Source of the DNA: Lingula anatina
Lineage: Eukaryota; Animalia; Brachiopoda
Direction of reading: 5' to 3'
DNA: 64,000 nucleotides
NCBI GenBank assembly: GCA_051362555.1
Contig: CM120641.1
Coordinates: 8,618,001 to 8,682,000 of the forward strand
In this document: positions 1 through 64,000 of the stretch, in pieces
How the letters are laid out: each line of letters begins with the position of its first letter
Position numbering within the stretch: the stretch's first letter is position 1
Position numbers and translations under genes: made by a program
The notes under the pieces: model-generated
What the model saw: only the letters and a program-made list of their open reading frames with translations
Databases searched by the model: none
What the model was told of the DNA's origin: nothing

Positions 1-732
1 TTGCTGTTTTTCATATTGAAGATATATGGCAATACTTACACATGAATTTCAAGAACAGCTGAACTAATCTTTGACAAATTAAAGAGTGATGAATGAATTT
101 AAATAGCTTATTCTTGTTTATTTGACATAAAATTTTTTAACAAACTGACTTTATCAAAATATACAATTCACTTTGAGTACCTGTGTTGGAACCGTTCAAA
201 ATAAACCTGTGAGATGACTTGAACTATATCATGCTGTGGCTCAAAGATTTATTTAAGATATGTATATTTTAATGTATCCCATTTAACTCTAAAGGGTGAT
301 ATAGCCATTTTCTAATTCAAGTTATGTCCTTGAGTATCATCATTAAACATAATTGAACTACTCAAAAATATTTGACAATTTTTTCAGTAAAAGTGTTATG
401 CCAATGAAAATTTTGATCTTTTCTTTTAAGAAAAATTCAAATAATAATAATATTGTATCAATCTATCTATATAAACATGGGCTTTCCTTAGGAAGATTCA
501 GGTTGCATAACTTTTTTTCACTCAATACACATAAACAATAAAAATGACAATTTGGATGGGTGTTTTTCACATGGAAATGCTGACTGGAATATTCCAGACA
601 GACAAAGTTTAGACCAGTAGAAACACTGATATATATACATAAAAATGGTAATGATTAACTGAATGTGTGTATTGTGCCTTTTTATTATTCTATTTTCCAG
701 ACAATTGAAGGAAGAATTTTTCAGTCAGTGTC

Positions 733-2753
733 ATGCCTAAAGTTAAAAGCAACTTAAAGCTTGCACAGTGCAGGAGAAGCACACAGAGCAATTTTCAAAG
801 AGGCAATACCCCTTTACAAATTGTTAACCATGTCAAAAAAGAATTCGGTCTTAGTGCAAATAAGGATAAAGCTGCTGGAATGAAGAAATACATGAGAAAT
901 AAATTTGAGTTTTATGGGCTTCAGGCAACAGAAAGAAGAACTATAGAAAGACAGGTATTTATTTTTCAGATTGGAGTAATGTGTGTTATATATGCTAAAA
1001 TTAGTGCAGTATGTGCATCAACTGTTTCTTGTTCACAAAAGTCTAAAAGCAGTTAGATTTTCAAAATAACCTTAAAATAAATAACCTGTGCTTTACATTT
1101 ATTTAATTAACCATTTAAAGGATCTTTTAAGAATGTTTCATCCCATTATTATTTGTATCATAAAATATGTACTGGTACAGATGAGAGGTTTTATAGTGGT
1201 GATATTTCTAAAAAAAAAAGGTCTATGAATGCGTCTTGAGCAATTTTTGTCCCCAACCCTGCCTCAATGACAAAGTTAAAGTATGATTTTTGTTATGTAG
1301 GTCATGAAAAATTACCCAAAACTGAATGCATCATGCCTTTGGGAGGTGATGAAGTTAGCTTGGTCACAGGATCGCAGGGAGATGCAATACTTTGCTGTAG
1401 AGTGTGCGATACACAACAAAAACATCCTCAGCACAGACAAAACAACATGTTTAGAGACTGTGGAAAACATAAAAAACTTTCTTGTCAGTGAAAAGAGTTG
1501 GTGGGACACCGTTGATAGCCTAAGTGGTGGTAGGCCATAATTTCACATTGCTAAATATAATTTACTTGAGAAATATTGATGGAAAAGTGAAATCTTACGA
1601 GCCAAGTTATTGTTCACTGAAAATATTTCTTAATATTCTATAAACCAGCCCCATTCAATTGCATCCATTTGGATAATAGACTTCATTGAAGGTAGATTTG
1701 GCAAATTATTGAATTTGTAATATCTTAGAGAAATTTTGGGATTTGAAAAAAAGGTCTTCACCTTCAAAACAGTTCATGTTATCTGTTCATTAATTTACAA
1801 CTTGACAGTGCAATACAGAATTTTTATGGAGCTTTATTTACCCAACTAAAAATGATGCACTTAATTTAGAAATCAATATTAAATTTTTGTTCAAGTTAAA
1901 AATTGTAAAAAAATTGCTGTAGCAATGAGCACTGTTCTATGAGCACTGTTCTATTTTAAATACATCAGATCTTTTCTTAAGTGAGTTTATACCTTTTTCA
2001 GTTGTAGGCTTCTTGGTAAGCAAATACCCTGCAGATCTAATACCAGTGATGGACCAATGGATTGATGATAGCGAAATGTGGCTGCGAAGATCTGCTATAT
2101 TGCATCAGTTGAAATATCGTAAAGAAACGGATGAGGATAGATTATTCAGGTTGTAAAGTTTCACGCGCATTTTGAATAGACACCTATTGAAGTGATAATA
2201 ATGTTAGTTACAGGCACAATGGGCCATGTGCATTGCCACCTCCCCCAGAACTTTAGTGATGCTCTTTTTTCCTGAGAAAATAACTATAACAATTTGCTGA
2301 GTGAAGCAAGAAATTTTATCCTTGTGCACCCCTTTCCCTCGGCAGAGCCCAGTGCCAGTGCTTTAGAAACATTTTTAATTGTCTTAACATTACCTCCTTT
2401 GACAGATTCTCCCTTCATACTGAAAATATTTCTTAAATTGGTTGTTTTTGCAGTTATCTCCAAACAAATGTTAAAAACAAATATGTCTGTGGGCTGATTT
2501 GACTCAACATGATGGTTAATCTTTATTTCGGTAATTTGTGTTTATTTCTTCTTTATTTTATCGTTTCTTTATCAATTTTTACAGGTACTGCTTACAAAGG
2601 GCTCATGAAAAAGAATTCTTCATACAGAAGGCTATGGGCTGGGCATTGAGAACTTACTTCAGCACCAACTCCAGATCCGTCAGAGCTTTCGTCAAGAAGA
2701 ATGAATGTGTTTTGCCAAAACTGACAGTAAAAGAAGCCTTAAAGCATGCCTAA
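733..2753 (+). CDS. alkD: AlkD-family (HEAT-like repeat) DNA alkylation repair glycosylase, 4 coding exons, 255 aa
   Basis: join(733..954,1301..1529,2002..2149,2585..2753) = 768 nt, all introns GT-AG with matching phases. An in-frame TGA at 706 lies upstream of the ATG, and an acceptor at 700 implies an upstream UTR exon. Motifs KAAGMKKYMRNKFEFYG, KSWWDTVD, WLRRSAILHQLKYRKETD and EFFIQKAMGWALRTY match the B. cereus AlkD pattern (KSWWDSVD, WLQRAAILFQLKYK, EFFIQKAIGWVLREY, recalled). Confidence 0.92.
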
Positions 2754-2944
2754 ATTGCATTTTTCATCATAACTGCCCTCACAGTTTTTAAACATTTAAA
2801 AATACTTATGTTACCTTTTAAGCAACTGAATTGTATATAATAACACCAAACTCTACAACTGCTTTCTGTTTGACATATTGAGATATTTTATTAGATTTTA
2901 ATTTTAATGAAAAGGCTCCTATGTCAACGATGGTGTTATTGTAA

Positions 2945-2950
2945 AATAAA
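2945..2950 (+). terminator. candidate polyadenylation signal (AATAAA) of the alkD-like gene
   Basis: AATAAA about 190 nt after the stop codon at 2753. Confidence 0.45.
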
Positions 2951-4937
2951 TATATTTTAAAATAATTATATAATAAGCCAATATTGTGAAGACTTGCATT
3001 GTTGCCAGATTTAGCTTTGTTATTAGAATTGTAATGCAGCAGTTTTATCTGGCTTCTAGCACGTAAGAAAATATAATACGGACGTTACAGACGGCGACCC
3101 ACGCTCGACTAAAACCTTGATTGGTTAGTCGACCTAAAGACCACAGAAAACGACTTAAGAATACCGTACTAGTCCACCGTTTTGAAAAAAAAAACTTTTC
3201 AAAATCAAATTTTATAAAATTGCCATTTCTACCTCATAGAAAATTTTGTTCGCTTTTTTTTTCAAAGAAAACGGTGAAAATCCAGGTAGATAAAAAAATG
3301 ACAAACCACGTGCACTTTCTTCAACGTTTTAAATGCTTATATATCAAAGAAATCGATCTGCCATTGGTCGAAAAATACTGTACAAAAGTTTTGTAATATT
3401 TCTAACAATATAAGGTAAGGTTTCGTTAGGCAACGGAAACGGAGAAAATCGATCTTCGGATCAACACAGGTCTTTATTAATACGGAAAACATGCTTTAGG
3501 TAACCGTAAAATAAATAAGCATGAATAACATGGTATAATCTGTCTGCATGCTTTCCTCATATCCTCCAACAGATTCGCAATATTTAAAGTGTGTAAAAGT
3601 TTGTCCCCACCATAAGTTGTAAAGTTTTGTGTGTTCATCCCCAATAGGCCAATATTCAGTTTTAGAAATGTACATCAAATGTGCTAGAGAAGCCACGGTT
3701 GTGACATTCTCACATCTAGACCACCAGCTAAATACGGCAAGTAAAGTTATTAAAAGATATAACATTACCGCAAATATAAATGTCCATGAAGCTAAACACG
3801 GTGTATACGTCAGAAGCTGCTATCTGCCTTTCTTTGGTGCAAACATAAAAGGAAAAAAGTCTTACAACCCATTTCCATAGATTAGATCGACCTACTTGAG
3901 ATCGACCTAACTCCCTGGGGGTTCACGCTAAATAGCTGTCAGCCGGGCGGACACGAAAGTTAATTACCCCTTTCAGCTTGTAGCAGGCGGGGAAGGACAC
4001 TTAAGGGGGATTATCTGACAGTAATCTAGTGAGACTCCCCGCGGTGATAGATCGATCTAAAGTTGTGGGAATAGACCCTTATATTACCATACACCTTCGT
4101 TAGTTGTGTTGTTTATGAAAGGAGCACGTTCTTTCACCGAAATATTGCAATCCGGCTATTAATGTGTTACACAACGTGCCTCTATCCCGTCTAAATTACA
4201 TTGGAAAATGATAATACAATAACTGGCGTATTCAATGTGTTCAGATCTGTTGACCGATGTACTGGCTTGTTAATCTTTATCCTTTTTAAGAGAAATTAAT
4301 AAAACAAACAAAAGTAACTGAAATAAATAACTACAAGCACATATAAAAAGCTCAGTGCCTATTACGTTGTGATTTGTAGTCCTCTTTCCAGACTTTCTTT
4401 TAATAATAAAGTGTGCAGGGTATTTTGTGTTACAATTTGCAGCCCACATTTTACACTGCATAACATTTTATAATAATAAGAAGAACAAAATTTATTTATT
4501 TATTTATATATAAATAGTCTAAAATCCATATAAAATTTTCAGTAGACTTTACATGGGTAAAATGAACAGAATAAGATGAATAAAGTAAATGAAAAGGTAG
4601 TTAAAATAATAAATTACTCATAAATTATTCCAGTTAAACTTTTGGTCTTCTCGTTATTTAGTGTGTATGCCTTCTCTGTCTCTCTTTATCGCCGCCACGC
4701 CCTATACACCCTCTTTTGTCTTTTTCCTTCCCGTCCCTTCCTCATTCAGGTGTAATATAGTTTATGTATACATGTACAACAACAATTTGGTTAATCTCTA
4801 AAGTGTTTGTTTGTTTTCATACATCATTACTTCACAAATTTCTCAATAAAAAATGACTAAACTGACGGATGAATAATGTCACGATTCAAGAAACAAAGCT
4901 CCAATATTTTTGAGTCACACCTCAAAAATCAACAGAC

Positions 4938-4969
4938 TGACGTCATCGGTCAAGGTCAAAGGTCAAAGG
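4938..4969 (+). promoter_or_regulatory. prominin proximal promoter: CRE followed by tandem nuclear-receptor half sites (DR0+DR1)
   Basis: TGACGTCA at 4938-4945, CGGTCA at 4947-4952 and a perfect AGGTCA-A-AGGTCA at 4953-4965, about 170-200 nt upstream of the ATG in a CpG-enriched stretch. Confidence 0.5.
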
Positions 4970-5137
4970 AACTGTGATAGGAAGTAGAAGATTAGCCGCG
5001 ACTGTTGTTAGCCGAAGTCGGCAGTTACACGACAGAGGCGTTTTTATACTTGGTATTGCTTTAAGACGCTGTAGATTGTAATTTAAACACATTTTAAGTA
5101 TTAATCAACTGCCTATAAGCTGCTGGACGGTTTAAAT

Positions 5138-8100
5138 ATGTCTCCTAGGACTAAAAACCCATGGGTTTCTGTGGGTGTAGCTCTAATGATGGCTATCAGT
5201 TTAAATTCGATGTCATATACATGGGCTCAGACAAGTACATCGAATACTACAGTATCCTCGGGTTCTGGTGAGGCTTCGTCACCAGATACTTTTCTACAAA
5301 GGCCAATAGATAAAGCAATGGATCCTCTGTATAAGATGACCAACTATTTTCTACAACTGGTTAAAGGAAACACCGGCATCACTGAGTACGTCGACGAGTT
5401 GGAAAGAAGTGGTAAGTCGATATAAAGTTTGTGTAAATCCTCACACCACCACTTGTTAGTTTGGTAGATCTCATTCCTAAAGTTTACAGTAGTGTTCACT
5501 TCACTCAGATGGAACTAGACTGGGATGAAGTGAATTGCGACGGTTTCGTGTAATTTCGATGATCATGAATTCACCTGTTGCATAAAATTAAAGAGTAGGT
5601 GTAAAGTGGTAAAAACTTGTTTCCATATTTCAAACATACCTTAGTTCTGGATTCAGTTTTAATATTATTTGGCCCATAAGACCAATAGTACATATCACCT
5701 CTAGACTCTGCATATATCTTCTTGCTAAACTTGTCACCATATGATTAGATTTATTGTTTTCAAACAAATTTGGCGAAACAGCTAGTTTATCTTTGGTATT
5801 AGCAGAAACTAATGAACATTGTCAAAATCTTCTTGTAACAAAAGCGGCTTCCCCAATGTGAGTTATGCACATATATTTAGATATATAAGTGTGTAATAGT
5901 GGATTAGTACATGTAATTATTGGTTGCATGTATTAACACATTTTATTCATATAAACACAATTAGTGTCCAAAGCCATAAGAACACTAAATGTATATATAT
6001 TGAAATGAACAAGATGCCTGCATGCAGCCTTTTGTGCATCAAACTTTGATTTGTGGCCTGAAAGTGACTACACCATTTGTGACATGTCCTTGCTTTATAA
6101 GATATTTACATAAACAGGAATTTAGCTTAATTAATATTATAGTTATAATCAGTGATTAAAATGTCTGTGGCATATATTCCTATAACCCCCATTAGTCTGA
6201 TTGGTTGTATGTAGATTTCCAAATGAAAAAAAAGAAATCCTGTGTTTGTTCAGCAGAGTTACAAAGTGACAAATGGATTTTTGAACCCAATCCTTCAAAG
6301 GTAACTAAAGTGAAGTTATTTGTTGGAACCTCTTAACTGTGGAATATTTGACTTATTTTAAGGAAAGACTTGAAACCTTTTTAGGGCTATTATATTGGCA
6401 AAAGAATGTTCTGAAGCTATTTATTGTGCAGCAAAGACACATTAACCTCTTAAAGCATGGAGCTTGGTTCTAGGTCAGAAATGTAAGAATACCAACATTC
6501 ATATTAGTTTTCGACATGTGCTTAAATGCATATTTGCTTTTATTCTTTGGATAATATGTTGTTTTACTTCATGCAAAAGAGGAATCATCAAAACATAAAC
6601 ATATCTTTCACATTTCATATTTTTGTATTATTTCTTTATTAATAAACAATTTATCAACAGTAGAAATTGTCTGTGTGCTTAGCAACTGGCTATTTATTTG
6701 CCTTACCATATTTTTATAATTATATAATATGACACACACCTTTTAACAAACTAACTAGAAGAGGTGTGATGATAAATTATAAAGCAGTTGCCCTACAAAC
6801 TATGAATCTACATACAGCATATCTGATCTTGCTTAGGATGACATCATGCATATTTCAAGGAGGCAACCATTTCAATATTTCAATAAAAGTGAAGATCTAC
6901 AACTGCTAACAGTTTGGTTTTTTGAAAGTATTATTTTATCTTAAAATCTGAATACAAATTATTGCTCAGCATGCATCAGTGTATGCATGTAGTGGTCAAA
7001 AATGTAAAGAACTGAGTCATATATCATACAATGTGATACTAACCATATCACAGTTTGCATCCGTAAAGATAAGAAAATAACGTCAGTCCCTTGTGTCATA
7101 ACTCCCAGGAAGTGATTCTCATAAAAAAGGGTAGGATTTCACTGGATTAAAATATTATCCCAACTGTAAGATCCAATTGATGGACATAACAAAAGGATCT
7201 TGTTATTTTATAAATAATTGTCCATTTTTCTCAGTCTCATCTGTCTTCAACCCATCTATGGTGGAGTGTAACATGTTGTGCTAACCGACTAATTTTGACC
7301 TCCTGGCTTGCTCCAAACATGTGTTTTTATTTCAGGAGTTGTAGTTTTAAGGTAACTCAAAAACAATTTGACTTGCCCATAATGAAAAAAAAAATCCATT
7401 TAGGAAAATAAGTCGATTTTGAAGAAACTTAAGGGTGTGCTGTACACATTTAAAGATTTCCCAAATTTATTTTATTTTTTATATAGATCTACAAATCAAG
7501 CAAAGTTACTAATTTTCCTAATAATTATCTAATATGACAGATATAATATTACATAGGTCAGTCATTTGTAATTAAAGAATTAAACTGAAAATGGAATAAA
7601 ACATGGAATACAAGTGCAGGGAGGGCGCGAGCAATGATTTGTGAGTAGTAAAAAAAGTTTCCCCTAAGAAAATTAATTTTGGCGAGTAAATCCTGTATAA
7701 AGTATCCTGTATGTAGAGGTTACGAGTATTCATATCTTGGTGTTTTGTTACCTTGTGATGCAAAAAATATATAAAACAAGTACACCACCTGGGTCTCAAA
7801 TTAAGGTAATTATATCAAAAATATGTTAGTCTGCAGAAGTTTCATGATTTTGATGAATTCAAAGTGACGCTAATTTATTACTCTGTTGAAGGAAACATAT
7901 CTGAGCATATTATGCTATGTTTTTCTGTTCTTTTTGATTTATTGCTTGTCTTGTAAATGTCACAACCAAGTGCCCTTTTGCAAAAGTCAAGTGTTTTTGA
8001 CTTGAGTATCTTAGATGTTTTATTGTTTTTGTCATTTATTTCGTATTCAATTTTAGATGCAAATTAAGGGAAATCTTTTCCCATTCAAAGTGAAGCAATT

Positions 8101-11100
8101 TTTTCATTGTTGTATGGGTACATTGCTCTGCTCCTTATCTAAAAATTCTTTATCAGAATCACACAATTGTTCCATATTGTATAAACAGTGCTTGAAAATT
8201 ATTAAAGGTGAAGATAATCAGAAGACTGTGTGAATTAAGTTCTTGCCTGAAGTAGAAATATTGCTCCCATTAGTCACAGGTTACAACCAGTGATACATGT
8301 ATCCTTCCTTCAACAGAAAGGTCCATGGTAAAAAGGGATATCAAGTTGAGGATAGTTTTAAGCTGACAAAACCATTGTTAAAAGTCCATGCATAAATTCT
8401 TGGTTAGACCTACCCCTTTTCATATATTGAATTACAGCACTGATTGGTTCAAACTGTATATTATTACAATGATACCAGATTCACAAACAAAGGAGGGTTG
8501 AGAAACTGCTGCAGCTTTCGTAGATTGGAATTCCTTACAGTATATTGTTGATACCTGTCTCCTCATTAGCTATTGTTATCTTTAACTGAACTGGGGACTA
8601 ATATAAGTTCAGTCAGCTTTATTGGGTACAATGAGAAATATAGTGCTCACAGGCATACTAGAAATAGTTTGTTAACAATTTGACTTCAGCATCTGAGATA
8701 ATCTTTGCATCGAATTTTTTTCTCCTCTGAGCCTGACTTTATCTAGTCCTATATGTGTCCTGCAAGAAAAGATATTGAAATAACAAAGCTTGGATCTGTG
8801 GACAAAGTATCCCTCAAGCACTTATTTACCATAGCTTAAACCACGGCTAGCGCGTAGAACAAAAGACTCGGCCGTGCTGTATGCGACATACAAGCACGTC
8901 ATGTACGAGTGCGTTCCACGGTCTGTTGCACTACTAGTGTAGTAGCCAATCAGAGGCCGTGGTTTAAGCCAGATACAACACTCGTCGCCGAGCTGTACGT
9001 GAAAATTACTCGTGTATTGTCTCGCCTGCGGCTCGCCAATACACTCGTAATATTTCACGTACAGCTCGGCGACTCGTATTGTATCTATCACATATTGGGG
9101 GATCCACAGGTGTGGTTTTTGTCCCTCTGTGAGTAATTGTCAAGATTGTATTGCTAACTGGGGTTAACTGCGCCCAAGGTCCCAGGCTGACCAGAGAGGA
9201 CTGATACATGAAGGATACATTAAGGAACCCCCTTATGTCCATTATATTGCTCTCACTTCACTCTACCCCCCATCACCTTTTTACTGCCCCTTCTGCCTTG
9301 CTCAATATTCATTGTAGAGCCATACCAAGAATCATACCTTGTTGAGTTTAAAATTTATTTGACATGAAATGGACAGCAAGGTAATGACTGTTTTGTATAT
9401 AATTGCATGCCTTGGTTGGTATGATTACCTTGGGCATGACAGTTATGTGTTTCTTGTAGGAACTATAATACGTCTCTGCTGTTTAGGCTTTAGAAGTGTG
9501 TAATACTTTCTTCATTTGGTTCAGTAGCTAGAGCCCTCATTTCTAAATATTTTAGACTTTTGTTATAGGGTATGTAAATAAAACACAAAACATTGAACAA
9601 AGACCAAGTAAACTAGATTTAGAACATGTAAATCGGGTTTTAATTTATTATGAACCAAGCCCATATGTTGATATGATGGTCATATAATTAGCACCGATGA
9701 AGACATTATTTTGAACAGAAAGGACTGGATTTGCCATTAAAACAAATCATTAGGTTATTAAAAAAATAAAAATCAATTTTCCCCAGCCAGATTTGGTGAC
9801 TAATTGATGAAAAAAATTTATAATGTTTTATAATTTTCTATCATAAGCATGTCTTTCAAAAACAGATCTTTTTTATGCTACCCAAAACCAAGTATGCTGC
9901 AAATGATAAAAGCATATGTGCTCACATGCTTATATATATAGTTTGTGTGTATGTGAGTTCAGATCAATATTTACAAGCATGACATGAAAGAATGAGTCAA
10001 CCTAACAGCTCTCTATGCATTTTTTTACCAATCCAAACATAGTACTGCAGTTAAAATGAGATAAAGGATTTTCCAGACGAAGAAAGAATTATAATAAGAC
10101 ATGTATTATAACTGATGCCAGTCATGGAGAACCATATAATTATTTTTTTTGTTGTGTTCACCCTGTTAAAGCCCATATAATATGGTGTGATAGGTGCATG
10201 TACACTGCTTATCTAATCTGGAGAGGCAGGACCAACTAAGTGTTAATCTATGGCTTCTCTTGCACGTTTTTTTTTATAAATAGACTTATACAGAGTTTAA
10301 TATTCAAAGATGGTGCTATATAATCTTATCATTTAGATAAATGTTATATTTGGATAGGCAATTTGAACTTCAACCGCACTTTAATGGCTTTTGCATGTTG
10401 TCCTCATTTTGCACAACATCTTTTTTGCAGTTACATCTTTGTTTAAGGAGTAGATTGAGCAGTGTAAAACTTTAAAATATTGCCTGGCTCTATTGCATGG
10501 TTATGTTTTGTTCTTTGCTAACAGTCATGCTCCATGCCAGTAACCAACACTGTTCCAGATATCATCTTTATCTTTCTTTTTCTTTTCAATAAGAATAGTT
10601 TAGTCTTTTTCTTGTTTTCAACCATATAATTAGTAGTAACATTGGATAAATGGCCATGGAATTTAAGATATTATAGGAGTTATATGTTAGTGCATATAAT
10701 AACTTAGTAACTGTAATTAAGGCTTCATTCACATGCAATGTCTATTTTCTAAATTCTATTTTCTATTCGCGGTATGTCTTATGATCACGGTCTGTGCCCT
10801 GAATATCCTGCGGTGTAATTACTGGCAGCGCGAGCCAGTTACTATAAGTTACTATAAGTAACTGGCTCGCGCTGCCAGTAATTACGCGGCGGGATATTCA
10901 GGGCACAGACCGTGATCATAAGATACCGCGAATAGAAAATAGATTTTTAGAAAATAGACATTCCATGTGAACGAAGCTTAAGACATTATCACATTTTTGG
11001 ATATATTTCCTTGTCTTTGAAATGAAAAGAATGGAAATGGCTAAAAATGGTAAGAGATATTCTTTGTACAATTTTTTAGACTTGAAAGCTTACATGTAAT

Positions 11101-13295
11101 AACATTTCCAAGTTAAAGTATTAAAGATGTACCTTTGGCAGACCTTTATCTTGGACACTAACACCTGTCAACTGTTACACCCCATGCACATGTAAATTTA
11201 CATGTAAATGGCTAACAGGCCTCATGAACAATAGCCAGAGATTTGTGATTGCAAATGCCAAATTAACAACTCGAACTGCAATCTCTTGATGCTAACATAA
11301 AAACAAGTGGTCGTGAGCATCACATAAAAGAGCATGCACAATTTAACCAGCTTTTGTCTGGGTCGATCACAGGAGTTTTTTCTTGCAGTGCACGTAGGGG
11401 TTTATTTTCTCAACCCCGAACTATTTTTCAATAGGGGAGTGATGTGTTCTCAACATGTATGGAGTGTACCAAGGGTTAGCAAAGAACATAAACGTTTCAC
11501 GGGGTGTATCACCAAGTTGGCTGTCGCTGTTTTTATGTATTTGTGCCATGAAATGAGGGTTTGAGCTGTTAATTTGATGTTAGCAATCACCAACCTAAGT
11601 TGGTTGTTTTCTCTAAAGAACTGACAATTTACAGTCTTGTATAACAGTACACATTCACCATAATCTCTCTCTCTCTTTCATATATTCCAAACAGTTTCCC
11701 ACTTGATGGGAGGAAGCTGTCTGTGGGGTGAAATTTTACTTAATACTGGTGGGCCCTATGGATGGATTTTAACACTAGACTGTGGCATACAGTGCCAGGT
11801 TTTCAACAGGTGATATAAGCAGATGGTGCATATTTATCAAAAGGAATAGAGAAAAGAATTCCCGTTGTAATGACTCTGCTTTATTGAGCCTGGTGTTACT
11901 GAACATAAGATGTGTTATACAATCATATTTCCTATTTGTGTACATTTTGTATAATATGGTTTATAGACATAATAAGGATATATTACTGGATCCAATAGTT
12001 AGATCTTAGATTAAATTAATGTGTACCTACACATTTTTATTGCATGATATAGATTGTACTCGCATTTATGAAGAAATCTGTATGAGGTTGTGGTTCACCT
12101 GCCTGCTTTCTAAAAAAAAAAGAAGTTTTTTTAGATGCCCTGGAGAGTCCCGAAAGTATTCAGATGCTTTCTCTCAGATGAATTATTACCCCTGCTGAGG
12201 GTTTTTTCCCTTCAGTGCAGAAAGGATGTTTCTTTTCAGGTGACTAGGGTTGAACAAAGAACTTTGTGACATTTGATATATAAACAAAATTCATACTACT
12301 CAGATATAAATGAAATACAGAAATTTAAATCAAAAGTTTTTTTTAAAATGGATTGAAGCTCTGCAGATGTCAACACAATTATAAATAAAGATCCCTGGTG
12401 TAAACGTGGCCCTTTTAAAAGAATATAATTATGTAAGTAGGTATAATGTCATATTCAAAGCAAGTATGGTTTTAGTTTGCATAACAGATGGTTCCTACTT
12501 TCATTCTTCTAACCTCATAATAAATTTTTGTGAGAGAAAGTTCATGAGTTGCGTTTGACATTTTGTGCAATTCAAATATAAAATTTAAGAGAATCTTTTC
12601 TTGTTCACAGAAGATTAAAATGATAGGTCATTGTTCATAAGTCTTGTATTCACTAAGAAAACAACATGAAAATAGAAATGTCATGATGTAGAGTGTGAAG
12701 ATGAAATAATAAATTCTAGGTTTTATGTCATGTCATCATGTTAAGTATAAATCTAAAGTTATCTTCTTGTATATGTATACTTGTATCTGTACATTTTTGC
12801 TGGTATATACTGGGGTGCAAGTAACAATAAATATTTGTAACCCTTGGTTAAGTCTTAATGACTCCCAAAGGCTTGCAAAGAATCCATATTTAATGTGGCT
12901 TCTCCTTTCACCTGGAAACATGATGTACTTGGAGGCAAAACCTTACTGGTTCCAGGTACTGAGATTGATTTTTTTTTTGTTGTAATATATATATAAGTAA
13001 AAAAAATGAGAAAAATGTCTGATTTTTTCTTTTTGGCTGCAAAGATTATTTGAAAGAAAAGAAAGGAATAAAATAGAATGATATGACTGCATTTCTAGTA
13101 GTTAAAAAGAGCTCAGCCATAACACTTGCTCAGATTATTTGTAGTGATAGAGGTGAGAGGAAACAGAGATGTTCTTTCTCATTTGTGTATTTGCAAACAT
13201 TGATTTCTGTCCTGTGTTTCATGTCAATTTGGCACCCTGTTAGCTGGGAAGCTGTCAGAATGCATTGCTCACACACATAAAACAAAATATTGGCT

Positions 13296-13364
<69 letters not shown>

Positions 13365-16300
13365 TGTATTTTACTTGCCAGTAACTAAATTTTTATTTTT
13401 TGTAAGAGAAAAGCATATAAATAAGTAAATATAAATTTTGTTTTAAGTAATGGGCTATACCATAGCATTTTCCCACACCAACTTGATTTTCCTTTATAAA
13501 AGTATTTCAAATTATCAAATATTCCGATGGAAAAATGAGGAATCTTATAGAAACTCTTTTACTTTCATGGTGGAAATGAAAGATGCAGCAAGTGCTATGG
13601 AGGAAATATTATGTTACACAGAAATGTACTAGTACACACATGAAGAACAGCCCAAACGAAATGCAATTGATCCTCCTAAACCTTTCGTAAATTACTTGGG
13701 CATTGTGAGACAAAATAAGCCTTACTAGTAAAGTCTTTCCTCTGTGTGCGTGTGTGTGTTTGTTTATATATTTGTGTGATGTGAGTGGTTACCACATATT
13801 AAGCTTAGTTTATTGTAAGGTTAAAGCATGGAAAGGAATTTTTTCAAATCTTTTCAATGATTTAGCTTTCTTTTATAACTATGTGGAACTACTTCCTTGT
13901 TGGTCTGGTTATAGGGCGTCCTAAAATTCCTGTCATGGAACAACTCTGACTGCACTCAATACTGTTTTGAATAAAAACGGTTTTAAGACTTAGTTCAGGA
14001 AGTAGATGTTGAAATCGCAGTTTTCATAAGTGTGTTGTCTTGAATAACCCACTGTAAGTCACTGCCCACCTGCTGACCACTTTCCTAGGGGATTATGTAG
14101 GAATGAGGGACACGAAAACCCTCCTGGAATATGAATCAGTTTTGGTTAAAATAGTGTTGGACACATCTAATATAAACCATTGCAACTTGTGTGTTTTTGT
14201 GATAAGATAAGTAATGCCAGTTATATGATAGTTGCTAAGGATTTGATACCCTGGGTGGGTTCACACACACACAGTAAACGGAATGATTCTTAGCTCTATA
14301 TTTTACATCATTAGTCATAACTGTAATCTTGCTCTATCTGTATATCATGACTTTTGAAATAGCTTCCCATGAATAAAATATACTGCACAATGTTAGTTGC
14401 TTCTGTTACAGCCTGGCTATCCTTACTGTGATCAGCACTAGTATTTTGAATTTCTGTTAGAAAGAGAAGGATCCCCAGTTGTTCTGTCTTATGTGAGTGT
14501 ACCCTGTGATTAATTTTGCTGTGTGCGAAGTTTGTGTGTAGAAGTCAAATCCTCACGTCATCCATCACCTTACTTGTAATAGAACATACTATGCATGGAG
14601 AAGTATTTTCAAAATAGTCACAATAAAGATAATTAAAAGTTCAATAAAGTAAAACATATAAATGAAATATATTCTCTTTTAAGGAGATTGTTTGAAAATA
14701 TGAAAAAGTAGATATTGCTATTAAAGGTATACCATACATTTTTTGCACCAAATTTTTAAAACCATTCCTTGAGAAAAAAGCATTTTTTCCTAAGTACTCA
14801 CCAATCATTACTTGACCTGTGCCTGCACTTGGTTAACTTTGCATATATTGTACCATTTGTAATTAAATAACTTTGTTCTTAATGAATCATGATTCATTTA
14901 AACCACCATGGCCTTCCTAAAATTTCAATATCAAGAGGAAATATCTATGTCAAGTGCTTTTATCCGAGGGTTTTAATAGTTTTTAAGGTCTGAATTGGGA
15001 AAGATAAGTAGCTTTACAGGATGTGTATAGACTTGAAAAATATGACAGAAAAATTGTCTTACACATACAGGTTACCTTTATATGAAAATGTTTTATGCAA
15101 TTTCTTGCTTTTGCTTGTACATGTTCGATTTATGTTATTTTTCATTTTTTTGGTGATTTGTAATTTGCTATATAAAACTGCACTACCGTAGTTATCAGGA
15201 TTGCAAAACAGTTGGGCTTTGCAGGTTTTATATACATGTAAGTGAGACTGAAATTTAAGAAGGAATAACAGACTTAAGTCAAAGTTGACGCTATTTGTTA
15301 CCTTTCAGGTTTAGTTACTATTGGTATTGTCATTATGTGCTTTAATCTGTTTACTTTTTAAAAGGAGTTTGTGTATGTTCAGAGCTGTAGGGTTTTCAGT
15401 GTTAAATTGTAATTTTTAAAAATTTTATGTTATAAACTGGTGAACATTTCTTTTGAATTTGTAAGAATATTTTTCATTGGTATTGTTTTCTCTTGTAAAA
15501 TGTTTTATAACATCATAGTATGATGTTTACTAGTATAGTGATATGGTGGAAAAGCAAATATTTAACCACAGGCTTTGTGGAATATATTGAGGAGTAAAAA
15601 GGTATAAGCCATTTATGTCTTGGTTAGAAGATGCACGCCTATGTCTGGTTTTGTGAGCTTGCAAGCTGTACAGATATGTTTTATAATTGCAATGGGTTAG
15701 TGTTCCTAAAAAAAGGCATATTATTCCAAATGTTATACCATCATGCACAGGACAAATGTCACTGAAAATATACAGAGTAATAAAGTGATAAAATCTGATT
15801 TTCTCCAGATCTTTGCATAGGGTACTGCGAACACCAATCCATCAAATAATCAAGTATATATCCTCAGTAATGTAAGTGATCAAGCTGGCATTTTTCTACA
15901 TGTAACATAAATTAAAAGTTAAAAGGCAGTATTGGGTATATTTTGCGTGTGAGAGAAAGAGAGAGAGATCCTACGAGTACAGGAACTTGTCTTTTAAGAG
16001 GTACGGACTCTGGATGATACTCTTGAGTCAGCACCTAGACAACAGAGGTTCCTTGTTCCTGATGACCTCCATGAAGCATAGAGCCACTACCATGGTATCT
16101 ATGTAGATCATGTCACAGAGGGTAGATAATTGTTATTTGGTTAGGCGGGAATAGTCAAGAATAGAACTTATTTTTAGAATTAATGGATAGGTGTTTTGGT
16201 AAAAATGATTTTTGTAATAACTTGTTATAATGCAGAGCTCAAATTGAAATGGCCTTTTCAAGGAATTAATTATGAAAATACAGAGAATACACGTTTAATA

Positions 16301-18090
16301 ACACGATCATCGAAATTTCACATTACTGTGATATTTTCTTTTTTTGAAAAGTTATCAAAAAGGATATATCGAAAAAGTCTTCCAGTGAAAGGGTGCATTC
16401 AGCTAAGATAGATAAGTGATTTAGGATAACACTGCAGTATTTTGAAATGCTTGATAACACAATCTGTCTATAAACAGTTATCTGGGTTGAGTTTTGGGTA
16501 AACAGTGGTTCTGTTCTGAATAGTCTGATTCTCACAGTTCATCACAGCAGTGGTGGTAAACAGTAAGATATTGGCATGCAGGTTTTGTATCTAATTGTAA
16601 CCCTACTGCTTTCTGCTGACCTTTCTCAGCATCTCTGTGTCTTCAATAATTCACACTCAAGGTATTTGCCTGGTTTTGCTTCCAGTGATATTTATTATTG
16701 AAGGTAATAGTTGCTCAGTGATAATGCACTTACTTGGCATGACCTGGATATAGATTTAGGCTGCAGTTGGAAGGGAAACATGTTTATGTAACTTTTTTTT
16801 TATAATTATTAAAGCCAATATTAAGAATTATATAATTTAACAAAACATAGCTGTTTGTGATTCTTTGTTATTTGGCTTGTGGTTGTTGCTAATTTGTGCT
16901 GTTATGTAAAAGCATATCACATTGATATCTGTTGAATTGGCACTAAGAATTGTTTTTTTGCTGCTGGGTCACTGAAAAGCATTTCCTTTGGACATTTTTC
17001 TGCTAGCCATTTTGAAAGGAATATTTCAGTAAATACACCAACAGGTGTATTTACTGAAATGAATCAAAAGAACAGAGTCTCTCTCATCTGGCTCACACCT
17101 GCCTCTTGTACTGAAACATTCTGAACATCCTCTAGCTTGCATGTGGTCTCTGTATACAAAATGATTTTTTTTTGCCAATTTTGATGAGCAGTTAATTATT
17201 TAAGAAAACTACTGTTGGTGCTCTGATAGGTTTGAGTTCTCCCCCATCCCCCATGACACTTGTGTAAAGGTATATATATGTCAGATATTGTGCTTGTGTT
17301 GGTAAATTAGGTGATATGAGTGCTCGGTTATATTTTTACTATTCCAACAACTTTTAGTTTACCACTAAACAGTTTTTACTTTTCTCAGTATCTTTCGTCA
17401 CTGCTGATGTACATATGATTTTTGTGATATTGCTGAGAACAAATGAAAAATACCTTTTCTTTATGCAGATTAAAGATATAACTAAGTCTAGATTTGATCA
17501 TGTTGGTAATAAGACTGTATATTTGCTTGAAAAGGAACTCTAACATTGAGAAAAAATCATTTTATCATGAAATGAAGTGCCTTGGTGCAATTTTCTTGAC
17601 AAAGTCACAGAACTCTTGCAGTCCTTACAACATTGACAGGTTTATGCTTTTACAATGGTAGCACCTGTTGTGGTGTCATTGAGTGAAAGCAGTTTTCAAG
17701 GCATCTGCATAAAAACTAATGTCTAAGAAAGGCCACCTGTTTAAAAAAGTTTAACCTCTTTTCTTTGGTAAGAATGGTAAGATCTTTGACTATTTAACTC
17801 GCAATCATCTTTCTCTGTATTCATTGACAAGTGATGGTGTTTTTGTCATTGGTATTTTTTTCTAGTTGCCACAAATATTTTTCTTTCATATGGTATGAAA
17901 ACAGTGATTTGTCAAAGAAAATTATAGTGGTTAAAAAGTGGAATTTCTTTGTACTGCTGCATTGATGATGTAGCCAAGTACAATTATTGTACCACTGGTA
18001 GGCAGTTGCCTTTGTTCCTTCAATTCATTTTGTTGACAGGGAAATACATTGTGAAGCTGTTTGTCAGCTATTAGTGTAATGTCATATTAT

Positions 18091-18124
<34 letters not shown>

Positions 18125-21100
18125 GTCAGTGAAGGAGTAAAATGGTTTAATGTCTCTGACAGTAGCCATCAGAAGTATTTTTAGCTTCTCATAGTCTAGT
18201 CAAATCATCTACCTGCATGATAGAAGAGTATTGATTGCCTCTCAAGAGGCAGTAATGAGAAGACATATAATATATATACATATATATTACACACTGTACC
18301 GGCATCATGCAAGTCTGTCATGGCTGCATGCAACTTCAAAAACCTAATGTATATCAGTCATTACACAGCACAATGCTGTGCTATGTGAAAGGTGTATTCT
18401 GCCAAGACAGTCATGAAAACTGCTTATGTCACTTTCTGTAATATGGCTTAAGATATTTGTGTGATCTATTAGGTATAGATACATCATAACATGTATAGAT
18501 TTTGACTCAGATCTAAATTTCTAGCTGGAAATTTATGTGCTTTTTTCTTATAATTATATGATATAATTTTGTTTAGTCAGCTTTCTATTTTATCAATCAC
18601 TAAAGGGAACTTTGTCAAATAACTGATATGATATCATCAGAATGGTGCAGTATGGTTCAGTAAAATAAGACAGAATTTGTTAGTCTCTTAAATTTGTTCA
18701 TTATATAAAATTTCAGGCTTGGAAGTTGTGAAAAGAGACAATCAGACAGACTACTTTGCAACATTACAAAGTTCTGCCTTTATGTTAAGGTTAAGTACAG
18801 AATGGGGTCAGGTAAGAATGTGTTTTTTATTTTTGTCACCAGTTTGATGAATAATAAAATTAATAACCCAATTTTAAGGACAGCTCCCTTTGGTATCAGG
18901 GATGGTTGTTCTTGTAAAGAAGTGCATCAATACTTTCTCATCTAACACATCATGAGGATGGTTATTTTGTAAATGCCAAAAAAGGACATGTTTTTTTTTA
19001 AATATTTATTCTGTTTAAAAATGCCTTGTTTCATTTTTTAACCACTGATTTGTGAATTTTTTGGGTTTCTCTCTATCAAGACAGATGTTTTAATTTTGCA
19101 CTTGTCTGCCGCAGAACTTATGCTGTAATTAGAAGTGATACCAATGGTATCTTATATATATAAGATAATTTCTGGATTTGACAGATGCCATCTCATGATA
19201 AGTTAAAAGATTTTAAAAAATTTTCAGCACAACTGAACATATTCTCATATCTGACAAATCTGTACTTGTTAAAGGAAAGGTAATGTGTTTTTGTCAGTTT
19301 TTAATTGCCATTTTGTGTCATTGTATTAATTGTCATTTCAGACAGTCCAGTGGTTTATTGCCTATACAGTTTGCATAGCAGTTGGTATCCTGTTTATGAT
19401 CATCATGCCTATTGTTGGTTGTTGTGTTTGTTGCTGTCGATGCTGTTGCAAGAAATGTGGTGGAAAAGTAGACCCTATGGAACCAAAGAATGCAAAATGT
19501 CGCCGAGTAGTGTTTGGGCTTGTGCTGGCTGTGATAACCACACTCATGTTGTAAGTAAAATTTGTGTGGACATTTTTTGTATAAAGAGTAATAAAATTTC
19601 ATCATTTGTTAGTTATGATCAGTCACTGTACTTTGGTTGTCAGTTATAGTTTAAACATTCAAATTCAAATTGTTATAGGGTAGAATTGTACCACAAGCGA
19701 ATATTTTCAACTGATCCACTTAACATTTTCTTATGTTAGTCAGACAGGTCATTTTGTTATTAGTTTAGAATTAACTCATTCAAATATTGGAAAAACTGCA
19801 ATTTTATGGCATTCTCTACTTTCCACCTTGATACTACAGGGGAGGAATGGTGTGTGCCTTTGTTACCAATGAACTGATGCAGGAACAAACCAACCATAAC
19901 AACAATGACACAGGACTTCTCAATTCCATCTCAAAAGAAATTGGCAGAATAGACGATTACCTCTCAAACACTCTGACGGTAGGTAGGAAGATGGGTAGAA
20001 GTCCCATTTGCTAATGTGTATTTTTTTTCTTGCTTTATCTGAGTGTCTGCACTTGGCCATGGCAGTTGTGATGAGTTATGAATGGTACTATTGACATGAC
20101 ATCTGTCTACATACCTGTCTGGCTCTTCTAGAAGTATTCTGGCCTCTGTTGTTGGAATCTGTTTGTTTGCTACCCATGTCTTGGCCCCTGTTTCATTAAA
20201 AGAAAAAAACCTCCTCACTGATATTTGGTCAGCATATAGAATTGTTTAAAGCAAGGAAGATAAATATATGTTGTTAATCTGGCTGACCTTGTGTCTTAAG
20301 GATGTTAGGCTTGAAGTCTTATCTGTGCCTGTTTTTATTCACATTTTGAGGCCAGAGTGATAAAGTGATAAAAACTAAATTCTGAAGTCATATGGTCACT
20401 TTATGATTTTATTGGCATATTTTGTGTATTTCAGGAAATAAATACTACTGTTATTAACAGCTATAATGGTGCAAAGGGTAGTGTAATTCGAAAAATAGAA
20501 GGTAATTTATAGTTACTGAAAGCACTGATATATCAGTGATATCATACATTGTTATTACGTGAAAGCCTGGCATTATTGAAAAACTTTCCAATTTCTATAA
20601 GTACATTTTATTTGTAAACAAAGAGAAAATATAATTTGGGATAACTTAAGTATGAATTTGTATTTAAGTAGCTATGTCATTATTTAGCCATAAATGGTAT
20701 TTTAACCAAAGTAAAGATAAAAAAGAAAGAAAAAGAGGGAGAAAACCCCACTCCTCCAAGAAAAAAGGTGTTTATGCAGATGTTAGCCTAGTATAGAGAA
20801 TTGTTCTGCACTGATACTTGTTTTTTTTCCTTTAGATGCTGCTGACTCTGCCCTGGACAAAATTGGAAATGCCACTAATGCATCTGAAGTGATTGTCAAA
20901 GCCAAAGAATTGGCAAAAAGTAAGTGAGAATACTGGAAATGCTAAAATTTGTCACTATTACATAATAATTTTTTTCATGTCTTATTTGAAAAAATAGGTA
21001 AAATGAAGGAGATAAAATTGATGTTATAGTATAAAAAAAATTTACCATTCTTTTTTATCTGATCTTAAAGCAGTAGTTTTGATTGGTTATATATGTGGTT

Positions 21101-24100
21101 ATTGATTTTTTTTGTATTATCATGAAACACTGGCTTGCATATAATAGCTAGACTCATAATTGAGATAGAATTTATTTTGAATTTTATTTATAATAAATGC
21201 AAACCTTTAAATTGTTTTTCTTTGGCATTGAAAAAGATATTAATCATTAAAAAATGTGTAATATGACACCCAGTTCAAAAAAGGTCTCAAATCATTCCAA
21301 GATGCTTTATTGTCAGGTGTGGAAACCTTAGCTGCTAATCTGGAGACTGTGAAAACTAATACAGAGGCTTTAAGTGACCTGACTATCCAACTTGATGGTG
21401 AGCTGGCTGCTGTGAGACAAAACATAAGTGACACCCTAAGTTCCTGTACTGTAGTAGCAGCATGTAATGCCACTGGGAGACAGCTTGATAGTTTACAAAC
21501 AGGAGCAAATTTTACATCTGTAAGTGAAAAAATCTGCCATTAATGTACATTTGTCAACATATATGACTTAATATAAATTCATTGTTTACAGATATTGATA
21601 TTATAACCATTTTTGTAAAATAAATTATGCAGAAAGATAAAGCTTGGTTATAACCAGATTTCCGTTTTGTTTTAATAAAAGGGTGATTGCAGAGATTGAC
21701 ATATTTGTGATATTAAATCCAGGGATTCAGGGAGGGGTGGTGTTGACATGCATTTGAATTGCTTATCATATCCCTGAGTTAATAAATTAATCATGCATGG
21801 TATGGCCTTGATTAATTGATAACTATGTTTGCAGCTTACAACTGATGCCCTTAAGACTATTACGGATGCTCTTAAAGAAGTTGAAAAAGTGCAAAATAAT
21901 AATATATCAGCAAAAGTAGAACAGGTAAATATAACAACATGGTATGACTAACTTGTTAAAGGAACTCATGAAAAAGCATATAAATTTGTTTGAAATAAAA
22001 GATCCTGGGCTCAAACTTTGGTTTTCTATTAAATTTCATTTTGGCTGAAATATATCATTTTGATGAAAAATGTGAAAAAAAAAAAATGATACTTATGCTT
22101 TAACTTCTTTGCTATTGAGCTATTGATGTTGCCCTATACTTGAAAAAGATGGTTTTTACAGCACTTTTACTTTTAGGGAGAACAGGAGTACAAAAACATC
22201 AGTGTCAAAGCAAAAGAACAATTGGACAATGAAATTAATAGTGAGATACTTATGTATTTGTTTGCAACTTATAATGTGTTACCTAGATTGTTTATCTCTT
22301 ATTGCAGTGCTTATTGTTAATTACCCATTAAAACTAATGAACAGCAGAAGAATAATTCATTCTTGTCCTGTATGTTATATAGTGATTTATTTCTTTGGGT
22401 GTAGATTTAAATTTACACATAACTGATACAGATGCATGCTGCTGATGATTCAACATGTGTTCATTGATGAAAAGAGCAAACATGATAATTACATTGAATC
22501 TGTTTGAAGATTATTCTTGATAAAAGGATATCTAACATACAAAATTATTTGCCTTTTCTTTTTTTCAGAGACAAAGGTAGAATTAAAGAAGTTAGATGAA
22601 AAACTTGGTGCAACCTTAGTAGAACTGAGTGCACAAACAAAGGTAATCATTTAAAATAAGGAACATCAGCAGTGATATCAGCAGCTCAGGTGACAGCAAG
22701 GCAGTAAAGAACAATATCTTTATATTTGAAACAACTTACCTAGCCAATGTTGGATACTCCCCACGCAGCTTTTTTAACCCATCTCCTCTAGAACAATTTT
22801 AATTACTTTTTTTTGTGAATAACAAATTTGTATCAAATTTTACTGAAAAGTACATGTGAGGTTAGAAACTTTACATGGTGCTTTATTTTCAAAAGTCTTG
22901 ATGGTTAATCCAAATTTGAATCTACAGGTGGAGAATGAACATTTAGTCACTGAAAATATATAGAATTCTTAACAGTTCATAAAAACAGAAATTGGGTCTA
23001 CATTATTAGTGATGTTTATCACAGGGTTGATTACAAGTATGAGGAATCTGACTGACTGCTTTGGAGCTTTAAGCCCAGCTTCAGTTTAAATGTACATGTA
23101 CCTTGATGTTAACTAAAGATTTTAGTTTTACTAAAACGTAAGGTTATTTTTTCAGACTTTTTCTGGTCCAGTAAATAATGCCAGAAATTCCATCACTAGT
23201 GCCTCTGATGCAATTACTCTGTATGGGAAATATAGGTTTGTGCTGCATTATAGACTGTTAATTAGCATTTTAGATGCAATGCTATAGAAGAAAGTTTTGA
23301 ATACATAAAAAGTATTTTAAGACTGCACTTTTCAGTAGCAGTGTGTGGATTTCTTTATTACAAATTGCAAGTTATATTAACATGTAGATTTTGAGGATGA
23401 GAGAAGTGACTCTTAAAAAATGAGAGATGCCTGCATAAGTAAAATTAATGTTGGTAATTAGGAAATTTGTAAATATATGTAATTAGTACCACCAGCGTGT
23501 ACACTGGCGGTACAAATGGTTTTAGTCCCGACCTGTCTCGTACAGCTCCGCTGGCTGACGTGGGATACAAGTCACTGTTACCACTTCTCCACCTAGACCA
23601 CAAGGACCTGTGTCCCCATCTCTTGGATTTAGGTCACATATAATCTACACTTGAACCCCCTGGTTTTTTGTCTCAGTCGGTGCATTGGCCTGGGCGTTAC
23701 CCGCGTTGAAACGCACCCTTGTCAAAAATTTTGAAAATTCAATGCTAGATATCTCCCTAGATATCTCTTATGTGGAGATTTCAAATATGCCCTTGTATTT
23801 GACCTTATTTCAAAGTCAAACAGACCAAAATTTTCTAATTTTTATTTCAGCTGATTTTTAGAAACTACACAGATCTAACCTTTAATATTATGGGCAGGTG
23901 TTACCCTTAGGGTCATCTTTCATTTTCGTGAGTTTGGGGTCAATCGGTGCATTTTCACGGTAGTAACGACCATTAGTTGCCAAAATTGAAAAAACTTTCA
24001 AATTCTGGAACCGTAAATGCTTGGGCCCTTTTTTTATGTATTTTGTAGAACTTGTCAAGTGCAACACAGGAGGTGGCATCCATTTTTTTGTTTCCGATAC

Positions 24101-25184
24101 AGCTTAGGCTTTGCACTATATCAAAATATTCAGTGGTGAAAATAAAATGTGAAATACTCCAAAATTAGCAGTCACTGTTGAGCTTGAATAGGAAGTAATT
24201 TACTGGTAATCTAACTGTGACCTTGAAATTGACCTTTGACCTCCTTTTTATGATGAACTGTACTTTGCATGTTTTCTGGCCTTTATATCTCCAAAATTGG
24301 CAAAGGAATGCCCATAGTTACAATTGAACTTGAATAGGAAGTCATATACTGTGACCTTGAAATTGACATTTGGCCTACTTTTTCACCACGAATTGAACTT
24401 TGCATATTTTCTTGCAGAGATATGCCCAGGGTTGCCCATAGGTTTTATCTTTTGTTAGCATATATGCAACACTGATAACACATTTCAAGGAAAACCAATA
24501 GGCCTATTGTCTAGAAAATCACAGGAGTGATCAATGTTAGGAAAATACAGGTCAATTTGAAAATCAGCTTGATTGGACCATTTTTATAGTTATATTTTTT
24601 CACATTTTTTTGCATATTTTGAGAACTCTTGTTTATTACATTTTATAGAGCTTGTCAAGCACAAGACTGGTGGTGGTGTCCCTTTTTTGGGGGGGTTTCC
24701 TTCCGAATGCGCTTACTACAGCTGGTGGTACAATATCCAGAGGTGGTATCGCCTCTCTGATCCTCTTGTTTGTTTCAGTTGTTTTCTAACTTCCTAATAA
24801 CTGCCTTTCATTTTTTGATCTGTGGGTATTTCAGATGGTATGCTGGGATTGGTCTGAGTTGTATCCTACTTTTGATAGTCCTGTTCAACTACCTGGGCCT
24901 GGCGTTTGGAGCATGTGGTGAACCTCCTGATGATGACGCTCACATGTGTAACACTGGAGTAGGAGCAAACCTGCTGCTGGCGTGAGTTGAAGAATTTTTT
25001 TGTGTGTTTAACCTGGAAAGAGGAAATTTATATGCAAACCATCTACAAAAATTTTCCTGATTTGTGTCACAAGGATAATTGATGCTATGATTTATACTGA
25101 ACGTATTCTCAAGCACATGAAATGATATTTTTATCAGATCAGTTCTGTTCACAATAAAAAGAATGTTAATGACCTTAATATTTT

Positions 25185-25273
<89 letters not shown>

Positions 25274-28200
25274 TCTGGATGTGTGTCTATGATGTGTGTC
25301 TTTGCTTTATCCACTTCAACAAACTGGAGAGATGCAACATCATCAACTATAATTATTCTGACAGTTTAAAAAAAAACCTTGTGAATTTGTCATTTCAGTG
25401 GAGTTGGTTTTACCTTCATCTTCTGCAGTCTGCTGATGTTGATCACTATGATTCTGTTTTTGGTTGGTAGTGTATCACACAATTGGGTGTGCCTTCCAAC
25501 AGATCCTACAAATCCTAATGCAGAAGGTTACAAGGTACCTATTTCTTTTGCATTTTAGTTGAATTAATGATTCATATATATATGAATTAATGATTCATAT
25601 ATATATATTGAATTAATATATTTTGTACAAAGCAAGTTTTCAAAAGAGTATGTTTTAGATGTCAGAGTTAATGAAAAGATGATCAACACATCATACTACT
25701 TATATAGCCAATGATGAAATTTTTTTAAACATTTGTTATATGATATTTCTCATAGCTTGCAGATGGTATCCTGGCTTCAAACAATATAAATTTAAGTGTC
25801 AGCGATGGAATTAAGTAAGTTAAACCTGTGTTTGTTTGTGCATGTTTGCCTATTTTGCTGATTTTTTTATGTACAGACACAGATGTGTCTGTACATATTG
25901 CCATCACCTGCGTCTGTCGTCGCTGATGCCGATGCCGATGCCGATGCCGTGCACTTTCCTTGTAAACACGATAAGTGGAGGGCAGTTGTACTTTTTGGCT
26001 TTATATTTACAGAGCTGGTGAATATTCATAAAACGCAGGTCAAGTTCGAAAATCAGCATGATCGGGCCATTATTGTAGAAGTTAGTTATGCTGTTTTTTC
26101 ACTTTTCAGCATATTTTTCACATTTCCTCAGATTCAATTCTTAGCTGTCATTCTTTGCTAGTGGTTACAAAATGTTGAATTTGACTGAAAATTTCAAACT
26201 TTCTCTGGGAAGCTGTAATTTTGCGATGTGATAGCTACACCATCACAGTTTATCATTTCATAAAATAGGAAACAGCAGCTGCCCTTTTTAGGGCACACAG
26301 GAGAGTTGAACAGCTATACCCACCAAATCCAAGACGCGTTACCCTGGGTAATATATTTTGCACAAACTAATGAAAGTCTAATGGAATGTTTTCAGTTTTA
26401 GTTTAAATCATAAGGGGGTGTTGTCTCAATGCTTCAAAACTGGGTTTGAAGAATTTAATCCACATTTCATAATTAATAAAAATGGTGAATATGTGGGTCA
26501 CGGTAACGTTATTGACGCAGGTACAAAAACTTTTTTATAATCATGTAAATAATAACAATATTTTTGCTATTATCCATACACACTTCAATCATGAGGGGCA
26601 CACCACTTTCACATGCTTTTAAAATGGAATTGACAAACACAGAGGAATAATGCACATATTTTATTTACTGTAACTCTGTCACATGGGACACACACTGAAC
26701 AAAGTTGATCTAAAGAATGTTCCAGATTGTAGTTTTTTATCTGAATTATTATTTTTTATTATTATTTTAACACAATAAAGTTCAGTTAAATACAAAATTT
26801 AACAAAATGAAGTTCAGTGTAACACAAAGTTCATAATTATAACATTCTTCCTGACATATGTGGACCAATGGTGATATCTGTTCTGTGCTCACTAAGGCAT
26901 CCACTCTTGGGATTCTGAAAAAAAAATCACACAAAGAATCTGTTAACTCTGATAACTAACAATGGATAACCTAAGATCACAACTAGTTTATTGCTTATTC
27001 AAACAAAGTACATGATCAGGCCACTATTTTAGTAGTTATGCTTTTTTTTTTCACTTTTCAGCATATATGCAACACTGTGAACACAATATAAGAAAAACAG
27101 ATAGGCCAATTGTCATTAAACTCACAGGAGTGGTCAATCCTTCTAAAAAACAGTTTCATTATTTAATTAATAAGATATTAAAAGTGTTTGTTTGACATTT
27201 CCTGCATCTTTACAACATTGTTAGTTGATTTTGAAAAAATGATGGTTAATTTGTTATCGTGTATTGTGTAATAAAGTTTCAAAAATGGAAATAAACTCAT
27301 ATCATTGCAGTTTGTCAGATTCAATCATTCACTATGTTCAGAATCTCAGAATGGAAGAAATTGGACATTTAACACTGCTCTATTGATATTTTTCCCATCT
27401 CATCAATTTTTTTAGTTGATCGTATAAAAATTGCAGTAAACTGTTAATTTTGTTTTATGTTAAAAAATGTTAAAAATGGAAAAAAAAAACCATTTCAGAA
27501 CAGTGCTGTCTTGTTTACATTTTGGCATTTTCAAGTTGTGACTTTGAAGTTCCATGGGCCTGAAGACCTTTGCTAGTCACATTTTCTGAATATCCATGAT
27601 ACTAATATTTTATTATTAAAAATTGATGGTCATTATGCTGTTAAACATTATGTAATATTGCATCAAAATTTGAAAAAAAACTATTTTGGGCACTGCTCCC
27701 ATGATGACCATTTAAGAAAAACCATGTCACTTACTGTTCTCAAACTTACAGGAAAGAAACATGGGACTAAAATATAGCTTCAGTAGGCAATGCAATCTGC
27801 CAGTTAAACAGTTTTTTTGTGAAATTTTAATTTTTCACATATTGGCATTTTCAAGGTGTGACTTTCAAGTTCCACAGGCTTGAAGACCCATGCTTGTCAC
27901 ATTTTCTGAAAATCCATGATACATATATTTTATTATTAAAAATTGATTGTCATTATGCTGGTAACCATTATGTAATATTGCATCAGAATAGAAGAAAACA
28001 CAATTTTGGGTGCTGCTGCCATGATGACCATTATGAGAAAACCATGTTACTTATGATTGCCAAACTTTCAAAAAAGAAATACAGGACTAAAATGCAGCCT
28101 GAGTTGGAAAAGCAGTCTAATTGACTTCTTTTTCTGGAAGTTTTACATTTTCAAAGGGTGAACTTGAACTCCCATGGGCCTGAAGCCTTATGTTTGTTAC

Positions 28201-31200
28201 ACATTTTACTTACATTGGTATTACCTGTTGAGCATAATTAGAATTTGATGTTGAATTTGCAGTTTAACATAATGTACTTTTGCATCAGAATTGACAGTAG
28301 CATATTTTGTTATTTCCTGCTTTTTGTCTGTACATTTGACAGCTTTGCTGCCTTGTATTTTATTTGATTTTATTAATTTTTTTTTGCGGGTGGGTGGGTG
28401 GGGGCATAATTCAAGCCACAGTCCCTACTGGATGTCTGATTTTTAAGTGACAGCTTCATATGAAGTTTTGTATCAATTATCAATATTGCTTTGAAAACAC
28501 TTATCATGCAATATGTGTGAAATAAGTTATATTAGGAAAGCCACTTTATTTGATGTAAATACTACTTGGATGTGGCATGTGGATTTCTAAAAACTGAGAG
28601 CAGCTTGAAATGTATTTATATTAATGGAATGATGAATCATTTTTAGGGGCTGTAAGAAAGATAAGGCCCTGTATACTGCCTTTCAGTTAGACAAACTTGT
28701 TCCCGTTGATGGGCTGTTAGCACCTGTGGTAAGTTACAATAGTGCAGTTGTGTTCATTTACTGTACAGACACGGGGAAAATTACCTGACCACCTGAAATG
28801 CCAGTGGAAGATTTTTGATATCCTGCATCCTCTGGATTGGCAAGGTTTTTGGGAAAATACTTAACATAAAAATAAATTTACATGCAAACATAGCCTAACA
28901 GAAATAAAACACATAGGACTGAGAGAACCTACAGATTTCTCGCAGTGAGGATCCTCTGGACCTTCAGTATCTCCAAAGTTTTCCCCATGTCTATTTATTT
29001 ATACAAAAATTTAAATACAAAGTGCTCTGTAGTATAAAAATTAATCTTGAAGGTTTTTTGATTTTTTAAAGACATTTAAAATTGTAGTTTAACAGTGCAA
29101 ATAGACTGTCCAGCATGTTAAATGGTAAGTTTCTGAAAATGTTTAAGATGGAATTTAAGTTTGGATGAAAATTTGAAGCATCTGTTTTCAGACGGCCCAA
29201 ATTGATGATCAGATGGAGAAGCTTAAGAGCATTGATCTTTCCTCTGCCATTGATCAGAATATTACAATTATCGATAGTGATCTTCAGCAACAAATGAGAC
29301 AATTTGCCAATGCAGGAATAGCAAACATCTCTTTTCCTGAGTTTTTCAATCAGGTATGTGACATGGTTTTTCTCTTGTAATTTTTTTTCAGATAAAGTTT
29401 TTTTCCTTCAAAATTATGAGTGATGTGAACCACAAGATTTTTACAATTTTCCTTGATAAAATTTCTCTTTCTTTCATACAAATATGCTGTATAGAACACA
29501 AATTTCCCTATATTTTATAATCAGTTGAAGAACAGAACAGATTGACTGGCAATAAAATGATAATAATTTGTCATAAATAAGATGTTATAAATGTTTAGTT
29601 TAACTGGCTATGTAAATATTTTCTCTTGGTTGTTATCTTATAGATGTTTTACTTGGTAAGGAAATAGCATGTATTTCAAGAATGCAAAGTGAATGAGCTG
29701 TATGGTTAATTGAAAATAGTATCAGTAACAAATGGCTGACAGTTTATCCACAGTTACTTATTTTGTGTGATATTTCTCAAGTTAGAAGGCATGCTATGGT
29801 GAAATTTGGTGCTAAATTTATTTATATATGTTTGTACCTTTTCTGCCCAGTGTTAGGTATAGATAGCAAGTTGTAGTAATTTACAAAGCACCATGCTGCA
29901 AAGTAGTGTAAAGTTGTATCTCTATCTGCTCGTCATTCATTTTCATATCACACCCATTGTGTACATGCACATATGTAAACAAGAGCACACTCACTCACAA
30001 ACTTGCATACATGTTGTGCATGCACCATACACATTTCTGTATGAAACCACAAAGGTTGTTAGTCACTATGACCTTATCTTATATATACAAAATATCCTGT
30101 ATAAGCTGTCCAAATATTATTCTTTATTATGCAAGTTCTGTGTCACATTCATGTTAACAATGCTTTTCTAGTGTTTAAAAAGAATTAACCTGTAGATTAG
30201 CGTGGTTTAGATCTGTAATATTTATTGTTGAACCATACCCCATGCCTCAGATTTGCATTTGTCCAGATGGTCAGGATATTTCCACTGTATAGTGTGTGTG
30301 TGCGTGCGTGCGTGTGTGTGTGTGTGTGTGTGTGCGTTATAAACAGCATAGATTTGGATGCCTGAAAAGATTACTCATGATGATATGTATGCAAATAATC
30401 TGTTTAGCAACTATATACACATTTTAACATCCATTTATGATACTGGATGGTAAATTTAAGTTGTCTAAATGGTTTGGTTTCACGTCTGGTCAACAATGTC
30501 ACTTGTTTTCATTAGTAGGCTTTTGTTTCCAATTTCACTTTATTTGGAGCAAGGGTTGTTATTATACAAGCATTTAATATATTAAAATCTATTTGCTGTA
30601 AATAGATTGATCAGTTAGTTCTGTAATGATAAATTGTCTGACAGTATTTTTATTTGTATTTTTGAATGAATAGACAGATGAAGCCTTAACAGCCATAGAC
30701 CTTGATGCCTTTGCAAACAATCTTACAGACCTGGCAGGTGCTCTTGCACAGAATCCGGTAATCTTAACTGCTCATAGTTTGACGTACATATTTCTCCTTT
30801 ATAAGCATGTTGATAGATTTTAATAACAATCACAAGTAAACAATTTTCATTTTAAATCCATTGAACATTGGTGGTGGTTTGTAACTAATGCAGAATATGC
30901 TTGACTGTTTACAGTATTATTTGAATGAGACTGCAGAGAAACTGGAGGGCCATGCTGCTACACTACGGAGTATATCGGCTAATACTGTTAATAATATGAG
31001 TTCCACAGTGGTGGGTAAAAATTGGCCTAGAATGATACCATGCATAAACTGATATTTATACTTATTATAAATCTTAGAAGATGCTGACAAGTAATATAAC
31101 ATGTGGATTTGTAACTTTATGGTAAATGAAAATGTACTTGTACTCCAGTACACAATTCAATATCAGTCTTACGGCATGGTAGAAGTTTATTGAGTAGTTT

Positions 31201-31249
31201 TACTGTTCTTTTAATCTTTTTCTTAATGCATATCTGAATACACGAAAAT

Positions 31250-31326
<77 letters not shown>

Positions 31327-34300
31327 TAAGTATATTTTAACATACCTAAAAAGCTTAAGATTATGACAACATTAAATTAACTTTTTTTCACAGAGAAACT
31401 TAAAACATTCATTGAATGTACTAAATGACAGTACCAACCTACAGGTAGGTTTGAATAGCATTTCTTCCAATTTATTTTTTTAGGTTTTGAACTTTTGTGA
31501 CATAATTGTGTGTATACAATGAGCAAGATTTAACTGAACTTCTTTGGTGTTGGAAGGGCATTATAACAAGATACTTTAACACTTGTATATATTTGTATGC
31601 TTAAATGTTTGAAAGATAATTTGTAGGATAAAAACAGAATTATCTTTTTACTTTAGTGAAGGTGAATCCAAACAAAAATCACATACATAAACCTATAAAT
31701 TGCATTAGTGTACATGGTTTTGAATGGATGCAAGTTGATGTTTATATCAAGTACATGATCAGAAATACATTTTAATGGAGTGTTTCTTGCCAGTCATGTC
31801 TTTTATTACTTTAAAAAAAGTCTAACAAGGTGTTTTGATTTCAACATATTCAATTTCTAGGATCAAGTGAATGGCCTATTAAACCTTTCCCGTAATGCAG
31901 AAAGTGCAATACAGACTAAAGGAAAAGAAATCATCAAGAAGGTATATTGCTTTGAATTATACTGGTGATTTTTTAATCAATTGTAGATATGATCAACATC
32001 TGTTCTTTTTTATGCATTTGATATACATTAGAATTCTACCTATTTAAAGGCTAAATGGTAAATTTCCATGAGAATTTCTGCAGTTTTCCTTCAAACGTTT
32101 TCTCCAAACTGAGAAATTTATGATTTATAAACCACTTTTTGAGCTCTTAATTCATATTTTTTTTACATAAAAGTGACCTTTTAGTCCAGGAATTTGGTGA
32201 AAAATTGTGCATTTTTTACCTACAAGCATGAAATTTGGCACACTTATGGACAATGAAATTCTAAGCAAATTTGGATATATGGGCATGTCTGAAAATTCCA
32301 AAATGGCCGTCAAATCCAAGATGGCCGCCAAAATACCTTTTCAAATTAAAACTTCAAGTACATAGTCTTCTAATAACTTAAAATATCATATAAAGGTTAG
32401 AAAACCCCATGGTATAAATCCTTCAGGTGTATAGAATCAAAAATGGCCGCCAAAAGTAAAAAAGCAGACCATTTATTCAAGATATCCATTAGAATGGTGA
32501 ATTAATCATGCACTTAAAACTACAAGCAAAAAGTTTGACACGTTTGTGGAAAATGAAATTCTGATCAAGTTTGGATGTATGGGCATGTCCGAAAATTTAA
32601 AAATGGCCGCCAAATCCAAGATGGCCTCCAAAAATACAGCTTCTAATTAAATCTTCAAGTATATAGTCTTTAAAGGGCTTAAATATCATATAAAGGTTGA
32701 AAAACACCACAGTATGAATTCAGCATCCATATCTGCTTCTTTAGGTGCATTAAACCCAAAATGACCGCCAATAGTAAAAAGCACTCTACTAGTCCAAGAT
32801 ATCCAGCATAGTGGTGAATTCATCAAAAACGACAAGCATGGCATTTGGCACAGTTGTAAAAATGGATTCCAAGCACTTTTGGATATATGGGCATGTCTAA
32901 AAATTCCAATATATGGCCCCCAAATCCAATATGGCCGCCACACATACCCGTTCAAATTAAAACTTCAAGTATATAATCCTGTAATAGCTTAAGATAACAT
33001 TTTATGGTTAAACAAAACTATGGTATGCATGAAGTATCAATATATGCTTCTTTAGGTGTATAGAAATCCAAAATGGCCTCCAAATATTAGAAAACAGACC
33101 ACTCACAGCAGCAGTATGGTGAATTCATCATGCATTTAAAACTACCAGCATGAAAATTGGCACAATTGTAGAGAACAGGACTCTAAGCAATTTTTTTATA
33201 TAGGGACATGTCTGAAAATTCTAATATGGTCACTAAAACCCTTTGAAAGTAAAAATTCTAATTCATAATCTGACTTATAACAATCTTTAATCTTTTTTCG
33301 TTTGAAAACAGAGCTCAGATTAGATGAATTATCAAAAACCGCTCCTTTAGTTACATTAAGATCCAAATGACCATAAAAAGTGGAACAGGACTCCTTTTGG
33401 TCCAGTTGTGACACCACATGCAGCAATTATGTAAATGCCAAGGATATGAAAATGTCAAGGTATTTTCACAAATAAGTTTTCAAGTAGGTGTTGCACATTT
33501 TATGGGCGATTAACCTATTACTTTAGTAAATGGACAATATCTCAACAGAGGATAACAGCTAGCTACACCGACATTTCTACTTATTTGGTTAAATAATAGC
33601 TTTAGTTGTGTTTCCCTCAGCTTTCCCAGAATTTGCCTAGAGCTATAGCTTCTACATGTAATCCACTTTCCCCAACAAAATACCAAGAGGCATTGGTCAT
33701 TTTTAACACCAGAAAGCATCAGTTTACATGCATGAGGGGCAATAGGAATATGAAAGTGTGGTAGGGCATATAAGTACATGTAGGGTACTAGTGTGAGCCC
33801 GTATAGGACCCGTCTTCCAGTGCTTCTGACTCCCCTCACCACAGTTAGCAATTGCACACATAACTACAAACAAATGTGGTAGGAGCTACCTGCGAAAGGT
33901 AAGTTTTGTTATCTGGGTAAGTGAATACTCCCCATGGCTTCATTCTGGATTGTCCCACACAGTCAATGATGCCGGAAATCTCGATGAATTTTTACCTTTC
34001 CAAGTCCATATTGCACTAATTTTTTGGTATAATTCTCAGAATACACCCTGAATTTTTGAAGCTTTATGTATTAACTTTCTGAAGCATTTTAATTCTTTTA
34101 TTATCATGTTCCGTTATTTGAAAGTATAAGTTTGTAACTAAACAAGTTGCCAAATGATCAAATGAAAACCAAAGTTTGGCGTCTACCAGTACTTCTTTTT
34201 AGTGCACGAAGTTTGAAGCCTGCAATGCAACTCTTGGGTACAGCACGTATCAACACCTGCCCTCTGTTTGGGGTATTTCTTTGCTCATAAATTTTCACTA

Positions 34301-37300
34301 AATTCTCGGTAGCCATTACTGCAAATGTACTAAATCCATTTCTTAAAATTGGAAGCTTTTCTAATTTACTTTTGAAGCACAAGATAACATCATAAGATTA
34401 CCGAGTGCAAATGTGCCCCTGCTTTTAGTACTTTACCAATGCACTACACCAAATTGTTGAGACCTGTATGTTTGATTAGCTGTCATTTTGTTATATTTGT
34501 GAGCATTTGATGAAGCGCCATGCACTGAGCTAGCTGAAGAATCATAACCAACAGACAAAATTGGTACACCCCAAGCTTTTATTAAATTTGCCTCTTTGAG
34601 GCTAAGTTATTTTTGTGTTTCTTTCACATTTTATGGATTTTGCACGATACCTTTTTTTCTTAGAAAGGGGGAGTTGCCCATGAGTGCCATATAAGTAGAT
34701 CACTAACTTGGAATTGATCTAAATGAGAATCCAGAGCAAAAAGCCAAACTACTTATTTTGGTTTAGCAAAAGAAGGACTGTTTTCAGTACATAATTAATG
34801 TATCATGCTTGATGCTTTTTTACAAACTCTGTAGAATAGCTCCTGCACAAGAAGGAATATGCTGATTATACAGGTAGTTGCAAAGCCCACGTGCCTTTTC
34901 ACGAGTGATTACAATTCAATACTTGTGGCCCACTGACTTTTGGAGGCCATTTTGGAATTTTAAAACCTAAAATGGCAGATACTGATGCTACATTCATACT
35001 ATGGTATTTTATAACCATTAGATGATATTTTCATCAAAGACTATACAAATAACTTTCACCTTGAAAGGGTATTTTGGGGGCCATATTGAAATTGACTGCC
35101 ATATTGGAATTTTTATACATGCCCCCATATCCAGTGTTGCTTAGAATCATGTTCTCCACAACTGTGCCAATTTTTATGCTTGTAATTGTAAGTGCTTGAT
35201 GATTTCACAAAACTACTGCATATTTTGAGTAAGTAGACTGCTTATTTTACTTTTGGAGGCCATTTTGGAATTCTATACACCTGTAGAAGCGGATATTGAT
35301 AATTCATTCATAGCATGATATTTTTCAGCTATAAAATGATATTTCAAACCATTATAGGACTATATATTAGAAGTTTTCATTGAAAAGAGTATTTGTGGCG
35401 GCCATATTGGATTTGGCGGCCATATTGAAATTTCCAGACATGCCCATATATCCAAAATTGCTTAGAATTTCATTCTCTACCACTGTGCCAAATTTCATGC
35501 TTGTAGGTAAAAAATGCACAATTCACCCTTTTTTCTGCACCAATTTCTTGGACTATTTGAGTCCCCATCTCCAAAATGAAAGTAGCTCAAAAATAAGTAA
35601 CTTAACACAAAACCAGTTTATAGATCTATTTTTTTTTCAATTTTTGACAGTGGTTAATTTCATTAATAAAGGTCACTCATTTGATGACTTAAAAGAAAAT
35701 ATCTGTTGAGAATGCATAAGTTAATTTCAAGCAGTTGAAAATGGTATTGTTCTTTACATGTCAATTTCTATAGTATTCACTTAAATAAAGCCAATGCAGT
35801 TTAATAAAACATCCTGTTTCCTTTTTATATGTAGACTATAAATGAAACTGCAGATGAAGTCAAAGAAGTGTTGAATGAAGCCATCAATACTGCAGTTAAG
35901 GGAGTAAGTATCTATCTCTCCATCCTTCCATCCGTCCATTCATCCATCCAATCATTTAAGACTTTAAACATGTATAATTGTACCACCAGCGTTAGCGCTG
36001 GCGGTACACATGGTTTCGGTCCCGTCCGGATCGTTCCGCCAGCTCCGCCAGCTCCCCCGGACGGCTACCGTTACCGCTTCTCCTCCTAGACGGTAAGGGC
36101 CCCCGTACCCATCTCTTGGATTTAGGTCACCTATAACCTCAGCTCGTTCCACGTAAAATTTGGGCTTTGCCGGTATTGGGGTCTGGGTGTGGCACTCATT
36201 GCAATGCACCCTTGTCCAAAAATGGCAAAATTAAATGCTAATTATCTACCCTACGGAAGGGGTTATGGGAAAAATTTCTACAGACGGCTTTCGAAAAGTC
36301 ATATGTGTAGATTTCAAATATGACCTTGGATTTGACCTTTGACCTTTACTTCAATGTCAAACGGGCCAAAATTTTCAAAAAAATAAAATTTTTTATGAAA
36401 AAAATTTTTTTTGCCCTGTTATTCAGACACCACACAGACTTAACCAATAATATTATTGGAAAGTGTTACCCTTCAGGTCATCTTTCATCTCCGTGAATTT
36501 GGGGTCAATCGGTGCATTTTCACTGGAGTAGCGGCCATAAGATGCCGAAACTGAAAACTGTCTCTAATTCGGGAACCGTTAATGCTAGAGACCCATTTTT
36601 TGCATTTTGTAGAGCATGTAAAGCCCAACACTGGAAGTGGTCTCCGTTTTTTGGTATTCAAAACGGTTTTCGAGTTACGCTATCAAAAAGTACATATTGG
36701 TGGTGAAAGCAAAATGTGCTGTACGGTATAGTCAGGTGGCTAAGTCCAAATTTTATCCAGAATTGTGCAATAGATGATAAAAGCATGAAACTTTCCACGA
36801 TGAATGACCATTGGGTGTTCGTCTATTTTGGATCAGGGGGTTGACAAACACCACCGTGGAAAGTTTCATGCTTTTATCATCTATTGCACAATTCTGGATA
36901 AAATTTGGACTTAGCCGCCTGACTACTTTTCACCATGAACTAAACTTTGCATATTTTGCTTCCCTTTTTTCTCCAAAACTGGCAGAGATAGGTCCATAGT
37001 TACTATTGAACTTGAATAGGAAGTCATATACTGGCAATCTAAATGTGACCTTGAAATTGACCTTTGACCTACTTTTCACCATGAACTGACCTTTGCAAAT
37101 TTTGCTTCCCTTTTATCTCCCAAACTGGCAGAGATAGGTCCATAGTTACTATTGAACTTGAATGGGAAGTCATATACTGGCAATCTAAATGTGACCTTGA
37201 AATTGACCTTTGACCTACTTTTTACCATGAACTGAACTGAACTTTGCAAATTTTGTTTCCCTTTTATCTCCAAAACTGGCAGAGATAGGTCCATAGTTAC

Positions 37301-40300
37301 TATTGAACTTGAATAGGAAGTCATATACTGGCAATCCAAATGTGACCTTGAAATTGACCTTTGACCTACTTTTCACCATGTACTGACCTTTGCAAATTTT
37401 GCTTCCCTTTTATCTCCCAAACTGGCAGAGATAGGTCCATAGTTACTATTGAACTTGAATGGGAAGTCATATACTGGCAATCTAAATGTGACCTTGAAAT
37501 TGACCTTTGACCTACTTTTTACCATGAACTGACCTTTGCAAATTTTGCTTCCCTTATATCTCCCAAACTGGCAGAGATAGGTCTATAGTTACTATTGAAC
37601 TTGAATAGGAAGTCATACACTGGCAATCTAAATGTGACCTTGAAATTGACCTTTGACCTTCTTTTCACCATGAACTGAACTTTGCAAATTTTGCTTCCCT
37701 TTCATATTCAAAACTGGCAGAGATAGGTCCATAGTTACTATTGAAGTTGAATAGGAAGTCATATACTGGCAATCTAAATGTGACCTTGAAATTGACCTTT
37801 GACCTACTTTTCACCATGAACTGAACTTTGCAAATTTTGCTTCCCTTTTATCTCCCAAACTGGCAGAGATAGGTCCAAAGTTACTATTGAAGTTGAATAG
37901 GAAGTCATATACTGGCAATCTTAATGTGACCTTGAAATAGACCTTTGACCTACTTTTCACCATGAACTGAACTTTGCAAATTTTGTTTCCCTTTCATATC
38001 CAAAACTGGCAGAGATAGGTCCATAGTTACTATTGAACTAGAATAGGAAGTCATACACTGGCAATCTAAATGTGACCTTGAAATTGAACTTTGACCTACT
38101 TTTCACCATGAACTGAACTTTGCAAATTTTGCTTCCCTTTTATCTCCCAAACTGGCAGAGATAGGTCCAAAGTTACTTTTGAAGTTGAATAGGAAGTCAT
38201 ATACTGGCAATCTTACTGTGAAATTGACCTTTCACCTACCTTTTGATGCAGTGTTCATTCTAGGAATGTTTCAATGTGGGACAAAGGGCCCCCAACATTA
38301 AAAAAAGTGGGTCATTACATTTTAAAGTGGGCCCTTGTTCAAATCTTGAAATTATAATATGTAACGCATGTTGTTTTACTGCTGTAGTATTTATGTTCAG
38401 AGATGAAAAAAATTTATTATAAAAATATGTTGACTTATAGTTGATCAAATTCAATAAGTAATCCCAATTTTCTAAAACAAAACCCTTGAGTTGACGCTCC
38501 AATTTTTGTTAACAAGTATAAGATAACTACAATATAAAACTAAAATATGTTCACGATTTATTCACCAATAACCAAGTTCTTACTATAACAACATTTTAAA
38601 CCCATTTTTGGCTTCAATTTATGAAAAATCCATTTAATTTTACCTCTTCTGTCCTCTGTCCCATTATCAATGACCCTTGACTAACTGGCATGCATTCATG
38701 ACTTATGAAATTAATTGTCTCATCCCTGATAATGATATATAATTCGTTGATAAAAAGCTACCAGATTGAGAATGATATCACACATACTTCGACAGCAGAG
38801 ACATAGGTCTTACTAAAAATCACTGAGAATTGTTCCTTTTTTTGATGTTGTTAAAGGACAATGTTCATGTAAAAATCCATTTCTCGAATTTTGAAGATAC
38901 AGCACTCAATCTATACACTAGAGGTATGTTTTAATCGATCCCCGCCATTTAAAAATTATAAAAACAATCTATTAGTAGAAAAAAAGCGTTTTAGTAAACC
39001 TCACCTCAATATGCAAAAATGAAGCAACAGATCTGGGTCACGTGGTACTGTGACGACAATCACGATAAAGGTCTATGAGACTCAACTGAGCTGCATGGTG
39101 ACGGGGAAGTTAAGGAAAGTTGTGTTGAACAGAGTTGAGGAATTTTCGTTATGCCTCGGTGTGTTGCCGTGGGATTCACCAAAATTGCAGCTCTCGTTGA
39201 CAATCTTTCTTTGTCTGTGACGGTCTTCCGTGACTTACTTACTAACTTCGGTGACAATAGTTGCGATGCTCTAGATCATGGTCACCTCAGGTGGTTTAGA
39301 TCATATCAAGAGCTGGTAGTCTTTCAGATTAACTGTCATCAGTTGGCAAACTTACTGATTGCTGATGCCTTTTAAATGCATTGTAGTTGACCAAAAGCTC
39401 GTTTACAACAAACCTGTTAATTATGCACCGCTGCAATTCCCAAGCCAGGTAATAACAGGTATGAAACTCGTCTTGGTGGGCTTTCATATTTTTCAATATA
39501 TCTCATTTATTTCATGGGGTTATTTTATTGGTATTTGTAAATGACGTTAAATATCAATACTTAAACAATTAAGTTCAAACACGGTCGCGAACATTAATAA
39601 AAGAAATTGCTCTCAGGGTATCTTGAAGCTTCCGTGGAAGAAAACGTGTTGAGGAAAAACAGGAAAAAGAGCGTTATATTAAAGAAAAAATGGGAACTGC
39701 TATAATAAAATGGTTCGTTATCCTAATTCGTTTATGCTTTGAAGATTTGTTTCTGAAGATTATTTCATCTGAAATATTAAATAATTTAAAAGATTGATTA
39801 TTTTATAACTTGAAACGCAATTTCTGCGTCAGTGCGCAATTTTTTTTGCAAATTTGTAAGCTTATAACACCGTGCCATAAAGATCTACTCAAGAAAAAAA
39901 TTTGCTTGGGTAAAATTGAGTACGGAATGAACTGGAGACACTTGGCTTGTCATTAAGTTTACACGAAAATATGTCAGGTAATTTTATACTGTCTTTGAAA
40001 GAGTAAAGATTGAAAGATAATTTTAGACAAACTTTGACGGGGGAAATACCTACAAAGAGTAATGGGCTATTTCGCCAACATCTTGTTGAAAATTTTACAC
40101 TGCAACTCTATTCAAATAAGCTAAGGAACTAATTGCCAAATTAATACTCTCATCACATAACAGGGGGGTAACCAGACCCGCAAAAATTGTACGCATGTAT
40201 TTAAAAAGATTACAAGCACATACAGCAAAATGTAGACTTACGCAAAACATGAAGGACAGCGTAATCACAGCAAATGTACCTCATATAGTAGCTTAATTTC

Positions 40301-43300
40301 CATTAATAATAAAATCATCATTTAAGTCAAAAATATTCTTGCGATTTAATAACTATTTTAATTTACCCAGAACGGTATATTTATTTTAAAGGCGGTTAAC
40401 TGAAATATAGTTTTATGATTTGTTTGTGAAAATTGCCCATGTCACCCTGTTAGTTTGGAGGTCTAAGCTGGATCAAGTCCGTGTTAAAATTCCTATGAAG
40501 TTGTGCAGGAAAAATTCTTCCTTTCTTTCTCTAGCTCCTCGATAAACCTGGTGTTCAGATTTTATCTAGTACCCCCAGGTCTACGGGAGCTGCGCTTTGT
40601 AACTAACGACAGGTAGATTTTTACCTGAGATAACTGGAGTAAAGCTTAGATAGAGAGTGCGTTCGATACAAGCAAGACAAATTGAATGCCATTTAACCCT
40701 CTAATTAAGAGGTAAAGGAAGTTCCAGTTAGATGGATGATTAAGATAGGACTTGTAAAGGTAACGGGCATTGTTTACCTCAGTTTAATGAAAGTATGCAA
40801 GACGGAGTGTCAGCGGTTTAATAAAATAAATTGAATTTCACAAATAACATGGACCTCATATGCAATAATCAACATTTCCCTTAACTCATTCAAATGCAGT
40901 GTTTTATACAACTTGGGATAACCATAATGAAATGCTTGTTAAAGAAATGACTAGACGGGAAATGGTTTTACACAGCTTCACGAGGATTTAGACCCCTCGG
41001 GTAAGAGATTTGAATGAGTATAAACTTTTATCAGAAGCCAGAGAAGGCATCTTACAGGTAGACAATGCAGCTCAGTTTGACAGCTAAGCACGCTCTGTTC
41101 TCCAGTGGCTCGATTGTCGTCATTGGACCACGTGACCACGTAGCTCATTAACTCCCAGGCCGAGCAAATAGGACGTTTTTTAAAGCCAAAAATTTACAAA
41201 ATGAGCTTTTAATTTGTGTATTTGGATAAAGATATCGTTAGTTGGGCATGTTTTCTGAAGAATATGTTCCGTTCAGGCCATTCTGACGGCATGAAGCAAA
41301 CCCTTTAATGAGATTGTCAATGAATTGACACTGTATTGCCTTGCACTGTTTCTCATAATTAGCGCAAGTCACAAGGTGGTCCCTGGAGAATTTACGATAA
41401 CCTTTTCCCCACTTTCAGGAGAAATTCTTCAATTTAGCTGCCAGGTATACCAGACAACATTTAAGTCCTTCCGAACTTGTGAATTGCAATGCCCTCTTAA
41501 ACAATCCAGTAAACTGATTTCACCACTGCCATGATTGCTCCATCTCTACCTAGAAATGTTATAAAAGTTACAATTAAATTTTAATTTGGGCATAAAAACC
41601 TACATAAAATGTTAAGTAGTGTTGAAGGTATCCATAAAGAATACTCCAGCACACTATCCCTTACTTTATTTTTCCCTTAATCACCATCAACTGAGACCAA
41701 ATTTCTCAACACAATAAAATTATGAACAATGAATGTGAAAATTTTTACCTATATATACAAAAAAATAAGGTTCAGGGAAATAACATGAGCTTGATGCCCT
41801 ATGTCAATGCGACGCAGCAAACACATTGTTTACATAGTTGTTCAGCATTGCGATATCCCAGAATGCACTGTCAAGAGTTCCTCAAACTGCACAAATATAA
41901 TTACAACACGTGGGTCCGGGACCGTCACGATAATCACTTTGATGTCTATTGCTCTGTGTTTAAATAAATATTGACAAAAAAATAATATCTTACCTTCTAA
42001 AGCTCTGCAAAAAGTCTGTTTAGCTTGAGCTGCTTCCGACGTTTCTTGCATGGCAGCGGACGTCTCATGTCGCATAAGGGTACTCGTTCGAAATTTATTA
42101 GTCCCTTGAAAGAAGATATTGTCCTTTTTTTTCAATGCATAAGCGTTATCGTCGTGTACAAGTCACTTGTAAGTATTTCTCCACCATTTTTGAAACGACC
42201 TTGAAGTTGCATTGCTATTCGACGCGGTATCAGCAGTCGTGACGGCTGCACAAACTTTTGTTCTCTTTTCTGGTGGGAATGTCTGCTGTGCATGATCATG
42301 ATCATCTCCGTCGCTACTGTTCTGAGCCGTTTTAGAGTGATCTTCGGGATCGATTTTCTTTTTAAAACTTAAAATACCATTTTGCTTTCTCCGCCGTCAT
42401 GCACAATGTACGGGTTGATCAAATTGACTTACATGGACAATTAATCTCAGCCTATCAGGGATTCAGGAAAGGAGGGGCGATCGCCACTGATTAGCATAAA
42501 GCGCATGACGTCAGCATAAATTAAGATCTTTGTTAAAACTGCGACGCGTAAAGAATATCTTCGTTACGTTTAACATTAGATCTTGATGTCAAGAGAAGTC
42601 GAGTAAACAATCAAACTTCGGCCGTGAATTTGCTGAATTGGAGGGCGCGTTTAGAACACAAAAATGCGCCGCTGTTAATTCTCTTGAATTTTGTTGGCGC
42701 AGCTCACTCTACGAAATGCGTCAATCACATTTTTTCTGCGTCAGTGACGCAAGGGCGCATCCTAGAATGAACACTGTTGATGAACTTTTTATATATTTTT
42801 TTGCATATTTTGAAAATTCTTGTTGATTGCATTTTTACAGCTTGTCAAGCAAAAGACTGGTGGCTGTGTCCCTTATTTTGTGTATGTGGGGGTCTATACG
42901 AATGTGCTTGCTCCAGCTGGTGGTACAATATTCGGAGGTGGTATCGCCTCTCTGATCCTCTAGTTTGTATATCTAATTATTGTGTTTTTTTTTTTTGGTT
43001 GCTTACATGTTTTGGATATTGTGTCACACATTTCGACTCCATGTATCTTGTGTTGATGATGTTTCGTTTCTAATTCTCTGTTTTGACTGAGAAGACTTAA
43101 TGATGCAATGAACTCTAAGCATTTTTAAACAGAATGAATACATTTGATATTATTCTTGTAATATAATGTTTAACAGCTTTGAAAAATAACTTTTCAATTT
43201 TAACAAGAATAATTAAATTAAAATTTTACACATTCAATTTAACCTTTTTTCAGTTGAAAGAAGATGTAGGGAAATGTGGAGTACTGTACAGTTCTTTAGA

Positions 43301-45536
43301 AACACTGCATGGAACTGTTTGCAAGACAGTGCTTTATCCCTTTGTAAGTACAAAGGAAGTTGACTCAATTATTTATTCTTTCCAATGATTTACTTCTGTC
43401 AGGTCTGTAGTTACTGGTCATTGGTAGTAACTAGTTAATTAAGAGTTAAACAGTGGTACATAATGAAGCTGAAAATGCATTTCTAGACTAGAAAAAGTGA
43501 ATTATCAGTTATGCTTCAAAACTCTTTTTCATCAGTTATTATGTTTCTTTAATGCATGTGTTGTAATCATTTAAATCAATATAAACCATGCATTAACAGA
43601 AGTTTTATTATTATTTCCCTTCAGAATGGCTTTTGGTACAGCATAGGCTGGTGCCTGTTCTTTTTCATTCCAAGTATCATCTTTGCAATGCTTCTTGCTG
43701 GTCAGTATCGCAAGACAGAGGAATATGACCCAAAGCGGGATGATTTTGATCACAGGTAAATCTTAGATTGATAGAAATAATGTTTGTGAAAACAAGTAGA
43801 AGATCACTTTGAATTAACTGTTAGGTCTTTGTGGTTTTGTTTTGTTTACTGTTGATTAATGGGTTTTAGAAGTGCAGTTCACTAATAAGGTTGATGAAAT
43901 TGAGTCGAGGTAATCAATACTTTTGAAAATCAGACAATAAGAATCAGACGCATGTAGTACTTGGAAAAATATAATAAAATTTGTTCAGATTTTTATGAAA
44001 TCCACTTTTTTTGCACATCTATGCATAAAGTTATGGCGCATGCACAAAACAATTGCTTAAAAGGCACTGACAGATCCATTTGACAATACTTACACGATAA
44101 CTGTGAGATGTGCAGCAAGGCTTTTTTTGTACATGACGTTTGATTTAAGGCTACTGTCAGCATTTGCCAAAAACTCCTTATTTACTGCCTTACATTCATT
44201 CTTTTGAATAACAGACAAATCTTCAGTCTTCATTGACTAAATTAAAATTTACACACATGTCACATGGGTCACATCATAATTGTAATTTGGGGGTAAAACG
44301 GTATCTCATATTCCTCCTTTACCTGAGCACCCATGAACACTGTTATGCCCATACCAACTGCTTTCTCACCTCAAAATAGAAAGGTCTTAAATTAATGATA
44401 AACACTTTGAGGCGCCTATGCTTATTTATACATTGCAATGAGAAATATAAACACTAATTTATTTCTTATGTTTTGGAGGGGATTTTTATTGTTTTCAATA
44501 AGCAAAAGATGCGAATGTTTTATTGAATTATAAGAAGCAGGAAAACCCTCATTTTTGGTATCTGGATGATTATAAACCCTTACAGTACCCTTAGTACCCG
44601 AAAATAGCTAGCATTGGATCAATTTAATCAAAAGTTTGATTGCCTCGGCTTATGTGCACGTATGCACTTGGGTTTGTGCTCTTCTTGTCACCTGACTGCA
44701 TGGACTTCCTTGCCATTCCAGTAACTATGAGGAAGACTATCAAGGGGCTTTTCCTGGGGACCATATAGCATTAGATTAGTAAGTCTGAAAAAACACTCAA
44801 TGTGACTGACTTGACTCAGTTATCAGAGATTTTCGATAGGTGCCATCTTCAAATTTTGAGTGGAAGGCCATTACTTTTTCTTCTTATCATTTTCACACCT
44901 ACTGGTAACGGTTTTCAGAAATACTAAACATGGTTTGGAGTGTTGTGTTATACATTTAAGTTAACTTGGTAACATTTGAACACATATACGTTAATAACTA
45001 CTGGGATGGTGAAATTATAATAACAACATTTATGAGTTCTTACACTATTTTAAATTTCAGTATTCCATGCTTGAAATTTTTGCAGTTTATTTTATTGCAA
45101 TTTATAAATATATGTATATACTCAATGCTTCACTACAAAAGGAGCTCCTGGAAACCCCGTGTTAATCCTGCCCTGAAGGTTTTGTTCACTACCACTATTT
45201 TGTATTTTTGATTTGCATGACAACAGCATGAGCAGGAGACAGGGAAAACAAGAGCGCAATGGCGTAAGCAATGCAGGATATGATGACAGGAGAGGAGGAG
45301 GAGGGGGATATCCCTATAACAGTGGTGGTGGTGGTGGCGACCGCTATGATGATAATCGATACAAGGGAACTCCATCAGGAGGGTATGGCCGGGGTTATGA
45401 TGGCTATCATGATAATCGTAGTTATGGCGGGGGGTATGGTGGTAGGGGATCTTATGATCGAAGTGATTCATACGTTGAACCAGTAGCCCCACCCAGTTAC
45501 CACGCTGCCGCTTATGGAAACCACTGGCAGAAGTAA
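5138..45536 (+). CDS. PROM1: prominin (CD133-like pentaspan membrane glycoprotein), 25 exons, ~977 aa
   Basis: join(5138..5411,18717..18811,19342..19550,19840..19978,20435..20501,20836..20919,21317..21519,21835..21924,22177..22240,22569..22642,23156..23235,24835..24981,25399..25534,25756..25814,28647..28728,29192..29353,30674..30757,30915..31010,31394..31444,31861..31941,35835..35903,43254..43343,43625..43755,44722..44778,45227..45536) = 2934 nt, open throughout, all GT-AG. Signal peptide; TM1 plus Cys cluster PIVGCCVCCCRCCCKKCGG; CAFVTNE after TM2; YRWYAGIGL...GLAFGACG (TM3); GANLLLAGVGFTFIF (TM4); NGFWYSIGWCLFFFIPSIIFAMLLA (TM5); many N-glycosylation sequons. The symbol denotes the family, not 1:1 orthology. 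Confidence 0.93.
8822..9094. mobile_element. CpG-rich non-autonomous element with two internal inverted repeats (possibly Crypton-like)
   Basis: IR1: GCTTAAACCACGGC 8834-8847 / GCCGTGGTTTAAGC 8956-8969. IR2: 8971-9086 with arms GTCGCCGAGCTGTACGTGAAA..TTAC / GTAA..TTTCACGTACAGCTCGGCGAC around the loop CTCGCCTGCGGCTCG. No TSD seen; the family label rests on recalled resemblance. Confidence 0.55.
10721..10978. mobile_element. PIF/Harbinger (Tourist-like) MITE, almost fully palindromic
   Basis: Ends GGCTTCATTCACATG / CATGTGAACGAAGCT, flanked by a TAA duplication (10718-10720, 10979-10981). Arms of ~120 bp pair almost to the centre, which carries a TTACTATAAG duplication. Confidence 0.8.
13301..13361. 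repeat. (TA)n microsatellite
   Basis: about 30 TA units. Confidence 0.95.
17023..17060. repeat. perfect 17-bp inverted repeat with 4-nt loop
   Basis: ATTTCAGTAAATACACC-AACA-GGTGTATTTACTGAAAT. Confidence 0.85.
18092..18122. repeat. (CT)n microsatellite
   Basis: about 15 CT units. Confidence 0.9.
23483..24769 (+). mobile_element. Helentron-associated (HINE/DINE-like) non-autonomous element, family A, short copy
   Basis: 5' GTACCACCAGCG..CTGGCGGTAC hairpin; 3' subterminal IR GCTGGTGGTACAAT followed by stem-loop GAGGTGGTATCGCCTC and a CTTGT end; ~2 degenerate copies of the 146-bp satellite monomer (~24180-24420). Homologous at both ends to 35977-42964. Confidence 0.75.
25187..25271. repeat. 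(CA)n microsatellite
   Basis: about 42 CA units; source of the spurious poly-HT ORF. Confidence 0.95.
25862..28355 (+). mobile_element. HINE/pearl-like non-autonomous element, family B
   Basis: 5' T-run then ATGTACAGACACA-GA-TGTGTCTGTACAT hairpin and a (GATGCC)4 microsatellite; ~320-bp internal repeats starting at ~27521, ~27841 and ~28141; 3' subterminal IR GTCTGTACAT (~28326-28335), short stem-loop GACAGCTTTGCTGCC, then TTGT. Confidence 0.7.
28766..28993. mobile_element. possible small MITE
   Basis: imperfect 15-bp TIR CAGACACGGGGAAAA / TTTTCCCCATGTCTA; no TSD recognisable. Confidence 0.35.
30292..30336. repeat. (TG)n/(TGCG)n compound microsatellite
   Basis: direct reading. Confidence 0.9.
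31251..31325. repeat. (GT)n microsatellite
   Basis: about 37 GT units. Confidence 0.95.
32182..35555. mobile_element. 3.4-kb long-TIR DNA transposon relic (Academ-like)
   Basis: Ends TAGTCCAGGAATTTGGTG / CACCAATTTCTTGGACTA with a 3-bp TTT duplication. Arms are built from ~300-bp units (AAGCATGAAATTTGGCAC..., AAAATGGCCGCC), about 3 on the left and 2 inverted on the right. No intact ORF inside. Confidence 0.72.
36729..36925. mobile_element. 197-bp MITE with 71-bp TIRs (TAGTC termini, Academ-like)
   Basis: 36729-36799 versus 36855-36925 inverted with one mismatch; shares the TAGTC end and the AAGCATGAAA.TT motif with the 32182-35555 element; no TSD. Confidence 0.75.
36926..38241. repeat. tandem satellite array, 9 x 146-bp monomers
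   Basis: GAGATAGGTC recurs at 36985, 37131, 37282, 37428, 37574, 37720, 37866, 38012 and 38158 (spacing 146, once 151). Confidence 0.95.
38855..41304 (+). mobile_element. possible Kolobok-type element nested in the hAT relic
   Basis: TTAA on both sides (38851-38854, 41305-41308); ends AGG-N6-TTCATG on both strands (9/15 match); GTCACGTG motifs near both ends; THAP-like start MPRCVAVG at 39151; the hAT remnant stops at the right TTAA. Confidence 0.4.
41310..42201 (-). pseudogene. hAT transposase N-terminal remnant (TTF-type zinc finger, ZNF862-like), intron-containing, disrupted
   Basis: RSFQKWWRNTYK*LVH...NIFFQGTNKFRTSTLMRHETS (~42201-42060); donor AAG/GTAAGA at ~41992; acceptor TTTCTAG at ~41550; then GAIMAVVKSVYWIV*EGIAIHKF; in-frame stops present. 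Confidence 0.65.
44222..44590 (+). repeat. dispersed ~370-bp repeat, copy 1
   Basis: shares TGACTAAATTAA, GTTATGCCC, ACCTCAAAATAGAAAGGT, GCCTATGCTTAT, GAAATATAAACACT, GGTATCTGGATGAT and AAACCCTTACAGTA colinearly with 46060-46424. Confidence 0.75.
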
Positions 45537-46059
45537 GTAAAGGTGACCCAATAAAAGCTTCCCGGAAACTGTGACATTATGGCAATACCCCTGAGGATTT
45601 TACCTGTAACGAAATGGGGTTTGCATGCAGTTTGATGGACTTATATTTATACAGTGTAAGATTCTCAGGGAGTTTGCAGACACTTTCTTTAATTTCCTTC
45701 TATCAGTGTCATCCTTTGTACTTTCTATCTTATGATTTTATTCTTACCTAAATGGAAATCTTTGAGGAAAGGAAATTTGATGTTGATTGTGCTTCTTTAT
45801 TTAATTCTCTATTTCTTTGGCTGATATTTGCCATAATCCAGTGTTTTCTCAAACTGTAACATTTAATTTGTTTTGATTTTCTCTTTTAGTTTCTTTATTT
45901 GCTTACTTTATAGTCTCTGTGCACAAATGCCATAATGTCACTGTTACAGCTTGCATGTGGAAGTTAGTCAGGATTGCTTTTCAGAAGTTAAGTTTAAGGA
46001 TACTGTAAGCGTTTGTTATCTACTGCTTTACATACATTCTTTTGGATGACAGATAAATC

Positions 46060-46424
46060 CTCAGTGTTCAGTGACTAAATTAATTATCATTTACACATGT
46101 CATTTTACAGGTGACGTCATTATTGCAATTTTGGGGTAAAGACCAATGAATTTAATTTTCGTGATAAAATTTTGTTCAGGGATGAAGTTATGCCCCAAAC
46201 CTATTTTGATACCTCAAAATAGAAAGGTTTCAAATTTATGATAAAAGGTTTGAATTGCCTATGCTTATACATAGCAACAAGAAATATAAACACTGATGGT
46301 TCCGAGGGTTTTTTTTTATTGTTTGAAATCAGCACAAAAGTAGATGCATTATTGAGTAATAAGATGCAGGGAAAAAAACTCATTTTAGGTATCTGGATGA
46401 TAAGAAACCCTTACAGTATCCTGT
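46060..46424 (+). repeat. dispersed ~370-bp repeat, copy 2
   Basis: diverged direct copy of 44222-44590. Confidence 0.75.
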
Positions 46425-46777
46425 TAAACTTTTAGCATGCTTTATTCTCCATAATATAATGCACTTTTCCCTTGAACTAAACACTAACCTAACCTGATCT
46501 AATCTGATGTCTCACTTTTTTACAGGGTTTCATTTATTGCAGTCATTTTTTATAAGTATGATGTGTCTGCTTTTAAGGGAAAAATATATCATGTTATATA
46601 GTATTAATATCAAGAATTGTTATTGAATTCAGAAATGAAAGGTTGAATGAATGATTTTTTAAAGGCAATATACAATAACACAATACATTTTCAGATGAAT
46701 ATAATGCCACATTCTTCATCTTGTGACCAATATTTTTACCTCTCCTTTGACTCCATTTTGATTGCTGTTTCCTGTAG

Positions 46778-46790
46778 GAGGCTATGCTAA
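46778..46790 (+). CDS. candidate alternative terminal coding exon of prominin (adds K-R-L-C-stop)
   Basis: Donor AA/GTAAGT at 45532/45533 overlaps the stop codon; acceptor ...TTGCTGTTTCCTGTAG ends at 46777; the junction reads AAG AGG CTA TGC TAA. Confidence 0.35.
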
Positions 46791-49700
46791 AGACACACTA
46801 ATCAGCATGCAAATAGATTATGAATCATTAATGAGAAGATGTACATATATGAAAAATTAAAATTGATTGAAAACTTTAATCTGCATAGACAGTATACACC
46901 ACCTTGTTTCAAGCCTAGTGGAATAAGCTTGTAGCTATAATAGCACAATTTGGCCTTGGTTTAGAGGACACCCAACAGAAATGGGGGAGGGGGGGAATGA
47001 AATTGTATACTTAACTGTTTTTAAAATCACGTTTGTGATTTATATGACTTTGACATCCGGATAAATGCATTATTGTTTGGAAAGAAAGGTACATTGGTGA
47101 TATTTTACCTTTGCAATGTCTTTACGAGGTAGACACTTGTAAATAATATTTACTTTTTTATAAACTCCTGGAGTTTAATCTGATTTCAATTAACAATTAT
47201 TTCAAGAAAAAAGGTCATTTTTAATCTTCAAATTTTTATTGATTATGACACTTTATCACTCTGGACAAAGTATTTTGTAGACATTTTCCAACTAGCTTTT
47301 AAAATGGTGCAATATGTAATGAGTTGATATAATAATGTGAATGAAAACTTCTTGAATAAGTAACCCTTGGAAATTTGTTAGAGTGCTTTTTTGTTGCATA
47401 ACCTTCCGTGTTTGACCAAAGATTCAATAAATTAAGTCGTCTAATTAGTTAGATTACCAGCAAAATGCTTATACCAATTCTAAATGAATGGTTACTTTTT
47501 TCAATAGAAAGTTTGGGAAATATGGGAGCATTCAGATAGACACACTGTACTAGTTGTGTCAGTCCTGCATTGCAGGGGTTTTTGCTAAATGCAGTTGGCT
47601 TAAGTGAAAGACTGTTTGATATATCTGGGTTATTTACCCCCTAGCTGCTCGAAGAGGCATATGACACAATTAAGCCAATTCCACTGATTGCATAAGCAGG
47701 GTTGGACTGACCAAACTAATACAATATATGTCTCTAAATGGGGACTATATTGTAACTATTATGAACAATTTCAATTTATACGATTTTTTTGGTTAATTCT
47801 ATTCTATTGTAGGTTGTATTTTTCTTTTTATTGGAAGTGAAATGTTTTTCTTTCAAAATTTGCTCATTATGATCTCCGGCTTTTCAGCAACAGACACTAC
47901 TAGAACTTGAGTGAGGTATCACCAATTCACCCTTACCACCAGACCAGATAAAAGTATCTGCAGAAGATCTCCTGATGGGCCATAAAATTGGTGCTTTAAG
48001 AAACATCGTTATTTCCATCTTATTCCTTTATACAGTGAGCTGATATTTAGATTCATGACTTTATTATAATCAAGAGTTTCTGGAGTGGAGTTTTTTGATA
48101 CTTACAAGCCTACATATCAACTAAGGAGTTTTGATTTTTTAAACCTATAGCAATACTTAGATTAACAAAAACTGTATACACCTTCAAGTGAAAGGGAAAA
48201 AAAGAGTACAAGAAAGATACAGATTGTGGCAATGACAAGGGTCACTTGATGGATATACAGAGCTTAGAGAGTGAAGATGCAAGTAACAGTGGTAGTCACT
48301 GATTGCCTTAAAAAAACATAGGAGCAACTAGAGTGTAAGTTTGTCAAAGTACACTGCATGTAAATAATACATTTGTAAAAAGAGGTAATTGTGATGAAAA
48401 TTGAAAGCTTTTTTTTTTTCCAATCAGAGGACATTATTTTTAACAGTGGTTTGGTAGATTTGAAGCAGAAATGGTTGCTCTCCCATATGAGTTGGAGTAT
48501 CTCTGTATCAGCCTAGAAAGGAACTTACACTGTCGTGGTTATTAATGTATGGGAGCTAGGTAAAAATTAAATATTGGTTTACAGTAATTTGAAATCAAGC
48601 TATAATTCCATCGAAGAGCAAATGAATTATCTTGGCTCATTTATCTTTTGTATGTCATTAATTTATACTTGATGGTTGTGAAATTTATTTTAACATATTC
48701 GTATATGTTAATTCAAGAGTTAAATTTTAGGGTAAAAGTTGTGAGTCATCTAAGGACTGTATTTTACATGAATGATTGAGTAATTGTTAAAATTGAATGA
48801 CTTTGGGTAAAAGATATTGCTACTAGATGTTGAATCAGTTTGTCTCCAGGAAGCTTTAAACCGTGTGCTGGTCACATGATTAAATAATCTGATTGTTTAA
48901 CAAAAATTGTTGAGTATATATTATATAACATGTTTATTGTTGCATTTAAATCAGTGAAAATCTAAGGTGGAATACATTTGTTGATTAACTGGGAGCTTAT
49001 TAAGTCATTTAAGCAGTATTTGAAGGCAAACTTTGAAAATAATTCGAAGTTATTGCTGCATTTAAGACATTTTGTTTGTCAATGTTTCCAGAAAGTGATT
49101 GTCTTCACCTTTGATTGTAAATAACTTACTTGTTGAGAGAACTGTCTGCACTAACAAATTTTAGTACGAAAATTATTTTAATTAGAAAGTAATGGTTGTG
49201 CACTCAATGTTGTACACTCAATGTTGTACACAAAAGCTTTGTGCAAAGCTTATCATCAATTATAGTTTCTTAGTCCCAGGTATAGGACAGATAGTATTGC
49301 CTTTGCTATTTCCCCAATATTGCATTAAAATATTAGGTTTTTGCTTGGCATGGACATATAAAGTTATGTACCAGTATGTTAAAATGGTTAATTCAGAAAT
49401 TAAATCAAAATCAATATTTTTATAAAAGACAGTTCTTTTTTATGCATTTATAAAAGTTATTGGGGAGGGAAATGTACCAATTTATGATAATTTGTACTTC
49501 TTTGGATTATTGCATTAATGAAATGGGAAATGCTGTAGAGTAATTTGATTTAAAATTTTAATTCTTGTATTATATTTCCTCTTTATGTTTTTTAAAATTA
49601 AATCTCGATTCTTCATAGACAGTTGCCCTTTAGATATTTGCCTTGCCTGTTTTGGCAAGGATAGATTGATTGCTAGCCATATTATATATTAAAGCATAAT

Positions 49701-50934
49701 ACATGTATTACCCAAGACAAACCAAGTTTGACAATTACTTGAGCGCAATATAACCCAAAATAGCAATACAAACAATTTGGTCACGTGTACATACAGCACT
49801 CGTGGAAGCACTACTGACTTGAAGTTAATTTAGATCTTGTTTTAGTATTAAAGAATTAATTTTTATTAATTTCCAAGATGCCTAACTATTTATTTGGCCA
49901 AAATAGAATACTGGAATAACATACATACTTATTGACTTGCACCATGTCATCGTTGTACTTAGGTTATGTTTGTATCTAAGTGTATTTCAATTTGTATCCA
50001 TTTTGGTGTTATTTACTAGTTTGAAATATCCCAGTGACTTTGTCTGTTGTTATCACCACCATTTTGTAAGAGTATTAATATTGTCGCACTATGCAATTGA
50101 CATGTGTACATTTCAATCAAGTTGTGAAGTCAGGGAAGAAAGGTGCCTTTGTTATTGAATACAAACTTGAGTTTTGTTGGAACTTTAAACACATATAATG
50201 ATTTCCTATTGCTTTAAATCTTTGCTTATTTCCAAATCAGCATTCCAATTTAAAATCAAAAGCATTTTGTCATGAAGTGCTATGCAGCTCTTATTATTTT
50301 AATAAAAAAAAAACTAGTATTAGTTGTTGATCCAAATAGTTATTTGACTGATATAGCATAGAGAAGATTTATTCAAGAGTTTGTTAGGTTCCAGATGCCA
50401 CTAATTCTTATGCCTGAAATATTTATCTGCCAATCCAAAGAGGTTTTATCCCAAGGAAATACTTGTATGTTGAAATTAGTTTTACTTTTTGTGCACTCTG
50501 GTATAGTAGAATGTTGTAGGTATACACTGAATGATTGCAAAATAAATGAAATGTTGCATATTTTAATGTTATTGTTTTTAGTCTTCATCTCTCAACATCT
50601 CCTTCACACAGATGTGTAAAATTTTCAGTAAGCTCTTAGCATACATCTTTATTTTCAGGTTCAATCAATAATGTTTGAACATTTTCATTTAAATGTGTGG
50701 AGTAATCTTGTAGTCATATTCAGTCACATTATACAATAATGGAATTCTTCAAAGTCTAAACAGCAGAAAACTGAAATGTGTGATAGTTTTCTGTTTTTGA
50801 ATATGAAATGTGACATGAATATGCAAATCCACTTCACATGCAAAATAATGTGTACATTTGTGTACCTTCCCAATTGGCAATGTCCTGACATTTAAAGGTA
50901 ATAAATGTTTTCAATTACCAAACTGGGGTTTCAA

Positions 50935-53900
50935 TCATTGTAATTTGTAAACCATTTCTTCCTTTGTTATAAGATGTGTTGCTTTATTAACCAGCTGCAT
51001 TAGAGAGTTTATATTCATGGCCCAGTCATTTAGAATGTCATTAGGATCCTTGGCAGAGACGAAGTGGACTATACCAGCAAGGCGGTCTATTTTGGCTTGA
51101 ACAGTTTTGTTCACCACTAAATTGGACAAAAACTCTTCAGTTTCCTAAAAAGTAAAAAATTTGAAGTAATGTTAATGTTTGTAAAAAAAAAAAGTTTAAT
51201 TCATAAGATGGTTTACAGTTCTGTTTACCAACAGTGATCTGAAATAACCTTGAAGTCGTATGAATAATATATTTCATGGATCCAGTGATGTTTAAATCAA
51301 GAAAAACATGAAAACTATAAAATAAACTAATGCACAAATTTAGTAATTCACATGGAAATGCCATCTTTGCACTTACAAAAAATCCATGAAATCTTAATTA
51401 AATATGACAAGTAAAAAAAGTAAAGCCTAGATTTAATCCAAAACTTACTGCTTCAGTAAGATCCAATAACTCTGCCATTCGCTTCATATTTATTCTCGTG
51501 TAATACTTTGCCATCACACGAATGTTCTGAAACAAACAAAATTCTGAAATTAAACAATTTCTATAGGGTATGTTCATCTACTTACTGACAAATATTATTT
51601 CATCTCTAATGTAATCTTCATGAAGTACTATGACAGAAAATAGTGAATATCAATTTTTAAAGGACCTCAAAAATTCATTGAACACAAAAATGTATCATAA
51701 AAAATATAGAAAGAATATCAGAAACTTAATGGTAGACAAATACAGCATTGAGGTAGTAATAAAGAACATTTAACTGTTTTCCACACTATATGCCATATAC
51801 TATTTACAGACACTCATAATGCAGTCTGGGCTTCATTTTCAAGAAAATAAAATATATCAGAGAAAAATAAATTTTCATAAAAAAAATATCAAAAAGTCTT
51901 GATCAAGGTTTAATACAATGACCATGATATCACAAATACTCACATGCTCTACCACTCGTTTCTTGAGATCATCCCATCTTTTTACACCAGCTTCTGTGTT
52001 GGTATTGAAGACATCTGTAGCTGTGCTCCCTGGGGATCCAAACTTTAGTTCACCCTCAAATGCTGCACAAAGCTGTCTCCAGTTCATTATCTCCGGAGTA
52101 GTGAAATTTTTCAACAGTTCCCTGCACAAAGATTTGATGAAAACATCAAGCCAAATGCTTCATACAATAAAACAATCATGTTACTCACTACACATAAGAC
52201 CAAAAATATGACAACAACATGTCTTGGGTATATATATTTGGGTATATATGTTACTAATAGTATCCATAATCAACAATCTGACTTAGTATACAATTTATTT
52301 ATGGTCAACCTTGATTAAGTATAAATTCAAAGCCATCTTGCTTTTACCTGTTGACCTTCTTACCTATATTTTGGAATCTCTTCCAGATTTTTATCCTCAT
52401 AAACTCTGAAGGTGTAGTCAGATTGTTCATTATCATATGGAGCTAGTACAAGGTACAGGACCACACATTTCAGGGCCTGGGGATAACAAAAGGGCAAACT
52501 TATGATTATCAACTCATTAGGTGTTGGAGATATAAAAAATATCCCTTCTGTTTCAGAATCATAAATGGGAGATATTAAGCGGTAAAAAATAGCAAAACAT
52601 TCCCTCATAAAAATGTGTATCTCTTTAGATAGTATTAGAGTATCAATTTAAAATATAATGATTAGTGACTGATTTTGTAACCCTTCTTAGAAATCTATGT
52701 CTTTTAATACTATATTTACCTGGATGGGCAAACCAGGAATAGTTATCTTTTTCCCTTTTAACAAGTCAAACAAGAAATGGTTCTAATAAATAATCATACG
52801 GATATGTCAAGTTTCAAAACATTTTTCATTGATACACTTACCTCTTTCATCTTTTCTTTATCTTCTTTAATGCTTGGGGTATCATAAATAGCTCTGAAAT
52901 GTTTGCATGTTGCAAGATAGGACCCCTCGTGCTGATCTACAGCTATCATAAGTTGGTAGTACTTCAACTTCAGTTCCTACAATGGATACAGCAGAGGATT
53001 TAACTTGATTTTGCTACTCTCATAACTATAAACACATTCACTTGAGAAATTTGCAGATGAACATCTATCATCACTTGAGAAATTTGCAGATGAACATCTA
53101 TCAATGCTGATGAGTTATAACTTCTTTATTTCTCATTACAAACGAAAGCAAAAGTGATGGAATAAACAACAGAAATAAAACCTAGATATCAGTATAACTT
53201 GTCTATGTTTTATAAAAATACTGATATCACAATACTGACAGATTTAAACAATATTACCAACCTAAAAAAGTACCTACCTCCATTCCTTCTTCATCAAAGA
53301 TCTTTGTAGCAATCTTTTTGCTGATAATCTGTGTTCTAATATAGTCCTTTTTAGCCAAACATAACCTCATCTGTTCAAGGATAAACTCCACTTTCTCTTT
53401 CTTCTCCATGGAACCAAATGTTTCCACCTATAATAAGAAAAATAAGCTTGTATTACTGATGTTAATTCAGCCAGTATGTATAAGATTAAAAAGTAAGGTC
53501 AGTATGCTTCCCATAGTGGTGAAACCTGCAAGAGAGGTGCTTATCCCTGGTTTCTGGAGTATTAAGATATTTCTGTTTCACAAATTACTTCCCAACAAAC
53601 CATGTTGGTGCAAATATTCAGAAAAAAATGAAACATCATATTTCATAATCTGTAGTTTATATTTAAACAAATGCTTGTTATACTAAGTTTTTAGAAGTTT
53701 GTTTACATCTATATTTCTGTTGACAAGCTTACCTGCAATTCCTGGAGAATACTTGCAGCTTCTGTAATGTTTCCTTCATCTTCTTTTATCTTGGCAAGTG
53801 TTCTTGTTAGTCTGGCTCTTTCAATTTCTACATATATCTACACAAGTAAATCAACAAATCATTAAAACAAAATCTCATGAAATAAAATGAAAAAATGACA

Positions 53901-55928
53901 TAAAAAGAAATTATTTTATGGCATTCTAGTGAAGTCACAATGAAGTCGGACATTTATTGAAAGACAGAGGTAGGTTTTATTAGCCAGAAATAGCAAAAGA
54001 TGTTTCAGATTATATTAATGATTGGCTGAGTTGTTGAGCTCAAAACACAAACTTCAGATTGTGGAGAGCTTTGCTCTGTTTCTTCTTCTTTTTAACAAGA
54101 ACTTGTCTGCATGGACTATCTAACAACACAAGATACAAAAGTAGGGATATTAATATATTTGCAATTACAAACCATTTCACCAGATATGCCTAAGCATACC
54201 CTACTCCCAATCAGTCAGCAAGAACTACTGGGAAAACTACTATGCGCTTTTCAATAATTTCAATCTTACTTTGCCAGCTGTAACAGTCCTTAGTGTATCA
54301 ATAAGTTTAAGTTTGGTCTCCATATCAGGGGTCTGTTCAACATAACTGCAGGCCTCTTGAACCATCTTAGTCACAGCCTGAAATATAAAACCCAACATTT
54401 TCTTAATAGTCATGAATATAAACATTACCAATGTTGTAAAATGTGATTATTTACAATGAGCCATGTTACATAATTCTTGGCACCATCCTTAATTACATCA
54501 AGGCAATTACTACAATCTTTTACAGGCAATCAAGCATAAATCAAACCAAAGGTTTTATTAAGAGCAATAACAGTATTACTAGTAACTGCATCTCTTTGTG
54601 CAGTATATTTCATGTATGTTTTTTTCTTTATAATGTTAATCTTTTACTTACCTGTTTCATTTGTCCCCGCTTTTTTGTTAACAACACAATATTTTCATTT
54701 AGGGCACTCCAGTCTTTCTGATCAAAACACATCTTTACAATGCCAACCAAAATCTTGGCAGTTGAATGATAATCAGCAGCCTAAAATAGTTTCAAAATAA
54801 AATGAGCACACAGAAAAAAAAATTGGAGAGAAGCCACTATTTCATTCATAGTTCTTTACAGAAATAACGATTTGTACTCTAAAAAATATGATGTTTATTA
54901 TATTAAAACAATTATCACCATAATTATTATTATCATTATTACTAAATGAGTGCAACTGACAAATAACACTCACTGTCCTTGTCATTTTCTCTAGTCCAAG
55001 AAGTATATCTATGGCTTCAGTTAACTTCCCTGCCTGAAATATATAATGCAATTATGGATTTATTGGCATTGTACTAATTTCACAAAATGACTGAAAAACA
55101 ATATTCATTTGCATTCCAAAAGCACAGGAAACATATAATTACTTCTAACAGACCTGGCAACCAATAAAATAACACACACAAACACACACACACATATATA
55201 TATATATATTATGCCAAAAGAGGTACATCTGTTTACAAATAATTAAAATCAGCAAATTTGTAAGTTTTTTTTCTACACATATTTAAATAATATTAATAAA
55301 AGAATTTAGAAACAACTATAACTATTAATACTATATAATATAATATATTTATATATTTTATATAATAGGGTAGTAAAAACAAGAGGTTGACATTGGGAAT
55401 GCTTTTGATCTTGCTCTCCAAATGCACAGTTGTGCAAATAGCCAGTTTCCACACTGAAAAAGTTCCATCAAGATTTTACCATCATTTCTCCGAAATATGC
55501 GTATTTTAAAAATTCAAATGATTATTTTAGTATCTCTGTTGGAACAAAGTTTTAATTAAAATTTCATTATGATTTGACAGTTATCAGTAGAATACACACT
55601 TCTGAGGCATTCCTATTTGGAACTTTACATATTTTGGTAAAAATACAGATAATCTAACTTTGAACAGTAGCCATCATCACAGTTCACTAAAATTCCAATT
55701 CAATGAGTGATGCCATGATGAGTGACTTGCTTTTTTGGAAGCCTTAACAAAGAGGTAACAACCAACCGTAAAATGACAAATTTCATAAAAACGTGAAAGC
55801 TGAAATTGTGTCATTGGCCATAAGTTCCTAACCTTTGCGAGTTTTTCACACTCGGGAAGTTTTTGCTCCACAGTGGAGCTGTAATCAACTTCCATCTTCT
55901 GGATACGTCCATCGCCGGTGTCCGCCAT
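50935..55928 (-). CDS. PSMD12: 26S proteasome non-ATPase regulatory subunit 12 (Rpn5), 11 exons, 453 aa
   Basis: complement(join(50935..51144,51449..51526,51944..52121,52364..52476,52842..52976,53278..53427,53733..53837,54270..54377,54652..54780,54974..55033,55833..55928)) = 1362 nt, all GT-AG. Motifs [63 protein letters not shown] and [10 protein letters not shown] (PCI domain). Confidence 0.97.
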
Positions 55929-56266
55929 GTTGTCTGTGTTAGAAACGATCTCCAAAGTAAAGTCTCATTCTCAGTACCTTTGATCTTGGTACGTTTTACT
56001 AAGAACGAGGTTATAAACATCATTTAATTTATATTTTAACTACTCTTTTGATTACATCAACAGAGATGATATTAAAACCATAAGATATATTTTATCAACT
56101 TGAAAAATTATATACTTATTTGAGTACATTGTAAAACTCATGCTCGCGAGAAATTTTTGACCTTTACCTTTGACCTTGACCTCTGGTATTGATATCCTGA
56201 ACACATGCCACACGCGAGTGTGGTTGTAGATAGAAGTTTGCTTTCAGAGAGACTAAACAGTGAGAG
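55929..56266. promoter_or_regulatory. bidirectional promoter region between PSMD12 and PITPNC1
   Basis: 338 bp between divergent ATGs; CTCGCGAGA (CGCG/BANP-type element) at 56143-56151; TGACCT-TTACCT-T-TGACCT-TGACCT at 56158-56182. Confidence 0.7.
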
Positions 56267-59200
56267 ATGTTACTGAAAGAGTACCGAGTATGTATGCCAC
56301 TCACTGTGGAAGAGGTATGTCTTTACAAATGGTCAAAAATGCATTGTAAATGCCGTTGTTATGTTGCAAATCGGTACACTCAAAGCACAGGACATCAAGT
56401 TGTACCGTAATTTGTGCTGGACATTGCATGATGTCCATTGGCATTGTCAACATAATAACTTTCATCAAGTCACAATTACACTGCTACGTTAATGATCAGA
56501 TAATAGAGCAATCATTTTACCCAAAATTATAAATTACTCAAACTTTTGTATTAAAAAAATTGGATATCACAAAAATCTCTGAGCGCTGATAGTACTGCAG
56601 ATATCTTGTTCAAAAATATGTAGATTTTTAGTTTCCGTCTTGATTAATTAGGGGGTGGGGCAATTAAAAATATTCCGTCTCTTATCAAAAGGAAGGCGCA
56701 GGGTAGGTATGAGAAGGGATCTTTCAGTTCTATCAAATTCCCTTAAATACTTATATTGATTTTTCAGTATCGTATTGGGCAGCTATATATGATAACTAAG
56801 CACAGTCATGAACAAAGTGAAAAAGGTGAAGGTGTAGAAGTGGTCAGAAATGAACCTTGTGAAGATACCAATTATGGAACTGGACAGTATACAGAGAAAA
56901 GAGTCTATCTGAACAGGTAAGTAAATAGCCAGTTGCTCTGTTGCTTAGATGAAATACAGTTTAATAAAGACATCAAACAATGGGCATTATAGACCTTTAT
57001 TTATATAGTTAATCTTTTATTATTATTATTATTATTTTTTTTTGGATATTTTAACACTTCATATAATCACCAATGCACAGCATATCCAAAACAGTTGAAA
57101 AAACTACAAGATAGAAACCTGTGTGTAATTGTTAGTTTCTTAAGGTGTTGGAGACTTATGGATTTCCCTTAAAATATGGTGAAAATTAGTAAAAAAAAAA
57201 AAAGTGTATGGATTGTAATTTATTCAAAGGTATTTGATATGGTATGCCTTGGTGATTAAGGAAATTTGGTCATATTTATTTAAAAATTCATTTTATGCTC
57301 TATAATGGTTGTAAAGTATGAATTTTTACACTGTATACTGATTATTATTGCACTTTGAATATTTCAAATAATGTGCCAATAGAAAAAATTATTTTTCTTT
57401 TTTCTTTTTTTGATAAATGAAAAGGGTAACGCATCAAACCACTGTGTTTGGTTTTTCATATAAGAATTAAAACATCATCTCTGTAGGTAAGCAGCCATGT
57501 CAGGTTTCAAATGGCATTTATAGCCTTTATTATTGACACCTTCATACATGGCTTATTAACTTCAAAATTCCAAAAGAGATATTTTGTAGATTACTAGTAA
57601 ATACTTTCCTTGATAAATGCCATTTACAGAAGTAAGAATCTGAAAACAGCTTTGCAGTTTTCTCTTTGCTTGTGCACTTAAAGTAATTGTTCTGCATCAT
57701 GTATGAGTAGAAGGGAGTGCTAATATCTGCAGGTGATTTTTCTGCATTTCTGTAAATGTCACTTTAAATTTGTCCTTGCATTTATGTGTGTTATTGAATT
57801 AGAAAAAGGGATGGATTTCAAACCCAGATACAGAAAATACATCTTAATAAGTGCACTGTATAATTTCGCCTATGCGGTCATTTAGTAGTTATCAAGTGTG
57901 GTTCATCTTTTTTCCAAAAGCAAAAATAAATCATTTTTGAAAAAATAGTTTGTTTCCTATTTCATGATGTTTTAGAGTAAAATTATACTATTCTATATTA
58001 TATTATATTCTATATATTATACAGAATTAGCTCTGAAACCCATCTGTTTTCAAATATTTTCCTAAATTCCTAGAGATGTTTATTACCAATGAAGCCCTCA
58101 AACTCTGGGTTTTCATGAGCAGACTCTAGGTCAGGCTAGTCATGAATAGAAGATACTTGCTTGACCTTTCTTCAGGTGAATTCCAAATGCACTTACATTG
58201 CTCAAAGGATAGTAAACATTGTTGATGATTATCTGCAAGCATTGAGAGTAAATGTGCAATTTTTCATCACCGATTTTCACATTAATGGAGCTTTAATGAA
58301 TCGTCTGCCTGAGGGTGATTAGTAAAAGGACTGTATACATACAATTAAACTCAAAACCAGCCTCTTAAATGTTGAAACATATTGATTTCTCTGGTAGGGA
58401 TCTTAATAAGCTAAATCACAGATTAATCCTGTAAATGGAAATATTAGTGCTGGAAGTGTATTGTAATAATGTTCTTATATCTTTTTTGCTAAAAGCAGTC
58501 TAACAGGTACTAATTGATTGTGACGAAACTCGTTTTATAGATTTTTTTACTTTCCCAATAGTGGATTCATGTAAAAGTTTTATGTGATGGCTTAATTCTG
58601 GGATGACTGTCTTTATGAATAAATTTTCACCTGATTTATACTGTATTGTATATGAATTGGAATAGATAGAAAATGCATACCATCAGTAAAGACTGGCAAA
58701 TATCTGTGATATTTTGGGTTGAAAGGTTATTTGATTTACCTATTTCAATTATTTGATAATTCTGTCAATAAAATGCCACCTGTCAACAAATTTGACTCCC
58801 AGACATGTTTCATTGTCATTGAACTGAGAGCCTATGTATTGAATTGGCATTTGTTTCATAATCATAAAAAAATGTATGCAGTGTATATTGAAAAATATTT
58901 TGAATGCAGTATACCGTTGTATTTTATATTGCAACGTTGTTTCAGGAGGGCCTAGATGTAAATGTGAGAAAAGAGAAATATATCCGCAGGCAGCTTGTAA
59001 ATTCAGGTTTCCTGGCAGCACACTTCTCATAGTTATCAAAGACAAGTGGAGTGTTCTAAACACCTGTGCTTATTAGAAGTACAAGGGCAGGTTTCCGCCT
59101 GCTGAATCTTGCTGTGATAATGTCTTATTGAACAGGATTTTTGGTCTCATACATGTGTAGTTAACAGATTTTATACCCTAGGTAATAGATATATTTGTGT

Positions 59201-59594
59201 TGTGTATTTTGAGATACCTGTGGGAGGCATTGCAGTGGTGGCAAAAATTTGATGCATATAGAGGTATTACATGTGGGCATTTAGGTTTTACTTGATCTTT
59301 ATCAAATGTAATTTTTTATTCAATAAGTGAAAAATTTTGAAAAGAATTTTTTTTGTTAAAAAGTATGATCAAGACCTAACAATTCATACCTTAATTGCAA
59401 GTTTTTTCTTTCAGAAAAAAAAAGAAAACGTTTGAATTCAAATAGCTTTACCAAGGAAAAAGCTCATCTTTCATTATATCTTGTATTTTTCCCTTTCAAT
59501 TCCAGCCGCCTGCCAAGCTGGGTGCGGGCCCTCATTCCTAATATCTTTTATATCACTGAAAAAGCATGGAATTTCTACCCTTACACCAGGACAG
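56267..59594 (+). CDS. PITPNC1: cytoplasmic phosphatidylinositol transfer protein 1 (RdgB-beta), first three exons; gene continues beyond the window
   Basis: join(56267..56314,56768..56916,59506..59594): MLLKEYRVCMPLTVEE/YRIGQLYMITKHSHEQSEKGEGVEVVRNEPCEDTNYGTGQYTEKRVYLNS/RLPSWVRALIPNIFYITEKAWNFYPYTRT; not reported by the ORF track. Confidence 0.95.
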
Positions 59595-62185
59595 GTAGGT
59601 AGTGGAAGCAGCAAAAATATTTTTGTTTCTTTTTAGTGAGGAGGACCCAATAAATTACAGCCTTAACCTTTAGCTCTCAATTGCTTAGGGTGCTTTACAT
59701 TGCTTGTTATCTTTGTAGAGTGAATACTGTTGTGTTCTGCTTGATTTAACAAAAATATGTAAGTTCTAACTCCCAGGAACAGAAATAGTGTTTGTGAACC
59801 TCTGCATTTTAACTTCTAAGTCATGCTTTTAAGCATTGGAATATTGATCCCTAATTCATCCCCTGACCACTTAATTTAGGCATTACAGGAAGATTGCAGA
59901 GAGTTGCTTCCTGAGCCAAAAGAACTTAAAAATTGCTCATAAATTTTTTCACTGTTTTAAAAATGAGATATCTCAGGCTAATAATAACAAAGTTTATACA
60001 ACCACTGTATACATATGATAAAAAACACATAAAATTGAAATTGTTTTTATCATCTCTGGTTGAAGAAATAATTAGCATAAGGCATTAATATGTTATTAGT
60101 GGGCAATGACATATAGTTAGTAGTCTACTCAGACATAGGAAGAGACTCATCTGCTAGTTGCACAGACATTTAATCTGGCATTGTGTTATAAAGAGCCCTG
60201 AAATAAGTATAAGAAACTGGCTGCATTTCATTAGTTCATATGTTGTAAAAATTGTTTGTTTTTTTTTGCAAAGCTCATACACAAGCATGTTGAAAGATTC
60301 AAAGTGGCTGAAAAAGTTTTCTAAATGGAAGAAAAGAGAATGTTGTTAAATCTTTTTATCCTTGATTTATCAATGATTTGCTTTAAGGCTGATTTAGTTG
60401 AGAAATTCTGTTGATAAGCTTTAAGATTTATAATGACTGGCGGTGTTGAATGTATCATTTATTTGGAAGACCTACTGGATAGCATCACTTTGTGTACAGT
60501 ATGCATGTGCTTTGAGTTGATAATTTCCTCATTTTTTAAAAATCATTTTAAATAAATGGCTCTGCTGCTTTTTATAAACTGCTTGGAAAGACAAGTAAAA
60601 TGTGTATCTGTTTGATTACATTGGAGACCAAAATAGCATCAAATCTGCAATATGTTATCTGTGGGAAACCCAAACGAATGGCAACATAGTCTGAACATTG
60701 TGTATTTCGGTGTCATAGCAAAGGTGAGCTTTATAAAGGTGCTTTTCCAAAACAAGCCTGTTCCACAAGTTCACATGAAGATACATGATCCCTTATAACT
60801 TGGAATTCCAGGAAATTTGATTCCGTGTTGAGTGCGAGAAGAATTTCCTGTTATCTGACAGTATTCAAAGATGGTTGTTTTGATAACAGTTTTGACCCTA
60901 GAAATTTCAGCTGATTAATCTTCAAGTATAAGCTTAGAATAAGAATTTATATTATAATAAAGTGGCATACTGAATGAAATGAAAGCAGCAAATTGAACTC
61001 ACTTTCTGTCTGCTCTTTGCAATACATTCTAACCCATCTACTAGGTTTTTTTTTGTGAATGACCTATCATCTTCACATGAGTGTAATCATTTTTTGGTAT
61101 CCACATTCAACCACATATTGTAAAATTAATGCAACCCATGAGGCTTCATTAAACAAAGATAGCACAGTATGAACCAAGAGGCCTAAAATGAGGCTTCCTG
61201 CACTGCGTGAGATCATATGAGACTAGGAAATGTTAAAAAAATTTGTGAGTTTGGGCTAACCTTTAAGCCATTAGGGTGAAACTCTATGCAGCGGGAATGT
61301 CATCTTACAAAGCATGGAAAAGTTACACGCAAAACATGCATGAGTATGTACTGTTGTGCAAAAGATTGTAATTTCACAGAACTTTAGGGGACCAGTAAGT
61401 GAGAATATTTTCCTTATCAGCTTAAATACTGCAGAAACAAACATTGTCATGTTGAGATAAAGCATTTGCATCAGAAGTACAGAGAGGTGAATTTGTTAAC
61501 TCAAGCTGATGGTATAACTGAGGCATTTTTTGGTGAAATCTGTATTATTGATTTCAAATATAGAACAGCTCTAAACTCTATTTATTGCCTGTTTAATCAC
61601 AACAATAAGTACTACCAGGAAATTTCTTGTAAGGCTTAAATTTCTTCTGATCTTATCAGTCAAATGTTAAAAAATGCATTTGTTTATGGAACATAATAAC
61701 TAGGGGCTCACATATCCTAAACAAAAAGTGTTAAAACCAAACACTGGTACCAGAGTCGCCCTAGTCATCCATCATGTCAATTTTATAATAACATCCTACA
61801 TTGTTACTGAATAACATTGGGAAACTGATCACTTATCTTAAATCAATTTTGAAAGTAGCAAAACTGATAATTAACGTTTGACCACTCTTTGTGCACATGC
61901 AAATAGGATAAATAGGATAAATAAAGCAACAAAAAGGGAGGTTGTGCTCTAAAATCATTTATCCTACTGCTTTGAAATTAAGATAAGAATTTCACATAAA
62001 AGAAACGAGGGGGGAGCTATTTTGAGAAATTAAGACCTATAAAATGTATCCAATTCACTAAGAAAAAACAACTAGAAAAATATCCATGGGTAAATCACAC
62101 TGCACTTCTAAGTCCACCATTATTATTTACCCTTCTCTCCTCCAAATCCCATGAAATCTCACGTGAATATACATTAAACCACTAC

Positions 62186-62188
<3 letters not shown>

Positions 62189-62250
<62 letters not shown>

Positions 62251-62252
62251 TA
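62189..62252. repeat. (ATTT)n microsatellite
   Basis: about 15 units. Confidence 0.9.
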
Positions 62253-62600
62253 TTCATTTGGTCTAGTATTAAAAGAGACCTACCTGGATGTTCTTTTACC
62301 TTTAACTGCACTTAAGAATATTTTGGTTGATATTATTTATATTTGTGTAACCTTTGAGTTGGAAGTTCAAAAATCTATTGCCCTACCCAAGTCACTTGTC
62401 AGGTAAGGTTCACTCCTATGGAACTATAAGGAATGCACTTTTTATGTTGGCCATATTCCCACTAAATTATTATATATGATGATGTATAGGGTAGTATGAT
62501 AGATACATGTCAAGCAATAATTAGCATTATAAAGTAGTTTATGGGTGGAATTGCATTTAAGTGTCTGCTTCCTGTAGTTATGCAACTTTTCCCCCCCCCC

Positions 62601-62604
<4 letters not shown>

Positions 62605-62643
<39 letters not shown>

Positions 62644-62675
62644 AAAAAATAATAATAATAATGATAATAATAATT
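62605..62675. repeat. (AAAT)n/(AAT)n compound microsatellite after a poly-C run
   Basis: direct reading. Confidence 0.85.
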
Positions 62676-64000
62676 ATTATGAGAACTATAATTGTAATTT
62701 TAAATTCCAGTTTTAAAGAAGAGAATATTACAAAAGAACAAATTATATGTTATGGTAATGATTCGATCTTTTTAATGGGTAAAAATTATATAACTTTCAG
62801 ATACATAATTTTATAATCACAAAAATTGTATTTCTTTATAGCATTTGTGGTGCTTTGACTGCATAGGTTGGAACTGTGCAGTAGCTAGCCTGCTTCTTAA
62901 TTTTGTTGCTACCACTCAACAAGAATGTTCTAACTCTAAGAAATTATGACTTAAAAACAGAGTTTCTGTAAAATTCACAACTGTCCCCCATTGAAAAAAT
63001 CAAGGAATTACCATTTTTCATACAACAGAACCTTTAGTACATATGGAGGCTGTGGCTTGTAGAAATTCTAAGGTTGTGGTTATGAAAGTTGGTATGAAAA
63101 TACATATAGCCAGCTGCTATTGAAACACAGATGCTCTGTAGATCTAACGATCTTGTTGATATGGATTGTTACCTTTGCAGACTTACAATAATCATGGTAT
63201 GGTTGTATTTACTGTGCCATACAGAAGGAAGAGTAAGTCAGGGTGATTGACAACTTTGCTTGTCGAATTCAAGCATATCATCAGTGCAATGGTGGTCATT
63301 TGGAACAAGTTCTGTAAAGAATGCACCCTTTGAGTAAGAGACATCAAATTTCAAAATCAATGTTTTTTTAAAATTATTATTATATCAGCTTCCAGGACAT
63401 GTAATCTTGTCTTTGTTTCTCGTCTCAGTAATAGATCAGTAATATATGTATAGATATATATAATGGGTTCCATCTAATTTGAGACACCCTGTACTTGGTT
63501 ATTGTAGCAAGGTGGCATATTATTTGATCAGTGTATTATTGGTATTGCTCTTTTTCCTGAATGTGAACATTTGTATATTGTTTCCTCTTTACCTACTCTG
63601 CATGCAAGTTACATCTGTTTTGTATCTGCAGTTTAATAGTGGCATTCATAAAAAGCATGACTTGTCATGAAATTTGAACATTAATTCAAGCACAGCATTG
63701 CGATTTTGCTTAATAATAGATAATGTGAACATGTAGTTTGCAGTAGTTTTCCAAAGTCAGACCAATTATACTGCAGCATGGAAAATATCTATATATTTAA
63801 AAATTTTTTTTAACAATAAATAATTGAACTGATTAACTCTGATTTGGAAAATGAAAACTACTTCATTTCCCTTTTATTGCTGATTTTTGAAAAAAGATCT
63901 TGAGTGCCTTTCTGAAAGAAAAGATATGCATGCCAATCCTCATTGTTGGGTATCCATGGTACCCAATTGAGGTTTTGTAATACTAGTGTCATTTCTTTAA

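What the first reader, a model, noticed from the sequence alone, without database searches (positions are those of the whole stretch)
733..2753. Intron-containing animal gene for a bacterial-type AlkD DNA glycosylase with intact catalytic residues
Seen: a clean 4-exon, 255-aa ORF with canonical introns, beside typical animal genes, so bacterial contamination is unlikely. Established: AlkD is a non-base-flipping HEAT-like-repeat glycosylase that excises cationic and bulky alkylpurines (e.g. 3mA, 7mG, yatakemycin adducts). It is characterised in bacteria, and I know of no vertebrate, Drosophila or C. elegans ortholog. Residues equivalent to B. cereus Y27, W109, D113, R148, W187 and R190 all appear conserved (KYM, WWDTVD, WLRR, GWALR). 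Inference: an uncharacterised animal base-excision pathway, from an old intronised horizontal transfer or patchy retention, possibly protecting against microbial or algal alkylating toxins.
Basis: partly seen in the sequence, partly recalled or inferred. Interest (0 to 1): 0.8.

Follow-up and report, generated by a model that had tools for sequence, protein, structure and literature searches.

The report
Ancient animal AlkD DNA-repair gene
This is a real, spliced and expressed brachiopod (Lingula) gene for an AlkD-type enzyme that likely cuts alkylated bases out of DNA; it was likely inherited from early animals rather than recently taken from bacteria, and this same protein already appears in a published tree of animal AlkD.

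Summary
Observation confirmed. Four coding exons give 255 aa, and RNA reads span all three introns. Every exon hits Pfam PF08713. The model matches B. cereus AlkD, with Y27, K29(R), W109, D113, R148, W187 and R190 equivalents kept. The protein is 254/255 identical to Lingula anatina XP_013421605.1. That accession is in the AlkD tree of Hecox-Lea and Mark Welch 2018 (PMC6264785), who already report a metazoan AlkD lineage not identified in vertebrates or ecdysozoans. Orthologs occur in sponges, cnidarians, molluscs, annelids, echinoderms, hemichordates and amphioxus. Intron 2 sits at the same codon and phase in a demosponge-like gene, while coral coding regions have no intron. Best reading: present in early animals and lost patchily. 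Animal monophyly is not rejected (AU p 0.18) but is not shown, and the deeper origin is unresolved. Activity is untested here, and my searches listed no biochemical study of an animal AlkD. Toxin defence is unsupported. The scan found the same kind of gene before in another genome (e1-9526326). Already known; modest interest.

The parts
701..732 (+). 5' UTR part of the first coding exon. It follows a splice acceptor (AG at 699-700). An in-frame TGA at 706-708 closes the frame upstream of the ATG.
   Evidence: Sequence; ORF 709..1056 stop to stop; RNA loose ends before 698/700
733..954 (+). Coding exon 1 (aa 1-74): basic low-confidence N-terminal tail (aa 1-23), helix A and the B-helix with Y53/M54/R55 (= B. 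cereus Y27/M28/K29)
955..1300 (+). Intron 1, 346 nt, GT-AG, phase 0
   Evidence: 44 junction reads in 3 of 4 runs
1301..1529 (+). Coding exon 2 (aa 75-150), with W142/D143/D146 (= W109/D110/D113)
1530..2001 (+). Intron 2, 472 nt, GT-AG, phase 1 in codon 151. Same aligned codon and phase as an intron of the demosponge-like gene in L149.
   Evidence: 87 junction reads in 4 of 4 runs
2002..2149 (+). Coding exon 3 (aa 151-200), with R180/L187/K188 (= R148/L155/K156)
2150..2584 (+). Intron 3, 435 nt, GT-AG, phase 2
   Evidence: 58 junction reads in 3 of 4 runs
2585..2753 (+). Coding exon 4 (aa 200-255, stop TAA), with K215/W219/R222 (= K183/W187/R190); the K194 position is S226
2754..2778 (+). Short 3' UTR. 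Molecules pile up at 2777-2778, a possible 3' end; low depth continues to about 3078.
   Evidence: tables 2 and 6

Best explanation
This spliced, expressed Lingula gene encodes an AlkD-family HEAT-like-repeat protein that likely works as a DNA glycosylase cutting positively charged N3/N7-alkylpurines out of DNA, and it was likely inherited from the common ancestor of animals and lost in several lineages. Shown: gene structure, expression, family, predicted fold, conserved active-site residues, purifying selection. Inferred from B. cereus AlkD: the concave basic surface binds the backbone; the B-helix (Y53/R55) reads the minor groove; W142 and W219 with the D146-R180 pair assist glycosidic bond cleavage without the base-flipping of other glycosylases; the AP site then passes to the ordinary animal base-excision steps (established pathway knowledge, recalled). 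Inferred: the animal-specific basic N-terminal tail targets it to the nucleus or helps it bind DNA. The origin before animals (bacterial transfer into the animal stem, or older eukaryotic inheritance) is unresolved.
For: PF08713 on all four exons. phmmer to B. cereus AlkD E 2.6e-34 over aa 31-254. AlphaFold pLDDT 91.5; Foldseek top hits are all AlkD, E about 2e-12, TM 0.78-0.80, while the inactive AlkD2 scores only E 7e-4, TM 0.59. The residues shown essential by mutagenesis (W109, D113, R148; PMC1874660 passages) and the B-helix basic residue needed for lesion binding (K29; PMC4433238) are kept. Y53, W142, D143, D146, R180, K215, W219 and R222 are invariant in 24 of 24 rows of A1 (20 animal, Capsaspora, 3 bacteria). 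Spliced reads. pN/pS 0.18 for run X7 variants (13 synonymous, 10 non-synonymous, none at catalytic sites), and coral core dN/dS 0.08-0.20 in 6 of 6 pairs. Named orthologs from demosponges, homoscleromorphs, a calcarean, cnidarians, molluscs, annelids, echinoderms, hemichordates and amphioxus. All 33 named animal rows form one 93-row clade in FastTree, SH 0.963. Intron 2 is shared with the demosponge-like L149 (L149 groups with Halichondria 99/88). A tail of 20 aa or more occurs in 30 of 31 named animal proteins but only 1 of 67 GTDB ORFs.
Against: No activity was measured, and AlkD-like proteins without glycosylase activity exist (AlkD2, AlkF, AlkG). Animal monophyly is not robust: in the 60-row LG+G4 tree the 23 animal rows needed 4 changes and 0 of 200 bootstrap trees joined them; in the C20 quick tree 4 unnamed rows intruded into the animal group (SH-aLRT 91); the AU test only fails to reject (p 0.183). 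Only 1 of 3 introns was matched in another animal, in one locus with no RNA check; corals have no coding intron. The two variants in runs X1/X3 are both non-synonymous. Lingula lacks a K[KR]x[KR] nuclear-localisation motif.
Confidence: 0.72

Rival explanations
1. The gene is older than animals: it was inherited from unicellular eukaryote ancestors and never transferred near the animal stem.
For: Homologs in Capsaspora, and Salpingoeca, Dictyostelium, Naegleria, ciliates and green algae in the 2018 OTU list. The second intron of sponge-like L149 (codon 187, phase 0) coincides with the intron of L146, an unidentified GC-rich eukaryote-like contig outside the animal groups.
Against: Capsaspora and the intron-bearing loci L110, L118 and L146 never group with animals with support. 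L110 and L118 have introns at other positions. The L146 intron is inferred from GT-AG and homology alone. This rival is compatible with the functional part of the best explanation.
Confidence: 0.4
2. AlkD entered animals by several independent bacterial transfers (for example separately into sponges, cnidarians and bilaterians) and gained introns afterwards.
For: Coral coding regions are intronless (L081-L088). The free ML tree splits animals into several groups. An independent bacterial AlkD in bdelloid rotifers is published.
Against: A sponge-like gene and Lingula share intron position and phase. An MP[KR] start motif occurs in 20 of 31 named animal proteins, from sponges to amphioxus. Monophyly is not rejected and is recovered. 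No supported bacterial sister was found for any animal subgroup.
Confidence: 0.1
3. Its main role is defence against bulky microbial or algal alkylating toxins (yatakemycin/CC-1065-like adducts), as an NER-independent route.
For: The shelf residues that contact such adducts in B. cereus AlkD (Y27, M28, W109, D110, L155, W187; PMC8626424 passage) are all kept, as are Q38 and K156. The named carriers are all aquatic. A coral genome also lists the ordinary 3mA glycosylase K03652 (PMC3750612 passage), so AlkD may not simply replace it.
Against: The shelf residues overlap the catalytic and DNA-binding core of any AlkD. Q38, K156 and K194 positions vary among animals, and K194 is Ser here. The same paper reports that AlkD gave much less drug resistance than the dedicated YtkR2/C10R5. 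No exposure or induction data. I did not show AlkD and MPG in one and the same species.
Confidence: 0.12
4. It is a catalytically dead DNA-binding HEAT-like-repeat protein, like AlkD2, AlkF or AlkG.
Against: It keeps the B-helix (helix 44-53 in the model) that AlkD2 lacks, and all catalytic residues. The A1 profile scores AlkD at E about 4e-77 and AlkD2 at E about 0.007.
Confidence: 0.06

Closest known systems
Lingula anatina XP_013421605.1 (LOC106181691) in the metazoan AlkD lineage of Hecox-Lea and Mark Welch 2018 (PMC6264785)
   Same: 254 of 255 residues identical. The accession is in the paper's AlkD OTU table. The paper states a sporadic metazoan ortholog, not identified in vertebrates or ecdysozoans.
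   Different: One residue (190). In the passages and the supplement part I read, the paper uses it only as a tree tip, with no gene structure, residue analysis, expression or activity.
Bacillus cereus AlkD (PDB 3BVS, 3JX7, 5CL3, 5UUF; Pfam PF08713)
   Same: Fold (TM 0.78-0.80, 34% identity), B-helix, and the W109/D113/R148/W187/R190 equivalents.
   Different: Spliceosomal introns; a basic, predicted-disordered N-terminal tail of about 25 aa; a 7-residue insertion before the WWD motif; K194 replaced by Ser; activity unmeasured.
Adineta vaga (bdelloid rotifer) AlkD
   Same: An AlkD in an animal genome, expressed.
   Different: Reported as a separate bacterial acquisition, distinct from the metazoan lineage to which the Lingula protein is assigned.
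Streptococcus mutans AlkD2 (PDB 4X8Q)
   Same: Same superfamily and solenoid fold.
   Different: AlkD2 lacks the B-helix and glycosylase activity; it matches the model only weakly.

Membership tests
AlkD (HLR alkylpurine DNA glycosylase, PF08713) | Match to the PF08713 profile over its length | tested here: met
   four exons cover profile positions 1-212 of 213 in order, each above the cut-off
AlkD (HLR alkylpurine DNA glycosylase, PF08713) | HEAT-like-repeat solenoid superposing on B. cereus AlkD | tested here: met
   (predicted model; TM 0.78-0.80, rmsd 1.8-2.5)
AlkD (HLR alkylpurine DNA glycosylase, PF08713) | Catalytic W109, D113, R148, W187 | tested here: met
   W142, D146, R180, W219 (chain numbers minus 4 match the numbering); invariant in 24 of 24 rows
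AlkD (HLR alkylpurine DNA glycosylase, PF08713) | B-helix with Y27 and a basic residue at K29 (separates AlkD from inactive AlkD2) | tested here: met
   Helix 44-53; Y53 and R55; definition from PMC4433238
AlkD (HLR alkylpurine DNA glycosylase, PF08713) | Excision of 3mA/7mG from DNA; rescue of tag alkA cells | not testable with these tools
   Needs a bench assay
Metazoan AlkD lineage (PMC6264785) | Groups with other animal AlkD in one clade | tested here: inconclusive
   One clade (SH 0.963); a group with 4 unnamed intruders; not recovered, though Lingula sits with 8 other bilaterians at 94/86; AU p 0.183
Metazoan AlkD lineage (PMC6264785) | Identity with the sequence the paper placed there | tested here: met
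   Same accession, 254/255 identical. The tree figure itself could not be seen; only the text, legend and OTU list were read.
Recent bacterium-to-animal transfer | Closest relatives bacterial, narrow animal distribution | tested here: not met
   Top named hits are animals of many phyla; the best GTDB matches are weaker
AlkD2 / AlkF / AlkG (inactive HLR proteins) | Loss of the B-helix or of catalytic residues | tested here: not met

The most novel reading that the evidence does not exclude
Most animal phyla other than vertebrates and ecdysozoans keep a second, non-flipping alkylation-repair glycosylase that removes bulky minor-groove adducts without NER. In many species it is made in two forms from alternative start codons, one nuclear (basic tail) and one mitochondrial (the extra 20-30 aa upstream in-frame leaders seen in corals, amphioxus, Halichondria and Gigantopelta). 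That would give animal mitochondria a repair route for bulky adducts that vertebrates lost. Lingula itself has no such leader on this transcript (stop at 706-708), and the leaders were not run through a targeting predictor.
Probability: 0.12. Interest if true: 0.65.

Novelty: already known. Interest (0 to 1): 0.27.

Why it matters
It is a reminder that the ancestral animal repair kit likely held a glycosylase family missing from the model animals, so repair inventories based on human, fly and worm undercount it. The existence and distribution are in print. What remains open and easy to test is whether the animal enzyme is active, what it removes, where in the cell it works and how it divides labour with MPG/AAG. 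The shared sponge-brachiopod intron, the intronless coral genes and the animal-specific tail are small additions.

Tried and rejected
No whole genome is held for this window, so MPG/AAG presence, copy number and the upstream 5' exon could not be checked. Contamination was rejected on spliced reads and on eukaryotic neighbours: 7 of 140 scanned ORFs hit Pfam, namely prominin x4, PSMD12 x2 and PITP x1. Recent transfer into brachiopods was rejected on distribution. The careful C20 tree on 96 rows did not finish in two runs; only its quick tree is cited. The bootstrap of the 60-row tree had not settled. Rows left out: proteins under 200 aa, cluster members P0260-262 and P0264-300, and 6 of 80 GTDB loci without an extracted ORF; searches used hand-picked subsets of 96 and 60 rows. 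The animal group in the AU test holds 4 unnamed rows that I assigned by eye (two from earlier trees, two from their sequence and locus), which weakens the test. The run search listed no RNA holder by index; the runs laid came by species label. A search for short exon-sized ORFs gave 11 hits among 16 candidates and only indirect hints of intron 2 (P0310; also the insertion in P0115). A 20-nt 5' loose end was not found in the window. Paper searches listed no biochemical study of an animal AlkD; subscription journals are mostly outside the library. One search (methyltransferase-linked alkylation) gave nothing that I used. No complex prediction was run.

Full report
Observation. Exons 733-954, 1301-1529, 2002-2149 and 2585-2753 are separated by GT-AG introns of 346, 472 and 435 nt in phases 0, 1 and 2, and give 255 aa. 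Each exon separately matches PF08713 above the curated cut-off and in profile order. Four RNA runs were laid on 1-3400. Junction reads for the three introns number 14/36/13 in X1, 23/46/43 in X3, 7/1/2 in X7 and 0/4/0 in X4. In X1, X3 and X4 first mates lie only on the minus strand, as expected for a plus-strand RNA in most stranded libraries. Of 140 long ORFs scanned elsewhere in the window, 7 hit Pfam: prominin, PSMD12 and a phosphatidylinositol transfer protein. A multi-exon plus-strand transcript running from about 5.4 kb through the first prominin exons is spliced. This is animal DNA.

Identity. Exon 2 retrieved one protein, P0001, Lingula anatina LOC106181691, accession XP_013421605.1. 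It differs from the window's translation at one residue; a second Lingula record, XP_013395644.1, differs at 8 and may be an allele or a recent copy. No genome is held, so copy number is open.

Family and mechanism. phmmer against PDB sequences gives B. cereus AlkD at E 2.6e-34 over residues 31-254. The AlphaFold model from a 24-row alignment has mean pLDDT 91.5, with residues 1-23 low. Foldseek ranks AlkD entries first (TM 0.78-0.80) and the inactive AlkD2 far lower (TM 0.59) (profile search). In the alignment, subtracting 4 from the chain numbers reproduces the numbering used in the papers. It maps Y27/M28/K29 to Y53/M54/R55, Q38 to Q64, W109/D110/D113 to W142/D143/D146, R148 to R180, L155/K156 to L187/K188, W187/R190 to W219/R222 and K194 to S226. 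PMC1874660 (passages) reports that W109A, D113N and R148A abolish activity. PMC4433238 (part 2 of 4 and passages) reports that the B-helix and K29 are needed for lesion recognition and are what inactive AlkD2 lacks. Y53, W142, D143, D146, R180, K215, W219 and R222 are invariant in 24 of 24 aligned rows. Variants in run X7 give 13 synonymous and 10 non-synonymous changes (pN/pS 0.18, none catalytic). The two variants in X1/X3 are both non-synonymous. Four coral loci give core dN/dS of 0.08-0.20 in all six pairs. I infer an active alkylpurine glycosylase that feeds base-excision repair; activity was not measured. The residues that contact yatakemycin-type adducts (PMC8626424 passage) are largely kept, but they overlap the general core, so they do not single out toxin defence.

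The tail. Thirty of 31 named animal proteins carry 20 or more residues ahead of the AlkD core, against 1 of 67 GTDB ORFs (one animal protein and 7 of 74 ORFs had no anchor motif and were not counted). Twenty have an MP[KR] motif in the tail and 15 have a K[KR]x[KR] motif; Lingula has the first but not the second. Basic disordered tails are common on eukaryotic base-excision enzymes (recalled), so nuclear targeting or DNA binding is my inference. Several corals, two amphioxus, Halichondria and Gigantopelta have a further in-frame leader of about 20-30 aa. By eye it resembles a mitochondrial presequence, but it was not tested and may reflect longest-ORF annotation. In Lingula a TGA at 706-708 excludes such a leader on this transcript.

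Distribution and origin. The full-length search found 1135 proteins at E <= 1e-10 and listed 120. The named animals among these and among looked-up representatives span demosponges, homoscleromorphs, Sycon, Nematostella, corals, molluscs, annelids, echinoderms, hemichordates and amphioxus; none was a vertebrate or ecdysozoan. Capsaspora also has a homolog. The trees disagree on depth. FastTree on 333 rows puts all 33 named animal rows in one 93-row clade (SH 0.963) with no named bacterium inside. The C20 quick tree on 96 rows gives a 43-row group (SH-aLRT 91) with 4 unnamed intruders (the careful run did not finish). LG+G4 on 60 rows supports demosponges (96/96), homoscleromorphs (100/92), cnidarians (96/89) and nine bilaterians including Lingula (94/86). 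It does not join these groups, and none of 200 bootstrap trees did. Holding the 23 animal rows together costs 22.5 log-likelihood units, p-AU 0.183: not rejected, not shown.

Introns. A metagenome scan with a coral ortholog returned 75 loci. Eight coral-type loci match full length in one piece. Two of them, L084 and L088, are 7.3 and 12.8 kb with only 0.12 and 0.10 ORF cover, so coral coding regions are intronless in genomic DNA. L149, from a 143-kb contig with fragmented eukaryote-like neighbours, groups with Halichondria (99/88) and has two GT-AG introns. The first lies in the codon aligned to Lingula V151, in phase 1, exactly as Lingula intron 2. My rough arithmetic (3 x 2 introns over about 690 nt) puts a chance match near 1%, more if splice-site preference is counted. 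Its second intron (codon 187, phase 0) coincides with that of L146, an unidentified GC-rich eukaryote-like contig outside the animal groups, which hints at pre-animal ancestry. L110 and L118 have introns elsewhere. These introns are inferred from homology and GT-AG ends, without RNA. L149 lacks Lingula introns 1 and 3.

What is known. [quoted passage not shown] Their table lists XP_013421605.1, the protein studied here. Eukaryotic homologs in Entamoeba and Dictyostelium were noted in 2007. A coral annotation lists the ordinary 3mA glycosylase K03652 (PMC3750612 passage); the Hydra review passages had nothing relevant. My searches listed no biochemical study of an animal AlkD, within a library that lacks most subscription papers.

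Verdict. Real, expressed, a member of the AlkD family on every feature testable here, and already in print as a metazoan AlkD. Most likely present in the animal ancestor and lost patchily; the deeper origin is unresolved and the function is inferred. Interest 0.27.

Noticed in passing
window 5105-43756 (+): Prominin gene: Pfam hits at 19330-19551, 21262-21540, 24761-24982 and 43553-43756. Spliced reads join an exon ending near 5410 to 18716 across a 13.3-kb intron and continue through the prominin exons.
   Followed up: partly
window 50938-54446 (-) and 59369-59599 (+): Exons of a PSMD12 (RPN5) gene and of a phosphatidylinositol transfer protein gene.
   Followed up: no
window about 3860-4060: A stretch with high RNA depth on both strands and many different loose ends, as expected of a dispersed repeat transcribed in many other mRNAs.
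   Followed up: no
window 698-700: Two different 5' loose-end consensus sequences join at or near this acceptor, suggesting alternative upstream non-coding exons; one was searched for and is not in the window.
   Followed up: partly
window 1-400: Low RNA depth in runs X4 and X7 upstream of the gene, inside the inferred 5' UTR intron.
   Followed up: no
L081-L088: Coral AlkD coding regions are single uninterrupted ORFs in genomic DNA: intron loss, retrocopy replacement or an ancestral state.
   Followed up: partly
L149 6121-6344 and L146 411-476: The same intron position and phase (Lingula codon 187, phase 0) in a sponge-like gene and in an unidentified non-animal-looking eukaryote contig.
   Followed up: partly
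P0039, P0082, P0263, P0071, P0010, P0011, P0023, P0017: In-frame leaders of about 20-30 aa ahead of the conserved basic start, possibly mitochondrial presequences; not tested.
   Followed up: no
P0170, P0186, P0154: Longer unnamed homologs: P0170 has an N-terminal part that looks like a Nudix hydrolase (motif recalled, not scanned); P0186 and P0154 have long basic N-terminal extensions and group near a Parachlamydiales locus.
   Followed up: no
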